In this document: in pieces, positions 1 to 64,000 of the stretch
How positions within the stretch are numbered: the first letter of the stretch is position 1
How the letters are laid out: each line of letters begins with the position of its first letter
Assembly (NCBI RefSeq): GCF_032444005.1
Contig: NC_091283.1
Span: 33,108,001 to 33,172,000 of the forward strand
Reading direction: 5' to 3'
DNA: 64,000 bases
Origin: Ranitomeya imitator
Lineage: Eukaryota
Made by a program: the position numbers and the translations under genes
The notes under the pieces: model-generated
Told to the model about the DNA's origin: nothing
The model's database searches: none
Seen by the model: only the letters and a program-made list of their open reading frames with translations

Positions 1-3000
1 GCCATCATTCCCTGTAGACATTACCAAGACGCCATCATTCCCTGTAGACACCAAGACGTCATCATTCCCTGTAGACACCAAGACGCCATCATTCCCTGTA
101 GACATTACCAAGACGCCATCATTCCCTGTAGACATTACCAAGACGCCATAATTCCCTGTAGTCATTACCAAGACGCCATAATTCCCTGTAGACACCAAGA
201 CGTCATCATTCCCTGTAGGCACCAAGACGCCATCATTCCCTGTAGACACCATCATTCCCTGTAGACATTACCAAGACGTCATCATTCCCTGTAGACACCA
301 AGACGCCATCATTCCCTGTAGACACCAAGACGCCATCATTCCCTGTAGTCATTACCAAGAAGCCATCATTCCCTGTAGACACCAAGACGCCATCATTCCC
401 TGTAGTCATTACCAAGACGCCATCATTCCCTGTAGACACCAAGACGCCATCATTCCCTGTAGACATTACCAAGACGCCATCATTCCCTGTAGACATTACC
501 AAGACGCCATCATTCCCTGTAGACATTACCAAGACGCCATTATTCCCTGTAGACACCAAGACACCATCATTCCTTGTAGTCATTACCAAGACGCCATCAT
601 TCCCTGTAGACACCAAGACGCCATCATTCCCTGTAGACATTACCAAGATGCCATCATTCCCTGTAGTCATTACCAAGACGCCATCATTCCCTGTAGACAC
701 CAAGACGCCATCATTCCCTGTAGACATTACCAAGACGCCATTAATCCCTGTAGACACCAAGAAGCCATCATTCCTTGTAGTCATTACCAAGACGCCATCA
801 TTCCCTGTAGACATTACCAAGACGCCATCATTCCCTGTAGACATTACCAAGACGCCATCATTCCCTGTAGACATTACCAAGACGCCATCATTCCCTGTAG
901 ACATTACCAAGACGCCATCATTCCCTGTAGACATTACCAAGACGCCATCATTCCCTGTAGACATTACCAAGACGCCATCATTCCCTGTAGACATTACCAA
1001 GACGCCATCATTCCCTGTAGACATTACCAAGACGCCATCATTCCCTGTAGACATTACCAAGACGCCATCATTCCCTGTAGACACCAAGACGCCATCATTC
1101 CCTGTAGACACCAAGACGCCATCATTCCCTGTAGACATTACCAAGACGCCATCATTCCCTGTAGACACCAAGACGCCATCATTCCCTGTAGACACCATCA
1201 TTCCCTGTAGACATTACCAAGACGCCATCATTCCCTGTAGACATTACCAAGACGCCATCATTCCCTGTAGGCATTACCAAGACGCCATCATTCCCTGTAG
1301 ACATTACCAAGACGCCATCATTCCCTGTAGGCATTACCAAGACGCCATCATTCCCTGTAGACATTACCAAGACGTCATCATTCCCTGTAGACACCAAGAT
1401 GCCATCATTTCCTGTAGACACCAAGACGCCATCATTCCCTGTAGACATTACCAAGACGCCATCATTCCCTGTAGACACCAAGACGCCATCATTCCCTGTA
1501 GACATTACCAAGACGCCATCATTCCCTGTAGACACCAAGACGCCATCATTCCCTGTAGACACCAAGACGCCATCATTCCCTGTAGACATTACCAAGACGC
1601 CATCATTCCCTGTAGACATTACCAAGACGCCATCATTCCCTGTAGACACCAAGACGCCATCATTCCCTGTAGACATTACCAAGACGCCATCATTCCCTGT
1701 AGACATTACCAAGACGCCATCATTCCCTGTAGACATTACCAAGACGCCATCATTCCCTGTAGACACCAAGACGTCATCATTCCCTGTAGACATTACCAAG
1801 ATGCCATCTTTCCCTGCAGACATTAGAAAGACCCGCCATCTTTCCCTGTAGATATTACCAAGATGCCGCCATCTTTCTCTGTAGACATTACCAAGACACC
1901 ATCATTCCCTGTAGTCATTACCACGATGCCGCCATCTTTCCCTGTAGACACCAAGACGCCATCATTCCCTGTAGACATTACCAAGACGCCATCTTTCCCT
2001 GTAGATATTACCAAGACCCGCCATCTTTCCCTGTAGACATTACCAAGATGCCACCATCATTCCCTGTAGACATTACCAAGATGCCATCTTTCCCTGTAGA
2101 CATTACAAAGACCCGCCATCTTTCCCTGTAGACCTTACCAAGATGCCGCCATCATTCCCTGTAGACATTACCAAGACACCATCTTTCCCTGTAGACATTA
2201 CCAAGACGCCATCATTCCCTGTAGACATTACCAAGACGCCATCATTCCCTGTAGACACCAAGACGCCATCATTCCCTGTAGACACCAAGACGCCATCATT
2301 CCCTGTAGACATTACCAAGACGCCATCATTCCCTGTAGACACCAAGACGCCATCATTCCCTGTAGACACCATCATTCCCTGTAGACATTACCAAGACGCC
2401 ATCATTCCCTGTAGACATTACCAAGACGCCATCATTCCCTGTAGGCATTACCAAGACGCCATCATTCCCTGTAGACATTACCAAGACGCCATCATTCCCT
2501 GTAGGCATTACCAAGACGCCATCATTCCCTGTAGACATTACCAAGACGTCATCATTCCCTGTAGACACCAAGATGCCATCATTTCCTGTAGACACCAAGA
2601 CGCCATCATTCCCTGTAGACATTACCAAGACGCCATCATTCCCTGTAGACACCAAGACGCCATCATTCCCTGTAGACATTACCAAGACGCCATCATTCCC
2701 TGTAGACACCAAGACGCCATCATTCCCTGTAGACATTACCAAGACGCCATCATTCCCTGTAGACATTACCAAGACGCCATCATTCCCTGTAGACACCAAG
2801 ACGCCATCATTCCCTGTAGACATTACCAAGACGCCATCATTCCCTGTAGACATTACCAAGACGCCATCATTCCCTGTAGACACCAAGACGTCATCATTCC
2901 CTGTAGACATTACCAAGATGCCATCTTTCCCTGCAGACATTAGAAAGACCCGCCATCTTTCCCTGTAGACATTACCAAGATGCCGCCATCTTTCTCTGTA

Positions 3001-3790
3001 GACATTACCAAGACACCATCATTCCCTGTAGTCATTACCACGATGCCGCCATCTTTCCCTGTAGACACCAAGACGCCATCATTCCCTGTAGACATTACCA
3101 AGACGCCATCTTTCCCTGTAGACATTACCAAGATGCCACCATCATTCCCTGTAGACATTACCAAGACCCGCCATCTTTCCCTGTAGACATTACCAAGATG
3201 CCACCATCATTCCCTGTAGACATTACCAAGATGCCATCTTTCCCTGTAGACATTACAAAGACCCGCCATCTTTCCCTGTAGACCTTACCAAGATGCCGCC
3301 ATCATTCCCTGTAGACATTACCAAGACACCATCTTTCCCTGTAGTCATCACCAGGAATCCGCAATAATTTCCTGTAGGCATGACAGAGCTTCTGCCACAC
3401 TTCACTGTAGGCATCACTAAGCCTCCACCATGCTTCACTGTAGGCATCACAAAGCCCCATCTTTCACTGTAAGCATCACTAAGCCTCCATAATGCTTCAC
3501 TGTAGTCATCACCAAGCCCCATCTTTCACTGTAAGCGTCACTAAGCCTCCATCATGCTTCACTGTAGTCATCACCAAGCCCTACTATTTCTCACTATAGG
3601 AGTCACAGCCGCCAACCATGCTTCAGTGCAGGCATCACTTTGGCCCCGGCATCTTTCACTATAGGCATCACAGAACCTCTCCCGCACTTCACTGTAGACG
3701 TGACCAAGCCCCCCCCATCTTTCACTGTAGGTGTCCCCAAGCCCCGCCATCTTTCATTGTAGGTGTCCCCAAGCCCCGCCATTTTTCATT
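1..3790. repeat. Minisatellite array, 27/30/33-bp units (GCCATCATTCCCTGTAGACATTACCAAGAC), grading into a more diverged 33-bp unit at 3350-3790
   Basis: Tandem units are directly visible. A block of about 1.1-1.2 kb is duplicated (about 1190-2140 and 2365-3290). ORFs 233-3522 are repeat artefacts. Confidence 0.97.
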
Positions 3791-4029
3791 GTAGGAGTCT
3801 CTATTCTAGTAACTAGGTTATGGCGGCCATGTTTTGGTTGCTAGGCAGTGTGCCCCTAGTAACCAGGTGACATTACTGCATTATTCCTCTATTTCAGTAA
3901 CTAGCTCATGGAAGCCATATATTTTTTGCCAAATGAAGACGACTCAGGAAGGAGGGGAGGCTGCTCTTTACTGATCTTCTTGGACCATGTGGTCACCAAT
4001 CATCGGAATTGTCCGTGCTCCCAGAAGAC

Positions 4030-4371
4030 TCAGGGTCCGCCTGGGGTCTTTTTTTCGTATGGACTGTCGTGCATTTCCAGAGTGAATTTCCTATTGAACG
4101 TCTTGTCGCACTTGTAACATTTATAGGGTTTCTCGCCCGTGTGAATCCTCAGGTGCCGCACCAGGTGGGCGCTGTGGCCGAACGCCTTGGAGCACTGGAT
4201 GCACTGGTGCGGCCGATCCCCCGGGGGAGTCTGTTGATGCCTCTTTAGGCTGGAGGAGTTGGTGAAAGTGCAATTACATGTGGGGCACATGAACGGCCTC
4301 ACCCCCGTGTGGACCCTCGTGTGGGCAGTAAGGAGTCACTGCTTGATGAAGGTCTTCTCACATTCACAGCA
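4030..4371 (-). pseudogene. Decayed C2H2 zinc-finger segment, four fingers
   Basis: The minus strand reads CCECEKTFIKQ*LLTAHTRVHTGVRPFMCPTCNCTFTNSSSLKRHQQTPPGDRPHQCIQCSKAFGHSAHLVRHLRIHTGEKPYKCYKCDKTFNRKFTLEMH. There is an in-frame TGA at 4338-4336, finger 2 lacks its last His, and finger 4 loses the HxxxH pattern (probable frameshift). TGEKPY-type linkers are present. Confidence 0.8.
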
Positions 4372-7300
4372 CCCTCCATCGCCAACCGGCCCAGATCTGC
4401 CCCCACCCTCCATCACCAACCGGCCCAGATCTGCCCCCACCCTCCATCACCAACCAGCCCAGATCTGCCCCAACCCTCCATCCCCGACCGGGCCAGATCT
4501 GCCCCCACCCTCCATCATCAACCGGGCCAGATCTGCCCCCACCCTCCATCACCAACCATCCCAGATCTGCCCCCACCCTCCATCACCAACCGGCCCAGAT
4601 CTGCCCCCACCCTCCATCACCAACCGGCCCAGATCTGCCCCCACCCTCCATCCCCGACCGGGCCAGATCTGCCCCCACCCTCCATCACCAACCGGCCCAG
4701 ATCTGCCCCCACCCTCCATCGCCCACCGGGCCAGATCTGCCGCCATCCTCCATCACCAACCGGCCCAGATCTGCCACCATCCTCCATCACCAACCGGCCC
4801 AGATCTGCCGCCATTCTCCCATCACGAACCGGCCCAGATCTGCCCCACCCTTCATCACCGACCGGGCCAGATCTGCCACCACCTTCCATCCCCGACCGGA
4901 CCAGATCTGCCCCCACCCTCCATCCCCGACAAGACCAGATCTGCCACCACCTTCCATCCCCGACCGAACCAGATTTGTCCCCACCCTCCATCCCAGATCT
5001 GCCGCCACCCTCCATCCCAGACCGGACCAGATCCGCCCCCACCCTCCATCCCCGAACAGACCAGATCTGCAGCCATCCTCCATCCCCGAGCGGACCAGAT
5101 CTGCCCCCATCCTCCATCCCCAACCGGACCAGATCTGCCCCCCCCTCCATCCCCAACCGAACCAGATCTGTCCCCACCCTCCATCCCCGAACAGACCAGA
5201 TCTGCCAGTATCCTCCATCCCCGACTGGACCAGATCTGCCGCCACCTTCCATCCCCGACCGGGCCAGATCTGCCTCCATCTCCGACCGGACCAGGTCTGT
5301 CCCCACCCTCCATCACCCACCGGATCAGATCTGCCCCCTCCCTCCATCCCCAAACAGACAAGATCTACCACTATCCTCCATTCCCGACCGGACCAGATCT
5401 GCCCCCACCCTCCATCCCCGACCAAATCTGCTCCCACCCTCCATCCCCGACCGGGCCAGATCTGCCCCCACCCTCCATCACCAACCGGCCCAGATCTGCC
5501 CCCACCCTCCATCGCCCACCGGGCCAGATCTGCCGCCATCCTCCATCACCAACCGGCCCAGATCTGCCACCATCCTCCATCACCAACCGGCCCAGATCTG
5601 CCGCCATTCTCCCATCACGAACCGGCCCAGATCTGCCCCACCCTTCATCACCGACCGGGCCAGATCTGCCACCACCTTCCATCCCCGACCGGACCAGATC
5701 TGCCCCCACCCTCCATCCCCGACAAGACCAGATCTGCCACCACCTTCCATCCCCGACCGAACCAGATTTGTCCCCACCCTCCATCCCAGATCTGCCGCCA
5801 CCCTCCATCCCAGACCGGACCAGATCCGCCCCCACCCTCCATCCCCGAACAGACCAGATCTGCAGCCATCCTCCATCCCCGAGCGTACCAGATCTGCCCC
5901 CATCCTCCATCCCCAACCGGACCAGATCTGCCCCCCCCTCCATCCCCAACCGAACCAGATCTGTCCCCACCCTCCATCCCCGAACAGACCAGATCTGCCA
6001 GTATCCTCCATCCCCGACTGGACCAGATCTGCCGCCACCTTCCATCCCCGACCGGGCCAGATCTGCCTCCATCTCCGACCGGACCAGGTCTGTCCCCACC
6101 CTCCATCACCCACCGGATCAGATCTGCCCCCTCCCTCCATCCCCAAACAGACAAGATCTACCACTATCCTCCATTCCCGACCGGACCAGATCTGCCCCCA
6201 CCCTCCATCCCCGACCAAATCTGCTCCCACCCTCCATCCCCGACCGGGCCAGATCTGCCCCCACCCTCCATCACCAACCGGCCCAGATCTGCCCCCACCC
6301 TCCATCGCCCACCGGGCCAGATCTGCCGCCATCCTCCATCACCAACCGGCCCAGATCTGCCACCATCCTCCATCACCAACCAGCCCAGATCTGCCGCCAT
6401 TCTCCATCACCAACCGGCCCAGATCTGCCCCACCCTTCATCACCGACCGGGCCAGATCTGCCACCACCTTCCATCCCCGACCGGACCAGATCTGCCCCCA
6501 CCCTCCATCCCCGATCGGCCCAGATCTGCCCCCACCCTCCATCCCCGACAAGACCAGATCTGCCACCACCTTCCATCCCCGACCGAACCAGATTTGTCCC
6601 CACCCTCCATCCCCGAACAGACCAGATCTGCCCCCATCCTCCATCCCCAACCGAACCAGATCTGTCCCCACCCTCCATCCCCGAACAGACCAGATCTGCC
6701 ACTATCCTCCATCCCCGACTGGACCAGATCTGCCGCCACCTTCCATCCCCGACCGGGCCAGATCTGCCTCCATCCTCCATCTCCGACCGGACCAGGTCTG
6801 TCCCCACCCTCCATCACCCACCGGATCAGATCTGCCCCCTCCCTCCATCCCCAAACAGACAAGATCTACCACTATCCTCCATTCCCGACCGGACCAGATC
6901 TGCCCCCACCCTCCATCCCCGACCGGGCCAGATCTGCCCCCACCCTCCATCACCAACCGGCCCAGATCTGCCCCCACCCTCCATCGCCCACCGGGCCAGA
7001 TCTGCCGCCATCCTCCATCACCAACCGGCCCAGATCTGCCACCATCCTCCATCACCAACCAGCCCAGATCTGCCGCCATTCTCCATCACCAACCGGCCCA
7101 GATCTGCCCCACCCTTCATCACCGACCGGGCCAGATCTGCCACCACCTTCCATCCCCGACCGGACCAGATCTGCCCCCACCCTCCATCCCCGACCGGCCC
7201 AGATCTGCCCCCACCCTCCATCCCCGACAAGACCAGATCTGCCACCACCTTCCATCCCCGACCGAACCAGATTTGTCCCCACCCTCCATCCCCGAACAGA

Positions 7301-8235
7301 CCAGATCTGCCCCCATCCTCCATCCCCAACCGAACCAGATCTGTCCCCACCCTCCATCCCCGAACAGACCAGATCTGCCACTATCCTCCATCCCCGACTG
7401 GACCAGATCTGCCGCCACCTTCCATCCCCGACCGTTCCAGATCTGCCTCCATCCTCCATCTCCGACCGGACCAGGTCTGTCCCCACCCTCCATCACCCAC
7501 CGGATCAGATCTGCCCCCTCCCTCCATCCCCAAACAGACAAGATCTACCACTATCCTCCATTCCCGACCAGACCAGATCTGCCCCCACCCTCCATCCCCG
7601 ACCAAATCTGCTCCCACCCTCCATCCCCGACCGGACCAGATCTGCCGCCATCCTCCATCACCGACCGGACCAGATCTGCCCCCACCCTCCATCCCCGACC
7701 GGACCAGATCTGCCGCCACCCTCCATCCCCGACCGGACCAGATCTGCCCCCACCCTCCATCCCCAACCGGACCAGATCTGCCGCCATCCTCCATCACCGA
7801 CCGGACCAGATCTGCCGCCATCCTCCATCCCCGACTCGACCAGATCTGCCCCCACCCTCTATCCCCGACCGGACCAGATCTGCCGCTATCCTCCATCACC
7901 GACCGGACCAGATCTGCCCCCACCCTCCATCACCAACCGGCCCAGATCTGCCGCCATTCTTCATCACCAATCGGACCAGATCTGCCCCACCCTTCATCCC
8001 CAACCGGCCCAGATCTGCCCCCACCCTCCATCCCCGACCGGACCAGATCTGCCCCCACCTTCCATCCCCGACCGGACCAGATCTGCCCCCACCTTCCATC
8101 CCCGACCGGACCAGATCTGCCGCCATCCTCCATCCCCGACCGGACCAGATCTGCCCCCACCTTCCATCCCCGACCGGACCAGATCTGTCGCCACCCTCCA
8201 TCCCCGACCGGACCAGATCTGTCGCCATCCTCCAT
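4372..8235. repeat. C-rich minisatellite, unit about 34 bp (CCCCGACCGGACCAGATCTGCCCCCACCCTCCAT), with higher-order duplications
   Basis: Tandem units are visible. Near-identical blocks recur at offsets of 793 bp (4787/5580) and 679 bp (6339/7018). The unit has no + strand stop codon, which explains the 1331- and 1355-aa ORFs. Confidence 0.97.
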
Positions 8236-8399
8236 CGCTCCTGCCCTCCTCTGATATCACCTGCCCTGTTCTCTGACCATCCCGCCCGCTCCTCAGCCCG
8301 CACACATCAGTGCAGACCCTGCAGGCAGCTCCCACCAGTGCGGCTTCACACAGGAGCTGCGCCAAAGCCAAACTAAGACATACCGTAACCCAATAACGA

Positions 8400-8640
8400 A
8401 ATAAACCTGGACTGTGATTGGTGGAACAAGTGAGGCCACGCCCACGAAAGTCTGCGATTTCTTTTCTTTTATTGGTTGAGTCCTTTCAGGCAAGCCTCGC
8501 TTTCAGAATGGAAACTAAGCGTCCTGATTGGTGGATTCTGTGCTGGAACGCACAAGACTTCCGGCTGTCAGGAACGTGAGAGCCGCGCTGCGGAGACTGA
8601 GCCGGGAGAGAAGGTCGGTGTGAGCAGAGGACACGTATCC
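8400..8640 (+). promoter_or_regulatory. Probable VARS2 housekeeping promoter and non-coding first exon
   Basis: Reverse CCAAT boxes (ATTGG) at 8417, 8471 and 8527, a GC/KLF box CCACGCCC at 8436, an ETS-type CTTCCGG at 8558, and candidate donors AAG/GTCGGT and GGT/GTGAGC near 8613-8625. The start site is not determined. Confidence 0.55.
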
Positions 8641-8789
8641 CGCCATACCGGGCCTATGTAATACTGCTGCCCCCCTACACTGCCGTACAGACCCCGAGTA
8701 ATGCTGCACAATATCTCTATATAATCCCGCCAGTGCCGGCATTATACCGCTGCTAATGACCCCCATGTAACGAGCCCATATAGTCCTGT

Positions 8790-9620
8790 AATGCCGCCAT
8801 ATAGTGCACAGGTCATGTCACCGTAATGTGGCACCATACGGCCCTGTCTATATAATAGTCCCGTACAGTTACTGACTCAGACTGCGCCCCCATACATCTC
8901 CACGTAATACGAATAATGCCGCCATACTGTTCCTGAATACTAAGCCCTTATAATGCCGTCATATAGTGCACAGGTAATGTCACCGTAATGTGGCACTATA
9001 CGGCCCTGTCTATATAAATGTGCCGTACAGTTACTGACTCAGACTGCGCCCATACATCGCCACGTAATACGAATAATGCCGCCATACTGTTCCTGAATAC
9101 TAAGCCCGTATAATGCCGCCATATAGTGCACAGGTCATGTCACCGTAATGTGGCACCATACGGCCCTGTCCATATAATGGTCCCGTACAGTTACTGACTC
9201 AGACTGCGCCCATACATCTCCACGTAATACAAATAATGCCGCCATACTGTTCCTGACTACTAAGCCCTTATAATGCCGCCATATAGTGCACAGGTCATGT
9301 CACCGTAATGTGGCACCATACGGCCCTGTCCATATAATGGTCCCGTACAGTTACTGACTCAGACTGCGCCCATACATCGCCACATAATACGAATAATGCC
9401 GCCATACTGTTCCTGAATACTAAGCCCGTATAATGCCGCCATATAGTGCAAGGTAATGTCACCGTAATGTTGCACTATCTGGCCCTAACTGTCCATATAA
9501 TGGTGCCGTACAGATACTGACTCAGACTGCGCCCATACATCGCCACGTAATACAAATAATGCCGCCATACTGTTCCTGACTACTAAGCCCGTATAATGCA
9601 GCCATACACTGCTGAATAAT
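8790..9620. repeat. About five tandem copies of a ~160-bp unit in the presumed VARS2 intron 1
   Basis: ATATAGTGCACAGGTCATGTCACCGTAATGTG-like starts recur at about 8800, 8960, 9120, 9280 and 9440. Confidence 0.9.
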
Positions 9621-10022
9621 CCCAACGTTCTTGTGCTAATGAATACATCCTGAATGTGGCCATATAATAAACTCAGAAAGAAGCCAACTACCCCCATGTA
9701 GTCCCTAGATAATCCTCCCTGACCGGGTATACGTAGTGCCGCCAGATAGTCCACTCCCAGACTGCGCCAATATAATGTGACACCTAAATAATAGGCCGCG
9801 CCCATCATGACACCCGTATACTTACTATACAGCGGCCACATAATGCCGCCATTCTGTGCCAATATAATGCCGCCAGATACCGCCACAAAAATACCCATAG
9901 TGCCGTGTTGCGGTTTCGTGTCTTATAGGGGCTTCACACAGCACAACGATCTCACTTTTAATGTCTGATATTTCACGTTTTTTCTGTTTTTTATTTTTAG
10001 GACTCCTCCCCCGCCCCTTACG

Positions 10023-13000
10023 ATGCTCCGCCTCTGCCGTGACCGCGGGGTCATTGGGGGAGCCCCCTGCAGGGGTGCCGCTAGTGTCACAGAGCAGATG
10101 AGGAGGGACGAGCGGCGGCGCCGGCAGTGCCAGCGGGAGGAGGACGCCGCCGCCGCCGCGCTGGAGACGGTGCGTAGCGCCTTATTACATGGTGCAGCGT
10201 GTACAGTGGATGGTCACTAATAGGCGCGATGTGTCCGCAGGCGGCTCCAGGGACCGGCCGGCGCTGGCGACACAAGGAGACCACAGAGTACGAAGGCCGC
10301 ACGGCGCCAGGAGAGAAGAAAGGTAGAAGGGAGAATCGGCGCCATCAGTCTGCTCTAACCCCTGTATCTGGAGGCCGACATTACCTGTGACACCTGCTGC
10401 TGCCAGGAGAGGGCAGTGTCTCAGCTCCATGGGAAAATGCATGACGAGAGATGGCGGCAGTGCCATAGGGGCATCAGTGGGAGGGAGGTGCACAGCGCTA
10501 ATGTCAGGCAGCAGGTGGGACTGCGCCGCTCTGTGGGCACGAGATGGCAGTATGTCTGCCTTGTATGATCTAGTACTTTGTGATTCTGGGTGGGTACAGT
10601 GTGGCAGTATGTTGTCTCTGTATGATATGTGGTCTATCAGGCACTATGTGAGCACAGTATGGCAGTATGTTAGCTCTGTATATGTGGCCTGTCTGGCACT
10701 ATGTGGGCACAGTGTGGCAATATGTTGTCTATATATATGTGGCCTGTCTGGGACTATGTGGGCACAGTATGGCAGTATGTTGTCTCTGTATGATGATATG
10801 TGGCCTGTCTGGCACTATGTGAGCACAGTATGGCAGTATGTTAGCTCTGTATATGTGGCCTGTCTGGCACTATGTGGGCACAGTGTGGCAATATGTTGTC
10901 TATATATATGTGGCCTGTCTGGGACTATGTGGGCACAGTATGGCAGTATGTTGTCTCTGTATGATGATATGTGGCCTGTCTGGCACTATGTGAGCACAGT
11001 ATGGCAGTATGTTGTCTATATATATGTGGCCTGTCTGGCACTATGTGAGCACAGTATGGCAGTATGTTGTCTATATATATGTGGCCTGTCTGGCACTATG
11101 TGAGCACAGTATGGCAGTATGTTGTCTATATATATGTGGCCTGTGGCACTATGTGGGCACAGTATGGCAGTATGTTGTCTCTGTATGATGATATGTGGTC
11201 TATCAGGCACTATGTGGGCACAGTATGGCAGTATGTTGTCTATATATATATGTGGCCTGTCTGGCACTATGTGAGCATAGTATGGCAGTATGTTGTCTAT
11301 ATATGTGGCCTGTCTGGCACTATGTGGGCACAGTATGGCAGTATGTTGTCTCTGTATGATGATATGTGGCCTGTCTGGCACTATGTGGGCACAGTATGGC
11401 AGTATGTTGTCTATATATGTGGCCTGTCTGGCACTATGTGGGCACAGTATGGCAGTATGTTGTCTCTGTATGATGATATGTGGTCTGTCAGGCACTATGT
11501 GGGCACAGTATGGCAATATGTTGTCTATATATATGTGGCCTGTCAGGCACTATGTGGGCACAGTATGGCAATATGTTGTCTATATATATATGGCCTGTCT
11601 GGCACTATGTGAGCACAGTGTGGCAGTATGTGGTCTATATATATGTGGCCTGTCTGGGACTATGTGGGCACAGTATGGCAATATGTTGTCTATATATATG
11701 TGGCCTGCCAGGCACTATGTGGGCACAGTATGGCAATATGTTGTCTATATATATATGGCCTGTCTGGCACTATGTGAGCACAGTGTGGCAGTATGTGGTC
11801 TATATATATGTGGCCTGTCTGGGACTATGTGGGCACAGTATGGCAGTATGTTGTCTATATATGTGGCCTGTCTGGCACTATGTGGGCACAGTATGGCAGT
11901 ATGTTGTCTCTGTATGATGATATGTGGTCTGTCAGGCACTATGTGGGCACAGTATGGCAATATGTTGTCTATATATATGTGGCCTGTCAGGCACTATGTG
12001 GGCACAGTATGGCAATATGTTGTCTATATATATATGGCCTGTCTGGCACTATGTGAGCACAGTGTGGCAGTATGTGGTCTATATATATGTGGCCTGTCTG
12101 GGACTATGTGGGCACAGTATGGCAATATGTTGTCTATATATATGTGGCCTGCCAGGCACTATGTGGGCACAGTATGGCAATATGTTGTCTATATATATAT
12201 GGCCTGTCTGGCACTATGTGAGCACAGTGTGGCAGTATGTGGTCTATATATATGTGGCCTGTCTGGGACTATGTGGGCACAGTGTGGCAATATGTTGTCT
12301 ATATATATGTGGCCTGTCTGGGACTATGTGGGCACAGTATGGCAATATGTTGTCTATATATATGTGGCCTGTCAGGCACTATGTGGGCACAGTATGGCAG
12401 TATGTGGTCTATATATATGTGGCCTGTCTGGCACTATGTGAGCACAGTATGGCAGTATGTGGTCTATATATATGTGGCCTGTCTGGGACTATGTGGGCAC
12501 AGTATGGCAATATGTTGTCTATATATATGTGGCCTGTCAGGCACTATGTGGGCACAGTATGGCAATATGTTGTCTATATATATATGGCCTGTCTGGCACT
12601 ATGTGAGCACAGTGTGGCAGTATGTGGTCTATATATATGTGGCCTGTCTGGGACTATGTGGGCACAGTGTGGCAATATGTTGTCTATATATATGTGGCCT
12701 GTCAGGCACTATGTGGGCACAGTATGGCAATATGTTGTCTATATATATATGGCCTGTCTGGCACTATGTGAGCACAGTATGGCAGTATGTTGTCTCTGTA
12801 TGATGATATGTGGCCTGTCTGGCACTATGTGGGCACAGTATGGCAGTATGTTGTCTATATATATGTGGCCTGTCTGGCACTATGTGAGCACAGTATTTCA
12901 GTATGTTGCCTCTGTATATGTGGCCTGTCTGGCACTATGTGGGCACAGTATGGCAGTATATATACTGTATACTCTGCCGGCCTTTCCTGATTAATGCCTT

Positions 13001-16000
13001 ATATTTCATTCCTAGATACCGCTGTGCCGCTCCCGGCGGCGTACAGTCCCCGATACGTGGAGGCCGCGTGGTATTCCTGGTGGGTGAAGCAGGGATTCTT
13101 TAAGCCGGAGTACCAGGTGAGGACGAGCTGTGAGAGGCAGCACTGCTCCTTCTTGGAGTGACCCCCATTATAGTAAGGAGCGCCCCCTACTGTCAGACCA
13201 TGCAACAAGGCAAGGGGAGAAGAGGGAGACGCAGCTGCAGATTCTCACTTTTTAATGAACCCATTCAGGACCTGGCCATTTCTGTCTTTTTCGTGTGTCC
13301 TCCTCCTTTTCCCAGTGACATCTCCGTACGAGATTTTCTGTTTTTTTGAGACGAGTTGTAGTTTTGATTGTCACCAAAATAAAAGGGAAAAAAATTCCAA
13401 GTGCAGAGAAATGGGGGAAGAATAAAATACATGTTCTTTGTTGTTTTTGCTGCGTTCATTGTGCCGGTGATGGGATTCTCCTGGTCGGTGCGATTATGGC
13501 CAGATTGTGTCACCTCACCTGTCACTGGCAGAGGGGAGAAAAGACCCCAAACCCGCAGCTCATTCTCGACCCGTTCACATAGGTAGAATATAACCTAATA
13601 AATATAATTTTTTTGTTGTTTCTCCCATCAGAGTCGTCTCCCCCACGCCCGACCCCAGATCTTCTCGCTCTGCATCCCTCCACCCAACGTCACCGGCTCC
13701 CTCCACCTGGGCCACGCTCTCACCGTCGCCATCGAGGACTCTCTGGTGCGCTGGTGAGTAAACAATGTCTGAAAAGCAGCGCAGACCTAAGGTCGTGTTC
13801 ACACCTGTGTCCAGAAATTCTGTGGATCTGATCCATCATAGAGCAGAACAACAGAAGTGCTGGATCCGTCAACCTGAGGGGCCCCAACAATGGACCCCAT
13901 GGACTCCAGTGACCGGAGCTGACTCCGATCCCTGCTGTTAACCGCTTACTTGACGCTGTCAATTCTGACTGTGACATTTAAAGGGTTTCTTATTGCTCCC
14001 TGCCCATCACCCCCCATCATGTGAGCTCTGTGTGCCGGCGGGTTTCCCTCAAAAATAAAAAAATAATAAAAAGTAAAAGTTTAATCTGTTGAGATATAAA
14101 TGCCGAAAAGAATGGAGGGGCGGATACTCCAGAATTGATGCTATCGTCATCTCCTAGCTGGCCCAGCCCCCAAAAAATGGAATAATTGATCCAAACAAAT
14201 ATTGCCCAAAATGGTTCCAATAAAAGCAGCATCACGCCACATTAATAAAAATGAAAATTCGCCCGTTGCAATGAGTTAAAGGGATTGTCCAGTTTAAAAA
14301 AAAAAAAAAAAAAAAACAATTCTACTTATTCGCCTCAACAAGCAAATTATACAACTTTCTAATGTATTTCCATTATTGAACCTCCGGCTTCTGCTTGATC
14401 TACAGCTGACGTTTCCTGTGTGAAGGCGGCTGGCTGCTTATTTCCATAGCAAAGCCGGCATTGTCGCTGCCAATGTATGGGCCTACAAGGAGGTTGGTTT
14501 AGCTATTGAAAAGAACAGCCAGCCCCCTCTACACAGCAGCAGTCATGAGCCGACAGTGGAAAAGCTGCCCTGTTTCAAGCAGAAGCCGAGCCACTGATTT
14601 TGCAGCTCATCTCCATTCAAGTGATACCGTTCCGTAATACCACACGCTGCCTGTAGACTGGTGTGGAGCTGTTTCTGGGAGGAAAAAATAGCAAAAAATT
14701 GATGACCTTCCCCCCCCCCTTTTATTTTCTTCTTCGAGTCCTGCACAACCTTTAATTCAGCAGCGATCAGAGCAGACTGAAGTCACATCACGGTCCCGTG
14801 TGTCTCTGCTTTCTTCTTGGTCAGGAGGAGGATGCTGGGTGAGAAGGTGCTGTGGGTGCCTGGATCTGATCACGCGGGGATCGCCACTCAGGTACGGCAC
14901 TGGATCTGTAGGAAACGGTCAGATTTCACCCGGATTTTATCACTGGTGCCACGACTCAATCCTTGTAAAATCCGAATCCCATGAATGTGAATGGGGCTTG
15001 TGCCGCCCTGTTACCAGGCTGCACAGGTATTCCGTGAAGTAATGCAGCTCTCAGGATGCCACATGCTGGGAGTTGTAGTCCCTCAAGCTGACCGGCTGCT
15101 GTTTCCCCGTCATAGACCGTGGTGGAGAAGAACCTGTATAAAGAAGGGGGCGTCTCTCGCCACGATTTGGGTCGGGAGGAGTTTCTCGGGGCCGTGTGGC
15201 GATGGAAGGAGAGGTAAGAGGCGCGATCAGTCCGGGCCGCGGTCGCTGCGTCTTTGTGTCTCTGACTTTGTCACTTTCTTCCTTCCTGCAGTAAAGGGGA
15301 CAGGATTTATCAGCAGCTGCGGTCCCTCGGGGCGTCTCTGGACTGGGACCGATCCTGCTTCACCATGGACGAGGTGAGACCCTGTAACACGGCGCCATCG
15401 CTGATCCGCTCCATATAACCACCTGACGCTGGCGGCTGAGCTCCGACCACCGCTGTTTAACCATTGAAATGCCACTGTCAATCTCTCAGAACATCACTTA
15501 GGTGGCAAGATCCGGCACACGGGACTATTTTGGCACAGGCCAGATTCTTAGGATGTCCCAATATCCGGTGGCCTTTCTGTAGAAGTAATTGCTCTGATTT
15601 ATATAGAGCCTTCGTATTCCGTGGTGCGGTACAATCTCCTCCTCCCCCGTGATCGTTGCCGTCTCTCCCGGCCCTGATCTTCCTTTCATCCTCAGCGTTT
15701 CTCTCGCGCCGTGTCGGAGGCCTTCATCCATCTCTATGAGAGCGGTTTGGTTCGTCGCCGGCATCGTCTTGTGAATTGGTCCTGTGCCCTCCGGTCCGCC
15801 ATCTCTGATATTGAGGTAAGGCATGGCCCCACCTCTGATCTGCCGCCTCTGATGTAGAGGGCAGATGTTTATGTCCGCCACCCCCCGTCATGGAGGGGAA
15901 ACATGGAGTGGCCCCTCCGTCGTCTCTTAACATGTAGAGGAGACATGTCCTGTCCGCTGCTGCCCATCGAGATAGTGGGGAGATGTGGACTGTAGCATCC

Positions 16001-19000
16001 GCCGTCCCTCGACACTGAGGGGAGACGTGGACTGCGTCGTCCGCCGTCACGCAGCGCGGAGGGGAGACAAGGACCATCCCATTCTGCCACTTCTCGCCAT
16101 GGACTGTTCCATCCGTTGCCCCCTGACACTCAGGGAAGACATGGATCGTGTCGTCCGTCACCCCTTGACACGGAGGGGAGACGTGGACTTCGTCATCCGC
16201 CATCACTCAGTGCATAGGGAAGACATGGACTGTGTAGTGCACCGCCCCTCGACACTGAAGGGAGATGTGGACCGCGTGGTCCGCCGTCAATTAACGTGGA
16301 GGGGAGACGAGGACCATCCCATTTCGTCACCCCTTGATATGTACCGTCCCGTTCATTGCCCCTTGACACGGAAGGGAGACTTGGACCGTCCTGTCTGCAG
16401 CCCCACGACACGAGGGATAGGGGGTGAAGACATGGATTGCGTCGTCCAGTCACTCAACATGGAGGGTAGGCGAGGACCATCCCATTCTGCCACCCCTTGA
16501 CATGGACCGTCATGTCTGCCGCCGCCCCTTGAGACAGAGGGGAGATATGAACCATCTGCCGCCCATCGACGCAAGGGGACTCTGGATTGCGCCATCCGCC
16601 GTCACTCAATGGGGAGGGTAGACAAGGACCATCAAATTCCGCCACCCCTCAATATGGACCACCCTGTTTGTTGCCCCTCGACACAGAGGAAATGCATGAA
16701 CAGTGTCGTCCGCTGCCCCTTGACACGGACTGGAGACATGACGCAGACTCCATGTTTGTTCTGTGTTCTCTTTCCACAGGTGGAGAGTCGGCAGCTGGGT
16801 GGTCAGACCTTCCTGTCCGTGCCCGGCTACCAGAGGAAAGTCCCCTTTGGACTCCTGTTCCGCTTCGCTTACCCCACAGAGGAAGGAGGTAGATCCGTCA
16901 GCCGGTGGCGGCCCCTTCAGTGCGGCCTCCTGATCACTCCGCTGCCTTCCTTGCATTACAGATGGTGAAATCCTTGTGGCCACCACACGTCCGGAGACCA
17001 TGCTGGGGGACACCGCCGTGGCGGTCCATCCGGACGACCCCAGGTACCTGGTGAGTCTCCATTATATTCTGGTTTTTGGAAGACGACGAAACTTTTGTGA
17101 GAAGTAATGGCGCTGATTACAGAGGACTCTGGGCTCCCTGCTATCCGGTAATATGGCCGGTGCCGGCTGTGTGATACATCCATCATCTGCAGTGTCCGGA
17201 TCCAGCGGACCATGGAAATGCTGCTGTCAGTCACTGACTGCAGCACTGTCCTCTCCCAGCACATGTCTTTGGGTGCCGGTGGGCTGTCCTTGTAGCCTTC
17301 TGAATGCCTCCTTGGCTGCCATATTAGTTTTTCTGTGAACCCCGCATAGGCCGTGTGCAGCTCGTGCCTGTAAGCGCCCCTAGTGGTGGCTGCAGGACGC
17401 AGCGGTGTCGCGGAGCCGCCTTCTATGCCTGTCCGGACCGCTGGACTGACCTTGGACGTTGCGTCGGCTCCGCGTGTCGCGGAGCTGCCTTCTATGCCTG
17501 TCCGAACCGCGGGACTGACCTGGGACGCAGCGGTGACGGCTCCGCATGTCGCGGAGCTGCCTTATATGCCTGTCCAGACCGCAGGACTGACCTGGGACTC
17601 GTTCTTTCTTAGCGCCTCCATGGCAGAAGCCTCCGCCACCCCTTCACTGGCCGTCTGCTCCCTGTTGTCGCCCATCGGCTGGTGAACCCGGAGTTTGGCA
17701 CCGGTCAGTAGAGCCCTGCATGGTGGCTGCGACTTCCTAGGTGGCAGTGTGACCCTCGCTGGCCATTTTTTTTCTTCTAGGAGCCGTAAAGGTGACCCCT
17801 GCTCACAGCCCCGTAGACTTCGAGATGGCGCAAGACCTGGCGCTCCCGTCGATTTCTGTGATCGGGGAAGATGGATCCATGACGGAAGCCTGCGGGGATT
17901 GGATACAGGTCTGATGCTCTGTGCATCCCCTCTTCTCTCGTATTGGTCAGCGTTACAATATGTCGGTGCATCCTTACAGGGCGTAAAAAGATTCGACGCT
18001 CGGGACCAGGTTGTGGCCGCACTGAAGGAGAAAGGACTTTATAGAGGAGACTGCGAGCATTCGATGCTGCTGCCCGTCTGTAGGTGAGGCCATCCTAATG
18101 TAGTGCTCTGTGCAGCCACCAGGTGGCGCTGACTGACTACAACCAGCGCCCTCTGATGGCACATCGGCAGATTACAGCAAACTTTACAAACTTTCCGAGT
18201 AGGATGACTCTATGAAACCTAGACATTTAATACTTTCGGAGTAGGATGACACTATGAATTAAACCTAGACATTTAATACTTTCCGAGTAGGATGACACTA
18301 TGAAACCTAAACATTTAATACTTTCCGAGTAGGATGACACTATGAAACCTAAACATTTAATACTTTCCGAGTAGATGACACTATGAAACCTAAACATTTA
18401 ATACTTTCCGAGTAGATGACACTATGAAACCTAAACATTTAATACTTTCCGAGTAGATGACACTATGAAACCTAAACATTTAATACTTTCCGAGTAGATG
18501 ACACTATGAAACCTAAACATTTAATACTTTCCGAGTAGATGACGCTATGAAACCTAAACATTTAATACTTTCCGAGTAGGATGACGCTATGAAACCTAGA
18601 CATTTAATACTTTCCGAGTAGGAGGACGCTATGAAACCTAAACATTTAATACTTTCCGAGTAGGATGACACTATGAAACCTAGACATTTAATACTTTCCG
18701 AGTAGGAGGACGCTATGAAACCTAGACATTTAATACTTTCCGAGTAGGAGGACGCTATGAAACCTAGACATTTAATACTTTCCGAGTAGGATGACACTAT
18801 GAAACCTAGACATTTAATACTCTCCGAGTAGGATGACGCTATGAAACCTAGAGATTAATACTTTCCAAAGGTGAAAAGGAAAAAAAAAAAGGAATTTTCA
18901 AATCACGGCACAATTAATTTAAAACCTAAACTGAAATTAAACCTGACTCCAAATGTCAGATCCCCACAATGAACTCAAACTGCTGACATCAGATCCATAA

Positions 19001-22000
19001 ATGAATTCAGGTCACAGACGGCGACCCAAGATGTCAGATCATAAAGAAATTCAGACCCCCAGACCTTAAGTCTTGGAAACAGGAATATCAGTGTATGAAC
19101 TTTCTTTGTAGGTTTTCCTTAGTTGACCCCCATTTTATCATACAATAGTTTAATGACTTGAGAGATACAAATCGTCATCTCTAGAGATCAATGATACAAT
19201 TGTATTCCCTGCAGCCACCACTAGAGGGCGCTCACTGATCACAGATGTTCACTGTAATGGATCCCTGTGCGCGGAGGCTCCATCTGGTGGTGGCTGCAGG
19301 AACGACATACAAGTCTGCACAGCAGCTCTTTACCCCGTTTCTTTGTGTTGCAGCCGCTCCGGTGACGTGATTGAACACTTGCTGAAGCGCCAGTGGTTTG
19401 TGAACTGTGAGGAAATGGCCCAAAAAGCTCTAAGGGTAGGAGCCGTCCTGTCCTTCCATTATCGTATCCCACCCCGTCACCCTCCGTGTCTTCTCATATG
19501 ACCGACGTGATACTATCCCAAGGCCGTGGAGTCGGGGCAGATGAGGATCACGCCGTCCTATCACCAGAAGAACTGGAAGAACTGGCTCTCGAACATCAGG
19601 TAGCCTCATATCGGGTCTTGCTGGGAGTTGTAGTTCCACCGCCTTGTAGTGTTCCAAGGAGAAAACTATCTTCTAGCATCTCGGGTCATGCTGGGAGTTG
19701 TAGTGCTAGAGCAGTTGGACTAGAGGATGCATGTCCCTGCATCCTGTAACCAAGCCTCCATGCTTTACACTGCAGGCTGCACTCAGAGTGATGCCATTCC
19801 CGATATTCGGGGACATACCCCATTTTTGAAGACAGAACCAGTTCCTCTTGATACTTGTACCTTTCTTCATTTTTGTGATGTCCTTTTACTCCAGCGACTG
19901 GTGCGTCTCGCGGCAGCTGTGGTGGGGGCATCAGATTCCCGCGTACCGGGTGTCCGCGGCGCCGTCTCCCCAGGTGAGTGACCCCCAGTGTAACGGGGCG
20001 CTCCATGTATCCGAGACCGGCTTCTCGCTGACCCCCCGGTTGTCTGCTCCGCAGGATAACGAGGACGAGAGCGAAGGACTCTGGGTAGCTGCTCACAGCG
20101 AATCAGAAGCCAGGAAGAAAGCCGCCAACGTGTTAGGGAAACCGGAGTGCGAGCTCGTCCTTAGGAGAGGTGAGGGCTTACCCGCCCGATAATACAGAAT
20201 ATCTGCTAATCCGGCACGCGTCCTATCCTGCGATGTGGTGATTATATAAGCTCTTGTTCCCGGGTAGATGAGGACGTTCTCGATACTTGGTTTTCGTCGG
20301 CTCTCTTTCCGTTCGCGATGCTGGGATGGCCGCAGCCGGTGAGTTCTGCCTTAGGAGAAGATTTATTACTGATTTATAGTGTGGCTTCCTGCAGTCGCCA
20401 CCAGGGGGAGCTCACTGCACACTGTGATATTGCAGGGTTCAATGTCTGCATCAAACTCCCGAGCTCCCTCTAGTGGTGGCTGCAGGAACTGATTTTTTTT
20501 AATTTTTTCTGTTCCTCTTTTTTCCAAAAGCTGTAACTCCTATCATTGTTGTATCAGCGCTTGTCTTCTGCGGGGCGAGTTGAATTTTTGAATGACTCCA
20601 TTCATTTTACCATGTAATGTAGTGAAAAACTCCCAAATATGGTGAAAAAAACAATTTTTTGTTGTATTTTTTTTTTTTTTTTTTACTACGTTAATTTAGC
20701 AGTAAAAATAACTTGGAAACAGAATTCTTTGGGTCAGTGCGATCACAGCGATACCACACTTGTATAGTTTTTTTTTTAGAAAAAATATTTGGTGGGGAAA
20801 AAAAAAAAAAATCAGAATTTTGTTTTAACCCCTTCACGACCGATGATGCACACTTACATCATACCTCCACACACCTATCCCAGCACACGATGACTGGTTT
20901 AATCCGAGATCCACCCGCAGCTGTTAAACAGTTAAATGCCGCTCTCAATCACCGTCAGAGTTTTTTTGGGGTTTTTTTCATACAAATTATTATATATTTT
21001 TTTTCACCACTTAAATTAAAAAAAAAAAAAAAGCAACCTAGACATGTTTGGTGTCTACGAACTCGTAATGACCTGGAGAATCACAATGGCAGCTCAGTTT
21101 TAGCATTTAGTGAACATGGTAAATAAAAAAAACTATTGTGGAATTGCACTTATTTTTTGGAATTTCACAGTTTTCCATGACGCTATGTAATAAAATGAAT
21201 GGTGTCGTTCAAGAGTACAACTCGTCCTGCAAAAAAACCAAGCCGTCACATGGCCATATGGACAGAAAAGTTATGGGTTTTGGAAGAAGGAGAGTAAAAA
21301 ATGGAAAATCGCCCAGGGGTGAGGGGGTTAAAAAAATAAATAAATAAATAAAATCTTTTTTTCCCCTTAGTTTGTTCTTCTTGTGTGGGGGAGGGGATGG
21401 TGTTCTCTCATTGTCTCTTCCTTACAGACTCGGGATCTGGAGGACTTTTACCCCAACTCCCTCCTGGAGACGGGCAGCGACCTCCTGTTCTTCTGGGTGG
21501 CCCGGATGGTGATGCTGGGAGAACAGCTCACAGGGCAGCTACCATTCCGAGAGGTACCTCCATGATAAAGGGGGTGTCTGCCTTTAAAGTCCCATTTTGT
21601 TAACCCCTCTTTGAGGATCTATTTCATTCTGGAGGACCCAACATGTCTGAGCATTATTTGTGCACTGTGTAATACCTCACTTCCCCTGCGGGGGAGCTGC
21701 AGGGATGTTCATCACTTACTGCTGGGATTTCCAATACATGAACTATTGGTTAAAAAATCCTTTTTGCATTTAGGTCATTAAACATTTTTCTTCATGTCCC
21801 TTCTGCTAAATGGGTTAACTGAGAATCAGTCAGTGAGCTCGTTCTGACCAATGGGAGAATTTGTACGTTTTTGTTTTATTTTACTCCCGGTTTAGTTTCC
21901 GCTCAGTATACTGTCTGCTCGGCTCCTGATCACTATTCTAGGACTTACAACCCCTTAATTCCTCGCCTCCTGAGCGCTGCCACTGGCGCTTGTGGTCCAT

Positions 22001-25000
22001 GTTTTCGGCTGCTCTCTGGTCACTTCCCTCTGTGTTTCCCCTCAGGTGTTCCTGCACTCCATGGTCCGAGATGCTCATGGGCGGAAGATGAGCAAATCTC
22101 TAGGAAATGTTCTCGATCCTCTGGACGTGATGAGCGGCATTTCCCTGGAGGTGCGTGCCGCTCCCTGTACTACCTCCGCTTGCTGTAACGCCGTCCTGTA
22201 TCACTCACTGTGACTCTGGGGGGCATTTTCCCCTGTAACTGGGGCTGGTATATTATCCCTAGTTACAGGGGAAATGTAGCAGAGTGTACAGCAGAGGCGA
22301 CTGGGACTACAAGGACCAGCAGTTCCTTCTCCCTCCTGCAGTCACAAAGATCGCTGAGATTAGAGGAGGAGGGTCCAATAGGGCGTCCTGTGTACGGGGC
22401 ACCAGCCTGCACTGTATATAGCAGAGATGGCTGTACACCAGCTCTGCCCTCTGTGGAGTCCGGCTGTGTCTGACAGCCGGCTCCCCGATCCCGCGCTGCA
22501 TGAGTCAACGTAGCTGCTATACTGTGCAGTGATTGTTTAGAATTGAGTGCAGAGCGAAGTGCGGCCCTCTCGTGCCTCTCGGACCCCTCGTTCCTCTGGG
22601 CCCTCTCGTTCCTCTCTGCCCCCTCGTTCCTCTGGGCCCCCTCGCTCCTCTCGGCCCCCTCGTTCCTCTCGGCCCCCTCGTTCCTCTCGGCCCCCTCGTT
22701 CCTCCCGGCCCCCTCGTTCCTCCCGGCCCCCTCGTTCCTCCCGGCCCCCTCGTTCCTCCGGGCCCCCTCGCTCCTCCGGGCCCCCTCGCTCCTCCGGGCC
22801 CCCTCGCTCCTCCGGGCCCCCCTCGTTCCTCCGGGCCCCCCTCGTTCCTCCGGGCCCCCCTCGTTCCTCCGGGCCCCCCTCGTTCCTCCGGGCCCCCCTC
22901 GTTCCTCCGGGCCCCCCTCGTTCCTCCGGGCCCCCCTCGTTCCTCCGGGCCCCCCTCGTTCCTCCGGGCCCCCCTCGTTCCTCCCGGCCCCCTCGTTCCT
23001 CCGGGCCCCCCTCGTTCCTCCGGGCCCCCCTCGTTCCTCCGGGCCCCCCTCGTTCCTCCGGGCCCCCCTCGTTCCTCCGGGCCCCCCTCGTTCCTCCGGG
23101 CCCCCCTCGTTCCTCCGGGCCCCCCTCGTTCCTCCGGGCCCCCCTCGTTCCTCCCGGCCCCCTCGTTCCTCCGGGCCCCCCTCGTTCCTCCGGGCCCCCC
23201 TCGTTCCTCCGGGCCCCCCTCGTTCCTCCGGGCCCCCCTCGTTCCTCCGGGCCCCCCTCGTTCCTCCCGGCCCCCTCGTTCCTCCGGGCCCCCCTCGTTC
23301 CTCCGGGCCCCCCTCGTTCCTCCGGGCCCCCCTCGTTCCTCCGGGCCCCCCTCGCTCCTCCGGGCCCCCTCGCTCCTCCGGGCCCCCTCGTTCCTCCCGG
23401 CCCCCTCGCTCCTCCGGGCCCCCTCGTTCCTCCGGGCCCCCCTCGTTCCTCTAGGCTCCCTCGGACTTTTGTTTCTGTCCTGAATCGCTGCTGCTCCAGC
23501 ATGCACAAATTGTGCCAGATTTCTAGACGAGATGCGCAGAGTCACGTACATTAATCATTAGTGTTTTTCATTTTATCTTCACAGAAACTACAGGAAAAAT
23601 TAAAGGAGGGAAATTTGGACCCGCGAGAGTTAAAAGTAGCAGAGTCCGGACTGGTAAGATGGATGGGATATTAAAGACTTTGCTTCCCATTCACAAATGC
23701 TTTTACCAAAGACTGAAAATTGGAAATAATAATGATATCAAATGTACAAATACTACCGCCATACAGTGCAGAAAACACAAAAGCTATATGGTGTCATAAC
23801 ACACTCTATATTTTGTAAAAAATAAAAAAAAAACAGTGGAGGTCCTCTGCGCTGGAGGCTTCTGCGGTGGAGGTCCCCGACGGTAGAGACTTCTGTGGTG
23901 GAGGTCCCCTGCGGTGGAGGTCCCGTGCAGTTGAGGCTTCTGCGGTGGAGGTCCCGTGCAGTTGAGGTTTCTGCGGTGGAGGTCCCGTGCAGTTGAGGCT
24001 TCTGCGGTGGAGGTGCCGTGCAGTTCAGGATTCTGCGGTGGAGGCCCCTGCTGTAGAGACTTCTGCGGTAGAGACTTCTGAGGTGGAGGTCCCATGCAGT
24101 TGAGGATTCTGCGGTGGAGGTCCTGTGCGGTGGAGGCCGCTGCTGTAGAGACTTCTGCGGTAGAGACTTCTGCAGTGGAGGTCCCCTGCGGTGGAGGCTT
24201 CTGTGGTCGAGGTTCCGCACCGTGGAGGTCCTTCTGCGGTGGAGACCCCTGCTGTAGAGACTCCTATGGTGGAGGTCCCGTGCAGTGGAGGCTTCTGCGG
24301 TGGAGGCTTCTGTGGTGGATGTCCTGTGCAGTGGAGGTCCCGTGCAGTTGAGGCTTCTGCGGTGGAGGTCCCGTGCAGTTGAGGATTCTGCGGTGGAGGC
24401 CCCTGCTGTAGAGACTTCTGCTGTGGAGGTCCTGTGCGGTGGAGGTCCTGTACGGTGGAGGTCCCATGCAGTTGAGGCTTCTGCGGTGGAGGTCCCGTGG
24501 AATGGAGGTCCCGTGCAGTTGAGGATTCTGCGGTGGAGGCCCATTGGGCACGTGCCCCTTTTGTTGTCCTTGTACCCCGGTGCTGGAGGGCAGGCCTGCC
24601 ATGAGCCGCCCTCTGATGACAGGACTCCATTTCTTGTCCCAGGTAAAGGATTACCCACACGGGATCCCGGAGTGCGGCACCGACGCCCTGAGATTCGCCC
24701 TCTGCTCTCATCGCGTACAAGGTGAGGCTCGCACCCCTGTGTTTGTGGCGAGGGATGACAGATAGTGGATTTGTTTTTTCTTGAACAGCGCCCCCTTTTT
24801 CCCCTGTGGCCGTGTCTGGTACTGCAGCGTGGCCTGACCGTGTGGCTGTGGCGCCCTTTTTGCCACCATGTGACATCTCCCCGTCTCTGCCATGTCCCTG
24901 AGATCTGACGCCGTGTGCTTCCTTCCCGCTTCCAGGTGACGACTTTAATCTGGACGTCGCTTCGGTTCTCGCCGTGCGACATTTCTGCAACAAAGTGTGG

Positions 25001-28000
25001 AATGGGGTGAGATTCGCGCTGGCCGCACTGGGGGAAGGGTTCACCCCTCTGCCCATGGAGGAGGTGAGGAAAGCTGCTGTCACATTTTCTATTTAATTTT
25101 AATTCCTTAAAGGGATGGTCCAGGACTATGATATTGGTGGGCTACCCTCGGCGCCGGGTCAGTGGGGGTCCGATATCTGACGCAGCGGTGACTGAGCTCG
25201 GACAGCACAGCGCCGTACACTGTGGAGCGGCCGTTCTCAGGTCCTATAGCAGTGAATGGGGGCCGAGCTGCAGTACCTGAGAACGGCCACTACACGGAGT
25301 ATGGGGCTGCAAACAGCAGGAGGACAATCCCTTTAAGAGCCAAGCAAATTTTAAGCTTCAAGAGGTATTCAATCTTATTAATGGCAGCTGATCGTGGGGG
25401 TCCGACCGATCCTAAGGGTACCGTCACACACTGCCATTTCGATCGCTACGACGGTACGATTCGTGACGTTCCAGCGATATCGTTACGATATCGCTGTGTC
25501 TGACACGCAGCAGCGATCAGGGATCCTGCTGAGAATCGTACGTCGTAGCAGATCGTTTAGAACTTTCTTTCATCGCTGGATCTCCCGCTGTCATCGCTAG
25601 ATCGGTGTGTGTGACACTGATCTAGCGATCTAGCGGTGCGATCCAGCGATGCGTTCGCTTGTAACCAGGGTAAACATCGGGTAACTAAGCGCAGGACCGC
25701 GCTTAGTTACCCGATGTTTACCCTGGTTACAAGCGTAAAACTAAAAAAAAACAAACAGCACATACTTACATTCTGGTGTCCGTCAGGTCCCTTGCCGTCT
25801 GGTTCCCGCACTCAGTGACTGCCGGCCGTAAAGTGAAAGCAGAGCACAGCGGCTGTGCTTTCACTTTCACTTTACGGCCGGCAGTCACTGAGTGCGGGAA
25901 CCAGACGGCAAGGGACCTGACGGACACCAGAATGTAAGTATGTGCTGTTTGTTTTTTTTTAGTTTTACGCTTGTAACCAGGGTAAACATCGGGTTACTAA
26001 GCGCGGTCCTGCGCTTAGTTACCCGATGTTTACCCTGGTTACCCAGGGACCTCGGCATCATTGGTCGCTGGAGAGCTGTCTGTGTGACAGCTCCCCAGCG
26101 ACCACACTACGATGACGGCCAGGTCATATCGCTGGTCGTGATCGTAGGTAAATTGTATAGTGTGACGGTACCCTAAGACTGTCTTCCCTCAGGTCCCCTT
26201 CTGTGCAGGGACCTGTTACCGGCCCCCCACTCACTTGTCCCCTTCACGCTTAGGATTGGTGGGGAGCCCAGAGAATAGGTCCCCGCAGTTTGTTGCGGGT
26301 CTGACCTCTGGGACCTCCACTGACCCCAATATCTGCTGTGTGACCACCGCTCCAGTCACTTCTATTGGACAGATGGAGAAAGTCTACGTTCCCATAGAAG
26401 TGAATGGAGCGGGGGTCCCAGAATAGAGGGTGGGAGATGACGCCGTCTTTCAAGCTGTTGGGGGGCTACATAAATCCTGCTTTCTTCTCATCAGCTGAGG
26501 CCGTCGGCCCCCCTGGACCGATGGCTGCTGGACCGACTGCGGCAGGTGACGGAGGAGTGCGAGGAGAAGCTGCGGAGCTACGAGATTCACCAGGTCACCG
26601 CCGCCATTCATGGCTTCTGGCTGAAGAACTACTGCGATATCTACGTGGTGAGTGGCCTGCGGCTGGGTCAGAACTACAACCCCCAGCATGCACTGACTGT
26701 TTGCTGCTGGCAGTTTTGCTCCACCTTTACTTCATTCACTCCACCGTTTTGTGCATACAGCTCCTATGCAGACTAATGTGCCTCCATAGTCACAGACTAC
26801 AAACCTCCCCCGTGTGTAGTCTGGTCTTGCAGCCATGTGTTATAACCGAGCACTGCAGGATAGGGCTGCACATGGGTCTGCATAGGAGCTGTAAACAGAA
26901 AACGGTAGGTTAAGCTTTCCCAATGGTCATCATTAAAGATGTGCCGTTTTGTGAATACAGCTCTGAGGCGGACTAATGTGTAACCTGACCCTGCAGTTCT
27001 GGGTCCCTCCCAAGCTCTGACTACACACAGGGCTGGTTTGTAGTCTGTCACTATGGAGACGTATTACTCAGCAGTGGAGCTGCGTACACATAGTAACACA
27101 TTTTCATTTTTTATCTACAGGAAGCTGTGAAACCCGTTCTGAAGGGTCCTGGCGGCTCCGACGCTCGGCAGGTGCTGTACCGGGGGGCGGAGGTGACTCT
27201 TCGGCTTCTTGCTCCCTTCACCCCTTACCTCTCAGAAGAACTGTGGCAGCGACTGCCGTCATCGCCCTCCTGGCGGGCGCCCAGCGTCTGTGTGGCAGAG
27301 TTCCCCCACCCCGGGCACACGGTACGATAATGGAGGCCGCGTCTCGTCCGTAGCGATGGCGGTATTATGGCGTCACTCACTCCTCGCGCTCCTCTCGCAG
27401 GGTCACTGGTCGTATCCGGAGGAGATGCGGCGCTTTGACTTCGTATACTCGGTGGTCCGGACGATACGCGGCCTGAGGAGCGACTACAACCTGACGAAGG
27501 CCAGACCTGAAGGTAAAGGGTTACTGGGAATTAAAGGGATTGTCCTGCGGGAATGCCAAATAATGCCGCAGACCAGGGCCGGAGAGAGATCGGCACTCGT
27601 AAAGGGGTTGTCTACACTGGACGGACAGTGTGGCAAAACCTCAGCTCCGTCTTTTTTCATCCTACTCACAGACAGCAAGCAGGGATTTTAAAAATGGCAC
27701 TGAATTGAAACACAAAGTGTTTATTTTTTTTTAAATGTTATCACTTTTTGCACCCACCTGTCTTCCTTGATTCTGCAGGAATAAGCTGTAGACAAAATCG
27801 GTCTCCTTCCCCCTCTGGAAGCTAGAAAGTACTCCTTGTAGAGGCTGCTCCTCTCCTGGCGCGCAAGCTATGGCTACTGAGCATGTGTGACCACTAGCAC
27901 TCAGCTCATTAGGTGGACGCGCACATTGCTATACATTGTGTACACCAGGTGGCGCTGTGTTTCCGCTCATTGGATAGACGCACACATTGCCATACACTGT

Positions 28001-29451
28001 GTGCACCATGTGGCGCTGTGTTTCCGCTCATTGGATAGACGCACACATTGCTATACATTGTGTACACCAGGTGGCGCTGTGTTTCTGCTCATTAGGTGGA
28101 CGCGCACATTGCTATACATTGTGTACACCAGGTGGCGCTGTGTTTCCGCTCATTGGATGGACGCGCACATTGCTATACATTGTGTACACCAGGTGGCGCT
28201 GTGTTTCTGCTCATTAGGTGGACGCGCACATTGCTATACATTGTGTACACCAGGTGGCGCTGTGTTTCCGCTCATTGGATGGACGCGCACATTGCTATAC
28301 ATTGTGTACACCAGGTGGCGCTGTGTTTCCGCTCATTGGATAGACACACACATTGCTATACACTGTGTGCACCAGGTGGCGCTGTGTTTCTGCTCATTAG
28401 GTGGACGCCCACATTGCTATACATTGTGTACACCAGGTGGCGCTGTGTTTCCGCTCATTGGATGGACGCCCACATTGCTATACATTGTGTACACCAGGTG
28501 GCGCTGTGTTTCTGCTCATTAGGTGGACGCGCACATTGCTATACACTGTGTACACCAGGTGGCGCCGTGTTGTCAGAAGTTTCCTAATTCCTCACTGGAT
28601 GATATCTTTAATGAGGAATAATGTTGGTTTGTTTATCACTTGTGCAACTAATATGATACTTAATGGAAGGACAACCCCTTTAAGAAATATTTACATGAAA
28701 TCGGAAACTCCCTTTAAGTAATGTAACTGCTTTGTTCTCCAGTCCGAGTCTCCTGCTCCCAAGAAGACGACCTGCTGTCTCTTCAGACCTTCCTGTCTCC
28801 GCTGCAGACCCTCTCATTCTCCGGCCCTCTCCACCTCTCGGGGGCCGCACCCCGGGCACCCGGGGATGGTCCTGGCTGGGCCTCCGGAGAAGTGACCGAT
28901 GGCTGTCACGTGTACATGAACCTGAGGGTAAGTGACCGGCGTGTCGATCCTCGAGGACCCTCCCTACCATCACCTACCATGGACGCGTTGTCGGTGTGAT
29001 CCCAGGCAGCCGGGACTGCTGCTTCTATTCCCTGACTGACAGCAGAGATCCTGCAAACTGCAATACAAACTGACAGAACTTTTCCCTTTTATTGATGATG
29101 AAGTTTTAGAACTTTTTTTTTTTTTTTTAAAGTTTTGCTCAGTTAAACTTTTTTTTTCTTTTTTGTTGTTTTTTTTTTTTAACCCTCAAGGGATTGGTGG
29201 ATCCGTCCTCCCAACTCCAGAAACTGCAGTCTAAACTCAGCAAGTTAGAGAATCAGCGGAAAGGCAAGATGGAGGAGGAAGAGGAGACAGAGGTGGGTCC
29301 TCATAGCTGCAGAGCTGGACGCGTCTCCGTGGACGTTCCTGTCTGACTTCTTCTTTATCGTCGTTTCTTCTTTTTTTTTCTTTAGAATTCTCTGCAGACG
29401 AAAATCTCCAGAATACGACGTATAATTTCGACCTTGGAACGTTTGTCTTAG
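10023..29451 (+). CDS. VARS2: Valyl-tRNA synthetase, mitochondrial; 29 coding exons, 3090 nt, 1029 aa
   Basis: Exons: 10023-10169, 10241-10322, 13016-13116, 13632-13753, 14825-14891, 15116-15213, 15292-15373, 15696-15815, 16780-16888, 16962-17050, 17613-17703, 17781-17908, 17980-18083, 19354-19435, 19523-19599, 19895-19973, 20055-20169, 20268-20338, 21428-21553, 22046-22150, 23585-23653, 24643-24721, 24936-25063, 26495-26647, 27121-27321, 27401-27512, 28743-28927, 29191-29292, 29386-29451. All introns are GT-AG with consistent phases. Class I motifs: [13 protein letters not shown] (HIGH), [54 protein letters not shown] (KMSKS). No N-terminal GST-like domain and an Arg-rich N-terminus favour VARS2 over VARS1. 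Confidence 0.96.
10590..12960. repeat. Intronic minisatellite, ~55-bp unit (TATGTGGCCTGTCTGGCACTATGTGGGCACAGTATGGCAGTATGTTGTCTATATA)
   Basis: Tandem units have a variable (TA)n tract. A 444-bp higher-order duplication is present (11480/11924). Confidence 0.96.
15850..16740. repeat. Diverged intronic tandem repeat
   Basis: Motifs such as CCCCTTGACAC-GAGGGGAGAC-TGGAC and GGACCATCCCATTCTGCCAC recur. Confidence 0.7.
17400..17600. repeat. Three tandem copies of a ~70-bp unit
   Basis: TGTCGCGGAGC-GCCTT-TATGCCTGTCC recurs at about 17406, 17475 and 17547. Confidence 0.85.
18190..18865. repeat. Intronic minisatellite, 41-42-bp unit (TACTTTCCGAGTAGGATGACACTATGAAACCTAGACATTTAA)
   Basis: About 16 tandem copies are visible. 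Confidence 0.96.
20829..21327. mobile_element. Non-autonomous TTAA-flanked element (piggyBac-like ends)
   Basis: TTAA/CCCCTTCAC ... GTGAGGGGG/TTAA. The interior resembles the elements at about 39500 and 41554. Confidence 0.75.
22560..23450. repeat. GC-rich minisatellite, 18-19-bp unit (CCCCCCTCGTTCCTCCGGG)
   Basis: Tandem array. All overlapping ORFs between 22517 and 23554 are artefacts. Confidence 0.97.
23835..24540. repeat. Mosaic minisatellite (GAGGCTTCTGCGGTGGAGGTCCCGTGCAGTT, ~31 bp and variants)
   Basis: Tandem variant units are visible. Confidence 0.92.
25111..25332. mobile_element. Kolobok/T2-type MITE
   Basis: TTAA/AGGGATGGTCC ... GGACAATCCCT/TTAA, with an internally palindromic body. 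Confidence 0.8.
25416..26173. mobile_element. PIF/Harbinger-type palindromic MITE
   Basis: TIR GGGTACCGTCACAC / GTGTGACGGTACCC, TAA target duplication at 25413-25415 and 26174-26176, and long internal hairpins. Confidence 0.9.
27895..28565. repeat. Intronic minisatellite, 61-bp unit, about 11 copies
   Basis: TCATTAGGTGGACGCGCACATTGCTATACATTGTGTACACCAGGTGGCGCTGTGTTTCCGC is tandemly repeated. Confidence 0.96.
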
Positions 29452-29842
29452 GAGGGAAGATATAGTGAGCGCCACCTTGTGGTCACCGTGTGTATCACGA
29501 GCGCTGATTTGTTATATGACCTGAGGGAGCAGGTGTACTGCCTATTGATGTAGACTTTTTTTTTTTGGACAATGTTTTTACAAGCGGGAACTTAATTGTT
29601 ATCATCTTTACTGGCTGCATGGACGGGTCGATGCGACTCTTTCTCATTATTATTATCTTAAAGGGATTCTCCGGTTTAGAAAAACTATTTTTCTTATGAC
29701 CTATTTTGTACAAGTAGAGGATGCTTAGAGACGTGATACAAAGAGCGTCTCTCGTTCTGGAGGATCAGGGCCTGACCCGTATTACATTTTTTTTTTTAAC
29801 CAAGCCTCAGATTCATCTGGTTCTTCTGCTTTGAGGGCACAA

Positions 29843-30095
29843 TACATAGTAACATAGTTAGTAAGGCCGAAAAAAGACATTTGTCCATCCAGTTCAGCCT
29901 ATATTCCATCATAATAAATCCCCAGATCTACGTCCTTCTACAGAACCTAATAATTGTATGATACAATATTGTTCTGCTCCAGGAAGACATCCAGGCCTCT
30001 CTTGAACCCCTCAACTGAGTTCGCCATCACCACCTCCTCAGGCAAGCAATTCCAGATTCTCACTGCCCTAACAGTAAAGAATCCTCTTCTATGTT
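29843..30095 (-). mobile_element. CR1-type LINE 3' end fragment, antisense
   Basis: It begins ACATAGTAACATAG, the reverse complement of the CTATGTTACTATGT tail of CR1 elements, followed by CR1-like 3' sequence. Recognised from memory. Confidence 0.7.
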
Positions 30096-30479
30096 GAACA
30101 AAATCTATGATGGACAAAATCTGCGTCGCTCCTGGTTCTTACTGGTTATCGCCCATTGTTAACATTTTTTCTGCCTTGTGGAAGAGTCGGACACCCGTGT
30201 AACTCTGAGGAAGATCGCAACGTGTTGCTCGGACTGTCTGGCGGCTTTCCCGGCAGCTGCATAGAAGTACATGCTGTCGCGCCTGGGTCGGCAGAGCCAT
30301 CGGCCAGTCCGAGCATTGCGTTGCGATCTTATACGGTCGTCGGACTCTTCCTTTACACTGATTGTGAAGTATTTTGTCCAGTGCTGCATTTTTAACCAAT
30401 AGTCCAATGCATTGGGTCATCTCCTTCTGCGTAGGCAAGAGAGACAAAAACGTGCGTCTCCTGCGCCGCCTCACTGTTG

Positions 30480-30939
30480 GGCCCCTTTCCCACATTAGTT
30501 TTTTGCCGTCAGTCACAATCCTTTGGCTCGACGGATCCGTCGCAGATTGCGAAAAACTGATGCGACGGATCCGTCCCCAAAAAAACTAGCGGATCTGGCT
30601 AATTGGATCAAAGCATGCGCCGTTAGAAAAGAACGGAATCCGGCGCCGGATTCCATCATTTGACGGATCCGACGCTATAGGCTTCCATTCTAGCAAATGA
30701 CAGATGGCGACGGATCCGTCGCTGTCCGTTTTTTTCGACGTACACAAAAAAAAACGTTACTTTGTCCGCCGGACAAATAATTTTCAACGGATGCGGCGAG
30801 CGATGGATGAAGCGTGAGGACATACAAGTCTATGAGAAAAAAAAAAAACGGATCCAGTGGCAACAGTCGCCAGATCCGTTTTTTTTCTAAATTCGATGGA
30901 TTGCGACTGATGGCAAAAAACTGATGTGTGAAAGGGGCC
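30480..30939. mobile_element. MITE with long TIRs (probably Harbinger-type)
   Basis: GGCCCCTTTCCCACATTAGTTTTTTGCCGTCAGTCACAATC is inverted at the far end as GATTGCGACTGATGGCAAAAAACTGATGTGTGAAAGGGGCC. The target duplication is degenerate. Confidence 0.8.
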
Positions 30940-31129
30940 GAATCACCTTGTTTGGCGGATAGTCAGGGACCTTGGGTTATATGTAAGCGAAGAACAGAGA
31001 TAAAATCTGCGTCTCTCCAGTCTCACTGCTTTTTCCTGAGTGTGAGGGATTCTTTTTGCCTTCTGGCCAAATGTCAGATCTTGTAGAGTTGTTCGTTTTG
31101 GGTGCCTGCCCCCTATATTATAGAACATT

Positions 31130-32490
31130 GTGTCGTTATGGACTGTGCAAGAAGCAATACCATGGACGGTAAGAAGAACAAGTACCGTATATACTCGAGT
31201 ATAAGCCGACCCGAGTATAAGCCGACCCCCTTAATTTTGCCACAAAAAACTGGGAAAACTTAATGACTCGAGTATAAGCCTAGGGTGGAAAATGCTGCAG
31301 CTACCGGTAAATGTCAAAAGTAAAAATAGATACCAATAAAAGTAAAATTAATTGAGACATCAGTAGGTTAAGTGTTTTTGAATATCCATATTGAATCAGG
31401 AGCCTCATATAATGCTCCATAAAGTTTATGATGGGCCCCATAAGATGTTCCATATTAAAATATGCCCAATATAATGCTGCATAAAGGTTAATAATGGCCT
31501 CATAAGATGCTCCATAGACACATTTGCCCAATATAGTGCTGCACAAATGCTGATTATGGCCCCATAAGATGCTCCATACAGTCACTTGCCCCATTTGCCG
31601 TTGCTGCGATAAAAAAATCACATACTCGCCTCTCCGTCGCTCAGGCCCCCGGCACTTTCAATATTCACCTGACTTCGTTCCGGCGCCGCTCCATCTTCAG
31701 CGTCTCCTGCACTGACGTTCAGGCAGAGGGTGCGCACTAACCACGTCACCTGACCTGAGCGTCACTGCAGAAGACGGAGCGGCGCCGGAACGAGGAGCAG
31801 GTAAATATCGCGCAGTGCCGCTCCCCTCCCCGTTATACTCACCTGCTCCTGGCGCGGTGCAGTCCCTGCTTCCCCACAGCTTTTTCCTGTTTTGAGCGGT
31901 CACCGTTACCACTCATTACAGTAATAAATATGCGGCTCCACCCCTATGGGAGGTGGAGCCGCATATTCATTACTGTAATGAGCGGTACCATGTGACCGCT
32001 CAGTACAGGAAGAAGCTGCTGGGGAAAAGACGTGCAGGGACTGCGCCAGGAGTAGGTGAGTATAATTAGACAGCCCCCGCTTCCCCCTCACCTGCCGACC
32101 CCTGGGTATGACTCGAGTATAAGCCGAGAGGGGGACTTTCAGCCCCAAAAAATGGACTGAAAATCTCGGCTTATACTCGAGTATATACGGTATATCAATT
32201 TTGGAACAAGTCAAGCCAGACGTGTCACTCGAAGCAAGTATCGGCAATCTTGGACTTGACTACTTTGGAAACATGCGAAGAGAACAATCACCAGAGAAGG
32301 ACATCATGGTCGGAATAATAGAAGGAACATGGCGACGAGGAAGACCAGCAACCCGATGGCCTGATTCCATCAAGATACCAGCATAGAAGACCCTGGTGTA
32401 CCTATCTAGGCTCGCACAAGATCGATCTTCCTACAGAGCGTTCATCAAGTCGTCATGTCTCGAGATCGAGCCGAAGGCCGTTAAATGATA
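31130..32490 (+). mobile_element. RTE-clade LINE 3' fragment interrupted by a Tc2-like MITE
   Basis: The right part reads LEQVKPDVSLEASIGNLGLDYFGNMRREQSPEKDIMVGIIEGTWRRGRPATRWPD, typical of the RTE ORF C-terminus (YFGH...LEK.IM.G.IEG.RRRGRP..RW.D). Confidence 0.75.
31185..32190. mobile_element. Tc2/pogo-like non-autonomous DNA transposon
   Basis: TA/CCGTATATACTCGAGTATAAGCCGA ... TCGGCTTATACTCGAGTATATACGG/TA, a perfect 25-bp TIR with a TA duplication. Confidence 0.9.
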
Positions 32491-33892
32491 TTAATAACAA
32501 GAAGCAAAGCTCTAAAATCACACGCGAAGACCCCGACATATGACACAAGTAGGTTTTATTGCACATATGAAAAAAAAAAACTATTTTAATGTAATTTTCA
32601 GATTTTTTTTTTTATCAAACCAAAAAACATCACAAACACACTCTGTATGGCACAAAACGCCCCCCGTCAGGAGCCGTGTTCAGTGGACTGGAGAAGGAAC
32701 TGGAAAAGTTATGGAGCTACGAGTGAGAAGTTGTCGGTAATGAGACCACCTAACGTATCACGCGGACAAAACCTTACATATGTGAGAGATGCAGGATGGG
32801 GCTGAAGGGGGTCGGTACAAAAATAAATATATACAAATTCTGGCTTTACTTTATTTATAAAAAAAAAATAAAAATTTGCTCACGGCGGTCAGCGGCAGAT
32901 AGAGGAGTGAAGTCCTGCAAAGTAAAAGATGTGGTTAGTAAAATCAGAAGAATGACGGTTTTCAGGAGTCCGTGTCTTTTGGTGGACTTGGTTCTCACTT
33001 TAGTTTAGCCTCCCGATCGTTAACGCTAAATACCCTACATGGACAAAAGTATGTCACGTCTTAATCACTGGATTCTGGGTTCTCATTTATCCCCTTGCCC
33101 CTGATGTATGACATCGGACCCCACTGCTACTGGATGAGCATGCAAGTCTTCTGAATGTGACGTGAGAAGTAAGCCGCCCCTGGCAATAGCTTATCTTTTC
33201 TAAAGGATCGGGCATGTTGGAACCCAACTATCTGACCCTTCTCTTTCTGTCCCGATATACACTAGCTCGTCTGTCTGTCTCACGGAAATCGACTGGTTTG
33301 GCAATAATGTATGTGGATTGTAGAATGTCCTAGTGAACTTCTAACTTTGCTAAATTCCAGAATTGGTCATTGTGCTTTGTATGTACAAATGTCCATATAT
33401 CAAAAAATGACAAAGATGATTTATTCAATTTCTTCAGCCATGGACCCCATAGACTTACCTCAATGACTAATTACACTCTCCATCATGGATTCATCACCCT
33501 GACTGCTGAACTTGTTTCTGTATAGAACCTGTAGACGAAGACCCAAGCAATCTCATTACTATGCACCCTCCACCATCACGTCGTATGTTTTGTATAGACT
33601 CCTTGTCTAAATGCGTTAATGCAATGGCTGAGCACTAACATCATAATTTTTGGGTGAAGAAACTGCTCTATATGCTTAGTTGGACATGAGTCCTGAAGGT
33701 TTGAAGACCCTCTGCCATCATAGAGAAGCATCTAGCACCTCAATATCGCCTACTACAATCATGGACTAATGTACTTCATGGTTCATGATTACTTGTGGAG
33801 TGAGGGACATGGAGGAAGGCTCAATCATTGGAGAGCATATATAAAGTATTTGCACAAGGGTCCCCGGCAATACATAAACTATAAATGGGGGT

Positions 33893-34152
33893 TCACTGGT
33901 GCTCTTGACCATGACCTGAAGAACTACTACATCTTCCTATTGATCCACCACCACTTGGCCACACTGTACCTTGACTTTGGGATTGTTGGATTTGGGAGAA
34001 ACTTCTTCCTCCTCCTGCTCCTTGATTTGCTGATCCTCCACCAGTTCCACCACTAGATCCATGGCTTTGTGAGACCTGTGAAAATCCGCCGCCAGTTCCT
34101 CCACTACCACCAGTTCCTCCAGAACCTCCACCATGGTTTGATCCTTTATCAG
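33893..34152 (-). CDS. Gly/Ser-rich gene, exon 4 (last coding exon)
   Basis: Acceptor TTTCAATTTCTTTACAG/CT, phase 1. It encodes [35 protein letters not shown]...[14 protein letters not shown], with the TGA at 33895-33893. Confidence 0.8.
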
Positions 34153-37100
34153 CTGTAAAGAAATTGAAAGTCAATGACTAACGGTGTAGTAAAAGTATGT
34201 CTAGAAGAATAATCCCAATTCGGGCCATACTTCAAAAATTTTAGCCGCCATTTTCCACCGCGAGGGGGCTGATCTGTGCACGGCTTCTGCTGACCTACCT
34301 ACAGGACATATATAAAGCTGCAGCCTCGTACTGGCAGCAACCCATGTAACGGACAAGAGAGGGGAACCCATGAGTCACTGACGGAATTGGCTTAGGACTA
34401 AATCTGTTGACGCGGTCTACTAGACTGTGACTTCTTCATTCGCAATTCCTCGAGTAGCATATTTTTAATGCAATCACTGGCACATAAATTGGCTGAAGTC
34501 ACCATGTCGTACAAGGTCAGCTGGTAAGAATTTGTCCGATGGTGCCCGAGTCAAGGGAGGCAGAGCTCGGTCACAAGAGGCAGATCAGCAAAGGTTTAGA
34601 TGGACACCAGACAGCAAGACATGGAAAAAATGCAAGCTGATCTGATACCAAACGGGACCAAACACCAGTTGTTTCTGGTACCTGAGGGATCATATTTTTT
34701 AGGGATGGGGTAAGGGTATTTTAAAAGTCATAGAGGAGAACTTTAAGTAGAGTTTGGATCGGGCACATGCATGACCAGTATGGAATAATATAGGAGGAGA
34801 ACATCGAAAAGGAAAGTGACGCAGGACATCCAGGCCTGTAGTATGTGAATGATAGAAGAACAGTGATCTGAATTAAAAAAAAACTGTTTTAGGTTAAAGG
34901 TTAGGTTAAAAGATTAATTTGAAATATTTTTGGGGGAACTCATCCTAAGAGCATGCAGTCTTAGAAAGTGTGAGCTTCGGTGTGATTCTTACGTTGTCCA
35001 CTCTTATTACATCCTGGGGACACGGGAACATCTTTTGGGTTTACTCCGGCTAGAACAAAAACATAAGTTGGAAAATAAGTTAATATAAAATGTAAAACTT
35101 GGCATTGAGTGGCTTCTACATCTTGTATTCTTTACAATATCTTAGGGAACTGCACAGAGAAACGTGACCTGACCGCTGCTCCCAACTACAAAAGTGTATC
35201 TCCTGACACAAGCCTAAAATCCAAATAAAAAAAAAAATATTATGGTCTATACCAGGTCTGTTTTGACTCCTTATGTGTGGCTACCTAATCAAGCTTCAAT
35301 TACCAGTAAAACCTCTGATGATCTATCATTTCTGTATACTTTAGGAGCTTTTAGTTTTTCGATCTTAAGAGATGTTAAAATGTGTCTGCAACATATCGAC
35401 TGGTATGGATGCTTTGTATTTTGAGGGACTGGGGAACTCAACTGGAGTCCATATAATGATCCTCATAAAGCCATAAACTACTGGGGCCATGAAGTCCCTA
35501 TCATGAGACATCTGCCCCACCAGCTATGACTACGAAGTCCATCACCAGTGTTAAATCTCTTCATTGGGCAAAACAGATCTGAATGTGTTTTACAATGGGT
35601 CATTGCAATGAAGACTACTTTGAATAAATTGGTCAAAAGTTTTAGATGACAAATATTAGGGTAGGACCCCCCCCCCCTCCAAACTATAAATTATTTTATA
35701 TCTATACTTACGTGGTAGCTTAACAGAGATTGTTGAACTGCCGCTGGATCCGGAGCCAGTGCCAAAAGAGCCTCCAACGCCACCGATACTACCACCATGA
35801 ATAATCTGTCCAGAACCCACACTTCCTCCGGAAAACGAGCCTCCTCCAGAATGTTGCCCAAATGAGCCTCCACTTCCTCCAGAAAATGAGCCTCCTCCTG
35901 AGTTCTGCCCAAACGACCCTCCACTTCCTCCAGAAAATGAGCCGCCTCCAGAATTCTGCCCAAATGAGCCTCCACTTCCTCCAGAGAATGAGCCTCCTCC
36001 AGAATTCTGGCCAAATGAGCCACCACTTCCTCCAGAAAATGAGCCTCCTCCTCCAGAATTCTGCCCAAATGAGCCACCGCTTCCTCCAGAAAATGAGCCT
36101 CCTCCTCCAGAACTCTGCCCAAATGAGCCTCCACTTCCTCCAGAGAATGAGCCTCCTCCAGAATTCTGGCTGAATGAGCCTCCAGTTCCTCCAGAAAATG
36201 ATCCTCCACCACCTCCAGGACTCTGACCAAATGAACCTCCAGAAAACGAGCCTCCACCAGAACTCTGCCCAATTGAACCTCCACTTCCTCCCGAGAATGA
36301 GCCTCCTCCAGAACTCTGGCCAAATGAACCTCCTGTGCCTCCACCTGTTCCAATGAATTGTGAACTTCCTCCTCCTCCAGAATTGCTAAGGACATATGGT
36401 ACTCCTCCACCGCCACTTGTAAGGATGCCACTATTACTTTCCATGCTGCCTCCTCGTATAACAGTGTTGCTGTATTGTATATCGGCTTGCACGAGCTGGG
36501 AGCCGCTTCCTCCACCTGCAGATCCACTCATAGCTCCTCCTGAAGATGCAGCTACACCTGCAAAAGCCAACACAAAGGTTATTACGTGATCTCCGTGGCT
36601 CATCATCAATTAAATTATTTCTGAAGGCTTTTGATGTTGAGGAACTTTGCACCTTCATGTCTTATATACTACTCGCATTGAGAGTTGCATTCACAATTCA
36701 GTTTGTTAGATCAGCTCTATGGGCTTATTTATTTGCACTCCTTGCTGGTTCAGTGTCTGGACAGATCGTTCTTGAAAATTGGAATCCATTAGAATTTTTT
36801 CAGCAGCCTCAGAAGAACGATTCTTTAAAAGCTTTTTCCAGGCTTACTATATTGATGATGTATCCATAGAATAGATAATCGATAGCAGACCAGTGGAGGT
36901 CCAACACCTGGGACCCCAACTAATCAGCTGCTTGCAGATCCAGTTGGGGTCATAAATAAACAGTTCTCTGTTCACAATCCTGAAAACAGCCAATTGGTGG
37001 ATGTGCCAGGCGTTCGACCTGCAGCGATCTGATATTGACCATCTATTCTATGGATAGGTCATCATCTTAGTCTTAGAAAACCCCTTTAATGACTACCCTG

Positions 37101-40100
37101 AGAGATGACCACAAATTGCTTTCGAGGCTACTAGGACCATTTATTAAATGTGTTCCAATACAATATCTCATATTGACATTGTGTAATATCTGTCCTGAAG
37201 AAGAGGCCGAAGTAATCTCGAAGGTTTATCGTAAGTTTCTCAGTTGGTCATTAAAAGGCATCTACAACTAAAGACTATCTGCTTGCATCTTTTCCATCTA
37301 CTGGCTAATATAGTACAAAGCACTTTTTTCTTTAAAAAAAATTGCAGAATGGTGAATGCAGCTGTGAAGGTAATCGGCATATAAGCCTTGGTATAACTCA
37401 ACTACACACAGACCCAATGTTATTGACCCATGAATAGCGGAACCATTCCTCATTGCCAGATCCATTTTTGACTCCTTGTATAACTCCTCTCTATACCGTC
37501 CATATCACCATGGCTGCCCCAATATTAATGTCATGGAGATGTTCTCATGTGTTCTAGTAAGAACTGATGTGACTAATGTAGAAAGTGGGCCGCTCTACCA
37601 GTAATGTCGAGAATACTCACTAGAAGAGCCACCGCCGGAAATCTGGACATAGCCCGGCGTCCCATCACATACAGGAAATGCGGCAATGGGATCTGCGAAA
37701 AATAGCGAGTAAACAATGGTGAAAATATCCTAAAATAATACACTACACTACTAATATTAATCTATACATAAGTATATTATCCACATTTATATATCTAGTA
37801 TTTGTCCATTTCAATCACTCTAATATCTAGGTAAAATGTAGTTATACGGTGATAGCTTTGACCACTGTGCCTGCGCTGTTCCTGCGATTTTGGTGCTTAG
37901 TCTTCTGGGGCTCGTGTAACCAATTAGCAACCACTTCCCTAGGACAAAACTGAGATCTGAAGGAAGTTCTCACTTTTCTGGGTGTCAGTTTTGGCAGAAG
38001 AAAGTGAAGGAAGTGGACGCTGATGAGCTGCAGGGCTTGAGTGACATTATGTCATGCAAGCCCCAGGAGACCAGTTGCCGATGTCATAGGAATGGCACAG
38101 GCAACGGAGGTGAGTTTAGCTCTTACATGGAGGAAACATGTTTAAGAAAGGGTTGTCCGAGTAGTGGACAACCGCTTTATGTTTTTCTATTGGACAGTAC
38201 TTTGCCGTAACACGTAACTTACCGGTGGGACCTGTCGGTGTGTAGCTTGGGATCCTGCAATACAACTGAGGAGCCGCATCTGCGAAGATAAAAGCCAACA
38301 TGAAGTAATTCACAATAAACATAAAAAAGTCGACAATATTTGGGATTCCTTCAGGTTATGTTGCAAAACATAATTTGTTGATTTTGGCTTCCCGACAGTC
38401 TGATGGATGAGTGTTTGTGTCGGCCGCATTCTGTACCCGGCACTAATCGCAATCAATCATCTGCTGCAATAATTCCTCCAAGTTTATGTAAGTTCCCGGT
38501 ACGTTAATCTACTTTTGTCTAGATCGTCTTACTCTTGGATCTGAGGTTACGGATTAGAACAGTTGGATAGTTTTGTGTGATTTTCATATTTTGTTTTATA
38601 CTTTTTTTTTTTTTTTGTATCTAGAGAAAGTCATAAGCCTACAAAAATAAGTTTCTAATTCTTGCCACATTTTTCTTTAATCTTCTTTAGCCCACATGTA
38701 TCTAGGCAAAGTCTTACACCAACATAAATCGTTTGCATTTCTTAGGAAATGTTTTATTAGTTCCTTTCTGGAACTTTTGCTTTTTAAGATTTTCTTTGTA
38801 CCTTTTTTTAGGCCACATGTTCCTCAAACATTAGAAAATTGAGGAAAAAATCATAACCCTACATAAGTTATGCCAAAGTAAAAAGCAAATAAGAGGGAAA
38901 AAATGACCGTTTCTAATTTTATAGTTTTTTTTGAGGGGACTTTTTTATGCTACTGTATTACTATTTGCATTCATTTTGTCTTTTACGTTTCCCACTGGTT
39001 TCTTAGAAATCAGAATTTTAGGAAAACCTTAATGCTGAGTAAATCATGTAAAGTGAACCACAAATAATAACATATTCAATCCAAAAAGCAAAATATTGCT
39101 AAATGTAGTCACTTGTTTCTTTTTATCATTTTTCTACCTATTTTACGTTCCTTTTTTATGCCACATAATTACTATGTGAACTTTGGAAATAATCGGACTG
39201 ATATATTATGCAATCTTAGACTTAATACCGGCAAATCTGGTATGAAGAAAGTCTTAGGGTGGAAAAGATTGTAATAACCAGCGTCTTCCTCCCCTTTAGC
39301 CTTAGGCACTGTGTACATGGAACAATAGGGTGCTACAATTATATATAAGGACTATCCTACAATATAACCCGTACCTCAATTATCATGCCTGCTGCAACAT
39401 GTCCTACACACCCTTATACCAAAATTTTGCTACCGAAGCACATAGTTGGAAACTGCCCTTCGTAGCTCCCAAAACCATGGCATTATTCTAACCATTAATC
39501 CCTTTCCGAAATGGAGCGCAACAGTACCCAGATGTCGGACTCCCTCCCTCACCGCTGGAGCCCACATCTTTCCCAGGACATGTCGCTATTTTGAACAGCT
39601 GACATGTGCCTTTAACAGCCGCGGGTGGAATCGCGATCCACCCGCAGCTGTTAACTAGTTTAATACCGTTTTCAATCTAACAGCGGCATTTAATGCGAGC
39701 TTCTGAAAAGTGTGCCAGGAATCTCACCCATCGATAACCCCATCATGTGATCAGGGGTCACCGATGGGTTGGCATGACAACCAGAGGTCTCCAGTAGACC
39801 TCTTTGGTTGTCACTGCTGGATTGCTATGAACGCCCCTCCGGTGGTCGGCGCTCATAGTGAGTGAGCATTTCTGCTACATACATGCGATCTGATCATCTC
39901 CTGTATATAGCAGATCCGATTGGGTTATGGCAGCTTCTATTCTCCCATGGAGGCTATTGAAGCATGCCACAAGTAAAACAAAGTTTTTAAAAATATTCAA
40001 GAAATATAAAAGTTCAAATCAATCCCCTTTCACCCCATTCGAAATAAAACAATGAAAACAAAAAATCAAACATACACCTATTTTGTATTGCCGCGTTCAG

Positions 40101-43100
40101 AATCGCCCTATTTATTAATATAAAAAAAATTAACCCGATCGCTAAACGGCGTTACAAGAAAAAATGGCAAAATGCCAGAATTACGTTTTTTTTGGTTGCC
40201 AAAGGGGGACTTTGACTTGCCAAAAAGTCAAATGTGTCCACTTAAGTCTTTTCACTATTAATGGAGTGAGTAATTTCACCAATTTACTCTCTTTGGTCAT
40301 TTCTAGATTCCCTAATTTAAGCCGGGGGCGAATCGAAGCTTGGGTTCAAGAACGTCATCATTACGCAACTACAAAACTTTTAAAATCTCAAAAATTGATT
40401 TATTTATTTTTTTGCAATTCAACTTTATCACCCCCAAGTAAAAGTACATGGGACGTGCGCTGTGCAAAAATATGCACTGGGGCTCATCACATAGCTGAAA
40501 CCACAGCCCAACACCAACAACTCAGCACCATGGACAGAGAATCAGGTAACGTTAGGGACAGTCCCTAATATCTCCCTAATATTTATTGCAAAATTGGTTT
40601 CTTCTTATTATGGTTCTTTAGAACTAATATGCACTATTGGCATTTCTGTATTTGGTAAAATGTGCAGACGGGAGCACAAAATATATATAGACCAGATGTA
40701 TGCAATATCCAATTACGGTAAGTGCCCAATTTTTAGGAGAAAAAAATAGAAGCAGTTAAAAATTAAATATATAACCATATAAAATCCAGCGAACAATGTA
40801 TTTAAAAAAGTGTAAAACAATAAAATATATATAAAACAATATCAAATTCAGTGACCAATTTCTAAAAAAAAAAGTATAAAAGAGCAATAAAATATATATA
40901 AAACAATATCAAATTCGGTGACCAATTTATAAAAAAAAAAGTATAAAAGAGCAATAAAATATATATATTGTCTGCAGTGTGACTCCTAGAAGTGTGTCCT
41001 AGAAGTGTGAAGATTATGTAGAATTAAAACCAGATAGATGTATACAGGCTGTGCCCTGCTACCTGCCACCATCGCACTCTAACAAGCATCTATTCTTCCG
41101 ACAGGTATGTTCACCCACCCAGCTCTCCTGCTGTCTGTCTATGAAGTGCCCATAGTACATCACCCAGCTTTGCACATAGACTTTCCTCTGCTCCTAGCTT
41201 TCACATGGTATGCCTTTCAGCTAACCCCAGCTTACCCTAGTGTTATTTATGACATTGTTTACTTATATTGCATAGCTCAAGTCTGCATAGACTTCAGTCT
41301 GCAGTGTGAAACCTATAAGTGTGTCCTAGAAGTGTGAAGATTATGTAGAATTAAAACCAGAATTGAGCCAGAAGGGAACTGAAGGTAACTGGACAGTGTC
41401 ACTGTAAACAATGTTTCTGTTTGTTTTCACTTTCACCTCTATAATCCTTCACTTTCTGCTAACTCGCCTGATCCCTACACCAAGTAAGGAACTGTTCATC
41501 TCTTCTTCAATCCTCCCCATCCACCTCACCTCCTCCTCAAAACTGTTCCTTAACCCCTCTGTGACCTTAGACGTACTATCCCGTCGAGGTGCCCTGGGCT
41601 TATCTGACCCTGGATGGGATAGTACGTCATAGCCGATCGGCCGCGCTCACGGGGGGGAGCGCCGCCGATCGCGGCCGGGTGTCAGCTGCTTATCGCAGCT
41701 GACATCCGGCACTATGTGCCAGGAGCGGTCACGGACCGCCCCCGGCACATTAACCCCTGGCACACCGCGATCAAAGATGATCGCGATGTGCCGGCGGTGC
41801 AGGGAAGCACCGCGCAGGGAGGGGGCTCCCTGCGGGCTTCCCTGAGCCCCCCGCAGCAACGCGATGTGATCGCGTTGCTGCGAGGGTCTCACCTCCCTCC
41901 CTGCTCCCTCCAGCCCCGGATCCAAGATGGCCGCGGATCCGGGTCCTGCAGGGAGGGAGGTGGCTTCACAGAGCCTGCTCAGAGCAGGCACTGTGAAGGC
42001 TGCAGCGCTGCATGTCAGATCAGTGATCTGACAGAGTGCTGTGCAAACTGTCAGATCACTGATCTGTGATGTCCCCCCCTGGGACAAAGTAAAAAAGTAA
42101 AAAAAAAATTTTCCAAATGTGTAAAAAAAATAAAAAAAAATATTCCAAAATAATGAAAAAAAAAAAAAAATATTATTCCCATAAATACATTTCTTCATCT
42201 AAATAAAAAAAAAACCAATAAAAGTACACATATTTAGTATCGCCGCGTCCGTAACGACCCGACCTATAAAACTATCCCACTAGTTAACCCCTTCAGTAAA
42301 CACCGTAAGAAAAAAAAAAAAAAACGAGGCAAAAAACAACGCTTTATTATCATACCGCCGAACAAAAAGTGGAATAACACGCGATCAAAAGGACAGATAT
42401 AAATAACCATGGTACCGCTGAAAGCGTCATATTGTCCCGCAAAAAAAGAGCCGCCATACAGCATCATCAGCAAAAAAATAAAAAAGTTATAGTCCTGAGA
42501 ATAAAGCAATGCAAAAACAATTATTTTTTCTGTAAAATAGTTTTTATCGTATAAAAGCGCCAAACCATAAAAAAATGATATAAATGAGGTATCGCTGTAA
42601 TCGTACTGACCCGAAGAATAAAACTGATTTATCAATTTTACCAAACGCGGAACGGTATAAACGCCTCCCCCAATAGAAATTCATGAATAGCTGGCTTTTG
42701 GTCATTCTTCCTCACAAAAATCGGAATAAAAAGCGATCAAAAAATGTCACGTGCCCAAAAATGTTTTCAATAAAAACGTCAACTCGTCCCGCAAAAAACA
42801 AGACCTCACATGACTCTGTGGACCAAAATATGGAAAAATTATAGCTCTCAAAATGTGGTATTGCAAAAAATATTTTTTGCAATAAAAAGGGTCTTTCAGT
42901 GTGTGACGGCTGCCAATCATAAAAATCCGCTAAAAAACTCGCTATAAAAGTAAATCAAACCCCCCTTCATCACCCCCTTAGTTAGGGAAAAATAAAAAAA
43001 ATGTATTTATTTCCATTTTCCCATTAGGGTTAGGGTTAGGGTTAGGGTTAAGGCTACAGTTAGGGTTNNNNNNNNNNNNNNNNNNNNNNNNNNNNNNNNN

Positions 43101-46100
43101 NNNNNNNNNNNNNNNNNNNNNNNNNNNNNNNNNNNNNNNNNNNNNNNNNNNNNNNNNNNNNNNNNNNNNNNNNNNNNNNNNNNNNNNNNNNNNNNNNNNN
43201 NNNNNNNNNNNNNNNNNNNNNNNNNNNNNNNNNNNNNNNNNNNNNNNNNGGTTGGGGCTAAAGTTAGGGTTAGGGTTTAGATTACATTTACGGTTGGGAA
43301 TAGGGTTGGGATTAGGGTTAGGGGTGTGTCAGGGTTAGAGGTGTGGTTAGGGTTTCCGTTGGAATTAGGGTTAGGGGTGTGTTTAGATTAGGGTTTCAGT
43401 TATAATTGGGGGGTTTCCACTGTTTCGGCACATCAGGGGCTCTCCAAACACGACATGGCGTCCGATCTCAATTCCAGCCAATTCTGCGTTGAAAAAGTAA
43501 AACAGTGCTCCTTCCCTTCCGAGCTCTCCTGTGTGCCCAAACAGGGGTTTACCCCAACATATGGGGTATCAGCGTACTCAGGACAAATTGGACAACAACT
43601 TTTGTGGACCAATTTCTCCTGTTACCCTTGGGAAAATACAAAACTGGGGACTAAAAAATAATTTTTGTGGGAAAACAAAAAGATTTTTTATTTTCACGGC
43701 TCTGCGTTATAAACTGTAGTGAAACACTTGGGGGTTCAAAGTTCTCACAACACATCTAGATAAGTTCATTGAGGGGTCTAGTTTCCAATATGGGGTCACT
43801 TGTGGGGGGTTTCTACTGTTTAGGTACATTAGGGGCTCTGCAAACGCAATGTGACGCCTGCAGACCAATCCATCTAAGTCTGCATTCCAAATGATGCTCC
43901 TTCCCTTCCGAGCCATCCCATGCGCCCAAACGGTGGTTCCCCCCCCACATATCAGGTATCAGCGTACTCAGGACAAATTGGACAACAACATTTAGGGTCC
44001 AATTTCTCCTGCTAACCTTGGAAAAATACAAAACTGGGGGCTAAAATATAATTTTTGTGGAAAAAAAATTTTTTTTTATTTGCATGGCTCTGCGTTATAA
44101 ACTGTAGTGAAATACTTGGGGGTTCAAAGCTCTTACAACACATCAAGATGAGTTCCTTAGGGGGTCTACTTTCCAAAATGGTGTCACTTGTGGGGGGTTT
44201 CTACTGTTTAGGTACATTAGGGGCTCTGCAAACGCAATGTGACGCCTGCAGACCATTCCATCTAAGTCTGCATTCCAAATAGCGCTCCTTCCCTTCCGAG
44301 CCCTCCCATGCGCCCAAACGGTGGTTCCCCCCCACATATGGGGTATCAGCGTACTCAGGACAAATTGGACAACAACTTTTGGGGTCCAATTTCTCCTGTT
44401 GCCCTAGGGAAAATACAAAACTGGGGGCTAAAATATAATTTTTGTGGGAAAAAAATTTTGTTTTATTTTTATGGCTCTGCATTATAAACTTCTGTGAAGC
44501 CCTTGGTGGGTCAAAGTGCTCACCACACATCCAGATAAGTTCCTTAGGGGGTCTACTTTCCAAAATGGTGTCACTTGTGGGGGGTTTCAATGTTTAGGCA
44601 CATCAGTGGCTCTCCAAACGCAACATGGCGTCCCATCTCAATTTCTGTCAATTTTGCATTGAAAAGTCAAACTGCGCTCCTTCCCTTCCGAGCTCTCCCA
44701 TGCGCCCAAACAGTGGTTTACTGCCACATATGGGGTATCAGCGTACTCAGGACAAATTGGACAACAACTTTTTGGGTCCAATTTCTCCTGTTACCCTTGG
44801 TAAAATAAAACAAATTGGAGCTGAAGTAAATTGTTTGTGTAAAAAAGTTAAATGTTCATTTTTATTTAAACATTCCAAAAATTCCTATTAAACACCTGAA
44901 GGGTTAATAAACTTCTTGAATGTGGTTTTGAGCACCTTGAGGGGTGCAGTTTTTAGAATGGTGTCACACTTGGGTATTTTCTATCATATAGACCCCTCAA
45001 AATGACTTCAAATGAGACGTGGTCCCTAAAAAAAAATGGTGTTGTAAAAATGAGAAATTGCTGGTCAACTTTTAACCCTTATAACTCCCTAACAAAAAAA
45101 AAAATTGGTTCCAAAATTATGCTGATGTAAAGGAGACATGTGGGAAATGTTACTTATTAAGTATTTTGTGTGACATATCTCTGTGATTTAATTGCATAAA
45201 AATTCAAAGTTTGAAAATTGCGAAATTTTCAAAATTTTCGCCAAATTTCCGTTTTTTTCACAAATAAACGCAGGTACTATCAAAGAAATTTTACCACTAT
45301 CATGAAGTACAATATGTCACGAGAAAACAATGTCAGAATCACCAGGATCCGTTGAAGCGTTTCGGAGTTATAACCTCATAAAGGGACAGTGGTCAGAATT
45401 GTAAAAATTGGCCTGGTCATTGACGTGCAAACCACCCTTGGGGGTAAAGGGGTTAATATACAATCCTCTGTCTCCAAACACAGACAGCCCCCTCATGCCC
45501 TCTCCTGCTCCCACCTGCTAACACTTTCTCTGCTCCTTCTCACTGCTGGATATATCTCTGAAAATCCTGGTCCTCCTCACCACATTCCCACAGTCATTTC
45601 TACCTCCCATTCACGCTCTATCACAACCTTCCGTAACCTCTCTAACCTTATACCCATTCACCCAGCCCCCGCTTCCCCAGTCCCACTAACAGGAGCTCTG
45701 TGGAACGCTCGCTCTGTCTGCAACAAGCTTTCCTACATCCATGATCTTTTTGCTACTACCAAACTTTCCTTCCTCGCCATCACCGAAACCTGGCTCACCC
45801 CTTCTGACAGCCTCTCCTGCTGCACTTTCCTATGGTGGCTTCCACCTTTCTCACCCCCCCCCCCCCCTGCCCCAGCAGCAAACATGGCGGAGGAGTTGGT
45901 TTTCTCTTGTCAGATAACTGCTCCTTCACCCCAATCCCACTGCCACCCTCTGTTACCCTCCCTTCCTTTGAGGTGCACTCTGTGCGCATCTACTCCCCCT
46001 CCAACCTCCAACTGGCTGTCATCTACCGCCCCCAGGGCCAGCCACCACCTTCTTTGACCACTTCACCACCTGGCTACTTAATTTCCTTTCCGCAGACATC

Positions 46101-49100
46101 CCTACTATCATCATTGGCGACTTCAACATCCCCATTGACACTTCCCTCTCAGCTGCCACTAAACTTCTATCTCTCACTTCCTCCTTTGGCCTCACTTAAT
46201 GGTCTTCTACAGCCACCCACAAAGATGGCCACACACTGGACCTCATCTTCACCCGCCTCTGCTCCCTATCTAACCTCTCTAACTCACCTCTTCCTCTCTC
46301 TGACCACAACCTTCTCACATTATCTTCCCTCTCCACTCCATGTCTACAATCCCCACCACACAAACTTTCACACCCTCGCAGAAATCTTAAACATCTTGAC
46401 CTACATTCATTCTCTGAATCCCTCCTCCCTCTCACAGACATAAGTTCCATACACAATGCAGATGACGCTGCCGCTCTATATAACATCCCAATAGCTGTAG
46501 CTTTGGAATCTGCTGCCCCACTTACACATACCAAAGCTCGCAAAATCAACAGACAGCCCTGGCACACCAGCCTGACCAAAGAACTGAAGCGAGCTTCCAG
46601 GGCTGCTGAGCGCAGATGGAAAAGATCCCACTCCAACGAGCACTTCATCGCATTCAAACAGTCCCTCACTATTTTCAAGACCACACTCACCACAGCTAAA
46701 CAAACCTACTTCTCATCTCTCATATCCTCCCTGTCTCACAACCCTAAACTTATTCAACACCTTCAATTCTCTCCTCCGTCCCCCAGCACCTCCCTCCCCA
46801 CTCATCTCATCTGAAGACTTTGCCTCATTTTTCAAGCAGAAGATTGATAGCATTAGAGACAGTTTTGGTCAACAACCCCCAGAGCCCTTCCTCCCGACTT
46901 CCCAGCCCTCCACCTCCAAAACCAACTTCTCCACCATTACAGAAGATCGACTCTCCACTCTACTCTCAAGATCACATCTCACCACCTGTGCACTTGACCC
47001 AATCCCATCCCACTGCATCCAAAACCTCACCACAGTCTTCATCCCAACCCTAACCCATCTCTTCAACCTATCACTAACAACTGGTGTTTTCCCCTCAAGC
47101 TTTAAACATGCCTCAATCACACCTATCGTCAAAAAGCCCTCTCTTGACCCATCCTCTGTATCTAGCTATCGCCCTATATCACTTCTCCCTTATGCCTCCA
47201 AGCTACTGGAAAAATACGTCTACCTTGAACTGTCCTCCCATCTCTCTTCTTGCTCCCTCTTCGACCACTTACAATCTGGCTTCTGGTCACACCACTCCAC
47301 TGAAACTGCCCTAACTAAGGTCACCAATGACCTCTTAACCGCCAAGAGCAAGCGACACTACTCTGTCCTCCTCCTCCTGGACCTGTCGGCTGCCTTTGAC
47401 ACAGTGGACCATTCCCTATTATTACAGACCCTCTCGTCCCTTGGCATCACAGACTTGGCCCTATCCTGGATCTCATCATACCTAACAGACCGGACATTCA
47501 GCATCTCCCACTCACCACCTCCTCACCTCGCCCACTATCTGTCGGAGTCCCACAAGGTTCAGTCCTAGGGCCCCTGCTCTTGTCCATTTACACCTTTGGC
47601 CTGGGACAGCTCCTAGAATCTCATGGCTTTCAGTATCATCTCTATGCTGATGACACACAGATCTACATCTCTGGACCAGATATCACCTCCCTACTAACCA
47701 GAATCCCTCAATGTCTGTCCACTACTTCATCCTTCTTCTCCGCTAGATTTCTGAAACTTAACATGGACAAAACAGAATTCATATTTTCCCCCATCTCCCA
47801 TGACTCCCCCAACGAACCTATCCATTACAGTAAATGGCTGCCCACTCTCCCCAGTCCCACAAGCTCGCTGCCTCGGGGTAATCCTTGACACTGATCTCTC
47901 CTTCAAACCACATATCCAAGCCCTTTCCACTTCCTGCCGACTTCAACTCAAAAATATTTCACGAATCCGTTCATTCCTCAACCAAGAATCTGCATAAACC
48001 CTAGTCCATGCCCTCATCATCTCTCGCCTTGACTACTGCAACTTCCTGCTCTGTGGCCTCCCCTCTAACACTCTCGCACCCCTCCAATCTATTCTAAACT
48101 CTGCTGCCTGACTTATCCACCTGTCCCCCCGCTATTCCCCGGCCTCTCCCCTCTGTCAATCCCTTCACTGGCTCCCATTGCCCAGAGACTCCAGTACAAA
48201 ACCCTAACCATAACATACAAAGCCATCCACAACCTGTCTCCTCCCTACATCTGTGACCTTGTCTCCCGGTACTTCCGTACCTACATGCAGCCTCCGATCC
48301 TCACAAGATCTCCTTCTCTACTCCCCTCTCATCTCCTCTTCCCACAATCGTATACAAGATTTCTCTCGCGTATCACCCCTACTCTGGAACTCTCTACCAC
48401 AACACATCAGACTCTCGTCTACCATCGAAACCTTCAAAAAGAACCTGAAGACCTACCTCTTCCGACAAGCCTACAATCTGCCGTAATCACCGATCAACCA
48501 AACCGCTGCATGACCAGCTCTACCCTCACCTACTGTATCCTCACCCATCCCTTGTAGACTGTGAGCCCTCGCGGGCAGGGTCCTCTCTCCTCCTGTACCA
48601 GTTATGACTTGTATTGGTTAAGATTATTGTACCTGTTTTTATTATGTATACCCCTCCTCACATGTAAAGCGCCATGGAATAAATGGCGCTATAACAATAA
48701 ATAATAATAATAAATAATAATAATATATAAAACTATATCAAATTCAGTGACCAATTTATAAAAAAAAGTACAAAAGCAATAAAATATATATAAAACAATA
48801 TCAAATTCAGTGACCAATTTATAAAAAATAGTATAAAAGAGCAATAAAATATATAAAACAATATCAAATTCGGTGACCAAGTTATAAAAAAAGTATAAAA
48901 GAGCAATAAAATATATATAAAACAATATCACATTCGGTGACCAATTTATAAAAAAAAGTATGAAAGAGCAATAAAATACATATAAAACAATATCACATTC
49001 GGTGACCAATTTATAAAAAAAAGTATGAAAGAGCAATAAAATACATATAAAACAATATCACATTCGGTGACCAATTTATAAAAAAAAGTATGAAAGAGCA

Positions 49101-50852
49101 ATAAAATATACATAAAACAATATCAAATTCAGTGACCAATTTATAAAAAATAGTATAAAAGAGCAATAAAATATATAAAACAATATCAAATTCGGTGACC
49201 AAGTTATAAAAAAAGTATAAAAGAGCAATAAAATATATATAAAACAATATCACATTCGGTGACCAATTTATAAAAAAAAGTATGAAAGAGCAATAAAATA
49301 CATATAAAACAATATCACATTCGGTGACCAATTTATAAAAAAAAGTATGAAAGAGCAATAAAATACATATAAAACAATATCACATTCGGTGACCAATTTA
49401 TAAAAAAAAGTATGAAAGAGCAATAAAATATACATAAAACAATATCAAATTCAGTGACCAATTTATAAAAAATAGTATAAAAGAGCAATAAAATATATAA
49501 AACAATATCAAATTCGGTGACCAAGTTATAAAAAAAGTATAAAAGAGCAATAAAATATATATAAAACAATATCACATTCGGTGACCAATTTATAAAAAAA
49601 AGTATGAAAGAGCAATAAAATACATATAAAACAATATCACATTCGGTGACCAATTTATAAAAAAAAGTATGAAAGAGCAATAAAATATACATAAAACAAT
49701 ATCACATTCGGTGACCAATTTATAAAAAAAGAAAATATATATAAAATATTTAAAATTTAGAATATTAGTTATAAAATGTAAGAAAATGTATACATTATAC
49801 AAATTTAGTGTCCAAGTTAATGAAAAAGTATATGAAAGAGCACTAAATAAATAAACACTTTTATATAACAATTCAGCAATGAATTTACAGAAAAGCGTAT
49901 ATAAAAGAGCAATTTAAACATTAAAAAAGTTATATAACAAATCTGTCTTCAATCTATAGAAAAAAGTGTATATAAAGCAATAAAAATATATAAAAACACT
50001 AATATAACAATTCAGCATCCAATTTATAATTTTTTTTTACAAAAGCAATAATATGTAAAATCTACTTATATAATAATTCAGCATCGATTTGATGAAATAG
50101 TATATAAAAGGTGCAATATACAAAAAACAAGTTTATATAACATACGGTAACAATTGTGTCCAATTTATTTTAAAAAGTATATAAAAAAATTCATATAACA
50201 ATTCAGCGTCCAAGTTATACAAAAAAAGATGTAAAAGAGCAATAACGTATATATAAAAAAAAACAAAAAATCAGTGCTCAATTTATGAAAAAATATAGAA
50301 GTACTGTGCTTGAAAATAAGGAAATAAGATAAAAAAAGTATTTTATATAAATTAATTCTATACATTAATATATAAAATAATTTTTCACTCTATTCCTGCA
50401 ATAGAATATATAGAATATATAATAGAATACAGTATGTAATAGTACATTTGAGAAAACAGTTGGCACACATTAGTTTTCAGTTAGTAAACAATATAAAGAC
50501 CATATACCGAAGAAATTAATAACTAAAGAAAAATAATTGGGTTCAAAAAGATTTAAAAAAAATAAAAAAACTTAACTAAAAATTGAAATAATTATATAGC
50601 ATAAAAATAATAAAAATACAAGAAGATCTTAAGTAAGAAAGATGTAAAAAAAAAGATTGTTCTGCATGCAAAATAAATATTGTTAAAAAATGAATGATGT
50701 AAAAATGGTATACTGTGAAAATAATAGATGCAGAACTGAGATTTCTTCTATATTTCTTAGACATTAATGTCCCGCCGTTTGTCGTACTTACTGCAGACAC
50801 TCAGCACAACGGTGCAGCACAGCAGGGCCCTAATTGGACCAGACCTGCTCAT
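33893..50852 (-). CDS. Secreted glycine/serine-rich glycine-loop protein, four exons, 1224 nt, 407 aa (candidate corneodesmosin-like skin protein)
   Basis: Exons: 50852-50792, 38279-38223, 36557-35712, 34152-33893. All introns are GT-AG and phase 1, and the join is open: [57 protein letters not shown]...([17 protein letters not shown])x10...[21 protein letters not shown]...GHGQEHQ*. The exon 1-2 link spans 12.5 kb and is inferred. Confidence 0.78.
35712..36557 (-). CDS. Gly/Ser-rich gene, exon 3 (846 nt, repeat domain)
   Basis: Acceptor TTTGTGTTGGCTTTTGCAG/GT and donor CCAC/GTAAGT. The ten repeat units are spaced 51, 51, 51, 54, 54, 51, 57, 42 and 51 bp apart, all multiples of three. Confidence 0.9.
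38223..38279 (-). CDS. Gly/Ser-rich gene, exon 2 (57 nt)
   Basis: Acceptor TTGGCTTTTATCTTCGCAG/AT and donor CCACCG/GTAAGT. This symmetric phase-1 exon encodes (N)[18 protein letters not shown]. Confidence 0.75.
39498..40330. mobile_element. Diverged TTAA-type non-autonomous element fragment
   Basis: It starts TTAA/TCCCTTTCC and resembles the 20829 and 41554 elements (GATCCACCCGCAGCTGTTAA; TCGCTAAACGGCGT). The right end is unclear. Confidence 0.55.
41554..45452. mobile_element. 3.9-kb non-autonomous piggyBac-like element with internal tandem blocks and TTAGGG-like repeats
   Basis: TTAA/CCCCTCTG ... GTAAAGGGG/TTAA. Both flanks are contiguous L2 coding sequence. Internal blocks of several hundred bp repeat at 43420-44800. 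The element spans the N gap. Confidence 0.8.
43068..43249. other. Assembly gap (182 N)
   Basis: A run of N flanked on both sides by TTAGGG-like repeats. Confidence 0.99.
48723..49740. repeat. AT-rich minisatellite, ~60-65-bp unit; the same repeat occurs at 40800-40977
   Basis: AAAACAATATCACATTCGGTGACCAATTTATAAAAAAAAGTATGAAAGAGCAATAAAATACATAT is tandemly repeated on both sides of the L2. Confidence 0.93.
50792..50852 (-). CDS. Gly/Ser-rich gene, exon 1 coding part (signal peptide)
   Basis: ATG at 50852 gives [20 protein letters not shown], then a phase-1 donor TGCA/GTAAGT. It has a basic n-region and a hydrophobic core, and with exon 2 it forms a C-N-A/A-P cleavage site. Confidence 0.75.
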
Positions 50853-50905
50853 CCTGACGGTTGGATGTTCCCTTTTTTTTTTGGAGCACAGGATCCCTTC
50901 CCCAT

Positions 50906-50924
50906 TGAGTCAGTGTCATATATA
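50906..50924 (-). promoter_or_regulatory. TATA box and AP-1 site upstream of the Gly/Ser-rich gene
   Basis: Minus-strand TATATAT at 50924-50918 and TGACTCA at 50912-50906, about 65-70 bp upstream of the ATG. Confidence 0.6.
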
Positions 50925-51239
50925 GAGCCGGCTCCGTAGGAGGAGATGTTACATCTTTTTGGCTTGTATCCTGGGCTGAGCCTGACAAAGCATGCCTCAC
51001 GAGGGTGTGAGAGGCGCTCACGGAGCTGACACCCATGGGTGCGACTGTTTATGGCTCTGCTTTTATTCACATCCCAAAACAACAGGCAACCTAGCAGTTA
51101 TAGGGTGAATCACTCCTGATGCTACTTTCTCCCCCCTCCTTCTCCTCATCCTATAGTTTTTACGTCCGTCCGTGCCTGTGTCATTCTGCGTACAACTGTC
51201 TCACCTTTTCCCTCCATCAATCTTCATTATCATCAACAA

Positions 51240-51830
51240 TCTCACGGTTTCAATCGTATTATCCAGTTTCGATCATTTTTTTGTTGCATTTTTTTTTTTT
51301 TAATCAAATCTTTATCTTCTATTTTCTTTTACGTTTTTGCATATTATTCTAATTTAGTTTTGCATTTCTTTCAATCCAATTTTGTATTCTATTATTTGAC
51401 TGTTTTTTTTCTTTTGTTTTTAGGATGTGTTGTTTTCTTTCTTAGTGTAACTTTTTTTTTACTTTTTTTTAATCAAATCCTTTCTAAGTTCTTTTACGTC
51501 TCTTCGTATTATTCTTCCTTGTTAGTTTTGCATTTCTTTCAGTCCAATTTCCTATTCTATTATTTGACTGTTTTTTTTTTCGTTTTTTTTTTTTTTAGGA
51601 TGTGTTGTTTTCTTTCTTAGTGTAACTTTTTTTTTTACTTTTTTTCAATCAAATCCTTTCTAAGTTCTTTTACGTCTTTTCGTATTATTCTTCCTTGTTA
51701 GTTTTGCATTTCTTTCAGTCCAATTTTGTATTCTATTATTTGACTGTTTCTTTTTCTTTTGTTGTTTTTAGGTGTGTTGTTTTTTTTTTCTAAAAAAATA
51801 ACTTTTTTTTAAAATTTTTCATATTTTGTG
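51240..51830. repeat. T-rich tandem duplication, about three copies of ~180 bp
   Basis: AATCAAATCCTTTCTAAGTTCTTTTACGTC...TAGTTTTGCATTTCTTTCAGTCCAATTTT recurs. Confidence 0.8.
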
Positions 51831-52391
51831 GGATATAATCAATTATTTTAATTCAGCTCAAAGACTCATTCATCATATTAGGTAATATTTCAATTTATTT
51901 TTTCTTATTAGACTTGTATAATGTCTGTTTTTTTTCTTAATATTTATTTTTCACATTCTCTCTCTGTCTCCCTAATTAAGAAACAAAATAAGCTTGATAT
52001 GGACACACTAAAAGGTGTACTTTAATTACTGGAGGAGTGAACATTTTATTATTAATAGTATCTATATTATTTTTTCAGTGTTTTTGCTATTTTTATGCTA
52101 AAAAATTCTACTTTGTTTTTTTTAGTCTTTATATTACATTTTTTTATTTTTTTAACCATCCTTTGTAATTAATACAAATTTTAATGAATTTCTTTAATCA
52201 GCATTAAAAATACATCAAATGTCTTCTAAAGTGTAACCCCATGTCCTCTAACAAGCAATATGTATCACGCCGTTAAGCCTTCTGAGATAAAGACTCATCC
52301 AAATGTATCATAGGCATAAAGGTGAATTCACATGCCGTGGCATTGTTGCAGAAATTTTTGGAACTGAAAATCCGTTCCATTCAGTTGGCAT

Positions 52392-52694
52392 TTGTGATGA
52401 AGGAGTGTACTTGTTACTCCGGTTTTCCGAGCATGCTCGGGTGGTCTAGTATTTTGGGCGTGCTCTGAGATTGTTTGAGTCGCCGCAGCTGCATGATTTG
52501 TGGCTGCTTAACAGCCTGAATACATGTGGGGATTCCCTAACAAATAGGCAATCCCTGCATGTATTCAGGTTGTCTAGCAGCCGCAAATCATACAGCTGCG
52601 GGGACACAAACATAATCTAAGAGCACGCCCAAAATACTCGAACACCCGAGCATGCTCGTAAAACCCGAGTAACGAGCACACTCCCTCATCACTA
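52392..52694. mobile_element. hAT-type palindromic MITE
   Basis: Ends T(T)GTGATGA ... TCATCACTA, with an 8-bp duplication GTTGGCAT / TTTGGCAT. Confidence 0.8.
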
Positions 52695-52865
52695 TTTGGC
52701 ATACTTGACCACGTCTTTGTTATAAATCAGTAGAACCAACAAATATCTCTCCCAACCCCCCCTTAAGACATGCATACAATGGGGAGAGGGATGTTACCCA
52801 CTCCTAGAAACGTTTGGCATACGCATATCTCCTGGGTGAAAAAATGATCGGGTGTTGAAATTTAA

Positions 52866-53315
52866 AGGTACCGTCACACTCAGCGACGCTGCAGCGATAT
52901 AGACACGTTCCGACCTAAACTAGATCGCTGCAGCGTCGCTGTTTAGGTCACTGTAGAGACGTCAAACACAGCAACTCCAGAACGATGCAGGAGCGATGCA
53001 GTGACGTAACGGCGACTCACTTATCGTTCTCGCCGCTTGTTAGCTCCATGTCAAACAGCCGGAGTGTACCGATCCGACACACATCTAGGGGCCCTATGCT
53101 CGTTGCTGGCGTCGTTGCTTTTGATGTCAAACATGACGATACACGCCGACCTGGCAACGAAATAAAGTTCTGGACTTCTAGCTCCGACCAGCGATGGCAC
53201 AGCGGGATCCAGATCGCTGCTGTGCGTCAAACACAACGAGATCGCTATCCAGGACGCTGCAACGTCACGGATCGTTGTCATTCTCTTTGCAAAGTTGCTG
53301 AGTGTGACGGTACCG
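52866..53315. mobile_element. PIF/Harbinger-type MITE related to 25416-26173
   Basis: TAA/AGGTACCGTCACACTCAGC ... GCTGAGTGTGACGGTACCG/TAA. Confidence 0.88.
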
Positions 53316-54141
53316 TAACATCCATTTTTCCCTTAATATTTCTGTGACGGAGGGAAAAGAAGATGACGGGTTTGGTTGGTTGACTTGTCTTTATATGTTT
53401 TGTCTCAGTGTCGACTGATCACTTCCAATAAAAGTCTTCTGCCATTTTATGCCCAAAAGCAATTTGGGGCCAAAAAGTCTGTAGGATCACAGTCTTCTGA
53501 TCCAGATGATGATCACAGAAGGAAATTTCACTCCAACACAGCTGGCGTCAACTAGTGTTATCTTCATGCACCACAAAGTAAGTACATCAACAGCACAAAA
53601 TAAATCCTTGGTCGTTCGTCCACTTAATAAAGTCACTCATCCCTTTCATCTCAATACCACCGCACTTCGTCCATACCATTCCTTATGGTGAGGATGACTC
53701 CCTTGGCACAGTTTTTTTTCTTTACAAGGCTCATTACACAGTCTAAACCTGGATGGCAGGGGCGGATGTAATGTGTGTGTGCAGCCTTGGGAGAGGTTGC
53801 CCAATTAATTGATGCCATACAATTCACACTACATGTGTTGTTCAATTCCACGTGAAGCTACACAAGAGGGAAGGAGCACTCCCCATCCTCGGCACTCTGA
53901 CTGGGCTCAGTTCTTGCCAGTATTTTTCTTTTTAGCTGATCTAGGACTTAAACTCGGGACCTGTAATGTGGAGGACAGAAACTCTAACAGTGAGCCACAG
54001 ACTGCACTGTGGGATATGACAACAATTTCTGCCTAAAGATCTAAATGGTATTCTTTTTTTTTTATTGATGTATATGTATTGTTATATACATTTCTCTCTA
54101 TATACCAGTACATTGCAGATAAAGAAAAAACATTCTGTTAA

Positions 54142-54503
54142 AGGAATTATTCGGGACTTTGTTTTATTTTTTTTTCCCTGTGAGGCTAAGAAATCACAGG
54201 TAGCTTGTTGCTGCGCTGATCACTAAGCTCAGGCGGCAATTCTCCTGCTTTCTTTGACATCATGTTAACAGAGCAGTTATCCCTCTTCCACTGCGCTCTG
54301 TCGATGGGACGTCACATTGATTGACTGGTGGCTCTCCGCACTTAGGTAGCAGGGAGCCAGACATCGACGGAGCAGAATGGAACATCACACCAAGGAGGAG
54401 AATCACCGGCAGGAGAGGTCCTTGACTGCTCCGAGCCAGGAAAACCTCAAACAGGTAGTTATCCTCGAAGGGAGAAAAAAAACAAAAGTCACGGATAACT
54501 CCT
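54142..54503. mobile_element. Kolobok/T2-type MITE
   Basis: TTAA/AGGAATTATTCGGGACTTT ... AAAGTCACGGATAACTCCT followed by TTTAA. Confidence 0.7.
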
Positions 54504-56114
54504 TTTAAAGTTACTAAAAAATAACGGTGCAAAAAACAATTATGTTTCTGAGCCAAGTTAATGTAGAATTAACAAAAAAAAGTATGATGAGCAAAGGGTT
54601 CTACTGTCACCAGACTAACGTGTGAGATTTTTATCTGTAGGGTAACAGGGATTGGAGGGTTCATGAGACTAATGACCTGAATATGCAGCGTGTTGTGTTG
54701 AAAAAGATGTTCCTGAGTATGAAAGACAGGCACAACTCTGCATTCCCGTTGGCAGAAATCACTTAGGTCATCTCCTGGCTGTCAATCAGCCTAAATGGTG
54801 AATCAATCAAAATATGCCCTGAAATACGCAATGGTTTCTTCCATGATGTTCTCGGTAGTTAAATCATTTGGGATAAACATTCTAGAGCCGTTACTGATGT
54901 CCTATGAGGTTGGTCATACTGCTCGGCAGGGTGATTCAGACATGGTGGCCGGTTATACTCATGTACCACACATATAGTAGGGGATGAGTGTCCTTGGACA
55001 TTATAAAGAATTTTAGACATTATTAGAATGAGTTGTGCAATTCATAAAGTCTCGCGTATGTTCATTTCGTCTCTTTTATTGCTTTTCATTGACAAACGCC
55101 CACTTGTAAAATATTCTAAATATAGTGTGAGGAAATTACAGTCATGATGAATGGTAAAGTATCCTGTAGGTAATTAGCCCGGTGACTAAGGAGATGCGGG
55201 CCGCGGTGGACAATAGTCATCCTGGGTCTCCGAGCATGAAATAATGGATCTGTCTTCATACCGTGCTATGAGAGAGAATCATACTGAGTTACAGAAGATG
55301 AGAAATCTAATTACGTGTTAGAAATGGGAAAAAGCCAAAAGCTGATGGAGATCCCGAGATGATGCTGCTCAAAGAAACTTAGAATCACGGCATGAATATC
55401 AAACTTTTCAGATCAGGATGCAGCAGCGATTGTGATCAGTGTCGCCTTCACAGGGGAAAATGTGACAACAGGTGCAGTGGAGAGGAAGGAACAGCAAGAT
55501 GCCCTCCAAAAAGAGAATGGTTTAGATTTTGGCCAAACATTGTAATATTTTGTGACCGATTCTTCTCTAGCTTTGCATTTTGCTTGTGAGCACTCGCAGC
55601 TTGCATTCCTGTCCAGCTCATCCAGGATGGTGCATCCATACGTGCCATCACAGGAAGGTTTGTTGTGTTTCCCAGGACAGTCTCGAGAGCATGGAACAAA
55701 TGCCAGGACATGAGGAGAGCCAGCAGAGCTGTAGAAGGTCATCAACCCAACCTCAGGACCAGTATCTGCTCCTGTGTGCGAGGAGGACCACTGCCAGAGC
55801 TCTACAACATGCCCTCTAAAGGCTAATGGCGTGTGTGATGAAACTGTCAGAAACACAAGCCTTGAGGGCCCAATGTCGTGAAGTGGGACCTGGGGTCACA
55901 CCCAGCAACAGGCAGCTCAACTGTCCATCACCAGAGAATACAATATTGAGTGGGGCATCATTTTGAAATGTTGTTGGATCCTTGTGATATTTTAGGGCTA
56001 GTCCTCTCACCCTAAAGTGAGAAAGTTGGTTCTCAAAACTCACCAACTCAGCTACAACATCAGCTTTTTCCCACAAATGGTGTATAGTGCAGATAAATCA
56101 TTATATGGCACCAC

Positions 56115-56222
56115 CACGGCTGTGGAGTCGGAGCCCATTTTGGTGGAGTCAGAGTCGGTGTCATGGAAATTGAGGAGTTGGAGTCGAAGTTGGAGGTTTG
56201 GCTTACCGACTCCACAGCCCTG
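56115..56222. mobile_element. Short hAT-type MITE
   Basis: TIR CACGGCTGTGGAGTCGG / CCGACTCCACAGCCCTG, with flanks GGCACCAC / CTCACCAC. Confidence 0.7.
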
Positions 56223-57749
56223 CTCACCACCTCTACTGTAGGTAGGAAACTGCTCACAGGAGATTGCTGGTGGCCATCTTCACCCTTCTGCCCATCCGGT
56301 GTCTGCTTCTCGGGCTCATACAGCAGTTTTCTTATTCACTGCCTGGGCTCCGTTCCGCTGAGTGAACCACGTGCAGACCACCCAGTAGTGTGATGCAAAA
56401 TGTCTTTAATTCCAAATATTCACAAAGTCATCAGTAAAATAGCAATTCTAACATAAAAAGATTCAGTGTTACTCTGATCACATACACAGCTTGACCATTT
56501 GTTTCCCAGCTTCTTCTGGGAAATAATACATCATGACCCAGAAGAAGCTGTTGAAAGCAAAACCCAATGCGAGACAGTGATCAGTGCGCCAATGAATTCC
56601 ATTATTGAACATACTTTTTTAATTATTTCTTTGTCGCAGATGAGAGCAGGTACTCACGTGTGACAGGCGTGATCGTGTCTGGAGACGATACAGTGAACGT
56701 TGTATTGCCCGCAGCATCATCCAGTGCAGATCAGGCAGTAGGTCAGTGATAGTTTAGAGCGGCATACACTACCGTTCCAAAGTTTAGGGTCACCCAGACA
56801 ATTTTGTGTTTTCCATGAAAACTCAATACTTTTATTAATCAAATGAATTGAAAATCTAGTCCAGACATTGACAAGGTTCGAAAAAAAGATTTTTATTTGA
56901 AATAATAATTTTCTCCTTCAAACTTTGCTTTCGTCAAAGAATGCTCCCTTTGCAGCAATTCCAGCACTGCAGACCTTTGGCATTCTAGCAGTTAGTTTGC
57001 GGAGGTAATCTGGAGAAATGTCACCCCATGCTTCCAGAAGCCCCTCCACAAGTTGGTTTGGCTTGATGGGCACTTTTTTGGCACCATACAGTCAAGCTGC
57101 TCCCACAACAGCTCAATGGGGCTGAGATCTGGTGACTGCGCTGGCCACTCCATTACAGATAGATACCAGCTGCCGGCTTCTTCCCTAAATAGTTCTTGCA
57201 TAATTTGGACGTGTGCTTTGGGTCATTGTCCTGTTGTAGGATGAAATTGGCTCCAATCAAGCGCTGTCCACAGGGTATGGCATGGCGTTCCACAATGGAG
57301 TGATAGCCTTCCTTATTCAATATCCCTTTTACCTTGTTCAAATCTCCCACTTTACCAGCACCAAAGCAACCCCAGACCATCACATGACCTCCACCATTCT
57401 TGACAGATGGCGTCAGACACTCTTCCAGCATCTTTTCAGTTGTTCTGTGTCTCACAAATGTTCTTCTGTGGGATCCAAACACCTCAAACTTGGATTCATC
57501 TGTCCATAACACTTTTTTCCAATCTTCCTCTGTCCAATGTCTTTTTTCTTTTGCTCATATTAATCTTTTCCTTTTATTAGCCAGTCTCAGATAAGGCTTT
57601 TTCTTTGCCACTCTGCCCTGAAGGCCGGCATCCCGGAGTCGCCTCTTCGCTGTAGACGTTGACACTGGCATTTTGCGTGTACTATTTAATGAAGCTGCCA
57701 GTTGAGGACCTGTGAGGCGTCGATTTCTCAAACTACAGACCCTAATGTA

Positions 57750-59493
57750 AATACCAATTAAGACAAACAATACACAGGGTGAACCAAATTACACCCTATG
57801 CCCATCAGGGGATATATATATTATATCGGCCCCGCACAATACCAATACAAATAACCTACAATAAACTTGCACAGAGACCTCATCATACAAAAAATGGATA
57901 TGTTTTATTAAACCACATAACAAGAAAAATATTTAAAACACAGTTGTGATGGCAAATAATACTACATAAAAACACCCCAGACCAGAGGCAAGCATGTTAC
58001 CTCCCAAATAACCAGCCGCCAAGAAAATATAAGTGGCTCATGAAAGGGAAATCTCATATGCCTAAACGGCACAATCACTGTGTATCTAAACGGCACAAAT
58101 ACCGTATGACCATATGACCCCAAACTATATTCCACTCTGGCAGCATAAGAACCAAGTATTCAAATAGCACTGGTACTATACCTCCGGTCTGATGGTGCCA
58201 CCCCTACGCGCGTTTCGGTCCGTGTGCCTTCTTCCGGGGGAGTGGCATCATCAGATCCAGCATGCCCTAAAATACCCCAGCTGACCAATCACTATGCAAC
58301 ATATGTTTGCGTCCTAGGATCGCCGCCATGTAGCGGCGCGTGCGCAGATCACCCCATCAGGGTCCGAGTCATCACCAGCGTCATCGGGCAACCCCGCCCA
58401 CGGGAACGCCCAAAGACGGTCACGTGAGCGCCAGCCCGACTGAGACGCCGGCAACGACGCACAACCCCAAGGAGAGAACACGCACGCGCACAGGGGGAGA
58501 TCCCAGACGCACCAAGCCACTAACAAAAAGGTAAGTTTTTCCCCAACAACTACATACATCATACGAAAACATCAATAAGCATGGTGAAAAACATTGAGAA
58601 TATTATAGTGAACAATATATCACGTCTAAAACATGAAATACATATATGGGAATTACAAAAAATATATACAATATTTCATAAACAATAATTATTATTGTAC
58701 TCCTATCTAGTGAAAAAGTGCAAAGTGCAACAATTATCCCTATAATAAACATAAGTATAAACAAAAAAACAATCAGACAATATGTAATAAAGTGCAATAT
58801 ACAAGAACATGCTCAAAAATGATGTCCAAATGGACACAATACATGTATAAATATGACATTATATTCATTAATCACAATAAATATACAGTACAATAAAGTG
58901 CAAAAATGCTTGAACATGCTCATAGATGATGTCCATGCTCTCTATACTCTCAACCATCCATCCAAGAATTCAATTACGGGGAATGCAACTTGGTGGCTGT
59001 AAGTTTGAAAGAACAAAAATTAAAATCAGCATCCATATTATAAAAACAAGAAACCAATGAAACCAACATAAAAAACGACCATATTAAAGAAAAGGTGCAA
59101 AACTCAGGGTCTCATTTAACCCCTCTGGTTTAAGAGTCCGTAATTCCCATATCCATCGGGACTCTTTTTGAGCTAGATTACGACTCACATTACCCCTTCT
59201 TGGGCTTACAGGAATGCAATCAATACCCTTCACACGAAACTGGGAGGGATCACAGGCATGGTGCTGTTTAAAATGTCTGGGAACACTTTTAAGTAAATCC
59301 AAATTCTCTTCTTCTTTGGCAGCCAGGATATCCCTAACGTGCTCCCTTACACGCACTTTTAACGCCCTTGTAGTCAGGCCTACATAAATTTTTGGGCAAG
59401 TGCAGTAAGCATAGTAAACCACTGCACTTGTAGTGCAAGTTATCGTATGCGTGATTCTAAACTTGCGTCCATCCGATGACACAAAATCCGTTG
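57750..59493 (-). mobile_element. 5'-truncated Penelope-like retroelement (GIY-YIG endonuclease plus 3' pseudo-LTR)
   Basis: 59482-59084 encodes ...ITCTTSAVVYYAYCTCPKIYVGLTTRALKVRVREH...KESRWIWELRTLKPEGLNE, the GIY-YIG C-terminus typical of PLEs. The Tc1 sequence is continuous across the insertion. Confidence 0.9.
58188..58255 (-). ncRNA. Minimal type I hammerhead ribozyme fold (variant core) in the Penelope pseudo-LTR
   Basis: The minus strand reads UCUGAUGAUGCCACUCCCC-CGGAAGA-AGGCACACGGACC-GAAA-CGCGCG-UA-GGGGUGGCACCAUCAGA. It has a long stem I, a palindromic short stem III and a GUA triplet, but U4 of CUGANGA is replaced by G. Confidence 0.72.
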
Positions 59494-60164
59494 CTTGTCT
59501 TGTTGCTCAGTTGTGCAGCGGAGCCTCCCACTTCTCCTTCCACTCTGGTTAGAGCCTGTTTGAGCTCTCCTCTGAAGGGCGTAGTACACACCGTTGTAGG
59601 AAATCTTCAGTTTCTTGGCAATTTCTCACATGGAATAGCCTTCATTTCTAAGAACAATAATAGATTGTCGAGTTTCACATGAAAGTTCTTTTTTTCTGGC
59701 CATTTTGAGAGTTTGATGGAACCAACAAATGTAATGCTCCAGATTCTCAACTAGCTCAAAGGAAGGTCAGGTTTATAGGTTCGCTAATCAGCCAAACTGT
59801 TTTCAGCTGTGCTAACATACTTGCACAAGGGTTTTCAAGGGTATTCTAACCATCCATTAGCCTTCTTACACAGTTAGCAAACACAAAGTACCATAAGAAC
59901 ACTGGAGTGATGGTTGTTGGAAATGGGCCTCTATACACCTATGAAGATATTGCATTACAAACCAGATGTTTGCAGCTAGAATAGTCATTTACCACATTAA
60001 CAATGTATAGAGTGTATTTCTGAATCATTTAATGTTAGCTTCATTGGAAAAAAAACTGTGCTTTTCTTTCAAAAGTAAGGAAATTTCTAAGTGACCCTAA
60101 ACTTTTGAACGGTAGTATATACTTGGAAGGGTATCCATTGTAAGATATTAAGGACATAACGGTC

Positions 60165-60355
60165 ATACACTACAGATCACATTATGGGATGTTAGACACA
60201 TGGGGTCATACACTACTGATCACATTATAGGATGTCAGGTTACATACAGACACGTGGAGTCATACTCTACCGATCACATTATGGGATGTCAGGATACATG
60301 CAGACACGTGGGGTCATACACTACCAATCACATTATGGGCATTATGGGATGTCAG
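60165..60355. repeat. Short diverged tandem repeat, about four copies
   Basis: CACATTATGGGATGT...GGGTCATACACTAC recurs. Confidence 0.75.
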
Positions 60356-60470
60356 TGGCTAAGCATGAGTTTTGACACAGAATATTTTAGCTTATGATAA
60401 AAATCCAGAGTAAAAATATTCTGGTGGGTCTGGACCTGAACTGAATGGCTTCTGTGTATAATCATAATCA

Positions 60471-62178
60471 TCTATATATATAATTGTCTATGGTCCACTT
60501 CCGTCTATCTGTCTGTCTGTTTCTCTGTCAGGGAAATCGCGCGTCGCTGATTGGTCGCAGCCAGCTGGGCAGAACCAATCAGCGACAGGCACAGTCCGGC
60601 CTCGAATTGGCCCCTCACTATACCCCTCCAGTCATTGCCCCCTCCATACTCCACTTCACTCAGCGCCCAAATAGTGCTTTAGCAGTCCGTTAAAGCTGCT
60701 ATTAACCCTGTGCGACCAACTTTTTACTATTGATGCTGCCTATGGAGCATCAATAGTAAAAACATATAATGTTAAAAATAATAATAATAAAAAAAATAAT
60801 TATATTCTCACCTTCCGGCTTCCGCGCAGCCTTTCCCGCTCCTCACGACGCTCCAGTCCCAAGAATGCATTGCAGCAATAACTCCAGATGACGTAGCAGT
60901 CTCGCGAGACCGCTACATCATCACGGGTTATTGCCGCAAGGCATTACTGGGAACGGAGCATCGCGAGGAGCATCGATAAAGGCCTGGGCTGGATCCGGGG
61001 GCCGCCGAAAGGTGAGTATATAACTTTTTTATTTTAATTTTTTTAAAACAGGGATGTGGTGTTCACATTGCTATATACTACATGGCCTGTGTTATATACT
61101 GCGTGGGCTGTGTTATATACTGCTTGGGCTGTGTTATATACTGCGTGGGCTGTGTTATATACTACGTGGCTTTGCAAAATACTACGTGGCTGTGCAATAT
61201 ACTAAGTGGCTGTGCAATATACTATGTGGCTGTGCAATATACTATGTGGCTGTGCAATATACTATGTGGCTGTGCTATATACTACGTGGCTGTGCAATAT
61301 ACTACGTGGCTGTGCAATATACTACATGGCTGTGCAATATACTATGTGGCTGTGCTATATACTACGTGGCTGTGCAATATACTACGTGGCTGTGCTATAT
61401 ACTACGTGACTAGGCAATATACTACGTGACTGGGCAATATACTACGTGGCTGGGCAATATACTACGCGACTGGGCAATATACTACGTGGCTGGGCAATAT
61501 ACTACGTGGCTGTGCAATATACTATGTGGCTGTGCAATATACTACGTGGCTGTGCTATATACTACGTGGCTGTGCAATATACTACGTGGCTGTGCTATAT
61601 ACTACGTGGCTGTGCAATATACTATGTGGCTGTGCTATATACTATGTGGCTGTGCAATATACTACGTGGCTGTGCTATATACTACATGGCTGTGTTATAT
61701 ACTATGTGGGCTGTGCTATATACTACGTGGCCTGTGTTATATACTGCGTGGGCTGTGCTATATAGTACATGGCTGTGCAATATACTACGTGGCTGTGCAA
61801 TATACTATGTGGCTGCGCTATATACTATGTGGCTGTGCAATATGCTACGTGGCTGTGCTATATGCTACGTGGGCTGTGTTATATGCTACGTGGGTTGTGT
61901 TATATGCTACAGAGGCTGTGAGACTCTTTCACCCGAGGCCTTCAAAAACCTGGAGCCGACCCTGGCTTCACTGATTGGTCACGCCTGGCCGGCCGCGAAC
62001 ACTAAGCGACAGACGCAGTCCGGCCGCAAATTGGCGCGGGATTTGAACCACGCTTCGCTAATTGGTCACGCCTGGCCGGCCGACTCCTGTGTATTCATTG
62101 CATTATTCTGAAACTTCATAAATAAACTACATACATATTCTAGAACACCCAATGCTTTAGAATTGGGCCACCATCTAG
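60471..62178 (+). mobile_element. Non-autonomous Helitron with an internal 20-21-bp minisatellite (61060-61910)
   Basis: It is inserted as A/TC...CTAG/T with no target duplication, and has a subterminal hairpin CCCAAT-gctttaga-ATTGGG at 62148-62167. The internal repeat is (ATATACTACGTGGCTGTGCA)n. Confidence 0.85.
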
Positions 62179-62239
62179 TAAATAAATAAATGAATAAAGC
62201 CTTGCAAATTAGTTGATGCTTGATGATTAGTTGATAAAT

Positions 62240-62557
62240 CAGGGGTGGAGAATCTTTTTTTCTGCCAAGGGCCATTTGGATATTTATACCATCCTTCGGG
62301 GCCGTACAAACTTCGCCCACAAAGTAAATCCTGACTCTGGCACTGGTTTCAGGACGTGATCTTTCATTGCATGCCCTTCAGTGTTCAGTAGTGAACACTG
62401 TGTGTGTGTGCTAACAAAGCAAGAAGAAATTAATGAGCTTGTGGCAATCAAAATACAGCTCCTTGCCCAAGAATGCGGTCCCTGAGAATCTGCTCGGGGG
62501 CCTGATAAAAGGTCGAGGGCAATAAATGGCCCTGGGGCCTGAGGTTCCCCACCCCTG
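62240..62557. mobile_element. hAT-type MITE
   Basis: TIR CAGGGGTGG(A/G)GAA / TTCCCCACCCCTG. The target duplication is poorly preserved. Confidence 0.65.
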
Positions 62558-63299
62558 CACTAAGTGCTTCCCACTGTTTCCTTACGCCCCAGCTGTGGAG
62601 AACACCATGTTCACTAGCAGTATACATGTGTATATGAACATAGAGGATTAGGTGCATTCATGATATAGGATTTCCCGCGCTGTCATGTCCCCCTCCCCCA
62701 CAGGTAATGCATCTACTTACATCACAGACTGTGACAGATCTGACAGTGAATATACTGTGCATTAGTCACAAAGGTGTCAGGACCTCACCAGTGTCAGAGG
62801 ATCAGGTGGGTGGAGAACGTGGGAACCTTATTACTTAGGAATCTGGTGAACGTCACCTGGAGATTATACGGTTACGCGCACACAGGGTAATTTGAGGTTT
62901 TTGAGCAGAAATTGAACATAAACTCTCCAAATTGTCATAAAAAATAAAAAAACGCATAATAAAAACACGTCACCACTTGTACATTTATCACCCACTCCTG
63001 GTTTTGGCTTCCAAATACTGATGTAAAATACCGACCAAATACTGACCGTGTGCACGTGGCCTTAGATATTGTCATGTTGCTTCTTTTTCCAAGTGGGAAA
63101 AAAAAGCTGCGTGGAAGAAAGCAGCATTATTTGGTCTATGGACACTTAGTTTCCAGTGAAATAAGTAGGAGTTTTTCAAACAATATTTGAAGCAATTTTA
63201 ATGCAGATTTTGGAGCAGAATCTGTTTCAAACTCTTTGCAAACAAACCCTGAGATCTGAAAACCTTGTCAAACACAACACGGGTTACTGAAGTTGATTT

Positions 63300-63850
63300 C
63301 TCTTGATCACCATTTCTTGTTAGGAAGTTAAAAAAAAGTTAAAAGTTGACCAGAGATTTCTAATTTTTCCAACAAAGTTTTTCAGGGCCACCTCTCATTT
63401 GAAGTGACTTTGGGGGGCCTCAATGACAGTAAATATCCAAAATTGACACTGTTCTAAAAACTACACCCCTCAAGGTGCTCCAAACCAACTTCAAGAAGTT
63501 TATTAACTTCAGGTGCTTCGCAGGAATTTTTGCAACATGGAAGGAAAAAATGAGCTTTTAACTTTTTTTTTCTCTCAAAAATTTTACTTTAGACCCAAAT
63601 GTTTTTATTTTCACAAGGGTAACAGGAAAAAAAATGGACCCCAAAGCTTGTTTTGCTATTTCTCCTGAGTATGCTGATACCCCATATGTGAGAGAAAACT
63701 ACTATTTGGGAGCACGGCAGGCCTTGGAAGGGAAGAAGCACCGTTTGATTTTTTTAACGCAAAATTGGCCGAAATTGAGAGCGGATGCCATGTTGCATTT
63801 GGAGAGCCCCTGATGTGCCTAAACAGTGGGAACCCCCCCACAAGTGACCC
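63300..63850 (-). mobile_element. Fragment of the same family as 41554-45452, opposite orientation
   Basis: CTCCTGAGTATGCTGATACCCCATATG and GGAGAGCCCCTGATGTGCCTAAACAGTGG are reverse complements of motifs at 43420-44800. Confidence 0.8.
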
Positions 63851-64000
63851 CAGACGAGCGGTGGACTCCGTGTCTCAGTGGACTTCTCCTATATCCAGGC
63901 GGTTCCCCTCCAGCTCCTGTCCTTATGCTGGCCGCCCTCTCTGGCATTACCTTCTACTACATACATTTCCCACACAAGTTCTATTTATAGTCTCTGTGTA

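What the first reader, a model, noticed from the sequence alone, without database searches (positions are those of the whole stretch)
33893..50924. Four-exon gene for a secreted glycine-loop protein, convergent with VARS2: candidate amphibian corneodesmosin-like or novel skin structural protein
Seen in sequence: four minus-strand exons with strong GT-AG sites, all phase 1, join into an open 407-aa protein. It has a signal peptide, a short N-terminal segment with one Cys, ten GGSFGQ[NS]SGGG(G)SFSGGS repeats, and a Gly/Ser/Gln-rich tail with a second Cys. Repeat length changes are all multiples of 3, which suggests selection on the reading frame. Established knowledge: in the human MHC class I region VARS2 is followed by SFTA2, MUCL3, MUC21, MUC22, C6orf15 and CDSN. 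SFTA2, C6orf15 and CDSN lie on the strand opposite VARS2, and CDSN is a secreted Gly/Ser-loop adhesion protein of cornified epithelia. Inference: this gene may be a CDSN/C6orf15-type orthologue or a frog-specific secreted loricrin-like protein. The motif [11 protein letters not shown] resembles a GYSQVSYSSGS stretch I recall from human CDSN, which needs checking. Dermokine/suprabasin-like proteins and skin glue or cocoon proteins are alternatives.
Basis: partly seen in the sequence, partly recalled or inferred. Interest (0 to 1): 0.85.

Follow-up and report, generated by a model that had tools for sequence, protein, structure and literature searches.

The report
Frog corneodesmosin-like glycine-loop protein gene
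This is a real, strongly expressed poison-frog gene for a secreted, glycine-rich "loop" protein; it sits where mammals keep the skin-cohesion gene corneodesmosin, may be its amphibian counterpart, and is wrongly framed in the public annotation.

Summary
RNA contigs from four runs show seven minus-strand exons, all phase 1, not four.

The product is 436 aa. It has a signal peptide, a conserved Cys-x19-Cys loop, ten Gly/Ser/Phe repeats, and a Gln/Lys-rich tail. Differences between repeat units are almost all synonymous in the glycine frame (pN/pS 0.08).

The assembly gap lies in intron 1. RNA joins exon 1 directly to exon 2 across it.

The organism is Ranitomeya imitator. The public model CAJ0941816.1 is frame-shifted by an artificial 22-nt intron. 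A partial orthologue exists in Staurois parvus.

The gene is convergent with a ValRS (VARS2-type) gene, as CDSN is in mammals. Corneodesmosin homology is suggested but not proven. The support is two short collinear motif matches (p about 0.002-0.03) and language-model nearest-cluster hits. No HMMER hit was found, and mammalian CDSN has two exons. The expressing tissue is unknown. Expression is very high in some runs and absent from one that holds VARS2.

The parts
50918..50924 (-). TATA box (TATATAT) about 65 nt upstream of the ATG. A TGACTCA (AP-1-type) heptamer lies just downstream of it.
   Evidence: Sequence read. An RNA contig in X2 extends at least 91 nt upstream of 50792. Function as a promoter is inferred.
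50792..50852 (-). Exon 1 coding part (61 nt, aa 1-20). It encodes the signal peptide and ends in phase 1 with donor GTAAGT.
   Evidence: The loose end at 38279 in X1, X6 and X2 equals window 50792-50821. The only strongly hydrophobic window of the protein is here.
38280..50791 (-). Intron 1 (about 12.5 kb). It holds the assembly gap at 43068-43249, TTAGGG repeats beside the gap, and LINE-like reverse-transcriptase fragments on the + strand at about 45.4-48.6 kb.
   Evidence: RNA joins exon 1 directly to exon 2.
38223..38279 (-). Exon 2 (57 nt, aa 21-39). It carries the start of the mature protein and the first Cys of the loop (Cys28).
   Evidence: Joint 37692>38223 in all four runs. Splice sites.
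37621..37692 (-). It carries the second loop Cys (Cys48) and the conserved PVCDGxPG motif.
   Evidence: Joints 36557>37621 and 37692>38223 in all four runs. Conserved in Staurois P0002.
35712..36557 (-). Exon 4 (846 nt, aa 64-345). It has a non-repeat Gly/Ser lead-in followed by the repeat array.
   Evidence: Contigs are continuous over 36141-36554 with no gap, so the 22-nt intron at 36437-36416 in public model CAJ0941816.1 is not real. Only this frame is stop-free over the whole exon.
35820..36333 (-). Ten tandem units of 14-19 aa, consensus [17 protein letters not shown]. Phe anchors fall every 8-10 residues.
   Evidence: TRF period 51, 10 copies. Units are listed. pS 0.366 against pN 0.029 in this frame. 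In-frame length variants in RNA: +3 nt after 35839 in all runs and -3 nt at 36044 in X6.
34993..35049 (-). It carries the third Cys of the mature protein (Cys359) and the only N-x-S sequon (NKS).
   Evidence: Joints 34152>34993 and 35049>35712 in all four runs..
33970..34152 (-). Exon 6 (183 nt, aa 365-425). It is Gly/Ser/Thr/Gln-rich and contains [11 protein letters not shown]. The donor is caag|gtacag.
   Evidence: Joint 33528<33970 (CT..AC with cut +2) in X1, X6 and X2 at depth 304-973. A matching loose end is seen in X5.
33893..33969 (-). It is the start of intron 6 and would be read through only in unspliced RNA.
   Evidence: The unspliced contig 33688-33985 has depth 39 against 973 spliced in X1, and 21 against 340 in X2.
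33494..33528 (-). Exon 7 coding part. It encodes the last 11 residues (…GSIQKQVQQSG) and the stop TGA at 33496-33494.
   Evidence: Joint.
33400..33493 (-). 3' UTR with AATAAA at 33425-33420. The exact 3' end is not resolved.
   Evidence: Contigs run on below 33500.
12994..29346 (+). Neighbouring ValRS gene of VARS2 type, with no GST-like N-terminal part seen. It is convergent with the glycine-loop gene, and their 3' ends are about 4 kb apart.
   Evidence: ORF fragments with ValRS motifs. Pfam tRNA-synt_1 and Anticodon_1 hits. In GCA_958301615.1 a 1133-aa tRNA-synt_1/Anticodon_1 gene lies convergent to it.

Best explanation
This is a bona fide seven-exon gene of Ranitomeya imitator, with every intron in phase 1. 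It encodes a 436-aa precursor.

The precursor has these parts, in order:
- a 20-aa signal peptide;
- a short N-terminal module with two cysteines 19 residues apart, probably forming a disulfide loop;
- a roughly 270-aa glycine-loop domain, in which Phe or Ile anchors are spaced 8-10 residues apart in Gly/Ser and include ten near-identical 17-aa units;
- a small Pro-rich exon with a third cysteine and one N-glycosylation sequon;
- a Gly/Ser/Gln tail that ends in a Gln/Lys-rich peptide.

The mature protein is about 37 kDa, basic (pI about 8.5) and predicted to be disordered.

The most likely function is extracellular cohesion or coating of the outer epithelium, working as corneodesmosin does. 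In that model the flexible glycine loops of neighbouring molecules interdigitate in homophilic, Velcro-like binding. The odd third cysteine and the Gln/Lys tail would allow covalent fixing by disulfide or transglutaminase links.

By position, strand and architecture it is the frog counterpart of the mammalian CDSN gene. True orthology is probable but unproven.

Shown here: the exons, splicing, reading frame, selection on that frame, high and restricted expression, a ranid orthologue, and the VARS2 neighbourhood. Inferred: secretion, the disulfide loop, the adhesive mechanism, cross-linking, skin expression and CDSN homology.
For: - Splicing: five GT-AG joints in four runs, plus the exon 1 overhang.
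- Frame: pN/pS is 0.08 among repeat units in the Gly frame, against 5.3 and 1.8 in the other two frames. All indels between units and between individuals are 3n.
- Expression: exon word depth is about 250-1000, with introns at 4-60. Run X11 holds VARS2 exons (share 0.17) but none of this gene (0.00).
- Secretion: there is a single N-terminal hydrophobic segment, small residues at -3 and -1, and no other hydrophobic window. The segment is conserved in Staurois.
- Orthologue: Staurois parvus CAI9595207.1, E=1e-16, 45% identity, with the same C-x19-C spacing and the PVCDGxPG motif.
- Synteny: the gene is convergent with ValRS. In mammals the order is VARS2(+) ... C6orf15(-), CDSN(-) (PMC4753418).
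- CDSN resemblance: the N-terminal motif has p 0.006-0.009. The [11 protein letters not shown] motif scores 5/3000. The order of the parts is collinear. A 'corneodesmosin' cluster ranks 2 and 1 of 7.7 million clusters for the two frog N-termini. The mature frog protein is basic (pI about 8.5), and human CDSN is described as a basic glycoprotein in a title cited.
Against: - No CDSN protein, or any protein other than the two frog ones, reached E<=0.001 with the 103-aa N-terminus against 1.84 billion representatives. Word-based searches also found none.
- The R. imitator N-terminus alone does not beat shuffles against the human peptide (p=0.15).
- The 36-aa stretch around GYSQVSYSSGS aligns no better than chance.
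- Atlas scores of 0.75-0.78 are below the tool's 0.9 level. The other near clusters are arthropod cuticle proteins, so composition may be driving the match.
- Mammalian CDSN has two exons (PMC13343795), while this gene has seven.
- The tissue of the expressing runs is unknown.
- A 2010 survey found no corneodesmosin in frogs (PMC2967472).
Confidence: 0.55

Rival explanations
1. The gene is a secreted glycine-rich gene specific to anurans or neobatrachians and shares no ancestry with CDSN. On this reading the resemblance is convergent low-complexity composition plus chance short motifs, and the position beside VARS2 is coincidental.
For: There is no HMMER-detectable similarity to any non-frog protein. 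The exon structure differs from mammalian CDSN (PMC13343795). The motif statistics are weak and partly post hoc. The Atlas neighbours are mostly arthropod cuticle or resilin-like proteins.
Against: Two separate motifs match in collinear order. The first sits directly after the signal peptide in both proteins. The strand and neighbourhood are the same as for CDSN (PMC4753418). CDSN is the only chordate family among the nearest Atlas clusters, and this holds for both frogs.
Confidence: 0.3
2. The protein is not an epidermal cohesion factor. Instead it is a bulk secreted material, such as a component of mucous or granular gland secretion, an adhesive or glue, egg-jelly or cocoon-like material, or a gut coat.
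For: Expression is very high. The regular silk- or resilin-like repeats have arthropod structural proteins as nearest feature neighbours. Dendrobatid tadpoles adhere to the parent's back (general knowledge). The tissue of the runs is unknown.
Against: An orthologue exists in a ranid with a different reproductive biology. Phe-anchored glycine loops and a Gln/Lys tail are typical of keratinocyte differentiation proteins (established knowledge of loricrin, keratins and CDSN). The CDSN-type locus also points to epidermis.
Confidence: 0.15
3. The first reader's four-exon, 407-aa product, or the public model CAJ0941816.1 with its Glu/Val/Leu-rich frame, is the real protein.
For: Both frames are open over the repeat region.
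Against: No run shows the exon-skipping joints, and all four show exons 3, 5 and 7. Contigs are continuous across the 22-nt 'intron' of the public model. Substitutions between repeats are non-synonymous in the alternative frames, with ratios of 5.3 and 1.8.
Confidence: 0.03

Closest known systems
Corneodesmosin (CDSN), mammalian MHC class I region
   Same: Both are secreted and disordered, and the mature frog protein is basic, as human CDSN is described. In both, the signal peptide is followed within about 10 residues by a Cys-bounded Pro-rich loop (human [12 protein letters not shown]…C, Staurois CKEPNYMPSSPND…C). A Gly/Ser loop domain with aromatic anchors comes next, and both contain a G[FY]SQVSxSxGS motif. 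Both genes lie on the strand opposite VARS2 in the same framework segment.
   Different: The frog gene has seven phase-1 exons against two. The product is 436 aa against about 530-570. It has a very regular 17-aa repeat array, only three cysteines in the mature protein, and no detectable counterpart of the CDSN C-terminal half. There is no database-level sequence significance.
Glycine-loop keratinocyte proteins (loricrin; keratin 1/10 end domains)
   Same: Both have quasi-repeats in which aromatic or aliphatic anchors are separated by runs of Gly/Ser. Loricrin also has Gln/Lys-rich ends suited to transglutaminase.
   Different: Loricrin and keratins are intracellular, lack a signal peptide, and lie in the EDC or keratin clusters. 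Loricrin has a single coding exon.
Dermokine / suprabasin (SSC cluster, human 19q13.1)
   Same: They are secreted products of stratified epithelia encoded by multi-exon genes. Dermokine has a Gly/Ser-rich region.
   Different: They lie at a different locus. SBSN has no sauropsid orthologues in Ensembl (PMC7831088). No sequence or Atlas signal was seen.
C6orf15 (STG) and PSORS1C2, CDSN's neighbours
   Same: They have the same strand and chromosomal segment and are small secreted proteins.
   Different: From memory, C6orf15 has Trp/Asn/Pro-type repeats and no Cys loop, and PSORS1C2 is short and Pro-rich. Neither was tested here.
Arthropod cuticle, resilin and silk-like Gly-rich proteins
   Same: They are the nearest neighbours of the repeat exon by language-model features. 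They are secreted structural low-complexity proteins.
   Different: They are unrelated taxa. The scores are 0.55-0.67, which is a resemblance of composition only.

Membership tests
Corneodesmosin (CDSN) | Secreted: N-terminal signal peptide and no transmembrane segment | tested here: met
   The only hydrophobic 15-aa window is at aa 5-23 (KD 2.1); elsewhere the maximum is 0.89. The segment is conserved in Staurois. This is a heuristic, because SignalP is not available.
Corneodesmosin (CDSN) | Gly/Ser-rich glycine-loop domain with aromatic anchors following the N-terminus | tested here: met
   The mature protein is 36% Gly, 24% Ser and 6% Phe. Anchors are spaced 8-10 residues apart over about 200 aa.
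Corneodesmosin (CDSN) | Significant sequence similarity to known CDSN proteins | tested here: inconclusive
   There was no hit in the exhaustive phmmer search or the word searches. Against human fragments printed in PMC4422860 and PMC3940659, the N-terminal loop gives p=0.006 for Staurois, 0.15 for R. imitator and 0.009 for the profile. The 11-mer scores 5/3000 but was chosen post hoc. The Atlas 'corneodesmosin' cluster ranks 2 and 1, at scores of 0.78 and 0.75. No full-length CDSN sequence could be obtained from the tools.
Corneodesmosin (CDSN) | Locus: MHC framework segment next to VARS2, on the opposite strand | tested here: met
   ValRS lies on the + strand at 13-29 kb, convergent with this gene. 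The bat order is VARS2(+) ... C6orf15(-), CDSN(-), PSORS1C2(-), CCHCR1(-) (PMC4753418). Other scan notes place PSMB8 and CLIC1 within 4 Mb; I did not check these.
Corneodesmosin (CDSN) | CCHCR1 / TCF19 / POU5F1-type genes on the far side | not testable with these tools
   The window ends 13 kb upstream of exon 1. Only transposon-like ORFs are seen at 52-64 kb. No frog genome DNA could be fetched.
Corneodesmosin (CDSN) | Compact two-exon gene (typical of mammals, not strictly defining) | tested here: not met
   The frog gene has seven exons over 17.4 kb. Sheep CDSN has two exons in 4.6 kb (PMC13343795). In both genes the first exon ends at the end of the signal peptide; for the human gene this rests on memory and was not checked.
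Corneodesmosin (CDSN) | Expression in cornifying keratinocytes and location in corneodesmosomes | not testable with these tools
   The runs are coded and no tissue is given. Only restricted, very high expression is shown.
SEDC / loricrin-type cornified-envelope genes | Single coding exon, no signal peptide, location in the epidermal differentiation complex | tested here: not met
   The gene has seven coding exons, a signal peptide and an MHC-linked locus. The criteria are those of PMC9365767.
MUC21 / MUC22 / MUCL3 mucins of the same mammalian segment | Ser/Thr/Pro-rich tandem repeats with a transmembrane anchor | tested here: not met
   The mature protein has 3.4% Thr and 3.6% Pro and no second hydrophobic segment.
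Dermokine | Locus between KRTDAP and SBSN; conserved C-terminal module | not tested
   No dermokine sequence was available. The locus differs, since this gene lies beside VARS2. Dermokine does not appear among the Atlas neighbours.

The most novel reading that the evidence does not exclude
The gene is the true amphibian orthologue of corneodesmosin. In that case the corneodesmosome adhesion protein predates amniotes, contrary to the published statement that frogs lack it (PMC2967472). The ancestral gene would have been a multi-exon, phase-1 gene that was later compacted to two exons. Frog skin sloughing would then use a CDSN-type cohesion and release system that can be studied genetically.
Probability: 0.45. 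Interest if true: 0.6.

Novelty: new member of a known kind. Interest (0 to 1): 0.45.

Why it matters
The work corrects a mis-framed public gene model and supplies an RNA-supported structure for an abundant frog transcript.

If the CDSN link holds, the origin of a key skin-barrier adhesion protein moves back to the tetrapod ancestor. That would give a molecular handle on the single-layered amphibian stratum corneum and its periodic sloughing. Sloughing is relevant to water balance and to chytrid infection of the keratinised layers.

If the link does not hold, the gene is still an example of convergent evolution of secreted glycine-loop material, and its 17-aa repeat is under clear purifying selection.

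Tried and rejected
- Pfam on exon 4, exon 6 and both frog N-termini gave no family.
- Word-indexed protein searches found only the species' own mis-framed model. The queries were the exon 4 lead-in, whole exon 4, and the N-terminus at E<=10.
- The exhaustive phmmer search found one ranid partial orthologue and one spurious bacterial repeat protein, P0003, which I rejected.
- DNA of the Staurois and R. imitator contigs could not be fetched because the files are too large. Orthologous exon structure and wider synteny therefore could not be examined.
- I checked the strong negative GC skew at 46-48 kb as a possible hidden glycine-rich exon or paralogue between exons 1 and 2. It is a C-rich LINE-like element on the + strand.
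- The loose ends at 33936, 34002, 36333, 38141 and 38171 match nothing in the window. I treated them as graph branches at low-complexity or repeat words, or as alleles, and not as isoforms.
- The apparent joint at 33501 is an edge effect of a synonymous A/G difference at 33500.
- An HMM of the two frog N-termini against the 57-aa human fragment fails once the Gly/Ser part is included, because of bias correction.
- Literature searches found no paper describing an amphibian CDSN.
Full report
**The observation**

The repeat array is real. Tandem Repeats Finder gives a 51-nt period in 10 copies at 35820-36333. At protein level there are ten units of 14-19 aa around [17 protein letters not shown]. 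While reading the introns I saw two further candidate exons with good splice sites that keep the frame: 37692-37621 (72 nt) and 35049-34993 (57 nt).

**RNA evidence**

Four public runs that hold the locus were laid on 33500-38500. All four show intron-skipping joints with CT..AC ends, which is GT..AG on the minus strand. The joints are at 34152>34993, 35049>35712, 36557>37621 and 37692>38223.

- A further joint, 33528<33970, has depth 304-973 in X1, X6 and X2, and X5 has a matching loose end.
Unspliced depth there is 39 against 973 in X1 and 21 against 340 in X2, the same as background intron depth.
- The overhang at 38279 in three runs is identical to window 50792-50821. This proves the exon 1 to exon 2 junction across the 12.5-kb intron.

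**The assembly gap**

The gap at 43068-43249 lies inside intron 1. RNA joins exon 1 directly to exon 2, so the gap neither hides an exon of the main transcript nor affects the frame. In a second assembly (GCA_958301615.1) the same gene lies on one 453-kb contig and spans 14.8 kb.

**The product**

The seven-exon CDS has exons of 61, 57, 72, 846, 57 and 183 nt plus a final exon, all phase 1. It gives 436 aa, with stop TGA at 33496-33494 and AATAAA at 33425.

- Hydropathy shows a single hydrophobic segment at aa 5-23. Ser at -3 and Cys at -1 before the exon 1/2 boundary make a plausible cleavage site after residue 20.
- The mature protein is 416 aa, about 37 kDa, with pI 8.5. It is 36% Gly, 24% Ser, 7% Gln and 6% Phe.
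- Cysteines are at 28, 48 and 359, there is one NKS sequon, and the tail ends …SQSQGSIQKQVQQSG.

**Which frame is translated**

The repeat region is also open in another frame, and the public model uses that frame. P0001 (CAJ0941816.1, 'unnamed protein product, partial', Ranitomeya imitator) is identical through exons 1-3 and the start of exon 4. It then shifts frame through a 22-nt 'intron' at 36437-36416 and skips exon 5.

- RNA contigs are continuous over 36141-36554, so that model is wrong.
- Independently, among six 17-aa units pS is 0.366 and pN is 0.029 (ratio 0.08) in the glycine frame, against ratios of 5.3 and 1.8 in the other two frames.
- Length differences between units, and between individuals (+3 nt after 35839 in all runs, -3 nt at 36044 in X6), are multiples of three.

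**Organism, neighbours, expression**

P0001 identifies the species as Ranitomeya imitator, and an earlier scan note agrees. On the + strand at about 13-29 kb lie ValRS exons, with Pfam tRNA-synt_1 and Anticodon_1 hits. The other assembly shows a convergent 1133-aa ValRS gene with no GST-like domain, which is the VARS2 type.

Exon word depths are about 250-1000, and introns were assembled at 4-60, so the gene is very highly expressed in those libraries. Run X11 holds VARS2 exons (share 0.17) but none of this gene (0.00), so expression is restricted. Tissues are not disclosed.

**Relatives**

The exhaustive phmmer search used the 103-aa N-terminus against 1.84 billion representatives. It found only P0001, a partial Staurois parvus protein and a spurious bacterial repeat protein.

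- The Staurois protein is CAI9595207.1, 92 aa, E=1e-16, 45% identity.
- The two frogs share the signal peptide, identical C-x19-C spacing and PVCDGxPG. The gene is therefore at least as old as the split between hyloid and ranoid frogs.
- Word-based searches and Pfam gave nothing more.
- The libraries evidently hold few annotated frog proteomes, so absence elsewhere is not informative.

**Is it corneodesmosin?**

No tool could return a CDSN sequence. Two papers print human fragments:

- [26 protein letters not shown], labelled 'Corenodesmosin' (PMC4422860).
- DisProt DP00706 segments 58-105 and 111-175, the latter beginning GYSQVSYSSGS (PMC3940659). They overlap the first peptide consistently at residues 58-59.

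Smith-Waterman alignment against shuffles gave the following.

- Human [12 protein letters not shown] against Staurois CKEPNYMPSSPND: 29/5000.
- The same human peptide against R. imitator: 761/5000.
- The 57-aa fragments: 39/5000 and 134/5000.
- A two-frog HMM against the peptide: 45/5000. It fails when the Gly/Ser part is added.

The two motifs are collinear, and the first lies directly after the signal peptide in both proteins. By language-model features, 'corneodesmosin' (97 chordate members) is rank 2 (0.78) for the R. imitator N-terminus and rank 1 (0.75) for Staurois. The rest are arthropod cuticle proteins, and scores under 0.9 are leads only.

Synteny agrees. In a bat the order is VARS2(+), DPCR1(+), MUC21(+), C6orf15(-), CDSN(-), PSORS1C2(-), CCHCR1(-) (PMC4753418).

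Evidence against:
- Mammalian CDSN has two exons (PMC13343795).
- The frog protein has few cysteines.
- There is no visible counterpart of the CDSN C-terminal half.
- A 2010 survey reported no frog corneodesmosin (PMC2967472).

I therefore call it CDSN-like and a candidate orthologue with probability of about 0.45-0.5. I do not file it as a proven member.

**Mechanism**

Only the anatomy is shown. By analogy with glycine-loop proteins (established knowledge of CDSN, loricrin and the keratin end domains), the Phe-anchored loops would mediate reversible homophilic cohesion between apposed surfaces. The conserved N-terminal loop would be a folded or docking element. The unpaired Cys359 and the Gln/Lys tail would allow covalent anchoring. 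The main alternatives are a gland secretion or adhesive role, and a lineage-specific origin.

**Verdict**

The gene and the protein class are confirmed, the gene model is corrected, and the public annotation is shown to be wrong. The CDSN reading remains plausible but unproven. The finding is of moderate interest as a new member of a known kind.

Noticed in passing
window 36416-36437 (minus strand), public protein CAJ0941816.1: The public R. imitator gene model introduces a 22-nt 'intron' in exon 4 and skips exon 5. This yields a Glu/Val/Leu-rich out-of-frame product. RNA contigs contradict it.
   Followed up: yes
window 4370-8236 (+ strand): A 34-nt tandem array of about 115 copies at 83% match is C-rich. 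It stays free of stop codons in all three + frames for about 1300 codons and would read as Pro/Ser/Thr-rich 34-aa super-repeats. It could be a satellite or a mucin- or proline-rich-like exon upstream of VARS2.
   Followed up: partly
window 1-3353: A 30-nt (or 57-60-nt) tandem array of about 112 copies runs off the window start. It has strong negative GC skew and about 8% indels, so it is probably a satellite.
   Followed up: no
window 43024-43067 and 43301-43386: Interstitial telomere-type repeats, (TTAGGG)n and degenerate copies, lie on both sides of the assembly gap at 43068-43249 inside intron 1.
   Followed up: no
window 45389-48557 (+ strand): LINE-like endonuclease and reverse-transcriptase ORF fragments lie in intron 1. 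They explain the C-rich skew at 46-48 kb.
   Followed up: partly
window 10590-12959, 22584-23451, 23836-24524 and 27904-28571: Several long minisatellites with 55-, 19-, 15/31- and 61-nt periods lie in the first intron or promoter region and in later introns of the ValRS gene.
   Followed up: no
window 56992-57770 (minus strand) and 59084-59482 (minus strand): Tc1/mariner-type transposase remnants, and an ORF that looks like a GIY-YIG endonuclease of a Penelope-like element, lie upstream of the gene. No host exon was recognised in 52-64 kb.
   Followed up: no
window 50904-50906 (minus strand): An upstream ATG would open an 18-codon uORF whose TGA overlaps the main ATG. It lies upstream of the likely start site (about 30 nt after the TATA box), so it is probably not in the mRNA.
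   Followed up: no
window 33500, 34006 and 36434: Every run in which they were read differs from the assembly at these sites (33500 A/G, seen in contig overhangs; 34006; 36434). The change at 33500 is synonymous. The other assembly's model also carries the 33500 variant. These are ordinary polymorphisms.
   Followed up: partly
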